DNA of 64,000 nucleotides from Nitrospirota bacterium. GTDB taxonomy: Bacteria > Nitrospirota > UBA9217. This document shows, piece by piece, positions 1 through 64,000 of this stretch. The translations under genes and the position numbers were made by a program. The notes under the pieces are model-generated. The model was given only the letters and a program-made list of their open reading frames with translations. It was not told where the DNA came from and did not search any database. The stretch covers positions 192,001 through 256,000 of the forward strand of contig CAVUCU010000001.1 in the NCBI GenBank assembly GCA_963740085.1, written 5' to 3'. Position 1 is the first letter of the stretch; each line of letters opens with the position of its first letter.

Positions 1-559
1 CCGGCTGTATGGGAGGCGCGGGCGGGGTTTCTCTTTCCGCCGCAGGCATTGATTGAGGCTGTGGCACGAACAATGGTTCTGGTTCTGGCTCTGACTTTGG
101 CTCAGGCATCTGCTCAGATAGTTGTTCAGCAGTAAGTTCACCTTTTGATTTTACCGGCGTGAGGGTCTCGGACTTATCCTCAACAGTCGGTTCCAGCTTC
201 GATGCCGGTGTAGATTCAAAATGATCCGGTTCGATAGACAACGGGGCCTTTTCCTCCAGCGCATTTTCATACGTGGTTTGCTCTGCAAAGTCAGAGGTCT
301 TTGATTGAGTCTCCGGAGAGGCCGTCTCCCCGGAAGCAGGTTCCACTCCTTCAGGAGACAAAGACGCCGGGGCGGGCTTTGCTTCAAACAAATCGAGAAC
401 GGAAACGGCACCGTGTGAAAGAGTGTAATGCTCAAAGTCCCCGCGTGTGATCTTCACATATGCGCCGCAGCGCGTACACGGGAACTTTATCCCTGCTCCG
501 GTGATCTTGTCATCCGAGACACGGAAAAGCTTATTGCATTTTTCACACCGGACTTCCAT
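1..559 (-). CDS. MJ0042-type zinc-ribbon domain protein with Pro/Glu-rich linker (3' end outside window)
   Basis: Not in ORF track because no stop lies in the window. ATG at 559 follows AGGAGG and reads MEVRCEKCNKLFRVSDDKITGAGIKFPCTRCGAYVKI (two CxxC), then PEPKSEPEPEP-like low complexity. Confidence 0.7.
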   Translation of the reverse strand, partial: MEVRCEKCNKLFRVSDDKITGAGIKFPCTRCGAYVKITRGDFEHYTLSHGAVSVLDLFEAKPAPASLSPEGVEPASGETASPETQSKTSDFAEQTTYENALEEKAPLSIEPDHFESTPASKLEPTVEDKSETLTPVKSKGELTAEQLSEQMPEPKSEPEPEPLFVPQPQSMPAAERETPPAPPIQP

Positions 560-736
560 CCTGCAAAGCCTCCTGATCTGAACTAGATCTGTAATAATGA
601 TATCTGAATTAGAAACAGTAGAGAACAACTTAAATCCAAAAACATGAGAGCAGCAAATTCCTTAGTAACAAGTTTGCCGCGCATCGTGTTGCGGCCTTCA
701 TATTCGTTCTATTGTAGTATATTTTTTAAAAATTAT

Positions 737-934
737 CTACTCTTCTGTATGTTTTTTTTCTTCCCGGTCTGCAGCGGGTATTTCCGTCTTTTCACAGGCG
801 ATCCGGTATTCATCCGAGGCCCACTTCCCCAGATCGATCAGTCTGCATCGCTCAGAACAAAATGGCCTGAATTCATTTCCGTCCCAACGCGTTTCTTTTT
901 TGCAGAGAGGGCACCTGATAATTTTTTGTTTCAT
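737..934 (-). CDS. yacG: DNA gyrase inhibitor YacG
   Basis: CPLC...[23 protein letters not shown] signature. Confidence 0.92.
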
Positions 935-971
935 AGGGTCCGATTCCCGGCTTCCGTTTTCCCGTTCCGAT

Positions 972-1646
972 TCATTTTAGCACATACGCTATCGGCACTT
1001 CAATCCATCCCTGTACTGAAGGCATGGGAGCAGCGCTGTATACAGCCCGGATAGAAGCGCTGTCCAGTATTTCGTAGCCGGAGCTTTTCACTACTTCAAC
1101 CGCGTCTACATTGCCTGCCGAATTAAGCCTGAACCTCAGCCGCACTTCACCTTCGATCCCCCGCTCTCGCGCGAGCCGGGGATAGTTCTTGGTACGCTCA
1201 ATGGCGGCCTGGATCGCCGTCCATTGCTGCGGCGCTATAGATCCTTTACCCGCGTTTTCGCCCTCACCCGCCCCTGCGGGGACGATCGTTTGCCCGTGAA
1301 CATCGGTGTCTGCATCACTGCCACTACTGTCTGATGCAGCAGTGGGAGAATAATCCGGGACTGTTTGGGCTGCGCTCAGATCTGCGGGAGGCTCAAGAGG
1401 GGCTGTTTGCTTTGGTTCAGACATCACACTGACAGTCTGAGGAGTGACTGCTCGTGGTCTCATGCCGTGCCGCTGGATCGTCCCTGCACCTCCCCGGGGA
1501 CCGGGGTCCCCGGGTATGAGTGACACGAGAATAGTACGCGGATAGGACGAGGAGTACCCTTGCCCGTAGTGGGCCACCGCGATCGCACTGCTGAAGATCA
1601 GCAGGTGAGCCGCGATAGAAAGATATAGTGAGCGTCGGAACGTCAT
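972..1646 (-). CDS. tonB: TonB energy transducer
   Basis: N-terminal TM helix with SIAAH, Pro-rich linker, C-terminal [14 protein letters not shown]...KSSGYEILD; lies downstream of a TonB-dependent receptor. Confidence 0.9.
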
Positions 1647-1662
1647 ACTAAAAGGAACCTTG

Positions 1663-1746
1663 TAGGCTTGAATTACTGGAAATAGAAATCAGGGAACCCC
1701 TTTCTCAATTTCATACTATCCAGTCTTCCAAGCCTCCCTTCCTCCA
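1663..1746. repeat. Imperfect intergenic inverted repeat with weak 8-bp periodicity
   Basis: AGGCTTG..ACTGGA..GAAAT pairs with ATTTC..TCCAGT..CAAGCCT. Confidence 0.45.
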
Positions 1747-1756
1747 AAATTACAGA

Positions 1757-3613
1757 TTAGAACTGTGCGGTGAGCCCGCCATAGAGCTCTTGCGGCGGCA
1801 TGGGATAGCCGGCTATTGTTTCGTACTTCCGGTTAAACATATTTTTCATCCCGATAAAGACATCCAGTTTAAATCCCTTCTCAAAAGCGATTGTTTCGAT
1901 CATTTTTCCGTCAACAGTATAATAATCCCACTTTTCAGCGCCTGGCCGGACATAGTTTTTGACCCTTCGCCCATTAAGCGACAGGGTTGTCTGATTGTCC
2001 AGTGCCAGGCTTAAAGAACCCCCCAGTTCCATATCCGGGATGTGAGAGATATCCGAGAATATCCGATCTCCGGTCAACAAATCGACCGGGAACATTCGGG
2101 TGTAGTTGATCGACCCGGACAACAGCTTGGTAATAAGAAAATGCAATTCCGCCTCGGTCCCGGTAATTCGTGCCCTGCCGATATTCATGGGTGTGAAGGC
2201 AAATGGATTTAACGGATCGATGGGCTGCCAGACAATAAGATCGTTCACCCTTCGCTTGAAGGCGGTAAATTTTATATAATTACCGGTTCCGAACGGCTGT
2301 TCTATCCCGCCATCAAATTCCTCCGATGTTTCAGGCCGCAGGTCCAGGTTCCCATGGTCCCCGAATGGATCCTGGAAATACAGGTCATTTAAGGTAGGCG
2401 CCCTGAAACCCTTTCCGGTAGACGCCCTCAAAATGGTCCCGATTCCAGCCTGGAGATAACGGACACTCGCCCGGGGACTGAACTTATTGCCGAAAGAAGA
2501 ATTGTTGTCATTCCGTCCCCCCAAAACGACGATGACCGAGTCACCGAGGTTCAACTCTTCCTGGAGGTACGCTGACGAGATAGTTGCCGTATGAGTGCCT
2601 GCGGTATTGTTGACCAGGGAGTCCTCCCGCCCCTCAGTACCCGCCGTAAGCATCGAAAACGAGCTCATCAGCCAGTTTACCTGTATTTCTGTTCCGGACG
2701 TTACGCTCCGGTTCGTGTCGAACTCGAGAAAGTCTGGATTCTGATAACCGATATGTTCCTGATTTCGATAGACGCGCAAGCTGTAATCAAGCCCTTGGGA
2801 AAGTCGGGCCTTATATAGAAGACCGGAGATCGCATCGCGGGTCTGCTGGCGCGCGACCGGTGACGAGAAGTCCACAGAACCGGGCACACCGAGATCTTTT
2901 GTAATGTAATCGAATGTCCCTTCGATCGAAGAGCTCGTGTCCAGATCGTAGCCGATCTTGATCCCGGCGACCTTCTGATCAGAGTCACTGTTCGCACGGT
3001 AACCATGAGAACGTTCCTTGCTCAGCGATAAGGCATAGTACGTATTGTTCTCCCTGCCGGTATTATAGAGCGAGGCCGAAGTATAACCACTACGCCCCAT
3101 CGAGCCGCTCAGCGTCGTCAGGGGAGTTGCGGGCTTCTTGGTGATAATGTTTACCACACCGCCCATGGCATCGGAGCCATACAATGCAGAAGATGGACCG
3201 CGGACGATCTCAATGCGCTCGATAGCGGACATCGGGACCGGCAGCTCTGACAGGTCGTATCCACCCGCGCTTCCCGAATTCAACCGTTTGCCGTCCAGCA
3301 GCACCAATACCTGCTGGTACGTGGAACCCCGCAGTGTGACCGATTGAAGCGCTCCAACGGGTCCCTGCTCATTCACCATCACTCCGGCCTTGGTGCTGAT
3401 GACATCCGCGACATTCGTCGCGCCCGACTTCTGGATCTCGTCGGCAGAGATCACCGTGACCGACTGGGTCACATCCTGCGGTTGTTTTTCCGTCTTCGTG
3501 GCAGTGACCACCACTTCCTTTAATTGCACATTTTCGTCCGCCATAACAATTGAACCGGACGAAACGAATCCCAATACTGCCGAAATTAAAACTACGAAAC
3601 TTCTCCTGACCAT
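1757..3613 (-). CDS. btuB: TonB-dependent cobalamin receptor (BtuB-like)
   Basis: Signal peptide, VVVTAT TonB box, IERIEIVRGPSSALYGSDAMGGVVNIIT plug motif, C-terminal Phe; B12 riboswitch upstream. Confidence 0.88.
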   Translation of the reverse strand: MVRRSFVVLISAVLGFVSSGSIVMADENVQLKEVVVTATKTEKQPQDVTQSVTVISADEIQKSGATNVADVISTKAGVMVNEQGPVGALQSVTLRGSTYQQVLVLLDGKRLNSGSAGGYDLSELPVPMSAIERIEIVRGPSSALYGSDAMGGVVNIITKKPATPLTTLSGSMGRSGYTSASLYNTGRENNTYYALSLSKERSHGYRANSDSDQKVAGIKIGYDLDTSSSIEGTFDYITKDLGVPGSVDFSSPVARQQTRDAISGLLYKARLSQGLDYSLRVYRNQEHIGYQNPDFLEFDTNRSVTSGTEIQVNWLMSSFSMLTAGTEGREDSLVNNTAGTHTATISSAYLQEELNLGDSVIVVLGGRNDNNSSFGNKFSPRASVRYLQAGIGTILRASTGKGFRAPTLNDLYFQDPFGDHGNLDLRPETSEEFDGGIEQPFGTGNYIKFTAFKRRVNDLIVWQPIDPLNPFAFTPMNIGRARITGTEAELHFLITKLLSGSINYTRMFPVDLLTGDRIFSDISHIPDMELGGSLSLALDNQTTLSLNGRRVKNYVRPGAEKWDYYTVDGKMIETIAFEKGFKLDVFIGMKNMFNRKYETIAGYPMPPQELYGGLTAQF

Positions 3614-3642
3614 ATTCTTTCTCCTTTTTTCGAGGTTGTGGG

Positions 3643-3866
3643 AATGTGAGGTCTCCTGGCTTAGGACTCCCTACTCGCCGGCCTTCCCATCATGGGTTAG
3701 GTCCATGACAGTGGTTTTGAGAACCGCAGTTGTTCATGGGCGTCATTCGCTCCAAACTTCGAACTCCTGACTCCTCACGCCGCACGCTTCTCATCGGCTT
3801 TCGTTTCCATCACAGTTGCGGGACAGCTGGGGAATCGCACCCCCTTCCGCTGCATCATTCCCGGGG
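3643..3866 (-). promoter_or_regulatory. Cobalamin riboswitch upstream of btuB, with enlarged peripheral insert
   Basis: Minus strand: GGAAGGGGGTGCGATTCCCCAGCTGTCCCGCAACTGTGA...CCACTG...TGGGAAGG...AAGCCAGGAGACCT (B12 box). Confidence 0.9.
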
Positions 3867-3914
3867 AAAATACATACTGCTGTTCCTGGTACTCGACCAT
3901 CAGTCGCATTGATG

Positions 3915-4715
3915 TTAATTCCGTCCGCTCCTCCTTTCTGCGAAGTTACTGTCGTAGCTTATATAGGCGCCATGTGAAGCTGACCGTATCACCTCGACGT
4001 TCACGCCAAAGGCTTTTTTCAGCATGCTTTGCGACAGGACCTCATCGGGCCTGCCGGAGCCGATGAGGTTCCCGTCCTTGATCAGCATCACGTTCTCGAA
4101 CTGGAGAGCCATGTTGATGTCGTGAAGGGCCATGATCACGGCGATGTTCCGTGTCTCCCGCAGGTTCTTGAGAAGCTTCACCAGTTCTATCTGATATTTG
4201 ATATCGAGGTTCGCGAGCGGCTCGTCAAGCAGCAGGAGCCCCGCGCCCTGCACCAGCGTCATGCAGATGAAGGTCCTGCGCCGCTCGCCGCCGGAGAGGT
4301 CCGTGAGGCGCGCATTCGCCTTGTCTCTGAGGCCAACCATGTCCAGGGCCTCGTCAACGCTCAGGGCAGGCGGTATATCATAGGGATAGAGCCCCATGCT
4401 TACCAGTTCCTTGACCGTGAAGGGCACGCTGATATCGAGCGTCTGCGGCAGATAGCTGATCAGTTTTGCGCGGTCCCTGCTGTTCTGCGCAAGGAGGTCC
4501 TTGCCCCATAACCTGAGCAGGCCCGACGATGGCTTCAGGATGCCACAGGCAAGCTTCAGTATCGTGGACTTGCCCGAACCGTTCGCGCCCAAAAGCCCGA
4601 TGAAGCCGCCCTCCGGGATCGAGAACGAGAGATCATGAATGAATGAGCTGTCTTTTTCGTAGGAATAGCGGACACGCTCAAGCTCAAGGATAGGTGGTTT
4701 AGATGCTGAGGACAT
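3915..4715 (-). CDS. btuD: Cobalamin/iron-chelate ABC transporter ATPase (BtuD-like)
   Basis: GANGSGKS Walker A, LSGGE, LLDEP; operon context. Confidence 0.85.
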   Translation of the reverse strand: MSSASKPPILELERVRYSYEKDSSFIHDLSFSIPEGGFIGLLGANGSGKSTILKLACGILKPSSGLLRLWGKDLLAQNSRDRAKLISYLPQTLDISVPFTVKELVSMGLYPYDIPPALSVDEALDMVGLRDKANARLTDLSGGERRRTFICMTLVQGAGLLLLDEPLANLDIKYQIELVKLLKNLRETRNIAVIMALHDINMALQFENVMLIKDGNLIGSGRPDEVLSQSMLKKAFGVNVEVIRSASHGAYISYDSNFAERRSGRN

Positions 4716-5664
4716 TTTTTTTCCTCAAGAGATAAAGAAAATAGGGTGCACCGATGATCGCCGTGACCACCCCTGCGGGAAGCTCCATCGGCGGCAGTAC
4801 GGAGCGGCTGACCAGGTCGGCAATGCACAAAAGAGACCCGCCCCCGAGCGCTGATGCCGGGATCAGCATCCTGCTGTCCGACCCCATGAAGAACCGCATG
4901 ATATGCGGTATAAGCAGGCCGATGAAGCCGATCATCCCGCCAAGCGACACGGAAGCCGCGGTCAATAATCCGACCGAGACGAAGAGTATGAACCGTTCGC
5001 GCTGGGGAGAGAACCCGAGGCTATGGGCGAATTCATCTCCCAGGATGAGCGCGTTCAGGGCCTTGGCCCTCGTGGCGGACAAAACGATACCGACAACAAC
5101 AAAGGCAAGCCCATAGGGTATCCTGGACCACTCGGACATGGAAAGGTCGCCGAAGATCCAGAGCATGGCCCGACGCAGCCCCTCGTCGGTTGAGATGCTC
5201 ATCATCAGCATAAGAAGCGCCGAGAAGAGAAAGCTCAGGCCTACGCCCGCAAGCAGCAGCCGCTCGGGCCAGAGCCCTCCCCGCTTCCATCCCATCACGC
5301 CGACGATGCCGCCGGTGACCAGGGCCCCGACAAAAGCGAGTGCGGGCACGGTGAAGCTGCCGAGAAAGGACATTCCTCCGATGATGCCGAGTGCGGCGGT
5401 AAGCGACGCGCCGCTCGAGATACCGAGAATATAAGGATCGGCGAGCGGATTTCTCAGGATGCCCTGTAGCACCGCACCCGCAGCGCCCAGGGCCATACCC
5501 ATGAGCATCGCCACGAGAACGCGCGGCAGCCTGATCGAGAACAGGATCTCGCGCTCGATCGCGCTCAACGGACCCGGCGTGATGATCTGCGGCCCGAGAA
5601 ATAGCGCACAGGCGAAAATGAACAAAGCCACAAGAATTACTATGAATATCCTTATTTGAGACAT
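4699..5664 (-). CDS. btuC: Cobalamin ABC transporter permease (FecCD/BtuC family)
   Basis: IRLPRVL, QGILRNPLADPYILGISSGA, GMIGFIGLLIPH motifs. Confidence 0.88.
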   Translation of the reverse strand: MSQIRIFIVILVALFIFACALFLGPQIITPGPLSAIEREILFSIRLPRVLVAMLMGMALGAAGAVLQGILRNPLADPYILGISSGASLTAALGIIGGMSFLGSFTVPALAFVGALVTGGIVGVMGWKRGGLWPERLLLAGVGLSFLFSALLMLMMSISTDEGLRRAMLWIFGDLSMSEWSRIPYGLAFVVVGIVLSATRAKALNALILGDEFAHSLGFSPQRERFILFVSVGLLTAASVSLGGMIGFIGLLIPHIMRFFMGSDSRMLIPASALGGGSLLCIADLVSRSVLPPMELPAGVVTAIIGAPYFLYLLRKKNVLSI

Positions 5665-6494
5665 TCAGCCAATTCCTCAATACCCCTGACGACCCGGGGA
5701 GCGAGTCGGTATAAATTGTCGCTCACGTAACAGACCTTGTTATTCCTGACCGCGGGCACCAGGGAGAGTCTCTTCAAAAAGCCCTGCGAGACAGCCCTCA
5801 TGTCCATCCCAGTGGCCTTTCCGATGAACAGAACATCCGGCGCCCGCCGCAGGACCTCTTCGATCGAATACTTCGGATAAGCCGTCGCCGCGCCATGGGC
5901 GATGTTCTCGTAGCCAAGAAGCGCAATTGCATCATCCATGGCAGTACCGGGGCCTGCCACGATCAACGGTTCAGGCCAGACGATGAACAAGACTTTTTTT
6001 GAAGTCCTTGACCCTTGACCCTTGACGCCTGATTCGAATGTCTCGATCGCCCGTTGGATCCCGTCAGCAAGCTTCACCGCCTCTTTATGCACCTCAACCG
6101 CCGCGCCCAACTCCCTGATCCCCTGCGGAAGGTCCTTGAGCCTCCGTGCCGTAAACACGAAGGTCTTGATGTTGAGTGAACGAAGACGTTCAACGAATTC
6201 TTTCGGATTTCCATCAGTCGTGGCCACCACGAGATCAGGTTTAAGCGACACAACTGCCTCGAGCGATGGATTCGACATCCCGCCGATCTTGGGCTTTCTC
6301 TTTGCCTCCTCGGGATAATCGCAGAAGGTCGTGACGCCAACGATCCGATCGCCGAGCCCGAGCGCGAAAAGGATCTCCGTCGTGTTTGGCGCGAGCGAGA
6401 TGATGCGCTGCGGCGGAGCACCCGATCCGCCGGCAAAGACCGGGCGGGAGAGGCCTGCAAGGATTACAAGTATAATGATGAAATATCTCTTCAT
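5652..6494 (-). CDS. btuF: Cobalamin-binding periplasmic protein (BtuF-like)
   Basis: Signal peptide, RIISLAPNTTEILFALG...CDYP; B12 riboswitch upstream. Confidence 0.88.
   Translation of the reverse strand: MKRYFIIILVILAGLSRPVFAGGSGAPPQRIISLAPNTTEILFALGLGDRIVGVTTFCDYPEEAKRKPKIGGMSNPSLEAVVSLKPDLVVATTDGNPKEFVERLRSLNIKTFVFTARRLKDLPQGIRELGAAVEVHKEAVKLADGIQRAIETFESGVKGQGSRTSKKVLFIVWPEPLIVAGPGTAMDDAIALLGYENIAHGAATAYPKYSIEEVLRRAPDVLFIGKATGMDMRAVSQGFLKRLSLVPAVRNNKVCYVSDNLYRLAPRVVRGIEELAECLK
6006..6033. repeat. Heptamer tandem repeat (CCTTGAC)x3 plus one degenerate unit, inside btuF
   Basis: Exact copies at 6006, 6013 and 6020; encodes SGVKGQGSR on the minus strand. Confidence 0.8.
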
Positions 6495-6530
6495 GCCTTC
6501 ATGGTAACCTCGTGCCTTCTGGTTAAGATG

Positions 6531-6567
6531 AAAAAAAATCCCCGGTCTTCTTTCAAGACCGGGGATT
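6531..6567 (-). terminator. Intrinsic terminator (riboswitch expression platform)
   Basis: AATCCCCGGTCTT-GAAAG-AAGACCGGGGATT followed by a T-run on the minus strand, between the riboswitch and btuF start. Confidence 0.85.
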
Positions 6568-6619
6568 AATAAGTGATATTAACCCACACATTATCTTAAC
6601 GCCGAAGACTGTGCGAGGA

Positions 6620-6790
6620 CATCCAGACAGGTCTTCTGGCTCTCCCACCCTGTCCGCCTTCCCAGCCCGGATGGGCCAGTGGCATTTCAGACAGAGATAA
6701 AGGCCTCGCATTCAGCGAGGCCGGGATTACAGCGGCGGGTCCGCTCCCGATTTAAACGGGATTCCCTTCGCCTGGATGTGATCGTGCTCT
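6620..6790 (-). promoter_or_regulatory. Cobalamin riboswitch upstream of btuFCD
   Basis: Minus strand: AAGGGAATCCCGTTTAAATCGGGAGCGGACCCGCCGCTGTAA...GCCACTG...TGGGAAGG...GAGCCAGAAGACCTG. Confidence 0.93.
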
Positions 6791-6866
6791 ATGTAGGTTG
6801 TCTTTATAACATATGAGGATGATAAAGTCAAAATTTTTTAAACCGGCTCATCGGACTTCCGTACCC

Positions 6867-7322
6867 TCACTTTCCCCCCACCTGCACCCATGTGGCGGAG
6901 GTGACCTTCCAGATATCGGATTCTTTCTTCATCTCTGCGACGAAGGCATAGACGCCGAGCGACTCAGGAATAAGGTCCGACGCGGAACCGGTTTTATTGC
7001 CTCCGGTCAGGACGGCCTGAAAAACCGCCTTGGCGAATGTGCCGGAAACAGATATCTCGAGGTCTGTGATATAAACGGATATCCTGGGGTGCTGGTAGAA
7101 ATAGCCGAGAAGAAGCCCTTTGAGCGAGTCGTAGTTGAACCCCTGCGGATCAAGGTATGTCTTCGACAGGCTGTTGATGATCTTCTTAATATCCTTCTCT
7201 TCAGCCGCCTTCTGAATGCCGGTGATGACCTTCTTGACCTTGTCCTGGTCGGTTTCTTTGTGACAACCGGAGTTTGTGATGCTCATGGCGATAAGAAGTA
7301 CTATCGAGACAGCAGTTCTCAT
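6867..7322 (-). CDS. Putative lipoprotein, NTF2-like fold
   Basis: Hydrophobic N-terminus ending NSGC; C-terminal KKESDIWKVTSA typical of NTF2-like proteins. Confidence 0.6.
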   Translation of the reverse strand: MRTAVSIVLLIAMSITNSGCHKETDQDKVKKVITGIQKAAEEKDIKKIINSLSKTYLDPQGFNYDSLKGLLLGYFYQHPRISVYITDLEISVSGTFAKAVFQAVLTGGNKTGSASDLIPESLGVYAFVAEMKKESDIWKVTSATWVQVGGK

Positions 7323-7434
7323 GGGTTATTTACACGCTTTCTACTTACGGAACCAAGCTTAGCCGAGCCTGCCGGGTGAGGATTGTTGGCGAGTTATTTT
7401 CAAAATATAACTTCTCCCCTGCAGCCCCCTCACT

Positions 7435-7821
7435 TTAACCCGTTTTGTCCAGGCTCCATTTACCCCCGCCCCGCGAGGCAATGAAGAGAAAAACAAAGCA
7501 GTAGAGAACAGCCAACTCACCCTTGTTCACTGCTGGAAAGAACGCCGGTCCCATTTGGAACTTCCAGTGGAACTGAAAATAAGCCACGGCCATCTCGCCG
7601 CTGGCCAGGAACGCAGCCCAGCGGGTGCGAAAACCGACCATTACCAGCAGGCCGCACGTTAATTCAATAAGCCCGCCGAACCAGAGCTGAGACCCCACCG
7701 GAGGCATGAAATCGGAAAGCACTCCCAGGATCTTCTGGGCGCCGTGAAACGAAAACATGAATCCCGCCATGATACGCATCAAGGCGTAAGCGTAGTCTGA
7801 ATACTTTTCAAGCTGCTTCAT
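7435..7821 (-). CDS. DoxX family membrane protein
   Basis: LMRIMAGFMFSFHGAQK...GFRTRWAAFLASGEMAVAYF...GGGKWSLD; strong RBS. Confidence 0.9.
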   Translation of the reverse strand: MKQLEKYSDYAYALMRIMAGFMFSFHGAQKILGVLSDFMPPVGSQLWFGGLIELTCGLLVMVGFRTRWAAFLASGEMAVAYFQFHWKFQMGPAFFPAVNKGELAVLYCFVFLFIASRGGGKWSLDKTG

Positions 7822-8004
7822 GAGTGTACCCTCCTCCTAAGGAATTATACACTCTTTCTGTCAGATTGGCGAGTTATGGAGAACGACTGCTTTAGAGCCC
7901 CTTTGTACTTATGATCTTCAGATTAATACGCACGTTCAGCCTGTAAAGATCCGCTTTCCGCTCCGCGGGATTACGGGATAGACGAAAAAACGATATAACA
8001 GCCG

Positions 8005-8562
8005 TCACCTCGCCAGCGCATAACTCAGCAGCACATTCCCGTTGCCGAATTCCCGCGTCTTTGTCAGCTTCAGGGAGAAACGGTCTTTCACTCCTTCGAA
8101 CATGGTCTTACCCTTGCCGATAACAACCGGATTCAGCAGGATCTGGTATTCATCGATCAAACGCTCCTGCGCCAATTGCGAAACAATGCTGCCGCTTCCC
8201 AGCACGGTAAGGTCCTTTTCCGACTCCTGCTTCAAATTCCGGATTTCCGACAGCAGGTCGTTTTTCACCAGCCTCGTATTGTTCCAGTCGACCTTATTCA
8301 GAGTCCGGGAAAAGACGATCTTCTTCGCGCTATTCATGCCCCGGGCCACGATAGGATCGTTCTTGATCGCTTCCGGGGTCGGCCAGTAGCTGGCCATGAG
8401 CTCGTACGTAACGCGGCCGAACAGGAGTGTGTTTCCCGAATTTGAAGCTTCTTTTGCCAGTTCCTGAAACTCCTCATCCACGTTATGCCAGGAGATGTCG
8501 CCGCCCTGTCCCGCAAAGTATCCGTCCAACGTCATCAGGTTGAATACGGTCAGTTTTCTCAT
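8005..8562 (-). CDS. Dihydrofolate reductase family (RibD C-terminal-like) protein
   Basis: MRKLTVFNLMTLDGY, LLFGRVTYE, LGSGSIV, LIDEY..LNPVVIGKG; start moved to ATG 8562. Confidence 0.88.
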   Translation of the reverse strand: MRKLTVFNLMTLDGYFAGQGGDISWHNVDEEFQELAKEASNSGNTLLFGRVTYELMASYWPTPEAIKNDPIVARGMNSAKKIVFSRTLNKVDWNNTRLVKNDLLSEIRNLKQESEKDLTVLGSGSIVSQLAQERLIDEYQILLNPVVIGKGKTMFEGVKDRFSLKLTKTREFGNGNVLLSYALAR

Positions 8563-8697
8563 CGCAGCGTCCTTTCTCTCGAGTCGTGCCGTCATTCGAG
8601 CGCAAAAGAACCGGTCTTCAAACCGCCCCCGGACGGTAAACACTGATAATAACGCCACTCCTGGTGAAACTACACGTTGATGATATGAATGCTCTCC

Positions 8698-9675
8698 TCA
8701 TGCTGCCTTTCTTTCAATGTTAAGTTTCGCCAGCAGCTCTGCAAGACGGTCCATGGTCTCGAACACGCCTTCCTCCATCCCCGCCTTGATCATCTCGTCC
8801 CGGTCCTCAACCGTTTGGAACACGGATCTTTCCGTTACCTTTGTCCTGCCGTTGAGCCCTTCGAAGGTCGCCGTTTCAAGCGATACATGACCCGGCGTGC
8901 CTTCGAATTCAAAGGTGTCGACAATTCTCTGGGGCGAAAGGATCTCGTGATATACGCCGTGAAATGCGTACTTGTTGCCCGCGGCATCCTTCTGGACAAA
9001 TCGCCAGAGACCGCCCGGCCTCACGTCCATCTTGTCGATCACGGTCTTAAACCGCTTCGGCCCCCACCACTGCGGTATCAGGTTCGGGTCCGTGTATGCT
9101 TTGAACACGAGCTTTCGTGGCGCATCAAACACTCGCGTGATGATGAGCTCTTGTTTTCCCCGCTCTGCCATGATCCTGGTATGGTCTCTTGTCACAATGC
9201 TTTCGGCGAGTTTATCGAAGGATTCGCTCCAACCGGTCTGAGTCAAATCTCTCATCGGGCCCTCCGGGATGCCTTCATGCCGCAGAATCATTTTTGTCTT
9301 GCCGCCGATCTCTTCGAACGTCACCGTCACTTGTAACTCAAGCGGCCAGTCTCCGATCAGTCCGTAGTGCGACGCCGGTACCACGTTCCCCTTCTCATCT
9401 GCGAAACTATCGGTTACGACAATTCGCTCCATGTGAACGATCTCCCGATAAACGCCGGTGCTCCAATAGTCCTTACCGTCCGGACCACGCATACAATAGA
9501 GATACCTGCCGCCCACACGGAGGTCGTTTTTGATGACCGGCGCTGTGAATATTTTAGGTCCCCACCACTTCTTTAAACGCTCAGGTTCGGTCCATGCCTT
9601 CCATATGCGCTCCCGCGGTGCATCGAAGATCCGTGTGATTATTAATTCTTTTTTATTTTTTATTGCTGTTACCAT
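8698..9675 (-). CDS. Tandem SRPBCC (AHSA1-like) domain protein
   Basis: Two ELIITRxFDAPR..KA.T.P....WWGP domains; start at ATG 9675 after AGGAGGTG. Confidence 0.88.
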
Positions 9676-9788
9676 GATGCACCTCCTACTCTGTGGCACC
9701 ACCAGTTAAGTTGCGAGAGAGGCGCCTGGGGTCGGTCTTCACCTCTCGCGCTGCTTCCTGACCGATATCGAATGGTGCTCCCCGTGCT

Positions 9789-9956
9789 CTACTCATGGCC
9801 GAGCGTCATGCTGCTTTTTTGCATGTACAATGGGACGAACACCTCGTCGCAGAATGCCTCGAACGACGCCGTTGTGGCGTTTCCCATCGTGCGCGTTACG
9901 ATCTTTATCCGACCCTCATTAAAGGCCTAGCTCATCCCGGTGCATTGCCTGCTCAT
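9789..9956 (-). pseudogene. Possible C-terminal remnant of an NmrA-like NAD(P)H-binding protein
   Basis: Reads MS*AFNEGRIKIVTRTMGNATTASFEAFCDEVFVPLY with an in-frame TAG at 9927-9929; resembles NmrA-family C-termini (from memory). Confidence 0.4.
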
Positions 9957-9985
9957 GCCAGGCGACAGCTAACACAATACGACAC

Positions 9986-10010
9986 ATAAAGGATGATTAT
10001 TATCCTTTAT
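9986..10010. promoter_or_regulatory. Palindromic operator-like site
   Basis: ATAAAGGAT-N7-ATCCTTTAT perfect 9-bp inverted repeat upstream of the SRPBCC/DHFR genes. Confidence 0.45.
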
Positions 10011-10134
10011 TTATAGGATAGCATCAGATTGCAACGGCGTCAACCCTCGCTATCCTGCTCTACGCTTTTTATTTGTCGAATTATTTTCAGTGCTACAATG
10101 AGAGTAAAAGCACTCGGAGAAAGTTTATAAGAGA

Positions 10135-10310
10135 AGGGCAGAGAGACCTTAACTCTCTACTCGAGGAACCGTCGTTTATTTCACCGCCGATGATATCGAC
10201 GAGACCTTGCGTAGGGGATAAGTGCGAATGGCGGTAAGACCCTGCTCTCGAAAAAAGAACATCGGAAAATACGGGGTCATAGCGCATTTTGAAGAGATTC
10301 ACTTCTCCGC
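10135..10310 (+). pseudogene. Frameshifted remnant of a VOC/glyoxalase family gene
   Basis: Joining frames gives GTVVYFTADDIDETLRR / ISANGGKTLL / KKNIGKYGVIAHFE, the C-terminal half of a VOC protein; no start or N-terminal half. Confidence 0.65.
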
Positions 10311-10395
10311 TTTTTTTGTTTTCGTTCTCCTCTCAAGACGAGGTGAACGATTCCGGGGAGGATAGGGCTCCATCCGGGACTTACTTCCAAAACAT

Positions 10396-11766
10396 CTAAT
10401 TTTTAATGTCCTTGAAAACCGCGGGGTCAAGGTTGTGTTTTTTCAGGAGTGTATAAAAATCTGCCCTGTATTTCCCAGCCATATTTGCCGCACTCGTAAC
10501 ATTTCCTTTCGTCAGCTCGAGAAGACGGACTAAATAGGCCTTCTCGAACGCGTCTCTGGACTGTTTCAGGGGTTTGATCGATTCCTCAGACTCGCGGTTT
10601 ATCGCCGGCAGAATGAGGTCCTCCGTTATCATGTCCTGTGTGGACATAGCGACGGCATACTCTATGGTATTCTCCAGTTCCCGAACATTTCCCGGCCATT
10701 CATGGAGCATCAACTTCTTTAGGGCAATAGGCGTCAAGCCTTTTATCTTTTTTTTCATCTGCTCGCTGAATTTTTTTATGAAGTGCTCCACCAGCAAGGG
10801 TATGTCCTCTCTCCGTTCCCTCAAGGGAGGCAATTCGATAGGAATAACATGGATCCGATAGTAAAGGTCTTCTCGAAACAAACCCAGCTTGACCTGATCC
10901 TCCAGATTTTTATTGGTCGCCACGATAATCCGCACATCGACTTCGAGCTGCTGCTGGCTGCCCACGGGATGGAATTGGCGTTCCTGCAGGACCCGAAGGA
11001 GTTTGGCCTGGATCGAGAGCGGCATGTCACCTATTTCATCAAGAAATATGGTCCCTTTGTGAGCCTGGGAAAAAAGGCCCTTTGAACTCTTGATAGCGCC
11101 GGTAAACGCCCCCTTTTCGTGGCCGAACAGCACGCTCTCAAGGAGTGTCTCGGGAAGGGCCGCACAGTTGACCGCTACAAAAGCCTTGTCCTTTCTCTCG
11201 CTTGCAAGATGGATGGCCTGAGCGATGGCCTCCTTGCCGGTGCCGCTGTCTCCATGAATGTAAACAGTAGACTCGGTGTTCGCTATCCGGGATACCGACT
11301 CCAACACCATCCGCATCTTTTCGCTTTTTGCTATGATGTTTTTAAAGTCATAGCGTTCGGACAGCAGCCCCCGTAGCCTGTTGATCTCCGTGGTAAGCTT
11401 TGCGTTCTCCAATGCCCGAGCTATTTGCAGGGCCAGTTCACGGGCGTCGAACGGCTTCGTAAGATAGGTGTACGCCCCCCGTTTTATCGCCTCAACGGCG
11501 CTCTCAATGCTCCCGTGGGCGGTGAGGATGATGACGGGCAGGTCGGGAATCGTAAGGCGAAGTTCCTCCATAAGAGATATCCCGTCCTGATGAACTAGCT
11601 GGAGGTCAACGACGGCAAGGTCAAATACATGACCGATCACGGACTGTTTTGCTTCCTCTTCGTCCTGGGCTGCCGTTACCTCATAGTCCAGGGACTCGAG
11701 CCTCATCTTGATCAATTCAAGGAGGTTACGGTCATCGTCTACGATCAGTAATTTTCCTGAAGGCAT
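10396..11766 (-). CDS. Sigma-54-dependent response regulator (GlrR/QseF-like)
   Basis: Receiver domain, GDSGTGKE, GAFTGA, LFREDLYYRI, WPGNVRELEN; C-terminal AGKYRADFYTLLKKH HTH resembles GlrR. Confidence 0.92.
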   Translation of the reverse strand: MPSGKLLIVDDDRNLLELIKMRLESLDYEVTAAQDEEEAKQSVIGHVFDLAVVDLQLVHQDGISLMEELRLTIPDLPVIILTAHGSIESAVEAIKRGAYTYLTKPFDARELALQIARALENAKLTTEINRLRGLLSERYDFKNIIAKSEKMRMVLESVSRIANTESTVYIHGDSGTGKEAIAQAIHLASERKDKAFVAVNCAALPETLLESVLFGHEKGAFTGAIKSSKGLFSQAHKGTIFLDEIGDMPLSIQAKLLRVLQERQFHPVGSQQQLEVDVRIIVATNKNLEDQVKLGLFREDLYYRIHVIPIELPPLRERREDIPLLVEHFIKKFSEQMKKKIKGLTPIALKKLMLHEWPGNVRELENTIEYAVAMSTQDMITEDLILPAINRESEESIKPLKQSRDAFEKAYLVRLLELTKGNVTSAANMAGKYRADFYTLLKKHNLDPAVFKDIKN

Positions 11767-11774
11767 GCATGCAC

Positions 11775-12281
11775 CTACTTCGTGAGCTCTTTCTTTTTCT
11801 CTTCGATCTGAATATCTACCTGCTTCGCTTTCTCGATCGCTTCAAGGACACCGACCCATATTTTTGCCTCTTCAGCACGGGGGCTCTGCGGAAAGTCTTT
11901 TATAACTTGCCTGAAGAAACCGAGCGCTTTATGATAGTCCTTTTTCAGATTTTCATAATGCACGTCGATGAGCCCCATATAAAAAAGGGCCTCATCACCG
12001 GGGGGACTCTTCGGAGAGAGGGCAAGTGTCGTCTGGCTTTCTTCTAACGCGCCGTCAAAATCCCCCTGGTTCATGAGTCGTTGCACACGCTGCAGAAAAT
12101 AAACGCTCTCCCGCCTGGCAACCAACGCATCGGTCGATGTGTTGCCGCTAACCAATGCACCGGAAGATGCACTGCTCGTAACCAACGCATCGGTCGATGC
12201 GCATGCAGAAACCATCAATAACATCAGGCCGGTAATGTAAAATGGAATGTGCTTCCTTGCCCAACCGTGCTTTCTACCCAT
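11775..12281 (-). CDS. TPR-like lipoprotein between kinase and regulator (QseG/YfhG-like position)
   Basis: Lipobox VSAC; DEALFYMGLI...FPQSPRAEEA helical repeat; C-terminal KQVDIQIEEKKK. Confidence 0.75.
   Translation of the reverse strand: MGRKHGWARKHIPFYITGLMLLMVSACASTDALVTSSASSGALVSGNTSTDALVARRESVYFLQRVQRLMNQGDFDGALEESQTTLALSPKSPPGDEALFYMGLIDVHYENLKKDYHKALGFFRQVIKDFPQSPRAEEAKIWVGVLEAIEKAKQVDIQIEEKKKELTK
12121..12210. repeat. 3 x 30-bp degenerate tandem repeat in the lipoprotein tether
   Basis: ACCAACGCATCGGTCGATG at 12121 and 12181, variant at 12151; encodes STDALV/SSGALV/STDALV. Confidence 0.75.
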
Positions 12282-13663
12282 ACGCGTCCTCCATGAGCCT
12301 GAACAATGTGTTTGACGATCGCCAACCCCAAGCCGGTGCCCTGGATCTTCCGAGAGCCGGCATGGATTGCCTGTCGAAACTTATCAAAAATAATCGCCGT
12401 CTGTTCTTCCGGTATCCCGGGTCCCGTATCGGTCACCGAAACACCCGCGCCGCCGTTCATGGCACGGAGAGATATCTCGACGGCGCCGCCCTGCGGCGTG
12501 AATTTTAAGGCATTCCCTATGATATTTCGCAATACCTGAAGAATTCTTTCTGCATCCACGGCAACGCGCGGCGACCCTTGAATGTCCTTCTTGATTCGAA
12601 TCCCCTTCGCTTCCGCCAAAGGCTCGATTTCGCGAATGACTCTTGCTATCATGGGAGCAAGGTCGGCGTTGATAAAATGAAATGTCGCGATCCCCGCTTC
12701 CAGCTTTGACAGATCGAGTAAAGAATTGACCAGATCGATAAGCCGATTGCTCTCCTCGGCGATGATCGTCAGCAGTCTCTTCTGCTTTTCCGTAACTTCC
12801 CCTCCTTTACCTTCCAGGAACAGGTTCGTACCTTCCTTGATAGAGGTGAGAGGCGTGCGCAGTTCATGAGACATGAGCGAGAAAAAGTCGGATTTCATTC
12901 GGTCCACTTCCTGCAATTTCGTGCACATGGTGTTGAACGCCTGGGCAAGAGCGTTGATTTCAGGCGGAGAGGGAAGGTTCAAATTCGCCTCGAACACACC
13001 TCGGGCGATTTCCGCCGTTTTGTCCCGCATTTTGGAGAGCGGCAGCGTTATACTCCTCGTAATGATAACCGAAAGAACGATCCCGAGCGCGAGGGACACC
13101 GCCGTGAGGAGCATAGCGAAGGTGAGAGCTTTCGATCCGACGTCGCCTAATTTCTTTATTTTACGAACAATATTATCCTCGTTCAAGGATTTCAGTTTGG
13201 TCAACTCATCCAGGACGGATTTCACCGCCCGTTCCTTTGCCTTGTTATACCACTCTTGAGGATAGCTCTGACCTGCTTTGAGGTATCCGGTCTCTGCTTC
13301 ACATAATTTTTGATAATTGTTGTGGAGGTCCTTTATCTTGGCCAAAATATCTTTCGCATCGGCGGACCCGGCATACATGCGGGCCTCACCAAGCTTCTGC
13401 TCAAAATAGTTCTTAGACTTGAGAAAACTTGCCTGGAGAGAACGGTCCCGCATGATGACGAACTTTTTGTCGTAGCGGATCTCCGAGAGTAACGCATCGG
13501 AAAGGTCCTTCTGGAGGTCGATGAGGTAATTATCAAGCAATATGGAATGGCTCACCTGCTTTACCATGTCGAGCTGAACAATGGCATATATCCCCACCCC
13601 GGTCGCAAGCGTCAGGAGAGCAAGATAGCCTGTCATTAATCGAGAAAAAATACTCAGTTTCAC
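12224..13663 (-). CDS. HAMP-domain sensor histidine kinase (GlrK/QseE-like)
   Basis: Two TM segments, HAMP, SHELRTPLTSIKEG H-box, NALKF, DTGPGI, GTGLGL. Confidence 0.92.
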   Translation of the reverse strand: MKLSIFSRLMTGYLALLTLATGVGIYAIVQLDMVKQVSHSILLDNYLIDLQKDLSDALLSEIRYDKKFVIMRDRSLQASFLKSKNYFEQKLGEARMYAGSADAKDILAKIKDLHNNYQKLCEAETGYLKAGQSYPQEWYNKAKERAVKSVLDELTKLKSLNEDNIVRKIKKLGDVGSKALTFAMLLTAVSLALGIVLSVIITRSITLPLSKMRDKTAEIARGVFEANLNLPSPPEINALAQAFNTMCTKLQEVDRMKSDFFSLMSHELRTPLTSIKEGTNLFLEGKGGEVTEKQKRLLTIIAEESNRLIDLVNSLLDLSKLEAGIATFHFINADLAPMIARVIREIEPLAEAKGIRIKKDIQGSPRVAVDAERILQVLRNIIGNALKFTPQGGAVEISLRAMNGGAGVSVTDTGPGIPEEQTAIIFDKFRQAIHAGSRKIQGTGLGLAIVKHIVQAHGGRVWVESTVGQGSTFHFTLPA

Positions 13664-13975
13664 GTCGCTGCCTGAACAATGCCGCCGGTACGATTTCCGT
13701 GGCGCGTTCTCCCTTTTTTATACACATGGTTATTGGGACAGAAAACTTGCTAAAAAAAATTACAGTGTATGGTAAACCATTATACCTTTTTTCTCCATAC
13801 ATTTTTCTGAGGCGTAATGCGTATCAAATTTTACAGCTTATGGAGGCCCTTGACAGCCCGGCATTATCCCGTTATATTGAACTGCCGTATCCGTATGGCA
13901 TAATGCATGACCTTATGATAACCGTCAATTATTACCTGTAAAGAGATCGTCATTGCCTTCTCCGAGGAGGACGTC

Positions 13976-14560
13976 TTGCAAAAGAGCTGTCGTGTCGCTT
14001 TCTTCTGCAGTTTTGTCGCGATCCTGTATCTGTTCACCGCGCTCGACGCAGGCGTCGCATCGAGTCCCGAGTATAAGCGCACCGTGGAACGATACGTGAT
14101 TCCCGATGTGACCCTTATTAACCAGAACGGCAAGCGGGTCAAATTTGAGGCACTGGTGAATTGTGGTAAACCGGTGGTCGTAGACTTCATCTACGGGACA
14201 TGCACAACGATCTGCCCTGTGCTGTCCGCCGGGTTTACGAATTTCCAGCGGACATTGGGAAATGAGTCGAAGGACGTCCAGCTAATTTCGATCTCGATCG
14301 ACCCTGAACACGACAGCCCTGCTGTCATGAGAAAATACCTGCGGAACTACCGGTCGCAGCCGGGATGGGATTTTCTGACCGGGACCAGGGATGATATTGA
14401 CCGCGTCATGAGGGCATTCGATGCCTATGTGCCGAATAAAATGTCCCATTACCCCGTCATGTTTCTTCGAGCGCCGGGCAGTGAACTATGGGTGCGCATT
14501 TATGGCCTTATTAAAGCGTCGGATTTCCTTAAAGAGTACGAGAAAGTGGTGCAAAAATGA
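13976..14560 (+). CDS. SCO1/SenC family copper-binding protein
   Basis: FIYGTCTTICP (CxxxC), ISIDPEHD, WDFLTG, conserved His. Confidence 0.9.
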   Translation: MQKSCRVAFFCSFVAILYLFTALDAGVASSPEYKRTVERYVIPDVTLINQNGKRVKFEALVNCGKPVVVDFIYGTCTTICPVLSAGFTNFQRTLGNESKDVQLISISIDPEHDSPAVMRKYLRNYRSQPGWDFLTGTRDDIDRVMRAFDAYVPNKMSHYPVMFLRAPGSELWVRIYGLIKASDFLKEYEKVVQK

Positions 14561-16284
14561 AGTACTTCCCTGGAATCCGGTCGACCCTTGAACGGCGTGT
14601 TGCGTTATTTTTATTCGTTGTCTGTGCTTGCGGTCTGGCGGTGATGCCACCGCTCGTCTATGCCAATGATCCCGCCCCGCCGAAGGGACTGTCGCGGGAA
14701 GATGCGCTTCGGCTCGGCGAAAGAATGTACCGGAAAGGTATCCTGCCCTCGGGAGATGCGATGAAGGCCGTCGTCAAGGGCGACGTTCCCGTTGAGGGGA
14801 CGATGTTCACCTGTTCAAGCTGCCACTATCGTAGCGGTTTCGGGACCTCCGAGGGCCGAGTCAGAACGCCGCCGATCGACGGTACACGGCTGTATTCGCC
14901 CCTGTCAAAGTTCAAAGGAATTCCCTTGAAGAACAGGACCGGCGGACCCAAGAACGAAGACGTTTACCGCCCTGCCTACACGGACGAAACCCTCACGAGG
15001 GTAATACGGACCGGTGAAGACCCTACCGGCAAACAAATATATGATGTGATGCCGATTTATCTCTTAAACGACCGAGATGCGGAGATACTTGTTTACTACC
15101 TCAAGAATTTATCATCGGGACTGCAGCCCGGCGTGACCGACACTGGCCTGCGTTTTGCCACGGTCATTACCGAAGAAGTGCTCAAAGAGGATCGAGAGGC
15201 GATGCTGAGCCCGCTGCAAGCCTTCATCGATCATTGGCACCTGTCGAGAACGATGGAACGTATGACGAGGAGAGATGCATACCTGCAGGAAGGGACGTCC
15301 ACAGGCTTAAAGAAATTATCACTTGCCGTATGGGAACTAAAAGGTCCCGCTGAAACATGGCGAAAACAGCTGGAAGAATACTACAAAAAGGACCCCGTCT
15401 TCGCTCTTCTGGGCGGCATAACAACGGGTGAGTGGGCGCCGATCCACCGCTTCTGTGAAGACAACGGGATACCGGCTGTTTTTCCTATTACGGATTTCCC
15501 CGTCATCTCCGAGACAGACTGGTACACCCTCTATCTCTCGAAAGGTCTTTATCAGGAGGGAGAAACAGCAGCCAGATATCTCCATGGCAGAGATGACTTA
15601 TCAACAAACGTGTCAGTTGTCCAGGTCTTTCGTAATGACCGGTCCGGCCTTGCTCTATCCAAGGCCTTTCAGGAGACGTGGTCGAGTCTCGGCCGCACAG
15701 CTCCCGAAAACGTTGCATTGGACAGCTCTGAGCAGCTTACGGAAGACTTTTGGAAGAAACTGTCCCGCAAACAAAAGCACGTCGTTGTTCTATTATGGCT
15801 GAATGCAGCGGATTTCACTGCTCTTGATAGCCTCGCCAACGTGCAAACCAGACCCGCTCTGGTCTTTGTCTCCTCCACTCTGCTGGGAAAGCGTTTGTAT
15901 TCTTTGCCGGAGACGGAGAGAACCATCGTCTACGTCACTTATCCGTACACGCTTCCCCAAGAGTCCAAGAAATATCAAGTATCAATCGAAGCGTCGCTTA
16001 AAAAAAACAATATCTCCGTCACCAACCCGGAGATCGCATACAAGATGTCGTCTCTCTTCTCGACATTGAACGGCCCATTTGCCATGATGAGAAATTATAT
16101 TTACCGGGATTATTTTCTCGAATTGATTGAATCGTCGCCTGATACATCCGCAACTCCGGTAATTTACCCGCGCCTCAGCTTCGGCTCCGGACAGCGGTAT
16201 GCCTCGAAGGGTTGCTATATCGTCCAGTTGACGAAAGGTCCTCAACCTGAACTTGTCAAGCGAAGTGACTGGGTCATCCACTGA
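14557..16284 (+). CDS. Cytochrome c fused to a periplasmic-binding-protein-like domain
   Basis: Signal/TM, CSSCH heme motif, distal MP(IY), then PVFALLGG..HRFCEDNGIPAVFP type I PBP-like region; ATGA overlap with SCO. Confidence 0.8.
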   Translation: MKYFPGIRSTLERRVALFLFVVCACGLAVMPPLVYANDPAPPKGLSREDALRLGERMYRKGILPSGDAMKAVVKGDVPVEGTMFTCSSCHYRSGFGTSEGRVRTPPIDGTRLYSPLSKFKGIPLKNRTGGPKNEDVYRPAYTDETLTRVIRTGEDPTGKQIYDVMPIYLLNDRDAEILVYYLKNLSSGLQPGVTDTGLRFATVITEEVLKEDREAMLSPLQAFIDHWHLSRTMERMTRRDAYLQEGTSTGLKKLSLAVWELKGPAETWRKQLEEYYKKDPVFALLGGITTGEWAPIHRFCEDNGIPAVFPITDFPVISETDWYTLYLSKGLYQEGETAARYLHGRDDLSTNVSVVQVFRNDRSGLALSKAFQETWSSLGRTAPENVALDSSEQLTEDFWKKLSRKQKHVVVLLWLNAADFTALDSLANVQTRPALVFVSSTLLGKRLYSLPETERTIVYVTYPYTLPQESKKYQVSIEASLKKNNISVTNPEIAYKMSSLFSTLNGPFAMMRNYIYRDYFLELIESSPDTSATPVIYPRLSFGSGQRYASKGCYIVQLTKGPQPELVKRSDWVIH

Positions 16285-16413
16285 CCCCTGCGAGTTCCCG
16301 CAGAAAAACCAGCGAACATCAGTCTTCCCGTCCACTTCGGTATAAACTTCATCGCAGAACGACTTAGCCGTAGTATTTTTTATCCAGTACACTTCCCACG
16401 ATTTACCTGCTTT

Positions 16414-16872
16414 TCAGTTCGACGCACGCGCATAGATCAAAGAAGAGACCTTCCTGCGTCCCCGGTCGGTATTGCGCAGGATACCCCCTTCTTTCCTCAC
16501 GGGCGCCTTCTGCCGCTGAAATCCCAAGGCGAGAAGATGACGGCCTGCGACTCGGTCTGCGGCAATATGCTTCATCGCAGAATAATCTAATAAATGTCGC
16601 AACACCTCCCGCCCGATGCCTCGACGTCGCCGGCTCCCATACAGGCTGAGCCGTCCTATTTGACTCTTGGCATCCTTTGAGAGAACCGCGAATCCGAGGA
16701 TCCGGTCCTCCCGCGATGCAACCACAGCGTCAGCCCCTGACACATCAAGAAACCCTTCTTGCCGCTTCTTCAGGATATCTGCGATATCGATCCATTCGGA
16801 TTCGTTTGCATGTCTTATATATACCACCTTCCCCGTGATACCCGAAATGCCTGTTTCCCGCGGATTGCCCAT
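16414..16872 (-). CDS. GNAT-like protein
   Basis: YIRHA..ILGFAVL..RRRRGIGREVL acetyl-CoA loop; start moved to ATG 16872. Confidence 0.6.
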   Translation of the reverse strand: MGNPRETGISGITGKVVYIRHANESEWIDIADILKKRQEGFLDVSGADAVVASREDRILGFAVLSKDAKSQIGRLSLYGSRRRRGIGREVLRHLLDYSAMKHIAADRVAGRHLLALGFQRQKAPVRKEGGILRNTDRGRRKVSSLIYARASN

Positions 16873-17016
16873 AATACATCCCCCTCCCTGCGTGCTTACC
16901 CTTCTCAATGACTCATTCAGCGAACACCGAAGGGCTTTCGCCCGCACAATCCATGAGCGCACGCTTCCCCGCGCACTGTGCCGTCAGGAGAACGATGTAT
17001 TCGCTCTTCTGATCTG

Positions 17017-17547
17017 TCATGCGGCATGTGCCATGTCCACCAGAGTCCTGAGCGTCTGCAACGGCTTTTCGTAATCCGGATGATTCGAAAGTTCCGGAAC
17101 GATCTCGACATAACGCACCCTGTTGTCACGGTCGAGGATGAAAACCGACCGGGCTAGAAGCCTGAGCTCTTTGATCAGCACGCCGAAGGCGTTGCCGAAT
17201 GAAGCGTCACGGTGGTCGGATAACGTCTTCACCCGTTCGATCCCGGCTACCGTGCAGAAGCGTGCTATTGCAAAGGGCAGGTCCATGCTGATGTTCAATA
17301 CAACGACGTCCGTGGGCAACAGCGAAGCCTCGGTGTTAAAACGCCGCAATTGAAGATCGCATACTGTCGTGTCCAGAGACGGTGTGACGCTTATCAGTTT
17401 GATCTTGTTCTTAAACTCTGAAAGCCGTACTTCGGTCGACTCCTGGTCCAGTACCGTAAAATCAGGTGCAACCATACCGACATCCAATTTTCCACCCATG
17501 AGCGTCAGTGATTTACCGTGCATGGTAATTGTTCTTGAATCGGCCAT
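17017..17547 (-). CDS. tpx: Thiol peroxidase Tpx
   Basis: PSLDTTVC, ISMDLPFAIARFC, LLARSVFILD, HPDYE; ATG 17547 after GGAGGTG. Confidence 0.93.
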   Translation of the reverse strand: MADSRTITMHGKSLTLMGGKLDVGMVAPDFTVLDQESTEVRLSEFKNKIKLISVTPSLDTTVCDLQLRRFNTEASLLPTDVVVLNISMDLPFAIARFCTVAGIERVKTLSDHRDASFGNAFGVLIKELRLLARSVFILDRDNRVRYVEIVPELSNHPDYEKPLQTLRTLVDMAHAA

Positions 17548-17762
17548 ACTAATCACCTCCAAAAATAACACATACTCACGCCGGAACAGGCATGATTTCT
17601 CATCTTCGACGCATTCTCTCCCTTTATAATAAGGATAAATCAACTCCTGATTAAAGTCAAGGAGATATCCTGCTCGGTCCCTGTTTGATTTTTCATCGTT
17701 TATGGTTTGAGGAAGATGTAAAAAGCCTCTTCTTCGACTCGCCAAAAAGAAGAGAACGAAAC

Positions 17763-18110
17763 CTAGTACCCGAGAGGGTTCCACGACCGGAAGCGATTCA
17801 CTTCTTCTCCCGGATTCGGCAGGCCTGCTATCTTCCATGCCTTGACCGGGTCACTGAACCGGTCCGTGATACAAGCCCCTGACTGGCCCACGCTCTTGCA
17901 GACAAAACGAACAACGGGAAAGAAATGGTACTTTTCATAATACATCCGCAAAAATCTCAAGATGTCGAACTGCTCTTCAGATAATCTTTCTATGCCTTCC
18001 TTTGCGGCGAGAACTACCGCAAGCGCTTCCGTCCACTCCCCGGTATTCATCAGGAACCCGTCAGCATCCACATTTACACCGCCATCTGCCCGAGTAATCA
18101 TCGACCCCAC
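17763..18110 (-). CDS. TusE/DsrC/DsvC family protein lacking C-terminal cysteines
   Basis: VDADGFL...W...LAAKEGI..L...ILRFLRMYY...AWKIAGLPNP. Confidence 0.82.
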   Translation of the reverse strand: MGSMITRADGGVNVDADGFLMNTGEWTEALAVVLAAKEGIERLSEEQFDILRFLRMYYEKYHFFPVVRFVCKSVGQSGACITDRFSDPVKAWKIAGLPNPGEEVNRFRSWNPLGY

Positions 18111-18161
18111 CTGCCCTTCTTGGCAAACTCACGTAATCAAATTTTAACTACACAGAGTCTA

Positions 18162-18590
18162 TCAGGCTGCGCGTTTTCCCGGTTTTCTCAGTTCCTTCTC
18201 CAGATAGGCCCTCCAAGGCTTCCAGTAGTAGTCGAGCCAGCCTTTGTTCACATTGTCAAAATCGCTTTCCGGCACATTGAGATGCGTCATCTCGATCTTC
18301 CCGTTCTTGCCCTCCGGCAGGAACCTGAGCACAAGGATCGAATCCGGGTCCCCCGGGTTCCAATGATTGCCGCGCCAGAGCTGAACGATATATTGCTTCG
18401 GTACAACCGCAATGGTTTTTCCGTAGATCATGCCGTCGAAAGCCCGGAATTCCGAGCCCACCAAGGGACTGATCGTTACCGCTCCGCCAACGATCGTACC
18501 GTGGATAATCGGATCCAGATACATGTCGAACAGTCTGTCCGACTGTGCAAGAAGTGTAACATTATGTTGAATTATTTTTTGCATACACAA
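18162..18590 (-). CDS. SRPBCC/AHSA1-like protein
   Basis: IVQLWRG.HW..DSIL...THLNVP...GWLDYYWKPW. Confidence 0.8.
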   Translation of the reverse strand: MCMQKIIQHNVTLLAQSDRLFDMYLDPIIHGTIVGGAVTISPLVGSEFRAFDGMIYGKTIAVVPKQYIVQLWRGNHWNPGDPDSILVLRFLPEGKNGKIEMTHLNVPESDFDNVNKGWLDYYWKPWRAYLEKELRKPGKRAA

Positions 18591-19007
18591 TACCCCCTTC
18601 CAAATGCAACCCGTTTATCTGAAATTCGAACCCCGGTCTCCTGCTCCCGGCAACAAGGAAAACTCTTTTACGATCTATTCGCTTCGACGACTCTCCTCGG
18701 GGTCTCTCCCTTGCTTATATTATACCAAACCCATCTGATTTAAGCAGGAAGCGCCGGTACCCCAAGTTATCCGTGCTGGTTCAGCCGGAAAGGCAATGTA
18801 GGGGGATATATAAAAGCAGAAGAGACACGATAACGTCGCACCATGCGATGGGCGATGCGAACCATGATTGTGACGATGAGAGCAATAACAATAAATTTGT
18901 ACTCGAAGGCGAGGAATCAAGAATAAGGTTCATGCGCCAGCTCTCCGGATCGGCAAGTTAACCCTCTGCCTCCAGAAGATCACTCATAAGCCCGCATTCA
19001 GGAGGGT

Positions 19008-19430
19008 CTACGGCTGGAAGACGCCAATGCGCTCCATCTGTTCGAAGATCCATTCGTCCGCGGCAAGATCGTCATATGCAAGTTCGGGTAGGGCCGATGA
19101 GTATTCCTTCAGAAAAAGATAGGCGATCTTTCTCGTAGGTGAATTCAGTTTCTCAGTCCAGTCATTCCCGACGCTCATGAGCTGACCCCGGATCCGCGCG
19201 CCGTTGATCCTTTCTTCGATAACCTGGTCTGGGATCATACTGGCAATGAGAATGCGTCTTCCCGTTCCATTTGCAGACACGAGTTTTACCGGCTTCTGTT
19301 CGTCCTTCTCCCTGATGCCGTGCTCTCTGCACCAGCCGGCCACACTCTCCACTATCAGGAGATCGGACTCCTTCATGTTGAGATGCTCCGCCAGATGCTT
19401 GAAGTACCATTCATAATCTTTAACAAACAT
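19008..19430 (-). CDS. Hypothetical protein
   Basis: 140-aa ORF with AGGAGG RBS and protein-like composition. Confidence 0.7.
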   Translation of the reverse strand: MFVKDYEWYFKHLAEHLNMKESDLLIVESVAGWCREHGIREKDEQKPVKLVSANGTGRRILIASMIPDQVIEERINGARIRGQLMSVGNDWTEKLNSPTRKIAYLFLKEYSSALPELAYDDLAADEWIFEQMERIGVFQP

Positions 19431-19625
19431 ATGAAACCTCCTTTTCCCCAGCTAAGCGGCTTAAAAAATTCCGCCGCTGAGACCTCCAAAGCAAGCCATT
19501 GAATTCCCGACACAAAACTCTTCACCGTTCTTTTTCATTATCTTGCATGAGCAATCAATCGCTAAAGGTCCAGTCGCAGCATCTGCTGTAACACAGTTTG
19601 ACGGACCCGCGAAGGAGCCTGGGTT

Positions 19626-19691
19626 TCATGACGGAGCACCCTGACGTACGAAGTCGTTCAGCATATCGATGACCAGCAGGGCTTCTTTCAT
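19626..19691 (-). pseudogene. N-terminal remnant of an isochorismatase/nicotinamidase-family gene
   Basis: GAGGAGG RBS, then MKEALLVIDMLNDFVRQGAPS* (ALLVIDMxNDF signature); no recognisable continuation. Confidence 0.7.
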
Positions 19692-20019
19692 GCGATTTTA
19701 CCTCCTCGTCCAAACCTCCTACTCGAATTTTATCACCATGTCCTCTCCTTGGCAAGGAACGGGAGGAGGCCTTTGAACCGTTTTCGCACTTATTTATGCA
19801 ATATCGACGGTCCTGGAAGATCCAGGAAGATATTTTAGCATACCGGGATGATGCACCTCTTTTACTTTTTTGGAGCTATAATGTTAAAAAGATACGAATG
19901 TTCAAGCCCTGCCTTTTAAGTGGGACATCGTAGAGGCGATCTTCGATCGAAGCCGGCGCTTGCGAAACGCAAGCTTGCGAGTAGGGAATATATCCTGAGC
20001 ATGAGAAAGGGAGCTAGTT

Positions 20020-20508
20020 ATGAAAGTCGAGATCTCCACAAAAGAATACCGTGACCTGCTGGATATCCTGCACATTGCCGATGTGGTCATTTCCGGACAT
20101 CGGAAAGAAGAGGACAAGCGCACCGAGCGGCACCGTGCGCTCATCCAGAAACTCTATGCTCTCGCGCATGGCGAAGGTCTTGATCAACTGATCAGATATA
20201 ACGAGAGCATGAATAAATATATACCGACCGATGATTTTGAAAAAAACGCCTTGGCCCATGTGCTGATTGGTGAGTTCGGAGACCACCTCTTCTGGGATGA
20301 ACTGATCACCCGGCTATCAGTCCGGGATGCGGCGCAGGTTGCGGGTGGGCTCGATCGCCTCAACGCTATGAACGACAGTGACCGTCAAGCTTTGGAAGGA
20401 TCAATCCGGCAGCGATATATCGGAGAATTGTCCGCGAATGGTCTGGCCAACCTGGCAGTTATAGAGCAGTTCAGCACCGGAGCAATGCCGGTAGATACAT
20501 CGGACTGA
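20020..20508 (+). CDS. Hypothetical protein
   Basis: 162-aa ORF with GGGAG RBS. Confidence 0.7.
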   Translation: MKVEISTKEYRDLLDILHIADVVISGHRKEEDKRTERHRALIQKLYALAHGEGLDQLIRYNESMNKYIPTDDFEKNALAHVLIGEFGDHLFWDELITRLSVRDAAQVAGGLDRLNAMNDSDRQALEGSIRQRYIGELSANGLANLAVIEQFSTGAMPVDTSD

Positions 20509-20712
20509 TCTTGTCGCTCTTGTCTGAACCCTGTAGGTTCCATTGACAGCAAAAGAACAACCGCGTCCCTTAAAAAGCGGATGATTCTCTTCTGACCTGC
20601 ACTTTTTCCCGCAAGGGATACTTTTCTTCTTCATGAGAAACAAGGTATAATTAGTGATAAGATCACGATACCAACGGGCAGTTTATCCAGCTGAACGAGG
20701 AGAAATAGACAC

Positions 20713-21249
20713 ATGAAGAGGTTGAAAAACGCCATCGAAGGCGCAGCCTTGTTGCTGATGACCGGTATGTTGCTGTCCTGCATGACCGGCGTGCAACTGA
20801 ATACCACTTCAGCCGATCAAACGCTCATCTCCGGAACCTATACACTATTGCTTTACGGATGCCACTATCCTGACCAGATCGACAATGTCGCAATTCTCGT
20901 TGATGAGAACAGCAGATATCCCCTCGAGATATACGACATAGACACATCGTTCAAAGTGAAGAAGGACGTTCCCGCTCGGCAGGCGGTCAAGGAGGCTGAT
21001 GCATTCGTGCGGTGCAGCAGCCACAGAATCCTGCAAACACAGATTGCCAGAATCCCGGATGGCAGCGGCGGGACCATCGGGTATGAATTCAGGCCCCTTT
21101 ATACCGTACCGGAGTTCGGCACTCCCGATGTCCTGATGATCAATTACTCGCTGAGGGGTGGAAAAGTCAGGGCGTATATCAAGACGCTGCCCGAGGCGGA
21201 AGATGCGTCTCGTGCCGGTCGAGGCCGTGGACCCGACCGGCATCGTTAG
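20713..21249 (+). CDS. Hypothetical lipoprotein
   Basis: GAGGAG RBS, lipobox LLSC. Confidence 0.7.
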   Translation: MKRLKNAIEGAALLLMTGMLLSCMTGVQLNTTSADQTLISGTYTLLLYGCHYPDQIDNVAILVDENSRYPLEIYDIDTSFKVKKDVPARQAVKEADAFVRCSSHRILQTQIARIPDGSGGTIGYEFRPLYTVPEFGTPDVLMINYSLRGGKVRAYIKTLPEAEDASRAGRGRGPDRHR

Positions 21250-21277
21250 TTGCGAACGGTCACAGACCTGTCCCACT

Positions 21278-21670
21278 CTATGTCCTGTCGATCGCTTCCT
21301 TAAGTTTTGAACGGACCTGTTCGGCGATTGACTCAAGCTTGGGGTTTTTTACGGCTTGCATCGAGACCATGGGATCTATTGCAGCGACCTCGGCGCCCAC
21401 GCCCTCAACTTCCTGGATGATCACGCTGCAGGGCAGCAGCGTGCCGATCTTGTCTTCCGCCTGGAGGGCCTGATAAGCGAAATTCGGGTTGCATGCACCC
21501 AAAATGCGATATCTCCGGAAATCGACATCCAGCTTCTTTTTCAGCGTTTCTTTAACGTCGATGTCCGTCAGAATGCCGAACCCTTCTTTTTTCAGTTCCT
21601 CGATCACCCGGCTGACAGCGTCGTCGAAGGTTGTCTGTATCGTTTTGCTGAAGTAGTATGACATGAACAT
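21278..21670 (-). CDS. DUF302 domain protein
   Basis: LKKEGFGILTDIDVKETLKKKL..YRILGACNP..IGTLLPC. Confidence 0.92.
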   Translation of the reverse strand: MFMSYYFSKTIQTTFDDAVSRVIEELKKEGFGILTDIDVKETLKKKLDVDFRRYRILGACNPNFAYQALQAEDKIGTLLPCSVIIQEVEGVGAEVAAIDPMVSMQAVKNPKLESIAEQVRSKLKEAIDRT

Positions 21671-21737
21671 CCCCTTTCTTTTTTTCTCGTATGCCTTGTT
21701 GCGCGAGAGCAACTCGATCAACTCCTGTTGCACAAGA

Positions 21738-22688
21738 TCAGGAAACCGTGGCTGCGGTCTTCTTCTGTTCTATGAAATGAGCCGCAGCCAGTGCGGCTAT
21801 GGCTCCATCGGCTGCCGCTATAACGATCTGGGTGGCAAACTTTTGCCTCAAATCCCCGACAGCAAAAATGCCCGGAACGCTCGACTCGCACTTCTCATCG
21901 GTAATAACGAAACCCTGTTCGTTCGTGCGGACCGCAGGGGGGATCAATTGATTATTGGGAACATAGCCGATAAGAATAAAAACACCATCCGTTGGTAATC
22001 TCCCCATTTCTCCGGTCACCGTATCTTCGAAGGAGACGGCCTCAACCGCTCTCCCGTCCCCTTTGATTTCCGTAATGATCGTGTTCCAGATCACTTCGAT
22101 CCCGGGTTCGCTCAGAAGCCGGTTTTGTAATATCTTGCTAGCGCTAAGCGTTTTGCCTCTGTGAACGAGGTATACTTTTCTGACCAGTCTGGACAGGAAC
22201 AGTGCCTCTTCGACAGCGGTGTCGCCTCCCCCGATGACAACGACGGTCTTGCCTTTAAAGAAGAACCCGTCGCAGGTGGGGCAGTAGGAAACGCCGCTCC
22301 CGAGGTATTCCGCTTCACCGGGGACCCCCAGCTTTCGAACGGATCCCCCTGCTCCGAGGATCAAGGCAACCGTGTGGAGCAGATCGCCATTGGCAAGCCT
22401 GACAGAATGAAGACCCGCACCGGCGTTTACTTCCGCAACTTCTTCCTGAATAATGCGCAGGCCGAAGGCCTGGGCATGATGAAGCAGCTTCTCGGCAAGA
22501 TCTAATCCTGTAATGCCCTCCACTCCGGGATAGTTCTCCACCTCTTTTGAAATGGCGATCTGACCGCCGACCAAACCCTTTTCAAACAGAACCGTTTTCA
22601 GCGCGGCCCGCTGGCAATACAGGCCTGCGGCGAGCCCTGCCGGCCCACCACCGACAATGATGACATCATAGGTTTCCTTGATATCCAT
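21738..22688 (-). CDS. trxB: Thioredoxin-disulfide reductase
   Basis: GGGPAG FAD motif, VENYPG, GVSYCPTCDG, GGGDTAVEEA; ATG 22688 after AGGAGG. Confidence 0.92.
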   Translation of the reverse strand: MDIKETYDVIIVGGGPAGLAAGLYCQRAALKTVLFEKGLVGGQIAISKEVENYPGVEGITGLDLAEKLLHHAQAFGLRIIQEEVAEVNAGAGLHSVRLANGDLLHTVALILGAGGSVRKLGVPGEAEYLGSGVSYCPTCDGFFFKGKTVVVIGGGDTAVEEALFLSRLVRKVYLVHRGKTLSASKILQNRLLSEPGIEVIWNTIITEIKGDGRAVEAVSFEDTVTGEMGRLPTDGVFILIGYVPNNQLIPPAVRTNEQGFVITDEKCESSVPGIFAVGDLRQKFATQIVIAAADGAIAALAAAHFIEQKKTAATVS

Positions 22689-22960
22689 ATTCCTCCTGTA
22701 AAGAATGACATCGGCTCGGCCCTCGACGCCGAGCACTCAGCCATCACGCGCAGGGGATCAACCCTCTGTAATATGATAACGCTTGAGGGGAGAATGTCAA
22801 GGAGGGGAAAGATATCGGGGCACCAATTGAAGAAAAAACGCTTCATGACTCGTTTTTGAAGACAGGGAGGGAAACCGGCGGGCTTTGAATTAAATGGAAC
22901 GAGGACTATCCGTTCTTCGAGTTGATCGAGCTCATGGCTCAAATATCGATCGCTTATGTT

Positions 22961-23449
22961 TTATATGGTTTTCTCCATCGCATAGTCGTCCATGACAAAA
23001 CTGTTGCCGATATCCTGAACCAGAGAACCGATGTTTCTGAAACCGATCTTTTCATACGCGCTGATCGCGCTCGTATTATTCTTGTTCACCGTCAGGACGA
23101 TCTTCCGTAATCCCCGATCGCGCGCGACGGTCTCCACGAACTGCACGGACTTCTTTCCGTATCCCTTTGCGCGATGGGACAATTGCAGATAAATTTTACT
23201 CAGGAACAGCTCATCTCCTCTCGGTTGAACAGCGATATATCCTATGGATGCGCGACCTTCCTCAATAATAAAGTAGAGAGCGCCTGAAGCGATTTGCTCT
23301 TTGACTGCCTGTTTGGACTGATACCTGGCCAGCATGTACTCAACCTGTTCCTTGCCGATGATCGGGATATAATGCTCTGTCCAGATTTCCCTGGCGAGCG
23401 ATTCGATGACATCCATTTGATTTTCAGTCGAGACTTCAGTGATTGTCAT
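22961..23449 (-). CDS. GNAT family N-acetyltransferase
   Basis: LAREIWTEHY..LSKIY..RAKGYG..LTVNKNN..AYEKIGF. Confidence 0.9.
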   Translation of the reverse strand: MTITEVSTENQMDVIESLAREIWTEHYIPIIGKEQVEYMLARYQSKQAVKEQIASGALYFIIEEGRASIGYIAVQPRGDELFLSKIYLQLSHRAKGYGKKSVQFVETVARDRGLRKIVLTVNKNNTSAISAYEKIGFRNIGSLVQDIGNSFVMDDYAMEKTI

Positions 23450-23451
23450 GG

Positions 23452-24294
23452 TTATTGAACGATCGTCCCTTTCTCAGGAACCGGACAGGTTTGTTTATGC
23501 TTTTGCCGCTGCACGAGCTTTAGAAGTTCCGCTTTTCTTGCAGAAGATAATCCAAGTCCGTCTGCCTCCCGGACCAGATCTTCGTAGGAACCTTCGCCCC
23601 CCAAATAGCCGTTCACCCGGGCCACTGCTGTCGAGGCAACAAACGCCGCCGGTTCGGGATATATCTGTTGCAATTCTTTCCAAAATTCGGGAAACTGCTG
23701 AAGAGCGTGCTTCTGATGGTAATTCTCGGCCAGGGTAAAACCACTGTAGGGAACGATCTCCGTATGAATCGTGCTGCCGCGCTCCTTCGCGATACGAGCG
23801 CGACTCTCCTCTGCCAGTCGCCTCTGCTCGTCGTTGTGCACGAAGATGATGGAAGCATATTGACGGGACCAGCTCTTGTAAGTGGGATCATGGCCTGTCC
23901 AGAATGCGTCGAGCAGTTCCTGGTAGGTGATCTTCGAGGAATCGTAGTCGATCTGGATGGTCTCGGAATGATCTCCGAGATTGCGGTAAGTAGGGCCCGG
24001 CTTGGTCCCACCCGCATATCCCACGCGCGTGCTGACCACACCGGGCAGGCTCCCGAACCGGGAGTCAGGGCCCCAGAATCAGCCCATGGCGAACGTCGCC
24101 GTTACAACCTTTTTCGGGACCTGTGTATCGATCAATGGTTTTGAATAAACGATATCGGAAGCAAAGGCACTCTGTTTCACGTCAAGCGTCCCCCTTTCAG
24201 TCGAGAAATACAGCGCGCTCCCGAGTGTCAATACAAACGTTATCAGGAACAGGACCATCGAGATTCTCAATGCATTTTTTTTCAAAGACATCAT
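23452..24294 (-). CDS. msrA: Selenocysteine-containing peptide methionine sulfoxide reductase MsrA (exported); TGA at 24079-24081 read as Sec
   Basis: The two track ORFs are in frame: ATFAMG-TGA-FWGPDSRFGSLPGVVSTRVGYAGG matches the GCFW active site with U; also HSETIQ and AENYHQK; N-terminal TM; SECIS-like hairpin downstream. Confidence 0.9.
24043..24078 (-). promoter_or_regulatory. Bacterial SECIS element
   Basis: After TGA: TTCTGGGGCCCTGA-CTCCC-GGTTC-GGGAG-CCTGCCC; the G-initiated apical loop starts 19 nt after UGA. Confidence 0.75.
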
Positions 24295-24573
24295 CTCTAT
24301 ATGTTCACCTGTAATAGGACAAAAGCGTAATATTTAATTATCCCACCTTAATACCGTTCAAATCAAGATAAAATATGGGATAGAAATGCTCCCTGTTTGA
24401 GAGATAAATGAGGCCTCGTTGACGAAAATCGGGAGATCAGCGCATTGACTCTCGACGGCTGGATAAATGAGTCAGGATAACAATTCATGGTTCAATGAAC
24501 CTGGTGGTATACTTACTATATCAATGAGAAATAGAGACAGCGGAGAATGATATTTATGAAGGGAGGTAGCAAT

Positions 24574-25116
24574 ATGAAAAAGATACTGGCTTTTGCGATC
24601 GTTATTGTTGCTGGACTGGCACTCGGTCCCCTTGCGGCCTTTTCCGCGGAACATCAGATGATGCCCCCGCCGATAACCCACTCCAGCGACTTTGAACGGA
24701 TGAAAGGACTGGTCGGCGCCTGGGAGGGCAAAGTGGACATGGGACACGGGATGGAAACGCTCAAGGTCACCTATGAAGTGACCTCGGCCGGTAACGCCAT
24801 CCTGGAACGGTTCGCCGCGGGACAGTCCCACGAGATGATCACCGTCTATCATGATCGCGGCGGGAGGCTGGTCATGACCCACTACTGCACGCTCGGGAAC
24901 CAACCGCATATGGAGCTCACCAACCCCGGCGAAACCACGATGAAATTCGTCCTGTCGGAAAAGAGTCCCGGTCTTACTTCGCTCAATGAAATGCACATGC
25001 ATGCGCTTACCATCTCTGTTGAGGGCAAGGACAGCATCTCGCATACCTGGACGCTGTACGACAAGGGCGTGAAGAAATCCGATGTTTCGGTCAAACTAAT
25101 GCGCACAAAGATGTAG
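24574..25116 (+). CDS. Secreted hypothetical protein (beta-rich)
   Basis: GGAGG RBS, signal peptide, EMITVYH...LVMTHYCTLGNQPHM motif. Confidence 0.8.
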   Translation: MKKILAFAIVIVAGLALGPLAAFSAEHQMMPPPITHSSDFERMKGLVGAWEGKVDMGHGMETLKVTYEVTSAGNAILERFAAGQSHEMITVYHDRGGRLVMTHYCTLGNQPHMELTNPGETTMKFVLSEKSPGLTSLNEMHMHALTISVEGKDSISHTWTLYDKGVKKSDVSVKLMRTKM

Positions 25117-25237
25117 AGGGTGGTGCTGCCGGTTGCATTGGGGAAGAAGGTTATGAAAGCCGGGGCGTCGTGTCCCGGCTTCAGCTTTGGCACGCGAGGG
25201 TGGTACAATCTGCGAGTGGCGCTACGGGGAGGACAGT

Positions 25238-25687
25238 ATGAAGAGGATCGTGACGGTTTTATTGGCTTTCGGCTCAGTTTTCATGACCCATCCGGTCCAC
25301 GGAGCCGATAAACAGGCGGAGCAGAACAAAAAGACCGTGGTGGAGTTTTACGAAAAGGCGATCAATCAGAAGGATTTCGAAGCGGCCTCGAAGTACCTGG
25401 GCCCGCGTTACACGCAACACAACCCGATGGCAGCCGACGGGCCCGGGGGACTACAGCGTTACCTTCAGTTCCTTCGTGCAAGGTATCCAGCCTCACACAG
25501 CGAGATCAAGCGGGTATTCGCTGACGGAGATTATGTGATACTGCATGTGCACGCGGTACGGGAGCCAGGCACGCGCGGCAGCGCCATCGTCGACATCTTC
25601 AAGCTCGAGAACGGCAAGGTCGTGGAACACTGGGACGTTATCCAGGAGATACCCGAGAAAGCTGCCAACGTGAATGGGATGTTTTAA
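25238..25687 (+). CDS. SnoaL-like/NTF2 family protein
   Basis: NKKTVVEFY..YTQHNP..DGDYVILH..DIFKLENGKVVEHWDV. Confidence 0.88.
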   Translation: MKRIVTVLLAFGSVFMTHPVHGADKQAEQNKKTVVEFYEKAINQKDFEAASKYLGPRYTQHNPMAADGPGGLQRYLQFLRARYPASHSEIKRVFADGDYVILHVHAVREPGTRGSAIVDIFKLENGKVVEHWDVIQEIPEKAANVNGMF

Positions 25688-25815
25688 CTGCCATCGTGAT
25701 TTGGTTAGAAATGTCGTCAAGGATTGCCCCTGCTGCTCGTGAAGCACATCGCATTTCAGCCACATTTTTTCAGTCAAGGTCATTTGTGCTATACTTGTAA
25801 TAACAGGAGGCGATT

Positions 25816-26232
25816 ATGACCGATATCATCCTGGGCATCGGCGTAGCGGTATTCATTATATATACGGGCTTTCACATCTCGTATATGCTGAGCATAAGAC
25901 GGACGAGCGAACAAATGAGCGACATTATTAAGAGCACCGAGAAAAATCTGAACGAGACGCTTGTTGAGCTCAAGGATACGCTTGAAAACCTGAAGTTGAT
26001 CACCGGCAACGTAAACGCCGTTTCGGAGGATGTCAGGCAGATCAGCCGCACAGTGGCAATCGTGGAAAAAAGCATACGCGGTCTGTATGCAATCGGAAGA
26101 GAGGGCCTCGGACCTGCCGCCGGGGCGAATATCGCCGGGCTGAAAGCCGGCATTACGACCGGGGTAACAACCCTGGTAAAAAGTCTCAGACAAAGAAGGA
26201 GGGCTCATCATGAAAGAAGAACTTGGAGTTAA
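25816..26232 (+). CDS. DUF948 (YoxC-like) membrane/coiled-coil protein
   Basis: N-terminal TM plus coiled coil; paired with a YtxH gene. Confidence 0.75.
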   Translation: MTDIILGIGVAVFIIYTGFHISYMLSIRRTSEQMSDIIKSTEKNLNETLVELKDTLENLKLITGNVNAVSEDVRQISRTVAIVEKSIRGLYAIGREGLGPAAGANIAGLKAGITTGVTTLVKSLRQRRRAHHERRTWS

Positions 26233-26494
26233 TAAAGTACAGTCCTTTCTGGTCCCCTTCCTGGCGGGTGGCCTCGTGGGAGCCGGTGTTGCGCTCCTGC
26301 TGGCACCGAAACCGGGCAGGGAGTTAAGAAGAGACATCAAGGACATCGCCGCGAAAACCGGCGACACAATTGGCGCAACCGTTGATAAGGGCAAGGAATT
26401 GTATGTGGAGAGCACCTCAGCGGTCAAGAACGCCATCGATGCGGGAAAGATGGCGTTCGTCGATGAAATAGAAAAACGAAGGAAGACCGCATGA
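26210..26494 (+). CDS. YtxH domain protein
   Basis: FLAGGLVGAGVALLLAPKPGRELRRDI signature. Confidence 0.9.
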   Translation: MKEELGVNKVQSFLVPFLAGGLVGAGVALLLAPKPGRELRRDIKDIAAKTGDTIGATVDKGKELYVESTSAVKNAIDAGKMAFVDEIEKRRKTA

Positions 26495-26506
26495 CAGGTA
26501 CTCTCT

Positions 26507-26544
26507 AAAGCGCGCTCAAGGGCAGGGAGCGCGCTTTGCTTTTT
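26507..26544 (+). terminator. Intrinsic terminator
   Basis: AAAGCGCGCTC-loop-GAGCGCGCTTT followed by GCTTTTT. Confidence 0.7.
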
Positions 26545-26708
26545 CTCCCGCCATAATCCAGTCTTAGGCCATTCCTCTCAGCTTCCGCAGAGTCTCTATC
26601 ACATCGGGTTGTACCAAGACCTTTTAGCAGATCCAGCAGCAGGCCTTCTTAATATTAATAGCCCGCTCCGAAGGAACAGGCTTTTGTGGGTTCGTCTTTC
26701 GTGGGCCG

Positions 26709-26957
26709 CTAATGAGCGCCCTTATGCGCCTCCCCATGGGGTCCTCCCTCATGCCGGTCGCCTTTCAAGGTAGAAATGCCGAGTAATGCATATACAGGGC
26801 AAAAACCGGCGGCACTTGTGGCCAGAAAGATCACAGCCAGGATACCGAGTATCACGGCGGCCGTTCCAGAAAGCTGACCTGCTAAATACAGAGCAACGAC
26901 CACGACAGCAAGGGCCGCCCTCAACACTCGATCTATCATTCCCATGTTCTTCTTCAT
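26709..26957 (-). CDS. DUF2892 (YgaP-like) membrane protein
   Basis: MKKNMGMIDRVLR...GFCPVYALLGIST. Confidence 0.9.
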   Translation of the reverse strand: MKKNMGMIDRVLRAALAVVVVALYLAGQLSGTAAVILGILAVIFLATSAAGFCPVYALLGISTLKGDRHEGGPHGEAHKGAH

Positions 26958-26993
26958 AAAACTCACCTCCCTATCGATTCACCGACCCCTGAC

Positions 26994-27083
26994 TTATAGC
27001 AGCCACTTGAACGCGTAAACAATACCCGCGACCAAGCCGACGCATATAATGCAGGCTAATACAAGCTTTACAACGGTCGGCAT
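26994..27083 (-). CDS. Putative 29-aa single-TM small protein
   Basis: GAGGA RBS then MPTVVKLVLACIICVGLVAGIVYAFKWLL*; below ORF-track size. Confidence 0.5.
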   Translation of the reverse strand: MPTVVKLVLACIICVGLVAGIVYAFKWLL

Positions 27084-27310
27084 GTCAACATCCTCACTGC
27101 TATATTATACAACTTTTAGACATATGATACTACCGGTCGGAGCAACCGAAGAGAGCTTCCCCTGCTGAAACCTTCGTATTAAAAAAGCTAAAAAACGCTT
27201 ACGGTCATCGTTGACGCCTGTACGATCCGGTGCTATCCTTTAAATAAAGGATTCTTATGGTCCCTTTTCGTCTGGAGTTATTGGACGTAAAAGATTGAGG
27301 AGGACATTAG

Positions 27311-28082
27311 ATGGCCGGAGCGACGATCTGGAAAGGAAACATTCATTTTGGAGACACTGACATTCCGGTGAAGCTGCATACAGCGGTGAGAGAAGAGCGA
27401 ATTCAGTTTCACCTCCTGCACAAGCGAGACCAGGTGCGACTGCGTCAGCAAATGGTCTGTGCTTATGAAAAAAAACCGGTGCCGGCGGAAGAACAGTCCA
27501 AGGGGTTTGAAGTGGAGGAAGGGAAGTATATCATCGTCGATCAGGAGGAACTCGAGCAAACCACTCCTGAAAGCAGCCGGATGATCGAGGTCCACGAATT
27601 CGTCAAACCCTCACAAATCGACCCCATCTTCCTTGACCGGGTGTATTACCTCGAGCCGGATATGCAGGGAAAGGGATATAACGCGCTGCTCGGGGCCTTG
27701 AAGCAGATGGATGTTGCGGGAATCTGTTCCTGGACCATGAGAAAACGGACCTATATCGGGGCTATTCAGGCGATCGGGAATATCCTTCGTCTGATTACGT
27801 TGCGCCATGCCGACGAAGTGATCGCGGTTGAATCTCTTGACCCTGCAGGACGTTCCTCTGTCAGAAAAAGAATTGAAGATCGGGGTCGACTTGATCAATC
27901 AGCTGGCCGCTCCTTTTGAGCCTCGAAAATTCGAAAATGAGCATCAGAAGAAGCTGCAGGATATGATAGAAAAAAAGGCCCGCGGGGAGCACATTGCGAT
28001 CGTCGCCCCCAGACGACTTAAACCCACGGAACCGGACCAGTTGCAGCAGGTGCTTGAAGCGAGCCTGAAAAAGGCCGCCTGA
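27311..28082 (+). pseudogene. ku: NHEJ Ku protein, first copy, with +1 frameshift
   Basis: IWKGNIHFG..IPVKLH..IDPIFLDRVYYLEP; deleting one C of CCC at 27841-27843 joins both ORFs into a 256-aa Ku ending LQQVLEASLKKAA. Confidence 0.85.
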
Positions 28083-28137
28083 GGGAAGGAAGAGTCCTTT
28101 TAAGACGGATTCAAACGGATTAAACAGGAGGCATACG

Positions 28138-28923
28138 ATGGCTGTTCAGGGTATATGGAGCGGGACTATCAGTTTCAGCCTGGTGGCGATTCCAGTACGG
28201 TTGGTTACCGCGATCGAGCCCGGTCGCGTCTCTTTTCACCTGCTCCACAGCAGGGATTTCTCTCCCCTGTCCCGAAGAATGTTTTGTCCTAAAGAAGGGA
28301 CCATGGTCCCCCCGGATGAGATCGTCAGGGGATACGAGATCGTGCCTGATAAATACATTCTGATGACTGACGAGGAACTGGAATCCGTTTCGCCGGAGCG
28401 GAGCCGCACGATCGAGATCATCGAGTTCATCGATATGAAGGAAGTGGACCCGATCTACTATGATCACCCCTACTACCTCGTGCCTTCGAAAGGAGGCGAA
28501 AAAGCCTACCAGCTGCTGGTGGAGGTGATGCGCCGGACAAACAAGGCCGGTCTCGCAAAATTCGTGCTGGCTGAACGCGAGTATCTGGTGGCGGTCAAAA
28601 GCAGGGACGGAGCGCTGGCACTGACCACGCTCCATTACAGCGACGAAATAGTTTCCGATAGGGACATCCACGTGGAACAAGGGAAGGTCGAAGCTGAAGA
28701 GGAACGCCGGATAAAAACAAACATAGAGAAGATGATCGAAGACTTTAAACCGGCGAAATATGCCGACGAACGCCGGAAAGGGATCTTGGCCCTTCTGGAG
28801 GCGAAGGCGAAAGAAAAGGCCCCGGTGGCGGCCCCGGCCATAGAGGAAGAAGAGGGAGAAGGACCTGCTGATCTGGTCGCCGCACTGGAGGAAAGCATGC
28901 GGAAAGTGAAGGAGAACAGGTGA
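28138..28923 (+). CDS. ku: NHEJ Ku protein, second copy
   Basis: IWSGTISFSLVAIPVRL, VDPIYYDHPYYLVP, DLVAALEESM. Confidence 0.93.
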   Translation: MAVQGIWSGTISFSLVAIPVRLVTAIEPGRVSFHLLHSRDFSPLSRRMFCPKEGTMVPPDEIVRGYEIVPDKYILMTDEELESVSPERSRTIEIIEFIDMKEVDPIYYDHPYYLVPSKGGEKAYQLLVEVMRRTNKAGLAKFVLAEREYLVAVKSRDGALALTTLHYSDEIVSDRDIHVEQGKVEAEEERRIKTNIEKMIEDFKPAKYADERRKGILALLEAKAKEKAPVAAPAIEEEEGEGPADLVAALEESMRKVKENR

Positions 28924-29825
28924 GCCGAACATTTGTGGACATGGCGGGGATCAGACTCCCGCTGTCGAACCTTGAAAAGGACCTTTATCCCTCCTATGGT
29001 TTTACAAAGGCCCAGATCCTGGAATATTACCGCGGGATAGCACCGTTCATGCTGCCCCATTTGAAAGACCGGGCGTTGACCTTTAAGCGCTATCCCGAGG
29101 GAGTGGAAAAGGACTTCTTTTTCGAGAAACGCTGTCCCGGTCACCGCCCTTTCTGGGTGAAAACTGCTGAGATCCCCCAGCATGACGGAGAGCGGATGAC
29201 GGTCTGTCTGGTCAACGATCTGGAAACGCTGATATGGGCGGAAAACCTTGCTTCTCTGGAACTCCATGTGCCGCTGGCCAGGGCCGGTTCCCCGGGAACT
29301 CCGGATTCCATGGTCTTCGACCTGGATCCCGGCGATCAGGCAAACATTTTTGATTGTGCGCGGGTGGCGCTGGTGCTTCGGGATCTGCTCTCACGGCTGG
29401 GACTCGTCACCTATGTCAAAACCTCCGGCAAGAAGGGTCTCCATGTATATGTCCCCCTGAACCGCAGGGAGACGACCTTCGAGGATACCAAGACATTTTC
29501 AAAGACCGTGGCAGGGATCATGCAAAAACATTATCCCGACCTGGTGACCGCAAAAATGTCGAAAACAGAGCGAAAAGCGAAGGTCTTTATCAACTGGTCT
29601 CAAAATGATGCTTCGAAAACGATGGTCTGCGTTTATTCCCTGCGTGCCCGGGAAAAACCGATCGTGTCGTTTCCGCTTGAATGGACGGAACTGCAAAATT
29701 TGTCCGGGCCTGCTGACCCGGATAAACTGCAGGTCATGTATTCGGACGCCGTGAGCAGGGCAAAGACAAAAGGCGACCTTTTTCAAGAAATGCTCTCGAA
29801 AGAGCAGAAGCTGCCGCATTTATGA
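28920..29825 (+). CDS. ligD: Stand-alone LigD polymerase (primase-polymerase) domain
   Basis: LSNLEKDLYP, KRYPEGV..FFEKR, VFDLDPG, KTSGKKGLHVYVP, YSLRA; GTGA overlap with ku. Confidence 0.9.
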   Translation: MSRTFVDMAGIRLPLSNLEKDLYPSYGFTKAQILEYYRGIAPFMLPHLKDRALTFKRYPEGVEKDFFFEKRCPGHRPFWVKTAEIPQHDGERMTVCLVNDLETLIWAENLASLELHVPLARAGSPGTPDSMVFDLDPGDQANIFDCARVALVLRDLLSRLGLVTYVKTSGKKGLHVYVPLNRRETTFEDTKTFSKTVAGIMQKHYPDLVTAKMSKTERKAKVFINWSQNDASKTMVCVYSLRAREKPIVSFPLEWTELQNLSGPADPDKLQVMYSDAVSRAKTKGDLFQEMLSKEQKLPHL

Positions 29826-29830
29826 AAATG

Positions 29831-29930
29831 AATCGCCAAATAACGAAGCTCGAAATCCTAAACCATATCAGAATTCGAATATTTGAGTTTTGAGCTTGTT
29901 CAGGGTTTAGAAATTCGAACTTAGCATTTT
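29831..29930. repeat. Heptad-periodic inverted repeat element
   Basis: TCGAAATCCTAAACC versus GGTTTAGAAATTCGA (13/15 complementary); 7-bp register in both arms. Confidence 0.65.
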
Positions 29931-29941
29931 CAGGAACTGAC

Positions 29942-31570
29942 ATGGGATTAACTGAATACAAATCGAAACGGGAATTCGAGAAAACACCCGAACCGAAACC
30001 GGGTCTTCAGTCTCAGGGGAACCGTCTTGTGTTTGTCGTTCATAAGCACGCGGCCCGGGCCCTTCATTATGACCTCAGGCTGGAACTGGATGGGGTGCTT
30101 AAGAGCTGGGCCGTACCGAAGGGTCCCTCGCTTGACCCTGCCGTGAAAAGGCTCGCGGTTATGGTCGAAGACCACCCGTTCGAGTACAAGGATTTTGAGG
30201 GCGTTATTCCGGAGAACAATTATGGCGCTGGAAGCGTCATCATCTGGGACAAGGGCTTTTATCATCACCCTTCCACCAGAGATGAGAACGAAAGCAATAG
30301 GCTTCTTCATGAGGGCTTGAAAAAAGGCGACATGAAGTTCGTCCTCGAAGGAGAAAAACTTCACGGTGAATTCGCGCTGGTGAAAACGGCCAGGGACGGG
30401 AAGTCGTGGCTGCTTCTGAAGAAAAAAGATGGGAATGCGGCCAAAGAGGAAATCCTCAAGGAGAACCGTTCCGTGGTGTCTCATAAGACTCTGGAGGAAG
30501 TACTCGGAGCCGATAAGCATAAATCGTTCAGACAAAAAAAGTCAAACCAGATCCGTCTTCACGAGGCATTGGAAACCGAAGACCTGAAGGATGCGCCGGT
30601 CAAACCGATGCCGCACGGAATAAAACCGATGCTTGCTACCCTGACAAAGGAACCGTTCGATCATCCCGATTGGATCTTTGAGGTGAAATGGGACGGGTAC
30701 CGGGCTGTTGCTGAGATCAGTGACAACGGCGTTTCGCTTTACTCCCGGAACGGGATCTCGCTCGCCAAAAAGTTTGCCCCCGTTGCAGACTCTCTGCGGA
30801 AATTCGGATCTGACGCTGTCTTGGACGGGGAAATCGTTGTCGTAGATGACCAGGGACGCGCCGATTTTCAGGCGCTTCAGCACTACCAGGGCTCGGGAAG
30901 CGGTCATTTGGTCTACTACGTTTTCGATCTCCTCTACCTCCGGGGGCATGATCTGACGGGTCTCCCCCTGATGAGAAGGAAGGAAGTCCTGGAAAAGGTA
31001 CTCCCCTCTTCCTCAAAGATAAAATTCAGCGGTCATGTAGAGAAGGAAGGCGTCTTGTTTTACAACGTCTCCAAGGAAAAAGGCCTGGAAGGGATCGTCG
31101 CCAAACATTCTCAAAGCACATACGAAACAGGCAAAAGGACCCGGCAGTGGCTGAAGGTGAAGACGCGGCCTACCCAGGAGGGCGTGATCGCGGGATTCAC
31201 GGAACCGGGGGGCGGCAGAAAATATTTCGGTGCCCTTGTCCTGGGTGCATTCGATGGAGACAACTTTGTGTACATCGGCAATGTAGGAAGCGGATTCAGG
31301 GAGAAGGATTTAAAGAACATCCGCGAACAATTGGAACCGCTGGTCCAGAAGGAATGCCCCTTTTCCGCTGAACCGGAGACAAATGCGCCGGTCACGTGGG
31401 TAAAGCCGGAGCTGGTCTGCGAGGTTACGTTGACCGGCTGGACCGAGGATAGCGTGATGAGGCAGCCTGCGTTCATACGGCTGCGTGAGGATAAAACAGC
31501 CGGCGAGGTGGTTCGTGAAAAAGAATCATTTCAACGCAGAGACGCCGGGAAGCAGCAAAAAGAAGATTAA
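29942..31570 (+). CDS. ligD: LigD phosphoesterase + ATP-dependent ligase domains
   Basis: PE: HAARALHYDLRLE..SWAVPKGP..VEDHP; ligase: EVKWDGYR, LDGEIV, EGIVAK, WLKVK; no polymerase domain. Confidence 0.93.
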   Translation: MGLTEYKSKREFEKTPEPKPGLQSQGNRLVFVVHKHAARALHYDLRLELDGVLKSWAVPKGPSLDPAVKRLAVMVEDHPFEYKDFEGVIPENNYGAGSVIIWDKGFYHHPSTRDENESNRLLHEGLKKGDMKFVLEGEKLHGEFALVKTARDGKSWLLLKKKDGNAAKEEILKENRSVVSHKTLEEVLGADKHKSFRQKKSNQIRLHEALETEDLKDAPVKPMPHGIKPMLATLTKEPFDHPDWIFEVKWDGYRAVAEISDNGVSLYSRNGISLAKKFAPVADSLRKFGSDAVLDGEIVVVDDQGRADFQALQHYQGSGSGHLVYYVFDLLYLRGHDLTGLPLMRRKEVLEKVLPSSSKIKFSGHVEKEGVLFYNVSKEKGLEGIVAKHSQSTYETGKRTRQWLKVKTRPTQEGVIAGFTEPGGGRKYFGALVLGAFDGDNFVYIGNVGSGFREKDLKNIREQLEPLVQKECPFSAEPETNAPVTWVKPELVCEVTLTGWTEDSVMRQPAFIRLREDKTAGEVVREKESFQRRDAGKQQKED

Positions 31571-31605
31571 GCGGTACCTGACACCCTCCTCGGCGCTGCG
31601 GTTAA
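31530..31605. repeat. Degenerate palindromic element overlapping the ligD 3' end
   Basis: TTCAACGCAGAGACGCCGGG...CTCGGCGCTGCGGTTAA. Confidence 0.5.
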
Positions 31606-31647
31606 GCCGGACGTTTACGATATTGTTAACCTGGGAGGAAACAGTTT

Positions 31648-32400
31648 ATGAAGGTCTACGTCGGGACGAGCGGGTTTGCACATGCGGAATGGAAAGGGAA
31701 ATTCTACCCTGAAGAGATCCCGCCGAAGGAAATGCTTCGGTTCTATGCCGGACGCCTCAACACGGTAGAGATCAACAATACCTTTTATCACCGGCCCAAA
31801 GAAAGCGTGCTCGAGCACTGGGCGGAACAGGTTGGCGCTGATTTTGTTTTCGCTCTCAAAGCGCCGCAGGTCATAACGCACATGAAGCAGCTCCGAAACG
31901 TGTTCGAAGAGACCGAATACCTGTTCAGGACACTGTCAATCCTGGACAAAAAACTGGGACCGGTCCTTTTTCAATTTCCCAAAAGCTTTCATGCGGACCT
32001 GCCTGTGCTGGAGGATTTTCTCGGCCTGATCCCCGTTGACGCGCCCTGCGCGTTCGAGTTCCGCAGCCCCTCGTGGCTCGAAGCCGGAATTCCGGACGTG
32101 CTTCGTAAAAAGGGATGCAGCCTGTGCAACGCCGATACCGATGAGAATCCGGCGACTGAGATCATCAGTACGGCGCCATGGGGTTACTTGCGTCTTCGCC
32201 GCTCAGAGTATACGGATGCAGACCTTTTACACTGGGCGGAGAGGATCCTTTCGCAAAAATGGGAAAAGGCCTTTGTTTTCTTTAAACACGAGGACAAAGG
32301 ACCCGAGTGGGCTATGCGCTTACACGAGCTTGTCAATTTGAGATCGAATGAAAAGACGCTCAAGTCTGGAAGGATGCGGGGCGGAATTCCCACTGCCTGA
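31648..32400 (+). CDS. DUF72 domain protein
   Basis: VGTSGF..WKGKFYP..VEINNTFY..KAPQVITH..FQFP..EFRSPSW. Confidence 0.92.
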   Translation: MKVYVGTSGFAHAEWKGKFYPEEIPPKEMLRFYAGRLNTVEINNTFYHRPKESVLEHWAEQVGADFVFALKAPQVITHMKQLRNVFEETEYLFRTLSILDKKLGPVLFQFPKSFHADLPVLEDFLGLIPVDAPCAFEFRSPSWLEAGIPDVLRKKGCSLCNADTDENPATEIISTAPWGYLRLRRSEYTDADLLHWAERILSQKWEKAFVFFKHEDKGPEWAMRLHELVNLRSNEKTLKSGRMRGGIPTA

Positions 32401-32540
32401 TCGCGGAGTCTCTACCAAGGATAGAATTTGCGGCAAATTATTGCTAAATATATTCAACATCGTTGTGAGCTCTGTTTGAACTTTCTGTGTGTGCGCTGTG
32501 GTTAGATCTTGACTATGGTTCACCTCGGAGGAGAAAGATC

Positions 32541-32954
32541 ATGAAGAACCGAAACGAGAACGGCCCTGCTTCTCGTGAAGTCTTGATTTACGACGGCACC
32601 TGCCCGATCTGTTCAGGCACAGCGAAATGGATCCACCATAACGCCATGGATGGCTCGTTTGACATGATAACGTGCCAGTCGTTGCAGGAGGGAATGCAGT
32701 ACCCGGACATCAAGCATGAAGCCTGCATGCAATCAATGCACCTCGTGCTTCCGGACGGAACAGTTCTTGCCGGCGAGAAGGCGCTTCCGGAGATCATCTC
32801 GCGGCTGAGAAAGTACCGTTTTGCAGGCTTCTTGTTCAAACTGCCCGGTGCGGAGACGCTGTCGCGGATCGTGTACCGCTGGTTTGCAAAACGCAGATAC
32901 CGGATCTCGGCAATAATGTCCCATCTTAACGGCGGCCGAAAGAACGAAGTGTAG
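32541..32954 (+). CDS. DCC1-like thiol-disulfide oxidoreductase (DUF393)
   Basis: LIYDGTCPIC...YRWFAKRRY. Confidence 0.88.
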   Translation: MKNRNENGPASREVLIYDGTCPICSGTAKWIHHNAMDGSFDMITCQSLQEGMQYPDIKHEACMQSMHLVLPDGTVLAGEKALPEIISRLRKYRFAGFLFKLPGAETLSRIVYRWFAKRRYRISAIMSHLNGGRKNEV

Positions 32955-33009
32955 GCGTCCTTCCTTCTGCCAGATCGACGCGGACTTTTATTTCAAAGAA
33001 GTTCCTGCT

Positions 33010-34212
33010 TCATCGAGAGAGTGTAAAATAAAATGCCGCCCCTTTGTTGACCCCTGCCTCCGCCCAGATGCGGCCCTTGTGATGATCGATGATCCGCTGG
33101 ACCGTGGCAAGACCGATTCCGATGCCCGGGAATTCTACCGCTGAGTGGAGTCGTTGGAACGGGGTGAACAGTTTATTCGCATATTTCATATCGAAGCCCG
33201 CGCCGTTATCTTTAACACAATAGACTGTTTCGCCGTTACTTTGTGCGGCATTGAACTCGATTTTTGCAAAAGGCTGGTTTGCACTGAATTTCCATGCGTT
33301 GCCGATCAGGTTGTCCATCACGATCTTGAGCATCACCGGGTCTCCATCGGCATACACTTCTTCTGCGATCACAAACTCCACCCGGCGTTCGGGCTGGGCC
33401 ATTGCAAGCTCAGCCGCCGCAGTCTTTGCCAGTGTGCTCAGATAGACTTTCGAGCGATACAATGGGGTTCCCGTGAAGCGCGACAGACCGAGCAAGGCGT
33501 TGATGAGTTCGATCATTCTCGTTGAACCGGCTTGCACGCGGCGGATATAATCCCTGCCTATTTCATCCAGTTGTTCGGTATAATCTTCGGACAGTATGCG
33601 GATGAACCCGTCAATGGACCGCAGGGGCGCCCTGAGATCATGAGACACCGAGTAGGCAAACTGCTCCAGTGCCTTGTTGGAGCGCTCAAGTTCGGCCTTT
33701 GTCTCAAGCAACCTCCGCTCCGATTCCTTGCGGTCGGATACATCGCGGACCACGGCCAGCACAACGATGTCATCTTTCATCTGCAGAGGTCCGAGGGATA
33801 TATCCACGGGAAACTCGACTCCATCTTTTCTCCTCCCGTATAACTCCATCCCGGTGCCCATCGGACGGACGTGCGGATTCGACATAAACCCCCGGCGATG
33901 TTCTCGATGTTTATCCTTAAAGCGTTCCGGCAGGAGGATCTCAAGTCCTTCATTCAGTAATTCTTCATGGCTATAACCAAATAATCGCCCAACCTGCTTG
34001 TTGGACTGAACTATGCTGCCGTTGCGATCGACAACAACAATTGCATCGGGAGCGAATTCGAAAAGTCCCTCGAACATCGCCTTGGTTTTCGCCAGTTCCT
34101 CCACGAACGTTTCTTGATCCTCGACTGTTTTTTCCAGTTCATTGATCTTCTGCTGCAATATGATCAGGTCATTGATGAGCTGTTCTTTTGTCAGGTCGTC
34201 CAGGGTCTTCAT
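33010..34212 (-). CDS. Cytoplasmic PAS-domain sensor histidine kinase
   Basis: PAS (APDAI..RPMG..GRRKDG.EFPVDISL), FAYSVSHDLRAPLR, NAWKF, FQRLH, GIGLA. Confidence 0.92.
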   Translation of the reverse strand: MKTLDDLTKEQLINDLIILQQKINELEKTVEDQETFVEELAKTKAMFEGLFEFAPDAIVVVDRNGSIVQSNKQVGRLFGYSHEELLNEGLEILLPERFKDKHREHRRGFMSNPHVRPMGTGMELYGRRKDGVEFPVDISLGPLQMKDDIVVLAVVRDVSDRKESERRLLETKAELERSNKALEQFAYSVSHDLRAPLRSIDGFIRILSEDYTEQLDEIGRDYIRRVQAGSTRMIELINALLGLSRFTGTPLYRSKVYLSTLAKTAAAELAMAQPERRVEFVIAEEVYADGDPVMLKIVMDNLIGNAWKFSANQPFAKIEFNAAQSNGETVYCVKDNGAGFDMKYANKLFTPFQRLHSAVEFPGIGIGLATVQRIIDHHKGRIWAEAGVNKGAAFYFTLSR

Positions 34213-34331
34213 AATTCTCCATATAAAAATTGTTTGAGAGATCCTCATATTTCCTCAGCGGAGCGCAGTTGCCTGCTTTTAAAAGAGTGGACAAGGCCAA
34301 AGGGCCGCATATATTTAAGGATCGAATAATT

Positions 34332-35633
34332 TCATCTCGAAATCCCTGCATCAACCTCTCCAGGGCCCCTCTCCTCATATACCTGAGGTTTCCCGGACAA
34401 GAATCCTGACAAAAATAACGCCAACACGGTGTATGTCAGGAACAGGTAATATCCCGGTTGAAGGGAGGTGCCGTTCGTAGTTATCATCACCATTTCCTGG
34501 GCTGCTGACTTTAGTTGATCGAACTGGCTGGTAATGATCCCGTTAAACCCGATATAAGCCATGAATATGGCAACTACCATAACATCGGCCATGGACCATT
34601 TCCCGGATTTCAACACAAAGAACCTGATCACCGGCCTCTGCCTCGCATTGTGATAATTGTAATAATATCCCAGAGACGATACGGTTTTTAACAGGGGGAA
34701 AAAAACACTGAAGGTGATCAGCAGGACCCCCACAAATTTCATTTGGAGATCCTTATGCGTTATCATGATCCTGAATACATCCAGAATGCTTTTGCTTTGG
34801 AAATATAACACCTGGTTCTCGAAATAGATGGGATGCCCCATCAACGCAATGCTCATTCGCGAGATCCTGGCATCCATATCGATCATGGGCGTGGTTACGC
34901 CGGCTATCAGCAAAATAATAAGAGCCTGAACGAGGAGGATAAAGCTGGAGGGGGCCAACGGTTTCTTGCTGAAACCGGAAAAGGCAAAAAGGATAACTGA
35001 TAGAATGATCAGCAGTACGGCCTCTTTGGTGACCAGGGCTTGCTTGACCGAGACGGCCTCATTGAGCTTGATCCTCGCGCCTTCGATATCCTTGGAATCC
35101 GTCCGGGCGAGGATGCGGTTTATTCGAGACATATCCTGCGTATCGAAGGTTTCGTTAAAATATTGTTCAAGCTGTTTGTTCAGCATGGTCTTTATCTGAG
35201 CCTTTGTTTTGGCTTTCGTCATCTCATGAATGATGGCATCGGCATATTCAGGAATGCCTTTTTTTATATCTTCCGGGCTCACAAAAAGATCTAAAAACTT
35301 TTGCTTGACCCAGCCCTCCGCCGTGCCCGAGTTCTCTTCTTTGATATTCTTGTAGACCTTATCAATAAGCGTATTCAGCAGAGCTTCAATATGCTTTCGG
35401 AGCTCCCGCTCATTCTCTTTTGACACGTACAGCTTATTGATCTCCTCTGAAAGGATTACGGTAACCTGCCGCTTCCATTGATCGACGCTGAACAGACCGT
35501 ACTTGATATGATTGAGTTCCGCATAATCGATTTTGTTCTTTTGGTTGGAAATTGAATTAAGAATAATTTGTTGGCATAAAATAACGGATGCTACGATGAT
35601 TATTAAGGATAAGATCAACTTGAGCAATTTCAT
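34332..35633 (-). CDS. Paraquat-inducible protein A (PqiA-like) membrane protein
   Basis: FSVFFPLLK..GKWSMADVMVVAIF..PGYYLF motifs after a large extracytoplasmic region. Confidence 0.82.
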   Translation of the reverse strand: MKLLKLILSLIIIVASVILCQQIILNSISNQKNKIDYAELNHIKYGLFSVDQWKRQVTVILSEEINKLYVSKENERELRKHIEALLNTLIDKVYKNIKEENSGTAEGWVKQKFLDLFVSPEDIKKGIPEYADAIIHEMTKAKTKAQIKTMLNKQLEQYFNETFDTQDMSRINRILARTDSKDIEGARIKLNEAVSVKQALVTKEAVLLIILSVILFAFSGFSKKPLAPSSFILLVQALIILLIAGVTTPMIDMDARISRMSIALMGHPIYFENQVLYFQSKSILDVFRIMITHKDLQMKFVGVLLITFSVFFPLLKTVSSLGYYYNYHNARQRPVIRFFVLKSGKWSMADVMVVAIFMAYIGFNGIITSQFDQLKSAAQEMVMITTNGTSLQPGYYLFLTYTVLALFLSGFLSGKPQVYEERGPGEVDAGISR

Positions 35634-35755
35634 TATATAGTGACCTTCGTCATCGCAAACAGCGTGGGTGTTTGGAGCTCACTGCTTAGTCTCTGTATTT
35701 AGCGTTAGAGGCAGAATGTTCGGTGAGAACCGGCGTCCAAGGATACTGCGGTGAT

Positions 35756-36070
35756 TTAATCTACTTCCTGGAGTACTTTGACGGTGACACTCTCGACCAT
35801 GTTCTTTACCTTTTCCCGGTAATCGGCCATATGAGGCGAACCGAGATGCGCATGAAGCGTTCCCAGGCTCGCCCACTTCTCAAAAATAGTGACCACATCT
35901 TTATCGAAAACCTGCGGCGGCAGTTTTGCGTCAATATCCACCATCGGGATATATTCGATACATCCCTCTTCTTTTCTCACTGAGGGAACATTTGCTTTAA
36001 GAACCGCAAGATAATCGGCGAGCGATCCCGTCTTCACACTAATCGAGGCAATCACGTTGACCACAGCCAT
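35756..36070 (-). CDS. Putative quinol monooxygenase (ABM domain)
   Basis: VRKEEGCIEY..EKWAS..HAHLGSPHM. Confidence 0.88.
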   Translation of the reverse strand: MAVVNVIASISVKTGSLADYLAVLKANVPSVRKEEGCIEYIPMVDIDAKLPPQVFDKDVVTIFEKWASLGTLHAHLGSPHMADYREKVKNMVESVTVKVLQEVD

Positions 36071-36188
36071 CTCCCTCCTCAACGTTGTTGACGGGCAACT
36101 GGAGCGGCGCGAAGCACCTTGGATCCTCTTTCACGATAGAGCCGGCTTCATAAACGCCTGCTGAGAAGAAATGCCCCCTTTCAGTCCG

Positions 36189-38261
36189 TTACCACGATCT
36201 TCCAGAGTGAAGCTCATGACAGGTCCCTGTGCAGGTACCGTGCCCTGTCCCGTCGCGGGTAAAGTTCATTGTGTTGCCCGGATCGGTAAACTGAATGACG
36301 ACATTGGCATCGCCATGGGCGGTTCTGTTGCTCGGGCCATGACTGGTATTTCCCGTGCCATTGGATCCGTGACAGAGAGAACAGGTAAAGCTGCTATGGG
36401 TGCTATGCGTTCCGGCTACATCCGGGAATGCAGTACCGCTTGGCCTCCCGCCGGTGCTGGCGGACCCGTGGCACGATCCGCAACTGTTGCCGGGACTGGC
36501 CTTGGTGTGGCATCCGCGGCAATCTGGCGGCGTTCCAGTGGCAACAGGATACGTCCCCACGACGCTTCCATTCGCATGGCAACTGCTGGTTACGCAGCCG
36601 GAGAACGGCGCTACTCCCGCTGCCGATAAATGGGCGGAACCGGGGAACGGGAAGGTATGGCCTGAGACGTCGATCACCCCGTTCACGTGCTTCGTGGGAT
36701 CGTCGAAACCGGTATTAGTTGCATTGACGTGCGTGTGACATGTTTTACAGGTTGTGCTCGACGTAAAACCGGTATGAGCGGCATTGGCCGGAGGAAAACC
36801 ATGACACGTCCCGCAACCGGCTGCCGCCAGATAAGTTGTCTGGCTCCAGATAGGCGACTTGTTGGTGCCGCCGACAAGGGTCGCGCCATGACAGTAGACA
36901 TTGGTGCACTGTAAGGTCGTTTCATCGAATGCGGGACTTGCCCCGCCGGTTTGCGCTAATGCACCGAACACGATGGCCCCTGCCTGCCTGCTTGTGGTGT
37001 GGTTCCTGGCGCGGAGAAAATGGTCGAGGGTGACCGAGCCGAGCCCGTTGTGGCAAGCACTGCAGGTGTCGGCCACATTGAGGCCTGCGTGGCCCGGATG
37101 AGCAAGGGCGATATTAGGATAGATAGTCCCGCTGGGGCTCGCGCTGTGGCAGGAAGAGCAGTTTTTCAAGGTGGTCGGGAGACCGCTCTGGTGGCAGAAC
37201 GTGCAGCCCGTGGCGCCGTTTGCTGCTCCGACGCCATCCAGGTTCGCGCCGTGGCAGCGGTTGCAGGCATCGAAACCGGAGGGGCTGGCCTTGCAGTGGA
37301 GATACCACGGGGTTCCGATGGGATTGATCGGCGTTATCGCGCCGAATGCGGCGGGGATCTGAAGGACCCGCGGATGGGCCGCAAGCGGGGCATGGCATAC
37401 CTCACACCCTGTGTTGCCGAGGGTTGCATCGACGAGATTTCCGAGCTGGACATTGAATCGCGGGTTGCTCCCCGGCCCTCCGAAACTATTGTCGGCATGG
37501 CACTGCTGGCAATACGTCAGATTTGATTTTGCCACCGCGCCGTGGTTGCTCGGCTGCGCCCAGCCGGCCGGATGCCCCAACGGTCCATGACAAAGAGTGC
37601 TGTTGAAACAGCCCGGGTTACCCGTTTGGTACGTGGTGATGATCGGAGTTCTCAGGTTGGCCCCGCGACTGTGGCAGCGGGCGCAGGCCGCGGCGTTCGA
37701 CCCGGCTGCATCGTCAACGGTATCGGTATGGGTCGGCGCGGGATACGTCCGCCAGGGAAGCGGCGAATGAGGCGCCCCCACCGGTGCGCCGTTCGTCACA
37801 TGGCAGGGGCCTGTGGCCCTGCCCGCGGTAAAGCAGCTCACGTTGGCAACACCGCCGTTGAAATCGTCGCCGTGACAGAGCTGGCAACTGGAGAAACCGC
37901 TGTCTGCCCCGGGCTGCGATTTGGCGACAGAGCCGTGAAAGTTCGGGGCGGGGGTGGCCGGGTCTCGCCACCCTGCCGGGTGCCCGATAGGTCCGGTATC
38001 ATGACATGCCTGTCCGTTGAACTGAGGGCTAAAACAGCTGACCTTGGAGATACCTCCCTTCAGGTCGCTGCCGTGGCACTCATAGCACTGGCTATGATTG
38101 CTTACATAAGACACTCGGTGATACACGATCCAATTGGCGACGTGCTTCCCGGATTCGCTCAGGACCGGAGTATTGCTGTTGGCCTTGCTGCTGCACCCCC
38201 AAGCCATGCCTACTAAAGCGATCAACGCAACAACTTTAGAGAAAACGTTCAATATGCGCAT
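36189..38261 (-). CDS. Multiheme c-type cytochrome lipoprotein (CxxCH/CxxxxCH family), about 20 motifs
   Basis: Lipobox AWGC; 14 CxxCH plus 6 longer CxnCH motifs counted by eye; ATG 38261 with AAGGGAG RBS. Confidence 0.92.
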   Translation of the reverse strand: MRILNVFSKVVALIALVGMAWGCSSKANSNTPVLSESGKHVANWIVYHRVSYVSNHSQCYECHGSDLKGGISKVSCFSPQFNGQACHDTGPIGHPAGWRDPATPAPNFHGSVAKSQPGADSGFSSCQLCHGDDFNGGVANVSCFTAGRATGPCHVTNGAPVGAPHSPLPWRTYPAPTHTDTVDDAAGSNAAACARCHSRGANLRTPIITTYQTGNPGCFNSTLCHGPLGHPAGWAQPSNHGAVAKSNLTYCQQCHADNSFGGPGSNPRFNVQLGNLVDATLGNTGCEVCHAPLAAHPRVLQIPAAFGAITPINPIGTPWYLHCKASPSGFDACNRCHGANLDGVGAANGATGCTFCHQSGLPTTLKNCSSCHSASPSGTIYPNIALAHPGHAGLNVADTCSACHNGLGSVTLDHFLRARNHTTSRQAGAIVFGALAQTGGASPAFDETTLQCTNVYCHGATLVGGTNKSPIWSQTTYLAAAGCGTCHGFPPANAAHTGFTSSTTCKTCHTHVNATNTGFDDPTKHVNGVIDVSGHTFPFPGSAHLSAAGVAPFSGCVTSSCHANGSVVGTYPVATGTPPDCRGCHTKASPGNSCGSCHGSASTGGRPSGTAFPDVAGTHSTHSSFTCSLCHGSNGTGNTSHGPSNRTAHGDANVVIQFTDPGNTMNFTRDGTGHGTCTGTCHELHSGRSW

Positions 38262-38383
38262 GACTATCTCTCCCTTATTTTTGGTATCAAAATCGATGCA
38301 GCTCGTCGTTCCTGAATCGTATGTGGTTAGGATACCTCGTTTTCGGGTCAATTTCTCAAAAAAAACGCCATTCTTAATAAAGC

Positions 38384-38399
38384 TGCAAACAAAGTACCA
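38384..38399 (-). promoter_or_regulatory. Sigma-54 (-24/-12) promoter of the cytochrome gene
   Basis: TGGTAC-TTTGT-TTGCA on the minus strand (GG-N10-GC). Confidence 0.7.
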
Positions 38400-38577
38400 T
38401 AGTTATATATTAAAATACATATTAATTACCAATTGGTTAGACGCTGCGATGTTAGATCGGGCCGGACATCCTCTTCAAATTGGGCCGGTCATTTTAAGCA
38501 ATGTTTCCAAAATTGATCGGCAGGCATAATAAGAACTGTTCGCGTGTGAGACAGGAAACTCAACTAAAAAACATTAT

Positions 38578-39585
38578 CTATTGTGATCGAACAGTTTCAA
38601 TCGCCCGCTTTGCCCAGTTGCTGTCTTGAAGGACGGCTCTTCCCACGCCGATCAGGTCTGCTTTATTCTCGGCCAGAAGTTTCTCGGCAGCTTCTATTTC
38701 AGTGATCCCTCCGGTAAGGATAACGGGAATGGAGACAACGCTTTTGATCGCCTCGCTGAGAGGGGCAAAATAACCCTGTCCGGTAAGGCCGGGGGGGGTG
38801 TAACCGACAAACCCTCCGGAGATATGAATGATATCCACACCTGACTTTTCGAATGCCCGGGAGGCAGACTGGCTGTGTTCAATTGTCGTTCCGCCTTCAG
38901 TATAATCCGAAGCCCCTAACCTCACCTGGACGGGAAAATCCGGACCTACTTCTGAACGCACCGCCTCAATGACCTGCAGATGAATACGAATGCGGTTGGC
39001 GATATCCCCTCCGTATTCATCCATCCGCTTGTTCGTCAGGGGGGACAAGAACTGATTGAGAAGGTAACCATGTGCGGAATGGACCTCGACGGCATCAAAT
39101 CCGGCTTCCTTGACCCTGCGCGCGGCGTTTTTAAAGGCAAGGACAACTTCACGTATCTCTGTCCGCGACATCTCACGCGGCATGTCACCGCGCCTCGGGT
39201 TCGCTACTGCTGAAGGAGCAAGGGGTGTCGTTCCCGTGACCTCTTTTTGCGCCGCACTTCCGGCGTGATTGATCTGCATCGCCGCCCTTGAACCGTTCCG
39301 GTGAATGACATCCGCTAATTTCCGAAGGCCGGGGATGACGGTGTCATCGGAAACGGAAAGCTGGTTCTCGCTTGCCTTCCCTTCCGGGACTATGTAGCTG
39401 TGCTCGATGATGATCAATGAAAGATAACCGCCGCGCGATTTTTCGGCATAGTAATCGAGAAGCGCCTGGCTTACTTTTCCATCGGGCCCGGCCTTTGCGG
39501 TTGCCATCGGCGGCATGACCAGTCGATTGGCCATGGTCATCGACCGCACTTTGAGCGGCTTGAGGAGATATGACATAGAGATCAC
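38578..39585 (-). CDS. NADH:flavin oxidoreductase (Old Yellow Enzyme family)
   Basis: NRLVMPPM, QINHAG, AGFDAVEVHSAHGYLLNQFLSPLTNKR.DEYGG; start may be ATG 39576. Confidence 0.93.
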   Translation of the reverse strand: MISMSYLLKPLKVRSMTMANRLVMPPMATAKAGPDGKVSQALLDYYAEKSRGGYLSLIIIEHSYIVPEGKASENQLSVSDDTVIPGLRKLADVIHRNGSRAAMQINHAGSAAQKEVTGTTPLAPSAVANPRRGDMPREMSRTEIREVVLAFKNAARRVKEAGFDAVEVHSAHGYLLNQFLSPLTNKRMDEYGGDIANRIRIHLQVIEAVRSEVGPDFPVQVRLGASDYTEGGTTIEHSQSASRAFEKSGVDIIHISGGFVGYTPPGLTGQGYFAPLSEAIKSVVSIPVILTGGITEIEAAEKLLAENKADLIGVGRAVLQDSNWAKRAIETVRSQ

Positions 39586-39917
39586 TCACTCGTTTTTATG
39601 CAGGATTTAAACTTCCCATCCGGATAAAAGCTTATTGGATCGAATTCTTTACAATCTTGACCGCCTATTTTGGATGACCTGGCAAGATCGCACTTTTCAA
39701 GCTGGCCATCGGCGTAGAAGCTGATCGAGCGCTCCCCTTCGCAGGTGATCTGATTTGAATCAAAATCGTCTTTCAGCACGCACGACATAAGTGAACCATT
39801 TGGATAAAGAACTACCCTTGATCCCGATTCGCAGATTGATTGGTCGTTCGCGTACGCCTGGATCACCCCGAATACCATAAACATCAAGATACTAAATGCA
39901 AATTTGAACATGCCCAT
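39582..39917 (-). CDS. Secreted Cys-containing repeat protein
   Basis: Signal peptide; three C..(F/L)YxxGxxxxC repeats. Confidence 0.7.
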   Translation of the reverse strand: MGMFKFAFSILMFMVFGVIQAYANDQSICESGSRVVLYPNGSLMSCVLKDDFDSNQITCEGERSISFYADGQLEKCDLARSSKIGGQDCKEFDPISFYPDGKFKSCIKTSE

Positions 39918-40005
39918 ATGCTTTCCCCCATTAATGATGGCTCTTAATCTCCGTATCTTGCCTTATCGCTCTCTCTTTTAAAAATGAAAGATTGATTCGA
40001 GATCT

Positions 40006-40143
40006 TTAGTGAGCCAGTCCGATAATGCCGATCAGGATGAGATAGATGGCGACGATATAATTTAAAATTTTCGGCATGAAGAGAATCAGTATCCCGGCAA
40101 TTAAGGCCGCAATGGGTTGTAAAGGATATACGCTAATGGACAT
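40006..40143 (-). CDS. DUF3096 family small membrane protein
   Basis: GGAGGTG RBS; MSISVYPLQPIAALIAGILILFMPKILNYIVAIYLILIGIIGLAH; below ORF-track size. Confidence 0.85.
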   Translation of the reverse strand: MSISVYPLQPIAALIAGILILFMPKILNYIVAIYLILIGIIGLAH

Positions 40144-40277
40144 ACGAGTCTCACCTCCGTTTGTTCTCGATCAAAATGTCGGGAAAGCCATCCCTTTGAA
40201 GCAGTCTTCGCCAGGTCTGACGGTTTGACAACCCTCATTTCCCGTCACCTGTCCCTCCTGAAAACCCATCGTGATCT

Positions 40278-40472
40278 TTATTTTTCACCACTTACTTTTT
40301 TAGCGCCCAGACACTGAGGACAGACGCTTTTCCCTGTTCCGTGACAATTCGGACAGGGCCTTTGAGACGCATTGGCACTGTGCTGTCTTCCCTGCCCGTG
40401 GCAGACTGGACAGGTTATGAAACCCTTGGCGCTGCATTCCGGGCACGGAATTGTTGCCATTTTATTTGTCAT
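40278..40472 (-). CDS. Small DnaJ-type zinc-finger protein
   Basis: Four CxxCxxxG repeats. Confidence 0.75.
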   Translation of the reverse strand: MTNKMATIPCPECSAKGFITCPVCHGQGRQHSANASQRPCPNCHGTGKSVCPQCLGAKKVSGEK

Positions 40473-40548
40473 CTGTTACCCCCTGTTCTGATAAGGCGTC
40501 GGAATCGTCCGCTCAAAAAATGATCCTCTCCTCTCCTCTCCCCTCGCC

Positions 40549-41523
40549 TCACCCCACCACCTTCAGCACGATCTTGCCTGTGGACTTCCTCCCCTCGAGC
40601 AGCCGATGGGCCTGGGCGGCATCGGCAAGCGGCAGGACCGTGTCCACCTTGAGCTTGAGCCAGCCTTCCCTGATCCCCGTGAACACTGCACTTGACCGCA
40701 TCTTTACGTCCGGCCCGTTCGCGGCGAAGTGTACAAGGCTTCCTCCGGACAGGTTGATCGATTTCTGCATGAGCGAGTTCGGTACGATGGGGTCGGCGGG
40801 CCCGCTCGCCGCTCCGTAGATGACGATCTGGCCATGGGTCGCCACAGATTCCAGGTCGCCTGCAAAGGTGCTTTTGCCCACGCCGTCCAGGATGAGCGGG
40901 ACGCCGCGCCCTTCAGTGATCTTGCTGATCTCGGCAACGAAATCCTGACTGTTGTATAGGATCACGTGATCAGCGCCCGCTGCCCTGGCCACCTGCGCCT
41001 TTTCCTCCGTAGAGACCGTACCGATGACCGTGGCGCCCAAGTGCCTTGCCCACTGTACCAGAAGCCGCCCAACACCGCCAGCCGCCGCATGTACCAGCAC
41101 CGTGTCTCCCTTCCCCGGTTTGCGGTACTCATGGATAAGGTAATGCGCCGTCATCCCCTGAAGCGGGACCCCCGCTGCCTCGGTGAATGGGAGGTCCGCA
41201 GGGAGCTGGATCAGCCTCCATTGGTCGACAACGTTGTATTCGCTATAGCTCCCGAGCTTTCCGGTATATGCCACCCGGTCGCCTGGGCGGAAACCGGCCA
41301 CGTCCCTGCCCACTTCCTCCACCACACCCGCTGCCTCCAGCCCCGGGATGAAGGGCAGCTTCTGGGGATAGTAGCCCCGCCGGTGATAGATGTCCACGAA
41401 GTTGACTCCCGCGACGTGGATCCTGACGAGGACCTGACCCGCGGCAGGTTTTGGCGCGAGTTCCGATTCCGATAATCTCAGCACATCGGCGTCGCCGTAA
41501 GATGTTACCTTGATCGCTTTCAT
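40549..41523 (-). CDS. qor: NADPH:quinone oxidoreductase (MDR family)
   Basis: GVNFVD, PGLEAAG, LQGMTAHYL, HAAAGGVG, STGKIVL; ATG 41523 after GGAGG. Confidence 0.9.
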   Translation of the reverse strand: MKAIKVTSYGDADVLRLSESELAPKPAAGQVLVRIHVAGVNFVDIYHRRGYYPQKLPFIPGLEAAGVVEEVGRDVAGFRPGDRVAYTGKLGSYSEYNVVDQWRLIQLPADLPFTEAAGVPLQGMTAHYLIHEYRKPGKGDTVLVHAAAGGVGRLLVQWARHLGATVIGTVSTEEKAQVARAAGADHVILYNSQDFVAEISKITEGRGVPLILDGVGKSTFAGDLESVATHGQIVIYGAASGPADPIVPNSLMQKSINLSGGSLVHFAANGPDVKMRSSAVFTGIREGWLKLKVDTVLPLADAAQAHRLLEGRKSTGKIVLKVVG

Positions 41524-41690
41524 GATCGCATCCCCTCCCTTGTCACGCATCTGCAGCATTATTCTCCTGAAGAGAATGCGGCGGATATTTGCCTGATAAA
41601 AGCATAGCACATTTTTTATGGGCTGGAGACAAGCTTCAAGGAAATATCGTCGAATAGAGTATGCGCAGAAGGTATGGGGCTGAGAAACAG

Positions 41691-41739
41691 TTTTGCGTTT
41701 TGCGTTTTGCGTTTTGCATTTTGCGTTTTGCGTTTTAGT
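41691..41739. repeat. Heptamer tandem repeat (TTTTGCG)x6 plus one degenerate unit
   Basis: Directly visible; one unit is TTTTGCA and the last is TTTTAGT. Confidence 0.9.
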
Positions 41740-41795
41740 TTGACGCATTTCCCGGCATCCCCGGCTGCAGAATCTGCTAAACTCTGCAAGAACTG

Positions 41796-43715
41796 TCATA
41801 CCGGTCTTGCTTCTCCCCCGAACATTTCCACAATCTTCTTAACCAGGGCGGGCAGCGACGGGTCACGTGCTCCCATGAGCAGGACGCAGTCTTCCGCTTT
41901 CGCCTCGGCCTTTAATCTGGCCAACAGTTCATCGCGATCACCGACCGCTTGCGCAATGAATGCAACGGTGCCGAGGCCCTGAACAATATCGTCCGAGGAA
42001 ATATTTTTATGCGCCGTGCCCCCGGCGTAATAGATCGGCAGGAGATAGAGCGCGTCATTTTTTTTAAATGCCGTTCGAAAGGTTGCGATGTATTCATCCT
42101 TTAAGAAGCGCGTCGGACCGAACCCATGAGGCTGGTACACGGCAATGACGCGTGCGGAAAGGCCCCGCGCGGCGCGGACGACAGCCGCTATCTTTGCCGG
42201 ATTATGCGCAAAGTCGTCGACCACATGCACGTTCTGCTTTGTGCTGGTCAGGGAAAAACGCCGGGCAACTCCCTCATAATTCCTTACCGCATCGGCAAGC
42301 GCCGCTTCTTCGCATCCGAAATGCTCGCACACACAAAGCGCCGCACACAGGTTTTCAAGATTGTGCTTGCCGGGAAGCGGCAGATGATATTCGATGTTAC
42401 TCTTAAAAAGCTTGACCGAAGTCGGCAAGAGCTGTTCACGATCGGGCCGCCACGAGCTTAAACCATTGCGGCCGAAGCGTACGGTTGCAGGAAAGGACGC
42501 AAGGGCCGGATCATCGGCATTTGAAGCCGTCCAGGGAGATTGTGCAGCGAGCGTCTCGAAAAGCGACCTTATCTCGTCAACGCCTTTATGGTCCTTGGAG
42601 ATATTCAGGAACACCGCTGCCTCCGGACGGTATTTGACGAGCGTTCCGTCGCTTTCGTCCGCCTCCACCACCAGGATATCTGAGCCGCCGCTCCAGGCAT
42701 TGCCGATAAGCCCCTGCCTTTCGAGCCTGCGCAGGCCCGCACCGCTTATGAGTGAGGGCGATTTTCCGCACGCGGTCAGGAATTCGAATATCATCGCGGT
42801 CACCGTCGATTTGCCGCTGGTGCCCGCGACCGCAATGGTCTTTTTTGTCGCGATGATCGCGGCAAGCAGATCGGAGCGATGGACGATGGGAAGACCGCAA
42901 CTGCGCGCGGCAGCGATGTCGGGATTTGATTCTTCTATCGCTGTTGAGATGCAGACCACATCGGTATCCGCACCCACACCCGAACCGTCTTGACGAACGA
43001 TGGTACACCCCAGGCCTTCAAGCGATTGCCGGATCGAGGCGGTATCCTCACTTGCATGGAAGCGATCGGAACCCGAGACCCCGATCCCCTGAAAGCGCAG
43101 GTATTGCGCGAGCGCGCTCATGCCGCTGCCGAAGATGCCGGTAAAATGCACGTTGCGGCACTGGTGTTCATTGATAACAATTGGTAGCGGATCGATGTAA
43201 ACGAGCGTGCCCTCATTCACCGCATCATATAGGCGAATGACATCGTGATTTCGAAGGCATACGCACCCGTGCGACAGCGGAGTGCCAACCATGTCCTCAC
43301 GACCGGTGCCGTGTATATAGATGTAACGCTCGTAGGTGTCCACCCCGGCGCCCTTATTGATCCCCTCCTCAAGGCCCTCGAGCCACAGAATGCGGGTCAG
43401 GATCAGGTTGTCTCCATTCTGGCTGTGGTCCCAGTCCATGCCCTGATCCTCGCGGTCTTTGAAAACGCGACCAGCAGGCGCTCCCGCCCCGAACTTCTCC
43501 CTGATCCGATGAATACCAAGAGGCGTTTTAAGCGAGTTCTCCCGATTGCCGTTGCCAAAACGGGAGGTGGAGGCATCATACTGCTCGACAATGGTGTCGT
43601 TCATGCAGACAAGGAGCGTTTGCGTCTCAATGGAGACCACGAGAAAGAGCTCTCGCGGGTCAACAAATAACCTTCGTAATTTTTCGTAAATGCCGCGTAA
43701 TCGAACTTTTTCCAT
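41796..43715 (-). CDS. YkuD (L,D-transpeptidase/carboxypeptidase) domain fused to a MurC/Mpl-like Mur ligase
   Basis: N-terminal KTPLG..ILTRILWLEGLE..YIYIHGT..SHGCV; C-terminal HFTGIFGSGMSALA, AGTSGKST, EADESDG, DDFAHNP, YQPHG; no signal peptide. Confidence 0.88.
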   Translation of the reverse strand: MEKVRLRGIYEKLRRLFVDPRELFLVVSIETQTLLVCMNDTIVEQYDASTSRFGNGNRENSLKTPLGIHRIREKFGAGAPAGRVFKDREDQGMDWDHSQNGDNLILTRILWLEGLEEGINKGAGVDTYERYIYIHGTGREDMVGTPLSHGCVCLRNHDVIRLYDAVNEGTLVYIDPLPIVINEHQCRNVHFTGIFGSGMSALAQYLRFQGIGVSGSDRFHASEDTASIRQSLEGLGCTIVRQDGSGVGADTDVVCISTAIEESNPDIAAARSCGLPIVHRSDLLAAIIATKKTIAVAGTSGKSTVTAMIFEFLTACGKSPSLISGAGLRRLERQGLIGNAWSGGSDILVVEADESDGTLVKYRPEAAVFLNISKDHKGVDEIRSLFETLAAQSPWTASNADDPALASFPATVRFGRNGLSSWRPDREQLLPTSVKLFKSNIEYHLPLPGKHNLENLCAALCVCEHFGCEEAALADAVRNYEGVARRFSLTSTKQNVHVVDDFAHNPAKIAAVVRAARGLSARVIAVYQPHGFGPTRFLKDEYIATFRTAFKKNDALYLLPIYYAGGTAHKNISSDDIVQGLGTVAFIAQAVGDRDELLARLKAEAKAEDCVLLMGARDPSLPALVKKIVEMFGGEARPV

Positions 43716-43906
43716 AAAGAAATTATTCTACCTGTTCAGCTTAAGATGTCAGCAAAATACTGTATTTCGGAGAAAACGACAAGAAAAAAAAGACGGGGCA
43801 TCAATAACCTTCGCCCTTGACAATCAGTTGTGCATCCGTAATAATGCTGTCAGTCATGCTTGCTCCCTGCCAATTAAAGAGAAGCAAATCTTGCAGCGGA
43901 AAATAA

Positions 43907-44953
43907 ATGGACAAGAACGAATGGCGTATGATGATGCAGCAGAAGGCATTCACTCTTATTGAACTTATAAGTACCATAGTGATCCTGGGGCTGCTTGCCG
44001 CAGTCGTCATTGTCAGGTACGTCGATCTTCGTCCTGATGCCGACAGAGCAGTTGAGCTTAATGTGGTGGGTGCCGTAAAAACGGGCATCAGCAACTATAA
44101 GCTTCACTCGTCATTGTCGAACGGAACCTCTGCATTTCCAACGGTACTTGACAATGCCGCCAATGGCGATGTTTCTTCGAGCAACCCCTTTTTTACCATA
44201 GTTCTTTCTCAGACAGGCATCAGCAAATGGTCTAAATCGGGACTTTCCTATCTTGCCCCCTCAGGCAGCATCTACACATATAATCCACAAACGGGAGCGT
44301 TTGAAACGAATGTCGGGTTAGTATCCGACTGGAGCATGAATGAGGGAAGCGGTACCACCATCGGGCAAGGGGCATATCAGGGCTCGATAATAGGCGACGC
44401 CGTTTGGACAAATGGAAAGGTAGGAGATGCGTTGCATTTTGACGGGGTTGACAGCCGGGTGAGCATTCCGGATTCACCCTCTCTCGATCTGACGACGTCC
44501 GGCACGGTCGGGGCGTGGGTCTATATGGACTCGATAACGCCTTTCGGCGGTATTATTCATAAGGGCGACCAAACGAATTTCTCCGATGAGGCTTATTCAC
44601 TGCAGTTCTGGACCGGAAACACGGCTATTCTCGGCATAACAGATAATTCCGGCGTCCTGCATATGGTCCAGACAAATACGGTCTTCTCTCCGAACGCCTG
44701 GTACTATATTGTAGGCACGTGGGACTCGACAGGAATGAAAATATACGTCAACGGCACTCTGGACAAATCGACCACAGACACCGGTGTGGCAAAAATTTCT
44801 GCAGGCAGTCTAAATATCGGTGCCCAGACGAGTACTTATTATAACGGGACATACCACAATTTTCCCTTTCAAGGCAACATTGACGAAGCCACGATCCATA
44901 ACACGGCGCTTTCTTCCGACGAGATAAAACTTTATTACAATTCTACAAAATAA
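43907..44953 (+). CDS. Type IV prepilin-like protein fused to a LamG-like domain
   Basis: KA-FTLIELISTIVILGLLAAV prepilin motif; C-terminal GKVGDALHFDG..WYYIVGTWD..IYVNG..FQGNIDE; exact start uncertain. Confidence 0.85.
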   Translation: MDKNEWRMMMQQKAFTLIELISTIVILGLLAAVVIVRYVDLRPDADRAVELNVVGAVKTGISNYKLHSSLSNGTSAFPTVLDNAANGDVSSSNPFFTIVLSQTGISKWSKSGLSYLAPSGSIYTYNPQTGAFETNVGLVSDWSMNEGSGTTIGQGAYQGSIIGDAVWTNGKVGDALHFDGVDSRVSIPDSPSLDLTTSGTVGAWVYMDSITPFGGIIHKGDQTNFSDEAYSLQFWTGNTAILGITDNSGVLHMVQTNTVFSPNAWYYIVGTWDSTGMKIYVNGTLDKSTTDTGVAKISAGSLNIGAQTSTYYNGTYHNFPFQGNIDEATIHNTALSSDEIKLYYNSTK

Positions 44954-44982
44954 GTAAAGGATATTTCCGATACCAGCGTTGA

Positions 44983-45528
44983 TCACGTGCGCTCAAGGAC
45001 AATCGGCAGGACGGCATGTTCCTGCAATGCCCGTTGGGCGGCCTCCCTCAGTTTGTCTTTCCCGAGATCTTCTTTGCCAGCCATCTGTTCAACCTCTATC
45101 CTCACCACACCGGTGATGCCAAGTTTGTCTTCGGCAAAATCTCCGTAGCCGCCTTCGGGCTGGTATTTCCGCATGAGCAGCTTCAGAGCGGCCAGGCGCT
45201 CTCCGCGGTCCTCAAGGATATGCGCTCTGCCCCTGATGATGACGCTCCGGTAGAGATACTCAGCCCTGCAGGGACTCGTGTCCGCCTTGACCAGGGCAAT
45301 GGGCTGGTCCACTTCGAAGCAGACCCGGTCGTCAAGCCGCATGTCGTCGATCTTCTCTCCCTCCCGCGCGGTGTGGAAGTAGATATTCCCGTTGTCGAAA
45401 ACGAAATTGAGCGGTTTGACCATGGGATATCCATCCTGTCCCCTGGTGCCCAACCTGCCTACGTGGCATTCCGTCAGTACCTGCAGTATGATACTCCGGT
45501 CAGTGATTGCCTTTTGGCTCCGGCGCAT
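44983..45528 (-). CDS. Pyridoxamine 5'-phosphate oxidase family (NimA-like) flavoprotein
   Basis: MRRSQK..VGRLG..IYFHTAREGEK..VCFEVD..YRSVIIRG. Confidence 0.9.
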   Translation of the reverse strand: MRRSQKAITDRSIILQVLTECHVGRLGTRGQDGYPMVKPLNFVFDNGNIYFHTAREGEKIDDMRLDDRVCFEVDQPIALVKADTSPCRAEYLYRSVIIRGRAHILEDRGERLAALKLLMRKYQPEGGYGDFAEDKLGITGVVRIEVEQMAGKEDLGKDKLREAAQRALQEHAVLPIVLERT

Positions 45529-45647
45529 GATTTCCTCCCGCGATCATTGAATGTCATTGCGAATGTGCTCTGTTTTATGGTAAAAGAGTCGACGGAGTGA
45601 AATTCCCGTCTCGTTCATGTGATCCACGGAAAAGAGGTCTTGACATC

Positions 45648-46097
45648 TTGGCGAATGATTCCGTCCTCCTCCGCTGTCCGTCGTGCAGGACCCTGAACCG
45701 GGTGCCTGAAGAGATGCTCAAGAGCCACCCGAAATGCGGCAAGTGCGCAACGCCGCTCACCTTTCCCGATAAACCGGTGTCTGTCACAACCGCAAACTTC
45801 GATCAGGAGGTCCGAGACTGGCCGGAATTGCTCCTGGTCGAATTCTGGGCCACATGGTGCGGATACAGCCGCGCGGCGGAGCCGCTGGTAAACGACCTTG
45901 CTTCCTGGAGAGCGGGAAAACTGAAGGTGATCAAAGTGGACGTAGACGCGGAGCCCGTCCTTGCGCAGCGTTTCACGGTCAAGGCAACACCGACCTTCAT
46001 CATGTACCGGAGCGGCCGCCAACTCGCCCGCATGGACGGCGCGCCAAAGGAAAAGCTTGAACTGATCCAGTGGGTCGACCGTTTTCTGAAGGGGTGA
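45648..46097 (+). CDS. Thioredoxin 2 (TrxC)-like protein with CxxS active site
   Basis: Zn ribbon CPSC..NRV..CGKC, then EFWATWCGYS; probable TTG start. Confidence 0.85.
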   Translation: MANDSVLLRCPSCRTLNRVPEEMLKSHPKCGKCATPLTFPDKPVSVTTANFDQEVRDWPELLLVEFWATWCGYSRAAEPLVNDLASWRAGKLKVIKVDVDAEPVLAQRFTVKATPTFIMYRSGRQLARMDGAPKEKLELIQWVDRFLKG

Positions 46098-46355
46098 GCC
46101 ATCCCTGTCGGTCAATGCAAGTCAGCGGGTTACTGCGAGAACCGTATGGTTCGCAAGTTGCAGGAATAGTTGCGGGAACTGAAAAAGTGTATCAGAAATA
46201 AAATGTTTTGTAAAAGAATTTGTCTTGATTGTTTGACAGTATGCTCAAGGCGCGACCGAATCGAATTTGACAATGCCTGAATTTCTGGTTAACATATGAA
46301 TTGAGGCGCAATCAAAAGATTGTTTTCGGCAATTCAAGGCAGAACACCTATCCTT

Positions 46356-47807
46356 ATGCTCAGAAAGATCTCCTCCACTCTCATCCTGCTCTTCTGGTTC
46401 ACCATGCTCGGCCTCCTGATCGAGAAGACCTACATCCGCCCCTCCTCGGTCATCGCCCTGGACATGGTCACGCAAGAAGGCGTACGCGCGACGGATGAAT
46501 GGTTCGGCATCTACCAGCAGGGCAAAAAGATCGGCTATGCGCACTCGCGGACCATCCCTGAGGCGGAAACCTATCACCTCTACGAGGAATCCGAGATGGA
46601 CATCCTCGCTCTCGGCTCGGTACATCGGGTAAAGACGATCATCAACAGCTACACCACGAAAAACTTCCTGCTCAAGTATTTCGATTTCATGCTTCAATCC
46701 GATATGACCACGATGAAGATCAAGGGCGCGGTGCTCAAGAATAAACTTGTTCTCGATATCAATACCGGCGGTCAGACCCGGACCGAGAAGATCAAGCTCA
46801 CCCGTCCACCCTACCTCTCGCCGAACATCAAACCGGCCATTCTGCTGATGGGGCTTGAAACGGGCAAGACGTACCGGTTCCCGCTTTTCAATCCCGCGAC
46901 CATGAGCACCGAGGAATCCACGATCTCCGTTGAATCAAAAGACCGCATCAAGATCGGCGAAACAGAGCAGACTATTTACAAGCTGAAAGAATCGTTCCAG
47001 GGTATGGAGACAACGTCGTGGATATCGCAGGACGGCGAAACGATCAAAGAGGAAAGTGCCCTTGGTTACAGCCTGTTGAAGGAAAGCAAGGCTGAAGCGA
47101 TGAAACGTGACAAAGGCGGACCGATTGTTGATATCATAACACTGACCATGATTCCGTCTGATACGATAAAAGACTCTTCTCAGGTTACCTATCTGCGTGC
47201 ACGGCTGAAGGGCGTTTTGCTGCAGGGATTCCAGCTGGACAACGACCGTCAGACGCTCAATGGTGAGGTGATAGAGATCCGCAAGGAAGACTATCCGGCG
47301 GCGTATCGCCTGCCCTATTCCGGAAAAGACCTGGCTGAATATCTGTTGCCGAATGCCTTGATCCAGAGCGACGACAAAAAGATCATCGATCAGGCCTCAA
47401 AGATCCTGTCTGGCGAGAAAAACGCCCGTGAGGCCGCGAAAAAACTGAACGATTGGGTGTATACCGCTCTGGCGAAGAAACCCGTCATCAGCATCCCAAG
47501 CGCGCTCGAAATCCTGAACCAGCGTGAAGGAGACTGCAACGAACACACCGCACTTTATACCGCGCTGGCCCGCGCGGTGGGCATCCCGACCCGCATGGCG
47601 GCCGGCATCGTCTATATGGGAAACGGTTTCTACTACCATGCCTGGCCGGAGGTCTGGGTCGGCCATTGGATGCCTGTTGACCCTACCTTCAACCAGTTCC
47701 CCGCTGACGCAACACACATCCGATTTGCCACGGGCAACCTCGATCGGCAATCCGATATCATCAGGCTGGTCGGAAAGCTGAAGGTGGAGGTTTTGGAGTA
47801 TAAATAG
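46356..47807 (+). CDS. Transglutaminase-like domain protein, membrane-anchored
   Basis: N-terminal TM; GDCNEH, YHAWPEV, VDPT catalytic triad motifs. Confidence 0.9.
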   Translation: MLRKISSTLILLFWFTMLGLLIEKTYIRPSSVIALDMVTQEGVRATDEWFGIYQQGKKIGYAHSRTIPEAETYHLYEESEMDILALGSVHRVKTIINSYTTKNFLLKYFDFMLQSDMTTMKIKGAVLKNKLVLDINTGGQTRTEKIKLTRPPYLSPNIKPAILLMGLETGKTYRFPLFNPATMSTEESTISVESKDRIKIGETEQTIYKLKESFQGMETTSWISQDGETIKEESALGYSLLKESKAEAMKRDKGGPIVDIITLTMIPSDTIKDSSQVTYLRARLKGVLLQGFQLDNDRQTLNGEVIEIRKEDYPAAYRLPYSGKDLAEYLLPNALIQSDDKKIIDQASKILSGEKNAREAAKKLNDWVYTALAKKPVISIPSALEILNQREGDCNEHTALYTALARAVGIPTRMAAGIVYMGNGFYYHAWPEVWVGHWMPVDPTFNQFPADATHIRFATGNLDRQSDIIRLVGKLKVEVLEYK

Positions 47808-47813
47808 GATTTT

Positions 47814-47981
47814 TTCACCACGGAGGCACGGAGACACAGAGGATTACTTTATATCTTAAACAGAATAACAAGAGTAAAGATATATACTAGACGCAACTTT
47901 TTTAAAAGACCAGAGATTGCCCAAGTTTTTAATCTCTTATTATTCTGAGCCTTTCTCCGTGCCTCCGCGTCTCCGTGGTAA
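47814..47981. repeat. Palindromic element with 8-bp periodic arms and an AT-rich spacer
   Basis: TTCAC-CACGGAGG-CACGGAGA-CACAGAGG ... TCTCCGTG-CCTCCGCG-TCTCCGTG-GTAA. Confidence 0.85.
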
Positions 47982-48047
47982 TAGTGTATTTGACCTTAGT
48001 TTTTGCAGTTCATGAAATTTCGTGGATGTCGCGGCTAAACAATAACT

Positions 48048-48776
48048 ATGATCAAACTCGTCAACCTCACCAAGAATTACGGCAAGCTTACCGCCGTGAA
48101 CAAGATCAACCTCGACGTGGCCCGGGGCCAGCTCTTCGGGTTCCTCGGCCCGAACGGAGCGGGCAAGACCACGACCATCAAGATGATGGCGGGCCTGCTC
48201 CAGCCCACCAACGGCAGTATCCTCATCGATGGTCATGACGTGCAGAAAGAGCCTATCAAGGCAAAGTCCATCATTGGCTTCATCCCGGACAGACCGTTCC
48301 TGTACGAGAAGCTCACGGCAACGGAATTCATGCATTTTGTGGCCGAGTTGTACGACATGAGGGACCCGGACAAGCGCGTCAGCGAGCTCCTCGAACTGTT
48401 CGGCCTGCCTGAATGGGCCAATGAACTGGTCGAGAACTTCTCGCACGGCATGAAACAGCGCCTCGTCATGGCCGCGGCCCTGTTGCATGACCCGAAAGTC
48501 TTGATAGTGGACGAGCCCATGGTCGGCCTGGACCCTCGCGGCGCGCGTCTCGTGAAGGACATCTTCAAGGAGCTTGCTGCAAAGGGCGTTACCGTCTTCA
48601 TGTCCACGCATACGCTCGAGATCGTGGAGCAGATGTGCACCCGTGTCGCCATCATCAATAGAGGTGATATCATCGCGGAAGGCAGCGTCGAAGACCTGGG
48701 CCGCATGGCGAGCATGCCCGAAAGCAATCTGGAACCGGTCTTCCTGAAACTGACGGGCGGGGACGAGGCAATATGA
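48048..48776 (+). CDS. ABC transporter ATP-binding protein
   Basis: GPNGAGKT, FSHGMKQR, IVDEP. Confidence 0.93.
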   Translation: MIKLVNLTKNYGKLTAVNKINLDVARGQLFGFLGPNGAGKTTTIKMMAGLLQPTNGSILIDGHDVQKEPIKAKSIIGFIPDRPFLYEKLTATEFMHFVAELYDMRDPDKRVSELLELFGLPEWANELVENFSHGMKQRLVMAAALLHDPKVLIVDEPMVGLDPRGARLVKDIFKELAAKGVTVFMSTHTLEIVEQMCTRVAIINRGDIIAEGSVEDLGRMASMPESNLEPVFLKLTGGDEAI

Positions 48777-48822
48777 ACTGGTTAACGCGGCATTGCCTCA
48801 TACCGATGAAGCAAAAGCAACA

Positions 48823-48918
48823 TTACCACGGAATTGCACGGAGGCGCACGGGAATAGAAAACTATCATTAAATGTGATAATAATGATCCGTAGCTTTTCG
48901 TGGCCCCTTCCGTGGTAA
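48823..48918. repeat. Palindromic element with ~10-bp periodic arms
   Basis: TTAC-CACGGAATTG-CACGGAGGCG-CACGG ... TCCGTAG..TTCGTGG..TTCCGTGGTAA. Confidence 0.75.
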
Positions 48919-48976
48919 AAACGTGACTCAAACTTAAAAATGATGGTTCGTAACGTCCTTTAATCCGGGAGCGAAC

Positions 48977-50725
48977 ATGGAACTGAAAAAATTATTCCCC
49001 TTTCTCCAGTGGTGGTCGCGGGTCAACCGCCGCACTGCGCGAGTCGACATTATGGCCGGCATTACCGGTGCGATCATCGTCCTTCCCCAGGGCGTTGCCT
49101 TTGCCATGATCGCCGGGCTGCCTCCTGAATACGGCCTCTATTCAGCAATGGTACCGACGATCATTGCCGCGCTGTTCGGTTCCTCCCGCCACCTCATCTC
49201 CGGGCCCACGACCGCCATTTCGATCGTTATCTTTACCACGGTCAGTCCCCTGTCAAGCCCGGGCAGCACGGATTACATCCAGATGGTCATCACCCTCACC
49301 TTCCTCGCCGGAATATTTCAATTCTCGCTGGGGCTCGCGCGCCTCGGTGCGCTCGTTAATTTCGTTTCTCATTCCGTGGTGATCGGATTCACTGCCGGCG
49401 CCGCCATACTCATAGGGGCCAGCCAGCTCAGCAATCTCGTCGGCGTCCCCGGTTCGAAAAGACACGCCTTTATCCATGTCTTGACGGACCTCGTTCAGCG
49501 TCTGCCTGACATAAATTACACGGTGCTTGCGATCGGTATCAGCACCCTGATCGCTGCGCTTGTGTTCAAAAAATATCTACCGCGCTGGCCGGGAATGCTC
49601 TTCGCCATGATCATCGGCAGCATCCTGGCCATTATGATGAAAGGCAGCGAACACGGCGTACGGCTTGTCGGCTCACTGCCTGCGCATCTGCCTCCATTCT
49701 CATTACCTGACCTTTCTACAGCCGACGTTCGTCTCCTGGCACCGGCGGGGCTCGCAATAGCGATGCTCGGGCTGACGGAAGCGGTCTCCATCGCCCGCTC
49801 CGTGGCCACCCGCTCGCACCAGCGCATCGACAGCAACCAGGAGTTCATCGGCCAGGGTCTTTCGAATGTTGTTGGAAGCTTCTTTTCAAGCTATGCCTCC
49901 TCGGGCTCGTTTACCCGCACGGGACTGAATTATGAAGCCGGGGCGAAAACACCGATGTCCGGCGTTTATGCCGCAGTTTCACTTGCCGTTATCCTCCTGC
50001 TCATTGCCCCGCTCACCGCTTATCTCCCGATCGCTTCCATGGCGGGCATTCTCCTCCTCGTGGCGTATAATCTCATCGACTTCCGTCACATCAGGGCGAT
50101 CATAAGAACAAGCCGCTCCGAAGCATCCGTACTCGCCGTTACTTTTTTCTCGACCCTTCTCGTGGAGTTGGAGTTCGCCATTTATGTTGGCGTGATCCTT
50201 TCGCTCCTGCTCTATCTCAATCGTACGTCCCATCCGCATTTCATTACGCTTGCCCCTGACCCCGAGAGTGACCGGCGGAGCTTCACCAATATTCTTAAAA
50301 AGCCCTTGCTGGAATGTCCCCAGCTCAAGATCATCCGGATGGACGGCTCGCTGTTTTTCGGGGCTGTTGACCATTTTGCCCAGGAAATGCGGGCTATCAC
50401 GAGGCAGAGCCCGGAACAGGCCCACCTCCTGCTGGTCGGCAGCGGCATAAACTTCGTCGACGTTGCCGGATGCGAAGCGCTGGCCGAGGAGGCGCACCGC
50501 CTTCACCTGACCGGGAGAAAGCTCTACCTCTGTTCGCTCAAGGGAGATGTGCTGAATGTGTTGAAGCGAGGAGAATGCATAAAGCATATTGGCGAGGAGA
50601 ACATCTTCCCTTCAAAGATCGAGGCGATAGAAAAGATCGTTCCCCAGCTCGACTCCGAACGGTGCCGCATCTGCACGGCGCGCATTTTTGACGAATGTGC
50701 GCAGATGCCGGGTGCGAAAACCTGA
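48977..50725 (+). CDS. SulP family anion transporter with STAS domain
   Basis: LPQGVAFAMIAGLPPEYGLY, GSSRHLISGPT, NQEFIGQG, STAS; C-terminal CRICTARIFDEC. Confidence 0.93.
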   Translation: MELKKLFPFLQWWSRVNRRTARVDIMAGITGAIIVLPQGVAFAMIAGLPPEYGLYSAMVPTIIAALFGSSRHLISGPTTAISIVIFTTVSPLSSPGSTDYIQMVITLTFLAGIFQFSLGLARLGALVNFVSHSVVIGFTAGAAILIGASQLSNLVGVPGSKRHAFIHVLTDLVQRLPDINYTVLAIGISTLIAALVFKKYLPRWPGMLFAMIIGSILAIMMKGSEHGVRLVGSLPAHLPPFSLPDLSTADVRLLAPAGLAIAMLGLTEAVSIARSVATRSHQRIDSNQEFIGQGLSNVVGSFFSSYASSGSFTRTGLNYEAGAKTPMSGVYAAVSLAVILLLIAPLTAYLPIASMAGILLLVAYNLIDFRHIRAIIRTSRSEASVLAVTFFSTLLVELEFAIYVGVILSLLLYLNRTSHPHFITLAPDPESDRRSFTNILKKPLLECPQLKIIRMDGSLFFGAVDHFAQEMRAITRQSPEQAHLLLVGSGINFVDVAGCEALAEEAHRLHLTGRKLYLCSLKGDVLNVLKRGECIKHIGEENIFPSKIEAIEKIVPQLDSERCRICTARIFDECAQMPGAKT

Positions 50726-50866
50726 TCGAAAAAAATGAGCCCGTGTCGCAGGGCGTGCATGTGGGGGGACGCAACGTGCTGAACGGTGACGGCGCGTTAC
50801 CACGCTTGTCAGCCGGCCAGCATGCAATATTGCAAACCGGCAAGTAAACGTCATATTTGGTAGAGT

Positions 50867-52555
50867 ATGCTCCTCCTTCTCACCCCTCGATATCTTGCCG
50901 TAAAGAACAGGCTCACCCGCCTCGCTCCCGGTGATGGGTTGAAAACAACCGTCCTCGGTCTGCTCGGCCTGGGATTCTGGGCTTTTATGTATGGCATTTC
51001 CTTCAAGGTCCTCTCTTACTTCAGGACCATTGAAGGTCTCGGCGACCTGCTTGCGCTCCGGCTGATGTCGATGGTGCTGCTGATGTTTTTTTCGATCCTC
51101 GTATTCAGCAACATCGTCACCTCGCTTTCGACCTTCTACCTCTCGGGAGAGCTCGCTATTCTGCACTCCGTACCAATTAGCATCGAGACCATCTTTCGCT
51201 CGAAATTCATCGAGACGATCATCGACTCATCGTGGATCACGCTCATCTACGGCCTGCCGGTCTTCCTCGCTTACGGAACGGTATTCAAGGCCCCGGTCCT
51301 TTACTATCTCGGCCTCCTGCTCACCATCATCCCTTTTTTGATCATCCCTGCCGGGATCGGCATCATGGTGACCATGCTACTCGTGAACGCATTCCCTGCA
51401 CGCAGGGCCAAGGACGTCCTGGTGCTCCTGAGCCTGCTGTTCTTCATGGTCATGTACATCCTGCTGCGCATGCTCAAACCCGAGAAGCTTGTTGACCCTG
51501 ATACGTTTCCCTCACTCGTCCAGTACCTGACCGCCATGCGCGCTCCCGTCTCGCCCCTCCTGCCGAGTTTCTGGGCCACAGAGACACTCTCCCCCCTGCT
51601 TCGCCGGATCAAAGGAGAGTTTCTCTTTTATCTGCTCATGCTCTGGAGCACCGCCGGCGCGAGTGTCGTCATCGGGGAGTGGGTCTGTGGAAGGATCTAC
51701 TACACCGGCTGGTCGCGTTCCCAGGAGGGCAAAAAATCTCCGATCTCGCGGTCGCGACTGGCGGATGCTTTCTTCCGATTCACCGTTCTGCCGTTACGGG
51801 GAAAGATGCGCGCCATAATATTGAAGGACATTAAACTTTTTTTCCGCGATACATCGCAGTGGTCGCAACTTTTCCTCATCTTCGCGCTCATGGTCGTGTA
51901 TATTTACAGCTTCGAGCTCCTGCCTCTGGACCGCGCGGTCATGCCGAGTTTCTTTCTTCAGAATCTGATCTCCTTCCTGAATCTCGGCATGGTGGGGTTC
52001 GTGACCGCGTCAGTCGCCGTTCGGTTCGTGTTCCCTGCGGTGAGCCTTGAGGGGGCGTCGTTCTGGATCATCAGGTCCGCACCTCTGTCGCTCAGGGATT
52101 TCCTCTGGGCGAAGTTCTGGAGCAGCCTGCTGCCGCTCCTGGTGCTCTCCGAGATATTGATCGTGCTCTCGAACACACTGCTCAAGGTCACGCCCTTCAT
52201 GATGTGGCTCGGCATTATTACGGTCTTCTTTATGACCTTCGGCATCACTGCCCTCGGCGTTGGCCTGGGCGCCGTATTCCCGCGGTTCAAGCACGAAAAT
52301 GTGGCCCAGATCCCCACGGGCTTCGGTGGCATCGTATATATGCTGTTGACCATGCTGTTTATCGGCGTTGTGATCACCCTCGAGGCATGGCCCGTATATA
52401 AGATATTCACGGCCCAGATTCCCGGTTACCACATCAGGACTTTCGGATGGGTATCCATAGCGCTTTCGATCATCGTCGTCATGATTGTGAACATTTATGC
52501 TCTTTTTTTACCCATGAAGATAGGGCTTGAGCACCTGAAACAGCGTGAAATATAG
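50867..52555 (+). CDS. Putative ABC transporter permease
   Basis: About 12 TM segments; KDIKLFFRD..QW, FPAVSLEG..WII.SAP motifs. Confidence 0.85.
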   Translation: MLLLLTPRYLAVKNRLTRLAPGDGLKTTVLGLLGLGFWAFMYGISFKVLSYFRTIEGLGDLLALRLMSMVLLMFFSILVFSNIVTSLSTFYLSGELAILHSVPISIETIFRSKFIETIIDSSWITLIYGLPVFLAYGTVFKAPVLYYLGLLLTIIPFLIIPAGIGIMVTMLLVNAFPARRAKDVLVLLSLLFFMVMYILLRMLKPEKLVDPDTFPSLVQYLTAMRAPVSPLLPSFWATETLSPLLRRIKGEFLFYLLMLWSTAGASVVIGEWVCGRIYYTGWSRSQEGKKSPISRSRLADAFFRFTVLPLRGKMRAIILKDIKLFFRDTSQWSQLFLIFALMVVYIYSFELLPLDRAVMPSFFLQNLISFLNLGMVGFVTASVAVRFVFPAVSLEGASFWIIRSAPLSLRDFLWAKFWSSLLPLLVLSEILIVLSNTLLKVTPFMMWLGIITVFFMTFGITALGVGLGAVFPRFKHENVAQIPTGFGGIVYMLLTMLFIGVVITLEAWPVYKIFTAQIPGYHIRTFGWVSIALSIIVVMIVNIYALFLPMKIGLEHLKQREI

Positions 52556-52567
52556 GTTTCCGATAAC

Positions 52568-52612
52568 CACAATATATTGTGCCTCCCCTGGAAGCAGACA
52601 CCTTACCTTGTT
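52568..52612. promoter_or_regulatory. Tandem NrdR-box-like sites upstream of smc
   Basis: Perfect palindrome CACAATATATTGTG at 52568-52581 and degenerate CACCTTACCTTGTT 31 bp downstream. Confidence 0.6.
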
Positions 52613-52621
52613 ATTTTTCCC

Positions 52622-52650
52622 TTTACAAACCCCCATTCATATGATATAAA
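52622..52650 (+). promoter_or_regulatory. Sigma-70-like promoter of smc
   Basis: TTTACA-17 bp-TATAAA with extended TG. Confidence 0.5.
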
Positions 52651-52707
52651 CATTTCAGTTAACGGCTTCTAAAAATCATCCGTCTGTCTGTTTAAATGAG
52701 GAGACCT

Positions 52708-56292
<3,585 letters not shown>

Positions 56293-56559
56293 TAAATTGG
56301 TCCTGAGTTGACATTCAATGCCGCGAGAAGGGCCCCATCGATTCAGTTTCGAATTCGAACCCGATGCCTGTTGCACGGACATCGATCTCATCACCGCCTT
56401 CACTGATTCCCCATCCCTCTTCTTGGAAAGAGAACCCGACAGCGCTGTTTCAGAATAGTGTTTTCACGCGGATCAACTCAAGCTGCGGATTTGTAGATAC
56501 TGCTTCTCGGACTCGGTATTCAAAGCATTGAACTGCGGTGAGGGGAATGGAAGAAAATA

Positions 56560-56592
56560 AAAAAGCAGGCCATGACTGATCAGGGCCTGCTT
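56560..56592 (-). terminator. Intrinsic terminator after the cold-shock gene
   Basis: AAGCAGGCC-loop-GGCCTGCTT with a T-run on the minus strand. Confidence 0.75.
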
Positions 56593-56611
56593 ATTAGGTT
56601 AATGCGCTGGA

Positions 56612-56812
56612 TTAAAGCTTGACGACGTTCGATGCTTTGGGACCTTTGGGCGAATCGATTACGTCGAACGAAACTTCCTGACCTTCAGCCAGGGACTTGA
56701 ATCCGCTGTCCTGAATATCGCCGAAGTGAACGAACACATCGCCGCCGCTTGCACGAGTAATGAATCCAAACCCTTTGGCATCATTGAACCACTTTACTGT
56801 ACCATTTTCCAT
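56612..56812 (-). CDS. cspA: Cold-shock protein
   Basis: [28 protein letters not shown]. Confidence 0.95.
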
Positions 56813-57006
56813 TGTGAGCTACCTCCTTCTTGTGTATTGAAGCTTACCGAAAAGGCAAAAAAAATCCGCAAAGCCAAAAATGTCTTTGCGGTCACCCTAC
56901 AAGTACATCCGGAACTTCTGGATGTAATAATCCCACTTTAGCGCCAGGAAGTCAAGAGTTATTATTTTATTTAACGTCTTAGTTCCTGGGAATGAACGGG
57001 AGGCCG

Positions 57007-57996
57007 TCAGAACGCAAGATCAGGATATGCGAACTGGCCTTGAAAACCGGCATCACTGCCGGCGAAGCTTTGATTCATGGTGTGATCCGACTTTCCGAGA
57101 ACATCTCTTCCGGGGAGAGGCACAAGCGGCTCGAAGGAACCCGGTGATGATCTGTCCGGTTGCAATCTTATCCCGATATCAGCGAGTCTCAGCGCACTTT
57201 TCCACAGGCGGCTGCGCGAGGGGGCTCCGAGAACCGCCGTATATATGAGACCCTTTTCGGTGTCCATGGCGCCCACAAAACAATGCCTCGCGTTACAGGT
57301 AAAGCCGGTCTTTCCGCCTATCATGTCAGTTCGGGACCACAGCAGATTGTCCGTATTCGAGAGATATAATTCCCTGCCTGCCGCTGTTTTGACCATCCAT
57401 CCTTTTTTGCCGAGGATCTCCCGGATAAGCGGGTACATAAGAGCCCTTTTCAGAATGATCGTCAGATCCCGGGCCGTTGTATATTGTCTGCCTTTGGGCA
57501 GGCCGGAAGCGGTCTCGAAGTGGGTATCATTGGCACCAATATCCTTTGCCTTCTGATTCATCATTGCGACAAACGCATTCTCTGAACCGCCCGCCCCCTC
57601 GGCAAGGGCTACGGCGGCGGCATTGATGGATCTCATGAGTGCCAGATGGAGGAGGTCTGAAACCGTCAGGACGTCGCCTGCCTTAAGCCTGGGCTTTCCG
57701 GAACGGGCTGCCTGAGCCCTCTTGCTCACGGTCACGCTGGTTGACGGATCCAGACGATCAAGGGCCACCATGGCGGTCACGAGTTTTACTGTGCTGGCGG
57801 GCGGAAGCTTGGCCGAAGGGTATTTCTCTGAAAGTACCGAATCGTTCTCATCAACCACGATCCACGCCTTTGCCGCAATGCCCTTCCGCGAAAAAGAAAA
57901 GGCGGGCTGCACCGCTGTCAGCAGAAGGACCGCGAACACCAGGTAAAAAACCACTCGCTTCAAAAGGGATCTTGGTAAGGATACGGATCGATACAT
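57007..57996 (-). CDS. D-alanyl-D-alanine carboxypeptidase (peptidase S11)
   Basis: PASTVK (SxxK), SIN (SxN), GKTG. Confidence 0.9.
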   Translation of the reverse strand: MYRSVSLPRSLLKRVVFYLVFAVLLLTAVQPAFSFSRKGIAAKAWIVVDENDSVLSEKYPSAKLPPASTVKLVTAMVALDRLDPSTSVTVSKRAQAARSGKPRLKAGDVLTVSDLLHLALMRSINAAAVALAEGAGGSENAFVAMMNQKAKDIGANDTHFETASGLPKGRQYTTARDLTIILKRALMYPLIREILGKKGWMVKTAAGRELYLSNTDNLLWSRTDMIGGKTGFTCNARHCFVGAMDTEKGLIYTAVLGAPSRSRLWKSALRLADIGIRLQPDRSSPGSFEPLVPLPGRDVLGKSDHTMNQSFAGSDAGFQGQFAYPDLAF

Positions 57997-58133
57997 AGGT
58001 GAGAGTATACACTAAAAATAATAAAATGTAAATGTATTGCAAATTCCGACCTTCAAGTTCTTTTCCAGAACTGCCTGAAGGGTCCGCTCCCCGAGCAGAA
58101 CCGTCTCCAGCACGTCACGCACGCGACCAAGGC

Positions 58134-58622
58134 TCATGCTGTTGGAGGGAAAGCCCCTACCTGTGCGATGCGATACCACTCGACAAACCGTGCCGCCGCA
58201 GGATGACCTTCCTCAGGCGCCCATCCGGCGGCATTCTTATCTTTCGGCTGAGCGTACGGCCCCTGCTTTACCTCAAAGAAGACCGTTCCGCTTTCGAGCG
58301 ACACGATCGAGTGCCAGGTATTCTCCGGTATCTCTGCAGCGAATACCGGCCCTCTCGCAGACAGTACGACCCTTTCCGTTACCGTACCTGAGTCATGAAA
58401 GAAGAGGAGCGCGGCTGAACCACGCAGAAGCAGAAATATTTCGCATGTCTCCGGCTCGGCATGCCGGTGCGGCCTGATATAGGTCCCCGGTTCTATGGCC
58501 ACGCACAATCGTTGCAAAGGGTCCTCCAGTCGCGGGTGAAAATTATGATGCGCCCGTTTCCGGGGCGACTCCTTTGCCTTGCCGGTCAGCGAGTCCAGAA
58601 GTGTATTGTCAATCTGTTTCAT
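58134..58622 (-). CDS. WbuC family cupin
   Basis: SPRKRAHHNFH..PGTYIRPHRH..WHS..FFEVKQGPY..WAPEE. Confidence 0.88.
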   Translation of the reverse strand: MKQIDNTLLDSLTGKAKESPRKRAHHNFHPRLEDPLQRLCVAIEPGTYIRPHRHAEPETCEIFLLLRGSAALLFFHDSGTVTERVVLSARGPVFAAEIPENTWHSIVSLESGTVFFEVKQGPYAQPKDKNAAGWAPEEGHPAAARFVEWYRIAQVGAFPPTA

Positions 58623-58702
58623 ATGGTCTCCCCGTTCTTTTCGGGACGCCTGGACCTTCAAACCACTGCTCACCGTCCGGACCGGACGGATCAGACGGGC
58701 TT

Positions 58703-59482
58703 TCAGGATTGACAGGCCATGACCGGAAGGTGGATGGGATCAACGAACATATCCTCGGCTGGTTTCCGGTAGTAGGGACATCTCTCTTCCCGGCACCCGT
58801 GAGGGTGCCTGTTGCCGTCTTTGCAGACGATCGCGGTTTTCGCCACCGGAAGCGAGATGCCGAACCTTTCCGCAAAGATCATAACCGCCTCCGAAAGCGC
58901 CGCACGCACATAGGCCTTGCAGCAGCTTGGCCCCGTAAGTTCGGCGACAACCTGCGAGACCTTGATAACCGCGTTCATCGTGATCTTCTGCTCCGTATCG
59001 GAGCCGCATTGGGAACCGAGGAAAACGGAAAGGCACGCGCCGATGGCGGGCGCAATGCCGCACACACCGGTGAGCCCGCAGTAACCGCCCACGGCCTGCT
59101 TTGCAGTTCTGGCGAACACTTCGCGGATGTCCGCATTCGTGATCTTGCCTTTGCCATAGGGAGAATTTTTAAGTGCCGCCATGAGAGCTCCCCCGGCAAT
59201 GTACGCATGCTCGCATCCGAGCATGGGAAGGTTCGGATGGCCAATCATGAGCTCGGCTATCACGATGGGATCTTGCAGTTCCGTAGTAAATACCACCCCC
59301 TCGATCATCTGCATCGCGTCCCTGCGGTGACACGCTTCGCAGGTGAAATGCCCTTGCGGACATTTGACATGCCCCTGTTCTGTTGCTCCGCAATAGACGC
59401 ATACAAGGTTTTCAGATTGGCGCAGATATTCAAGTGCCGAACCGCAGACGAGACAGTTCTCCGCGTTCCTTTTTTCGTTCAT
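58703..59482 (-). CDS. Cys-rich DUF5714-like protein
   Basis: CLVC..CVYC..CPQGHFTCEACH, GCEH, GGYCGLTGVCG, GPSCCK. Confidence 0.78.
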   Translation of the reverse strand: MNEKRNAENCLVCGSALEYLRQSENLVCVYCGATEQGHVKCPQGHFTCEACHRRDAMQMIEGVVFTTELQDPIVIAELMIGHPNLPMLGCEHAYIAGGALMAALKNSPYGKGKITNADIREVFARTAKQAVGGYCGLTGVCGIAPAIGACLSVFLGSQCGSDTEQKITMNAVIKVSQVVAELTGPSCCKAYVRAALSEAVMIFAERFGISLPVAKTAIVCKDGNRHPHGCREERCPYYRKPAEDMFVDPIHLPVMACQS

Positions 59483-59654
59483 AGTTACTATATATACCAC
59501 AGATGACCGCTACTTTCCATACATACTGTTTATCTCCCTTGCTGTTATCTCCCTTGCTTGACTTTTACGATGCTTTTGCGCTATTCTAGGCTTACGTGAT
59601 CGAAGATCGAATACTCCAACGCTGAAATCTCGTTGATCTCGTCAGGAGCTATCC

Positions 59655-60440
59655 GTGAATAAAGTGGTTCTGCTGCTTCTCACCCTGCTTCTTATACCCA
59701 TCCCCTCTTCTGGTCACGAAACCACGGCCACGAAAGCCGATATTGCGCTCGAGGAGAAGCTGGGGCAGTACCTCCCCGCCGGCGCCGTATTCGTTGATGA
59801 ACGCGGCAACCATGTCGATCTCAGAAATTTCATCGACAAACCGGCGATCATAGCGCCGGTCTATCTGGGGTGCATGCATGTCTGCCCCCTGCTGCTGAAC
59901 GGCCTTGCCGACGTGCTCGGCAGAATGGACGTGATGACGCCCGGCAAGGATTTCAAGGTGATCACCATCAGTTTTGATGATAAGGACACGCCGGCGATCG
60001 CCCGGGACAAGAAACGGAACTATATCAAGGCCATCAACAAGCCTTTTCCCGATGATGCCTGGACCTTTCTGACCGGCGATGCCGCGAACATAAAGAAGTT
60101 CACCGATTCCATCGGGTTCAGGTTCCAGCGCGACGGAGCGCACGATTTTTCCCACCCGGTCACACTGGTCGTCATCGCCCCCGGAGGAAAGATCGTACGC
60201 TATCTCGAAGGTGTGAACTTTCTCCCCTTCGAGGTGACCATGGCCTTGAACGAAGCGGCGACAGGGCGGGTCGGATCCCCCGCGCGCAAGGTGCTCATGT
60301 ACTGCTTCAGCTATGATCCGCTGAAAAAATCGTATGTGTTTAATATATTAAAGGTCACGGCAACGGTCATGATCCTTTTCGTTGGGTCGTTCTTTGCGTA
60401 TTTAATGATATCGACGAAAAAGAAGCGAGGGGCCGCATAA
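59655..60440 (+). CDS. SCO family protein of the oxidase operon
   Basis: EKLGQ, CMHVC, SFDDKDT, WTFLTG, FSHP, YCFSYDP, C-terminal TM. Confidence 0.92.
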   Translation: MNKVVLLLLTLLLIPIPSSGHETTATKADIALEEKLGQYLPAGAVFVDERGNHVDLRNFIDKPAIIAPVYLGCMHVCPLLLNGLADVLGRMDVMTPGKDFKVITISFDDKDTPAIARDKKRNYIKAINKPFPDDAWTFLTGDAANIKKFTDSIGFRFQRDGAHDFSHPVTLVVIAPGGKIVRYLEGVNFLPFEVTMALNEAATGRVGSPARKVLMYCFSYDPLKKSYVFNILKVTATVMILFVGSFFAYLMISTKKKRGAA

Positions 60441-60445
60441 AAAAC

Positions 60446-60562
60446 CTTTCAGGTGAAATGGGGACTCCACCCAAAAGAGGCTTCTTGCCCTTTCCCCATC
60501 CTTACCTCTTTTCACCTGAAAGATTTTTTGGATACTTTTTCCCTCAACGTCCTCTGCGGTAA
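60446..60562. repeat. 13-bp perfect inverted repeat followed by a CTCTGCGGTAA-type element end
   Basis: CTTTCAGGTGAAA (60446) and TTTCACCTGAAAG (60510); CCTCAACGTCCTCTGCGGTAA ends at 60562. Confidence 0.65.
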
Positions 60563-60595
60563 TATACTGTTTTTACAGCGATAAGAATATTTATT

Positions 60596-62179
60596 ATGGA
60601 AACCAACTTTTACAATACTCCGGGCAAATACCCCGGCATCTTCGGCTGGATCTTCACGACCGACCATAAAAGGATCGGGCTCCTGTACCTCGGCTCGACG
60701 CTCGCATTCTTCATCGTCGGCGCGTGCCTCGGGCTCACGATGCGTCTCGAACTCATCCGGTCCGGCATGCACTTTTTCAGCGCCCAGACATACAATGCCC
60801 TGTTCACGCTTCACGGCGTGATCATGATCTTCCTTTTCATCATTCCCGGCATTCCCGCTTCGCTCGGGAACTTCATCCTGCCGCTCCAGATCGGAGCGCG
60901 CGATGTTGCATTCCCCCGGATCAATATCCTGACCTGGTGGCTGTATATCATCGGCGGAGCGCTTGCCGTCACATCCCTTTTTACCGGCGGCGGCCCGCCC
61001 GACACAGGCTGGACCTTTTACATCCCGTACAGCATCCGCACTGGCACGAACGTGTCGCTCGCAGTATTCGGCGTGTTCCTGATCGGAATGTCGTCAACGC
61101 TCACCGGTATGAACTTCCTGACCACGATCCACCGGCTCCGGGCGCCCGGCATGACCTGGCGAAGAATGACGCTGTTCACCTGGTCCATCTACGCCACGTC
61201 GTGGATCCAGCTCCTGGCCACTCCGGTCCTGGCCATCACACTGCTCTTGATCATCATCGAGCGCTTTTTCGGCGTGGGCTTCTTCGACCCGGCAAAGGGA
61301 GGTGACCCGATCCTCTTTGAGCACATGTTCTGGATCTACTCCCACCCGGCGGTCTATATCATGATCCTGCCGGCGATGGGCGCCGTCACCGACATCATCC
61401 CGGTGTTCACCCGAAGGAATATCTTCGGATACAAGTTCATAGCCGCGTCGAGCCTGGCCATCGCCTTCGTCGGTTACCTCGTCTGGGGTCACCATATGTT
61501 CACCAGCGGCATGAGCGACACGGCGAGGGTCATCTTCTCGCTTCTCACATTCCTCGTTGCCGTGCCCAGCGGGGTGAAGGTCTTCAACTGGATCGCGAGC
61601 CTCTACAAGGGATCGATCAGGATGGACGCGCCGCTGCTCTACACACTCGGGTTCATTTTTCTGTTTTCCATCGGCGGCCTGACCGGCCTCGTGCAGGGAG
61701 CCCTTGCCACGAACCTCCACGTCCACGGCACCTACTTCATCGTGGGACATTTCCACTATGTGATGTTCGGCGGCACGGCCATGGGGTTCTTCGCAGGCCT
61801 CCACTACTGGTTTCCAAAAATTACCGGCAGGCTTTATGAAGACCATCTGGCAAAGCTCGCCTGGGTTCTTCTGTTCATCGGCTTCAATATGCTCTACTTT
61901 TCCATGTTCGTTCTTGGCTGGGAAGGGATGCCCAGGCGGTATTACGACTATCTTCCGAAATTTAACGCCCCCAACCTGGTCGCCACCATCGGATCCTGGA
62001 TTCTGGCCATGGGGCTGATTATTATGTTCTATAACCTTATCCACTCGCTCTTTACGGGCAGAGAGGCCGGGGACAATCCCTGGGAAGCGGCGTCGCTCGA
62101 ATGGCGGACCACATCACCGCCGCCCACGGAAAATTTCGCTCAGCAGCCCGTGGTCACGAAGGGACCGTATGAGTTTTAA
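60596..62179 (+). CDS. ctaD: Cytochrome c oxidase subunit I, type A2
   Basis: TDHKRIG, LHGVIM, GWTFY, FWIYSHPAVY (YS, A2 type), WGHHMF, HFHYV, GMPRRY. Confidence 0.97.
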   Translation: METNFYNTPGKYPGIFGWIFTTDHKRIGLLYLGSTLAFFIVGACLGLTMRLELIRSGMHFFSAQTYNALFTLHGVIMIFLFIIPGIPASLGNFILPLQIGARDVAFPRINILTWWLYIIGGALAVTSLFTGGGPPDTGWTFYIPYSIRTGTNVSLAVFGVFLIGMSSTLTGMNFLTTIHRLRAPGMTWRRMTLFTWSIYATSWIQLLATPVLAITLLLIIIERFFGVGFFDPAKGGDPILFEHMFWIYSHPAVYIMILPAMGAVTDIIPVFTRRNIFGYKFIAASSLAIAFVGYLVWGHHMFTSGMSDTARVIFSLLTFLVAVPSGVKVFNWIASLYKGSIRMDAPLLYTLGFIFLFSIGGLTGLVQGALATNLHVHGTYFIVGHFHYVMFGGTAMGFFAGLHYWFPKITGRLYEDHLAKLAWVLLFIGFNMLYFSMFVLGWEGMPRRYYDYLPKFNAPNLVATIGSWILAMGLIIMFYNLIHSLFTGREAGDNPWEAASLEWRTTSPPPTENFAQQPVVTKGPYEF

Positions 62180-62188
62180 TTATATGCA

Positions 62189-62250
62189 TGGAGCAGAGAG
62201 CAGGGGGCAGCGTACTGACTGCAGCTGCAATTTACTTCATGCTCTCTGCA
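62189..62250. repeat. Short heptad-periodic inverted repeat
   Basis: TGGAGCA-GAGAGCA-GGGGGCA ... TACTTCA-TGCTCTC-TGC. Confidence 0.55.
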
Positions 62251-62266
62251 GTGACTTTTACCGCTT

Positions 62267-62878
62267 ATGAACGAAACCGTACACATGGAACACCGCGATT
62301 ACGCCGGCGCAAAACTCGGCATGTGGCTCTTCCTGTTCACGGAGATCCTGCTCTTCGGGGGCATGTTCCTGGTCTACGCGGAATACCGTCAAGTGAACAC
62401 CGCCGATTTCCACGAAGCCGGCAGCGAGATGAACGTCTTTATCGGGGCGGCAAACACGATCATCCTCCTGACCAGCAGCCTGACCATGGCCCTGGCGATC
62501 TCGTCGATCAAAAAAGGGCTGAAGGTTCGCTCCCTCACGCTCCAGGCAGCCACCATACTCCTCGGCCTCGGCTTCCTGGTCAACAAGTATTTCGAATGGA
62601 GCGACCATATCCGCAAAGGTTTCTATCCCGACTCGCCCGATCTTCTGGCCATGAGCCACGGCAAGATCCTGTTCTTCGGTCTTTACTATGTCATGACCGG
62701 CATCCATGCGCTGCATGTCATCATCGGCTTATCCGTCATCGCGTTCATGTTCGCGTTGACGCTACGGGACAGGATATCGAGCTCCGATTACGTGAAACTG
62801 GAGAACACGGGACTTTTCTGGCATATTGTGGACATCATCTGGATATACCTGTTCCCGCTATTTTACCTGATCCGGTAA
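62267..62878 (+). CDS. ctaE: Cytochrome c oxidase subunit III
   Basis: GMWLFLFTEILLFGG, NTIILLTSS, MTGIHALHV, FWHIVDIIW. Confidence 0.95.
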   Translation: MNETVHMEHRDYAGAKLGMWLFLFTEILLFGGMFLVYAEYRQVNTADFHEAGSEMNVFIGAANTIILLTSSLTMALAISSIKKGLKVRSLTLQAATILLGLGFLVNKYFEWSDHIRKGFYPDSPDLLAMSHGKILFFGLYYVMTGIHALHVIIGLSVIAFMFALTLRDRISSSDYVKLENTGLFWHIVDIIWIYLFPLFYLIR

Positions 62879-62922
62879 GGGTTGCTTGTCCGGCGGAGCA
62901 ATCCGGGAGGACCAAGGACTGT

Positions 62923-63207
62923 ATGGAAGAGAGCAAGGGCCACTTCGTAGCAACAAAGACCTTCGTTTTCGTTTGGATCGCCCTGATCTGCCTGACCGGG
63001 CTTACCATAAAGGCCGCGCAGATGCAACTGGGCGGGTGGAGCATGGTCGCCAATATCGCCATCGCCTCGGTCAAGGCGAGCCTCGTGCTCTGGTTCTTCA
63101 TGCACCTGAAGTACGAAAAAAGACTGTTTAAGCTGCTCCTTTTCGTACCCTTGATTACGATCTCGATCATTATCGGACTCACGTTTGTCGATATCTGGTA
63201 CCGATAA
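62923..63207 (+). CDS. ctaF: Cytochrome c oxidase subunit IV
   Basis: VWIALICLTGLT..IASVKASLVLWFFMHLKYE; real start at ATG 62923 inside the long track ORF. Confidence 0.9.
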   Translation: MEESKGHFVATKTFVFVWIALICLTGLTIKAAQMQLGGWSMVANIAIASVKASLVLWFFMHLKYEKRLFKLLLFVPLITISIIIGLTFVDIWYR

Positions 63208-63210
63208 CAA

Positions 63211-63300
63211 CACAGTACAGAGTACAGAGTACAAAGTACTGAATACTCACCAAAGAGCTATCGTCATCTATGAGCGTTAACTCTGGACTGCGTACTCTTT
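63211..63300. repeat. Heptad-periodic inverted repeat element
   Basis: CACAGTA-CAGAGTA-CAGAGTA-CAAAGTA-CTGAATA ... AACTCTG-GACTGCG-TACTCTT. Confidence 0.75.
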
Positions 63301-63325
63301 TCTTCGAACTTATTTAAGGTGAACT

Positions 63326-64000
63326 ATGGTAACCGGCTGGCCGAACCTGTCCAACCCCGCGGACGACACGTTCTTCTTCATCCTGGGCATTTCCCTGACG
63401 CTTCTGGCCCTGAACACAGGGGTAATGATCTACTTCGTGATCCGTTACAGCAGGAAGCGCCATCCCCAGGCAGAGGAAATCAGGGAGAACACCGCGCTCG
63501 AGATCATCTGGACCGTGATCCCCACTATCCTGGTTTTGGCTATCTTCTACGTTGGATGGAAAGGCTTCGTATACATGCGCACAGCCCCGCCCGACGCCAT
63601 GATCGTGCACGTCACGGCCCGGCAATGGTCATGGACCTTCGACTATGAGAACGGAAAGGAGACCAATGTCCTGAAGGTCCCCATCCAGAAGCCGATCAAG
63701 CTCATCCTCACGTCGGCTGATGTTCTCCACAGCCTCTACATCCCCGCCTACCGGATAAAGGAGGACTGTGTGCCCGGTAGGGAAACGCACCTTTGGTTCC
63801 TTCCCGACGAACTCGGGTCCTATGACCTTTTCTGCACGGAATACTGCGGCGTGGGCCATTCGGCGATGATCACCAAGGTCGAGGTCATGAGCGAAAAGGA
63901 TTTCGATGGCTGGTATCGGGGCAAGACGAAAGCACCACGATCCGAAACGGTCAAGGGAGTGAAAACGCCGGCAGCGCATGAGGCAGCTGAAGCGGCTGAC
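63326..64000 (+). CDS. ctaC: Cytochrome c oxidase subunit II (3' end outside window)
   Basis: Not in ORF track. LEIIWTVIP, ARQWSW, DVLHS, CuA motif CTEYCGVGHSAM. Confidence 0.95.
   Translation, partial: MVTGWPNLSNPADDTFFFILGISLTLLALNTGVMIYFVIRYSRKRHPQAEEIRENTALEIIWTVIPTILVLAIFYVGWKGFVYMRTAPPDAMIVHVTARQWSWTFDYENGKETNVLKVPIQKPIKLILTSADVLHSLYIPAYRIKEDCVPGRETHLWFLPDELGSYDLFCTEYCGVGHSAMITKVEVMSEKDFDGWYRGKTKAPRSETVKGVKTPAAHEAAEAAD

Follow-up and report, generated by a model that had tools for sequence, protein, structure and literature searches.

A conserved fusion of a YkuD (ElsL-like) domain to a MurC-like ligase, a candidate trim-and-ligate enzyme of peptidoglycan-peptide recycling

To our knowledge, nearly all that is known of peptide recycling through LdcA or ElsL together with Mpl comes from Proteobacteria. 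ElsL of Acinetobacter baumannii is the characterised cytoplasmic L,D-carboxypeptidase of the YkuD type (PMC8649774). When the carboxypeptidase is missing, Mpl ligates untrimmed tetrapeptide, and this is toxic to ldcA mutants of E. coli and elsL mutants of A. baumannii. A different set of described systems consists of Mur chimeras, namely MurE-MurF, MurC-Ddl, MurC-MurB, MurG-MurC and MurD-FtsW (PMC10214165, available portion). The protein reported here resembles these in that a Mur ligase is fused to another wall enzyme; the difference is that, as far as the available text of PMC10214165 goes, all of them join biosynthetic enzymes with no peptidase fusion among them, and the terms "YkuD", "transpeptidase" and "Mpl" have 0 occurrences in it. 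Our literature search found neither a YkuD-Mur ligase fusion nor its ligase subfamily described, the paper on V. spinosum MurB/C included, in keeping with the preliminary description of this DNA, whose author knew of no characterised protein with such an architecture; the arrangement is conserved but uncharacterised.

The window, by which we mean the whole 64-kb stretch of DNA analysed, contains a real and uninterrupted 639-aa ORF at 41796..43715, as first described; its strand, left unstated at the time, is minus, with the ATG start at 43713-43715 and the stop codon at 41796-41798. The intact YkuD domain and complete three-domain Mur ligase originally read from the letters were recovered as four Pfam domains with matches far above chance, the ligase half spanning aa 189-617, and the motifs IHGT..SHGC, GTSGKST, DDFAHNP and QPHGFGP all lie where they had been placed. 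The features are as follows.

41796..43715, minus strand: whole coding sequence of the YkuD plus MurC-like ligase fusion (P0001), 639 aa
43194..43643, minus strand: YkuD (ElsL-like) domain, aa 25-174; Pfam PF03734, 71.5 bits against a cut-off of 23.4, E 1.4e-19, profile positions 4-146 of 146; NCBIfam ElsL, 135.3 bits
43263..43316, minus strand: catalytic segment IHGT...SHGC, aa 134-151 (His135, Cys151), from the motif position
43152..43193, minus strand: linker of 14 residues, aa 175-188, the gap between Pfam domains
42843..43151, minus strand: Mur ligase N-terminal (UDP-sugar-binding) domain, aa 189-291; PF01225, 46.5 bits
42327..42830, minus strand: Mur ligase middle (ATP-binding) domain, aa 296-463; PF08245, 52.5 bits
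42804..42824, minus strand: P-loop GTSGKST, aa 298-304, within the middle domain
41865..42263, minus strand: Mur ligase C-terminal (amino-acid/peptide-binding) domain, aa 485-617; PF02875, 57.9 bits
42198..42218, minus strand: DDFAHNP, aa 500-506, aligned with H. influenzae MurC D344-P350
42114..42134, minus strand: QPHGFGP, aa 528-534, aligned with H. influenzae MurC Q374-R380
43725..43752, minus strand: sigma-70-like promoter match, CTGACA, 16-nt spacer, TAGAAT, a consensus match only

The promoter match ends 10 nt before the ATG of the fusion gene, and five promoter-like sites were observed against 2.3 +/- 1.8 in shuffles. Neither a signal peptide nor a transmembrane helix was found in the protein, in agreement with the first reading: the maximum 19-residue Kyte-Doolittle mean is 1.3, and this peak sits within the first YkuD strands. 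No LdcA-type S66 domain was matched by Pfam in the protein.

The ElsL model (NCBIfam NF040925) is the best YkuD match for the fusion protein, with aa 26-175 aligned to profile positions 9-159 of 164. The resemblance to ElsL proposed in the preliminary description therefore stands as a near full-length profile match, but the score of 135.3 bits is half the curated cut-off of 270 and falls below it; the model scores 118-138 bits on the scanned fused forms and on the seven free-standing YkuD ORFs scanned. Models of periplasmic LDTs align to no more than about 45 residues of the protein, those surrounding the catalytic motif, at about 22 bits. The residues H135, G136, S148, G150 and C151 are invariant in all 42 YkuD-bearing rows of alignment A3, and SHGC[VI] is found in 116 of 120 close homologues. 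As in ElsL, the YkuD domain is small, carries no export signal and has the catalytic His and Cys, and its predicted role is the same, the cytoplasmic conversion of tetrapeptide to tripeptide; ElsL, however, is a free protein working with a separate Mpl, whereas here the domain is covalently joined to the ligase. Because the protein has no signal or transmembrane segment and its YkuD domain is joined to a ligase that depends on ATP and a UDP-sugar, that domain would be cytoplasmic, and would therefore be placed where no sacculus exists for cross-linking. From these sequence features, the YkuD half is probably an L,D-carboxypeptidase that trims cell-wall peptides.

The ligase half is much nearer to MurC than to Mpl in both sequence and fold. 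The MurC model (TIGR01082) gives 279.8 bits, below its cut-off of 335.1, and the Mpl model (TIGR01081) gives 99 bits in two stretches, far below its cut-off of 388.7. The AF2 model compares with the H. influenzae MurC complexes 1p31 and 1p3d at TM 0.85-0.87 and with Mpl at TM 0.67, and identity to E. coli Mpl is 26%. The motif (S/T)AFFDKRSK, present in E. coli Mpl, is gapped in the fusion protein as in all 13 further rows of alignment A1 that are not from E. coli. With such a score and the Mpl motif absent, the ligase is not a member of the Mpl family. Nevertheless, some likeness to Mpl (TIGR01081; E. coli b4233; P. arcticus 3hn7; PMC3060825, available portion) remains: both are three-domain Mur ligases in which both MurC arginines discussed below are absent, and the DDFAH of the fusion protein is as in the DDFAHHP of Mpl. 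If the ligase does Mpl's job, it would be an analogue derived separately from MurC.

Likeness to MurC, represented by H. influenzae 1p3d and E. coli 2f00, extends to the UDP-binding N-terminal domain and to the ATP, Mg and P-loop residues, which are kept; the P-loop Lys, E351, E354 and H376 (numbering of the fusion protein) are invariant in 143 of 143 members of the ligase subfamily, and on the strength of these residues and the model the ligase looks competent. It differs from MurC in having its own motifs QDGSG, YYAGGT and GARD. The MurC cut-off is reached by five of the 59 subfamily members scanned (4/35 plus 1/24), the other 54 falling below it. In H. influenzae MurC, the amino-acid-binding residues are Tyr346, His348, His376, Arg377 and Arg380, according to the available portion of PMC3060825. 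At the corresponding sites the fusion protein keeps His348 and His376 and has Phe for Tyr346, Gly for Arg377 and Pro for Arg380, with Asn in place of His349. Of the 143 subfamily members, 141 have Gly in the Arg377 column; in the Arg380 column, 140 have Pro and none has Arg. E. coli Mpl also lacks both arginines, having Ser and Met instead. Arg380 is retained by all solved MurCs whose alignments were compared; Arg377 is not universal in true MurC, being Leu or Thr in two solved MurCs. Judged on these alignments, the ligase represents a large, distinct MurC-like subfamily without the arginines that hold L-Ala in MurC.

The preliminary description had named a fusion unique to one assembly as grounds for abandoning the idea. 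All four Pfam domains are present in 120 of the 120 best database matches, which come from JGI, NCBI, ENA and Logan records and are mostly 636-644 aa long, and four Nitrospirota MAG loci carry the same single fused ORF at 80-83% identity. Look-ups in a protein atlas gave this architecture again, with no more than loose hints as to taxon. The AF2 model is confident throughout (pLDDT 93.7, pTM 0.90), the linker at aa 175-188 keeping high pLDDT. In six loci the two parts do occupy ORFs of their own, which differ in frame and overlap at their ends, so single-base errors could interconvert fused and split forms; even so, that a chimeric assembly or a frameshift joined two separate genes here has next to no chance of being correct, and is already refuted for practical purposes.

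The wider subfamily was followed through 80 genome loci by an all-ORF search of the flanks. An ElsL-like YkuD is fused to the ligase in six, lies directly upstream on the same strand in another six and lies 5.4 kb upstream in one, the taxa including Nitrospirota, Fibrobacterota, Eisenbacteria and Krumholzibacteriia, among others; no carboxypeptidase was found within the flank in the remaining 67, among them every one of the 41 Bacteroidota and 17 Elusimicrobiota loci, as classed by record title. In the ligase tree, whose outgroups are E. coli MurC and Mpl only, the fused forms are nested among the adjacent-gene forms, and at least three fusion events are therefore implied. The same subfamily is also fused to LdcA (S66) in three of the 120 relatives listed (P0264, P0391 and P0392, 45-85% identical); these fusions are rare, are named from Alphaproteobacteria MAGs, and would carry out the same predicted two-step chemistry, although their peptidase fold is unrelated to YkuD and S66 sits at the C-terminus where YkuD sits at the N-terminus. 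Association with an L,D-carboxypeptidase thus recurs in the subfamily, and the partners belong to two unrelated folds. For the separate YkuD and ligase proteins of one locus (L005), complex prediction returned a score of 0.00 and a mark of 0.32, values that bear on binding in neither direction.

Genomic context was examined in the window and across these loci. No mur, fts or ddl gene was found among 56 of the 61 window ORFs of at least 90 aa (searched with NCBIfam, 16 of them also with Pfam), so that the placement outside any dcw/mur operon given in the preliminary description holds within the 64-kb window; the sole other wall gene found there is an S11 DD-peptidase at 57007-57996 on the minus strand. 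No dcw context was found in any of the 80 subfamily loci, where murG, ddl, ftsQ, ftsA and ftsZ are never adjacent. We would like to note that a position outside dcw is weak evidence, since murC is often outside that cluster (PMC8871954, available portion). Neither ampG, nagZ, ampD nor any other recycling gene was found in the surroundings of the gene, whether in the window or at six annotated fused-gene loci, and Pfam detected no wall-related gene among the 36 ORFs flanking the fused gene in those six loci. In locus L068, an S51 peptidase lies directly downstream of the fused gene. The window has no neighbours in common with the four Nitrospirota fused loci. All-against-all clustering of ORFs from the 80 loci yielded no recycling genes; the recurrent neighbours are lineage-specific, asd-dapA-dapB in Elusimicrobiaceae and the unrelated hutI and FTCD in Chitinophagaceae. 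The top "neighbour" clusters of this analysis are antisense ORFs over the ligase itself. In gut Elusimicrobia, the ligase gene follows asd-dapA-dapB and lies opposite murD-murE in three loci and murD alone in a fourth.

The reading we favour, at a probability of roughly 0.55, is a cytoplasmic two-activity enzyme of peptidoglycan-peptide recycling, predicted from its domains to trim and to ligate, with both substrates and the direction of flow likewise predicted and the ligase presumed to accompany a canonical MurC as its paralogue. The N-terminal ElsL-type YkuD domain would serve as the L,D-carboxypeptidase, and the MurC-like ligase would load the peptide onto UDP-MurNAc, doing Mpl's job without Mpl-family membership; the reaction proposed for it (UDP-MurNAc + tripeptide + ATP) is that of Mpl. 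The order may be reversed, with the tetrapeptide ligated first and UDP-MurNAc-tetrapeptide trimmed afterwards. Either order would give UDP-MurNAc-tripeptide, and the fusion would prevent tetrapeptide that has not been trimmed from entering the precursor pool. The recurrent pairing of the ligase with two unrelated L,D-carboxypeptidases makes more sense if their product is its substrate. The trim-and-ligate logic of the preliminary description accordingly survives in part: the lost MurC arginines, the linkage to ElsL-like YkuD in several phyla and the LdcA/S66 fusions speak for it, but the ligase is not an Mpl member, and the Elusimicrobial setting with dapB, murD and murE fits de novo synthesis, and hence a biosynthetic MurC role, as well. 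Taken together, this favours an analogue of Mpl over a member of its family.

It is also conceivable, though we regard it as unlikely, that we are dealing with a true UDP-MurNAc:L-alanine ligase, a "type 2" variant of MurC acting as housekeeping enzyme or second isozyme, and that the YkuD domain only co-localises recycling or precursor proofreading with it, for instance by trimming UDP-MurNAc-tetrapeptide beside the first committed step of stem-peptide synthesis. Its best sequence and fold matches are indeed MurC, a few scanned members reach the curated MurC score, the Elusimicrobial genes sit where a biosynthetic enzyme might, and Arg377 varies among solved MurCs. There is precedent, too, in the available portions of the literature: other Mur chimeras, MurC-Ddl and MurG-MurC, join non-consecutive steps (PMC10214165), and Frankia MurC2 is a divergent copy that is the sole MurC in some strains (PMC7231273). 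Against this stand Arg380, kept by every solved MurC compared and by no subfamily member, the 54 of 59 scanned members under the MurC cut-off, the 80 loci of which none adjoins murG, ddl, ftsQ, ftsA or ftsZ, and the recurrent attachment to two unrelated L,D-carboxypeptidases. Bacteroidota presumably keep a canonical murC in the dcw cluster, and if so the 41 Bacteroidota subfamily genes are extra copies. YkuD enzymes can catalyse exchange as well as hydrolysis, and the pair could act on something other than recycled stem peptide, with the ligase joining another amino acid or a dipeptide to a UDP-sugar acid, or the YkuD domain exchanging the fourth residue of a cytoplasmic precursor for a non-canonical D-amino acid. 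An amino-acid pocket unlike those of both MurC and Mpl, and the lack of recycling genes nearby in the window and the six fused-gene loci, would suit such a role; we nonetheless consider it improbable, as the glycine-rich motif that binds UDP resembles that of MurC, as does the N-terminal domain in its entirety, ElsL is the best YkuD match, and the sole role given for LdcA/S66 in the portions of the literature available is tetrapeptide trimming in recycling.

Returning to the trim-and-ligate reading, we would tentatively, and at somewhat less than even odds, extend it to the subfamily as a whole: the ligase half may represent a second murein-peptide ligase family, evolved independently from MurC, spread across many phyla and repeatedly welded to an ElsL-type or LdcA-type carboxypeptidase. 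Such a family would be distributed over Nitrospirota, Fibrobacterota, Eisenbacteria, Krumholzibacteriia, Elusimicrobiota, Bacteroidota and some Alphaproteobacteria MAGs. The subfamily offers a natural experiment in the change of Mur ligase specificity, two arginines having been lost and Gly-x-x-Pro gained. Should it prove to be true MurC instead, its variant L-Ala site would be relevant to MurC inhibitor design and to automatic annotation. If it is a peptide ligase, genes to which automatic annotation now gives the name "MurC" or "L,D-transpeptidase family protein" would have to be renamed, the recycling gap would be closed for several large phyla, and the fusion would be a compact model of how cells avoid loading tetrapeptide that cannot be cross-linked. 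The fusion may mark a second route of cell-wall recycling; if this is true, it would be a self-contained trim-and-ligate enzyme unable to load toxic tetrapeptide, and the direct re-use of wall tripeptide would extend far beyond what the distribution of Mpl suggests.

A 639-aa open reading frame, P0001, runs from ATG to stop at 41796..43715, the position given in the preliminary description, and lies on the minus strand, which that description did not mention; the motifs cited there were all found in place. Pfam searches assign it four domains:

aa 25-174, minus strand, YkuD (71.5 bits)
aa 189-291, minus strand, Mur_ligase
aa 296-463, minus strand, Mur_ligase_M
aa 485-617, minus strand, Mur_ligase_C

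The protein has no signal peptide or membrane helix, as previously stated, since its maximum 19-residue hydropathy is only 1.3. An AlphaFold2 model built from a 106-row alignment was confident throughout (pLDDT 93.7, pTM 0.90), and its ligase part matched the H. influenzae MurC complexes 1p31 and 1p3d at TM 0.85-0.87, versus 0.67 for the Mpl structure 3hn7 (target-normalised).

The YkuD-ligase fusion is real and conserved. Rather than being unique to this assembly, all four domains were present in 120 of the 120 best matches (80-100% identity in a 90%-identity protein collection, query counted), most of them 636-644 aa long and originating from JGI, NCBI, ENA, and Logan records. DDFAHNP was found in all 120, QPHGF[GAS]PT in 118, and SHGC[VI] in 116. 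Coordinates, domains, motifs, and conservation thus confirm the fused ORF. The architecture is already in databases under automatic names, with named best matches being Nitrospirota MAG entries called "L,D-transpeptidase family protein" or "UDP-N-acetylmuramate--alanine ligase". A search of openly readable full-text articles retrieved no published account of such a fusion and no characterised protein of this architecture, in agreement with the preliminary description. A survey of Mur chimeras (PMC10214165) lists five biosynthetic fusions and mentions neither YkuD nor Mpl. What is new here is an uncharacterised fusion of known chemistries, and the ligase subfamily has probably gone unrecognised so far.

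Only P0121, P0123, and the truncated P0125 were fused among the best 150 representatives at 50% identity, and fusion is thus confined to few lineages. The remaining representatives are stand-alone ligases of about 450-470 aa with 33-58% identity to the P0001 ligase half. Three relatives, P0128 (562 aa), P0137 (569 aa), and P0147 (573 aa), carry extensions or insertions of ~100 residues with no Pfam match, which could represent additional fusion partners or wrongly called starts. For the YkuD half, a length-restricted search retrieved 3969 short proteins (E up to 1e-5), many of them stand-alone YkuD proteins of 172-180 aa with 50-62% identity, named from Fibrobacter, Chitinivibrionales, Syntrophorhabdales, and Deltaproteobacteria MAGs. 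Across 42 YkuD rows, His135, Gly136, Ser148, Gly150, Cys151, and many other positions are invariant. According to the ElsL paper (PMC8649774), in which the terms "fused" and "Mur ligase" do not appear, ElsL is a cytoplasmic L,D-carboxypeptidase whose loss allows Mpl to load tetrapeptide, with toxic effect.

Judged by sequence, the ligase half is a member of a distinct MurC-like subfamily. Of the earlier label "MurC/Mpl-like", the MurC part fits better than the Mpl part: all subfamily proteins scanned score far below the Mpl model's cut-off of 388.7, and the Mpl-specific insert (S/T)AFFDKRSK, a motif described in PMC3060825, is absent from P0001 when aligned with E. coli MurC and Mpl. P0001 scores 279.8 against the NCBI MurC model's cut-off of 335.1, and 31 of 35 representatives and 23 of 24 genome-locus proteins also fall below it. 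Motifs and columns were counted in 143 sequences of at least 420 aa, eight shorter ones having been dropped. QDGSG, DD[FY]AHNP, QPHG[FY]xP, YYAGGT, and GARD are common to all 143 and absent from E. coli MurC and Mpl, and no variation occurs at the P-loop Lys or at three acidic/His catalytic columns.

In H. influenzae MurC, the proposed contacts for the incoming amino acid named in PMC3060825 are Tyr346, His348, His376, Arg377, and Arg380, which our alignment puts in DDY-G-H-HP and QPH-R-YS-R. Their P0001 counterparts are Phe502, His504, His530, Gly531, and Pro534. Within the subfamily, the Arg377 column is Gly in 141/143 sequences, the Arg380 column Pro in 140, Ala in 2, and Arg in none, and the His349 column Asn in 141. 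Arg380 is kept by all solved MurCs whose alignments were compared, two of which have Leu or Thr in place of Arg377; the residues of E. coli Mpl at the 377 and 380 columns are Ser and Met. We infer that a site not clamping a free alpha-carboxylate would suit a substrate in which a peptide bond already engages the L-Ala carboxyl.

A second, unrelated fusion partner provides the strongest argument for the ligase's predicted use of a carboxypeptidase product. In P0264, a relative of 742 aa, a ligase of the same type is fused to the two LdcA domains, Peptidase_S66 and S66C. Three ligase-S66 fusions occur among the 120 matches listed for P0264, the others being stand-alone ligases; P0391 is 85% identical to P0264, and P0392, named "LD-carboxypeptidase [Alphaproteobacteria bacterium]", is 45% identical. 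The sole function given for LdcA in the literature consulted is cytoplasmic trimming of wall tetrapeptide. Because two unrelated L,D-carboxypeptidases converge on one ligase subfamily, the ligase would be expected to use a carboxypeptidase product.

We then considered gene linkage. A genome collection was searched with a profile of the subfamily alignment (first row P0127) and the pattern DD[FY]AHNPxK; at least 599 stretches matched, 597 were confirmed relatives, and the best 80 were used as loci, a motif-defined sample that is biased to P0127-like sequences. The labels of these loci include Bacteroidota (41), Elusimicrobiota (17), Fibrobacterota (7), Nitrospirota (4), Eisenbacteria (3), Krumholzibacteriia (2), Armatimonadota (1), and Bifidobacteriales (1). 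The queries run against their ORFs of at least 60 aa were the dcw proteins and LdcA of E. coli, the P0264 S66 part, and the P0001 YkuD part. An ElsL-like YkuD is fused to the ligase in six of the 80 (L004, L006, L041, L053, L065, L068), immediately precedes it on the same strand, the two overlapping or abutting, in six (L005, L007, L027, L028, L030, L034), and lies 5.4 kb upstream in one (L021). On the ElsL model, scores of 118-138 bits were obtained for the seven separate YkuD proteins and for the fused L004, L006, and L053. None of the 80 flanks contains murG, ftsW, mraY, ddl, ftsQ, ftsA, or ftsZ, nor any S66 gene or further MurC-like gene.

In a FastTree phylogeny of 99 ligase sequences (L077, split into two ORFs, was dropped), the YkuD-linked ligases fall within two well-supported clades (0.995 and 1.0). 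Fused forms are nested among adjacent ones, with L007 beside L004/L006, L005 beside P0125, and L034 outside P0122 and the Nitrospirota clade, which suggests that an ancestral pair of ykuD and ligase genes fused on three or more occasions. Where the genes are adjacent, the ligase domain follows within ~15-85 nt of the YkuD stop in another frame, the sole candidate ligase starts of five of the six loci precede or overlap that stop, and three loci share ...GTTGTCATCATCTGA at the junction. Such junctions might reflect translational coupling or a recoding site, or else a fused gene broken by single-base assembly errors.

Of the 61 window ORFs of at least 90 aa, 56 were scanned with NCBIfam and 16 with Pfam. 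No mur, fts, or ddl genes were found among those scanned, placing the fused gene outside any dcw/mur operon as first described, and no ampG, nagZ, or ampD was found among them. Downstream on the same strand are a quinone oxidoreductase, a 111-aa ORF that matches no family, an OYE flavoenzyme, and a multihaem cytochrome; diverging from the gene upstream are a pilin-like protein with a lectin domain and trxC. Within 43716-43760 (minus), a sigma-70-like site (43725-43752; consensus match only) has its -10 hexamer ending 10 nt before the P0001 ATG, with no Shine-Dalgarno-like stretch between, and the mRNA may have little or no leader. Four Nitrospirota MAG loci carry the fused gene at 80-83% identity, and no window neighbour recurs beside it there; Pfam detected no wall-related families among 36 ORFs flanking it in six loci; the gene thus behaves as an isolated unit. 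In L068, a Peptidase_S51 gene (dipeptidase E / cyanophycinase family; 10432-11178, +) overlaps the fused gene's end; no such gene was observed in the window or in the three remaining Nitrospirota loci. The window also encodes a split NHEJ repair set (27311-31570, +), and a Ku gene is also near the fused gene in L041. Other features of the window are as follows:

27311-27919, plus strand, Ku
28920-29825, plus strand, stand-alone LigD polymerase domain
29942-31570, plus strand, LigD phosphoesterase and ligase
36189-38351, minus strand, 720-aa multihaem cytochrome c with CxxxxCH/CxxCH domain
60596-63207, plus strand, caa3-type oxidase, subunit I and a fused subunit with a subunit IV domain
1757-6494, minus strand, complete BtuB-type TonB-dependent receptor and BtuF, BtuC, and BtuD-like ABC transporter genes
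972-1646, TonB gene

The cytochrome c, the oxidase, and the names of best matches suggest a Nitrospirota-like respiratory generalist.

The recycling interpretation of the preliminary description is partly supported. The YkuD domain would trim imported tetrapeptide, and the MurC-derived domain would ligate the tripeptide to UDP-MurNAc, to which MurF could then add D-Ala-D-Ala; ligation before trimming is equally compatible with the data. We put this mechanism at slightly better than even (about 0.55). Its predicted components, a cytoplasmic carboxypeptidase role for YkuD and use of UDP-MurNAc and ATP by the ligase, are each more likely than the whole, and a peptide instead of L-Ala as the putative ligase substrate is the weak link. 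Bacteroidota typically keep a canonical murC in dcw, which would make the subfamily genes of the 41 Bacteroidota loci additional copies. Several observations count against recycling: every measure places the ligase nearer MurC than Mpl, the MurC cut-off is reached by 5 of the 59 subfamily members scanned, and 67 of the 80 best loci have no carboxypeptidase nearby. The setting in gut Elusimicrobiaceae is biosynthetic and likewise counts against it, the ligase ending an asd-dapA-dapB string (L014, L015, L016, L019, L022, L026, L031, L050, and relatives) and facing murD-murE in L014, L015, and L031 or murD alone in L050; these copies have QPHAF[AT]S[IV] in place of QPHGFxP and a YYPGGT variant. 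Also on this side, a divergent MurC2 can serve as the only MurC in Frankia (PMC7231273), and murC often lies outside dcw clusters (PMC8871954).

Separately, Flavobacteriales and other Bacteroidota loci carry, ~1.7 kb from the subfamily ligase, an ORF with Mur_ligase_M then alanine racemase domains (~816 aa in L029, 5821-8271, minus; similar in L035, L037, and L062), which matches the MurF'-Alr chimera of a 2026 paper (PMC13726279).

Under the trim-and-ligate mechanism, fusion or tight operon coupling would guarantee that the ligase is never produced without its carboxypeptidase. Tentatively, and at a little under even odds, the subfamily may constitute a second, MurC-derived family of murein-peptide ligases across several phyla.
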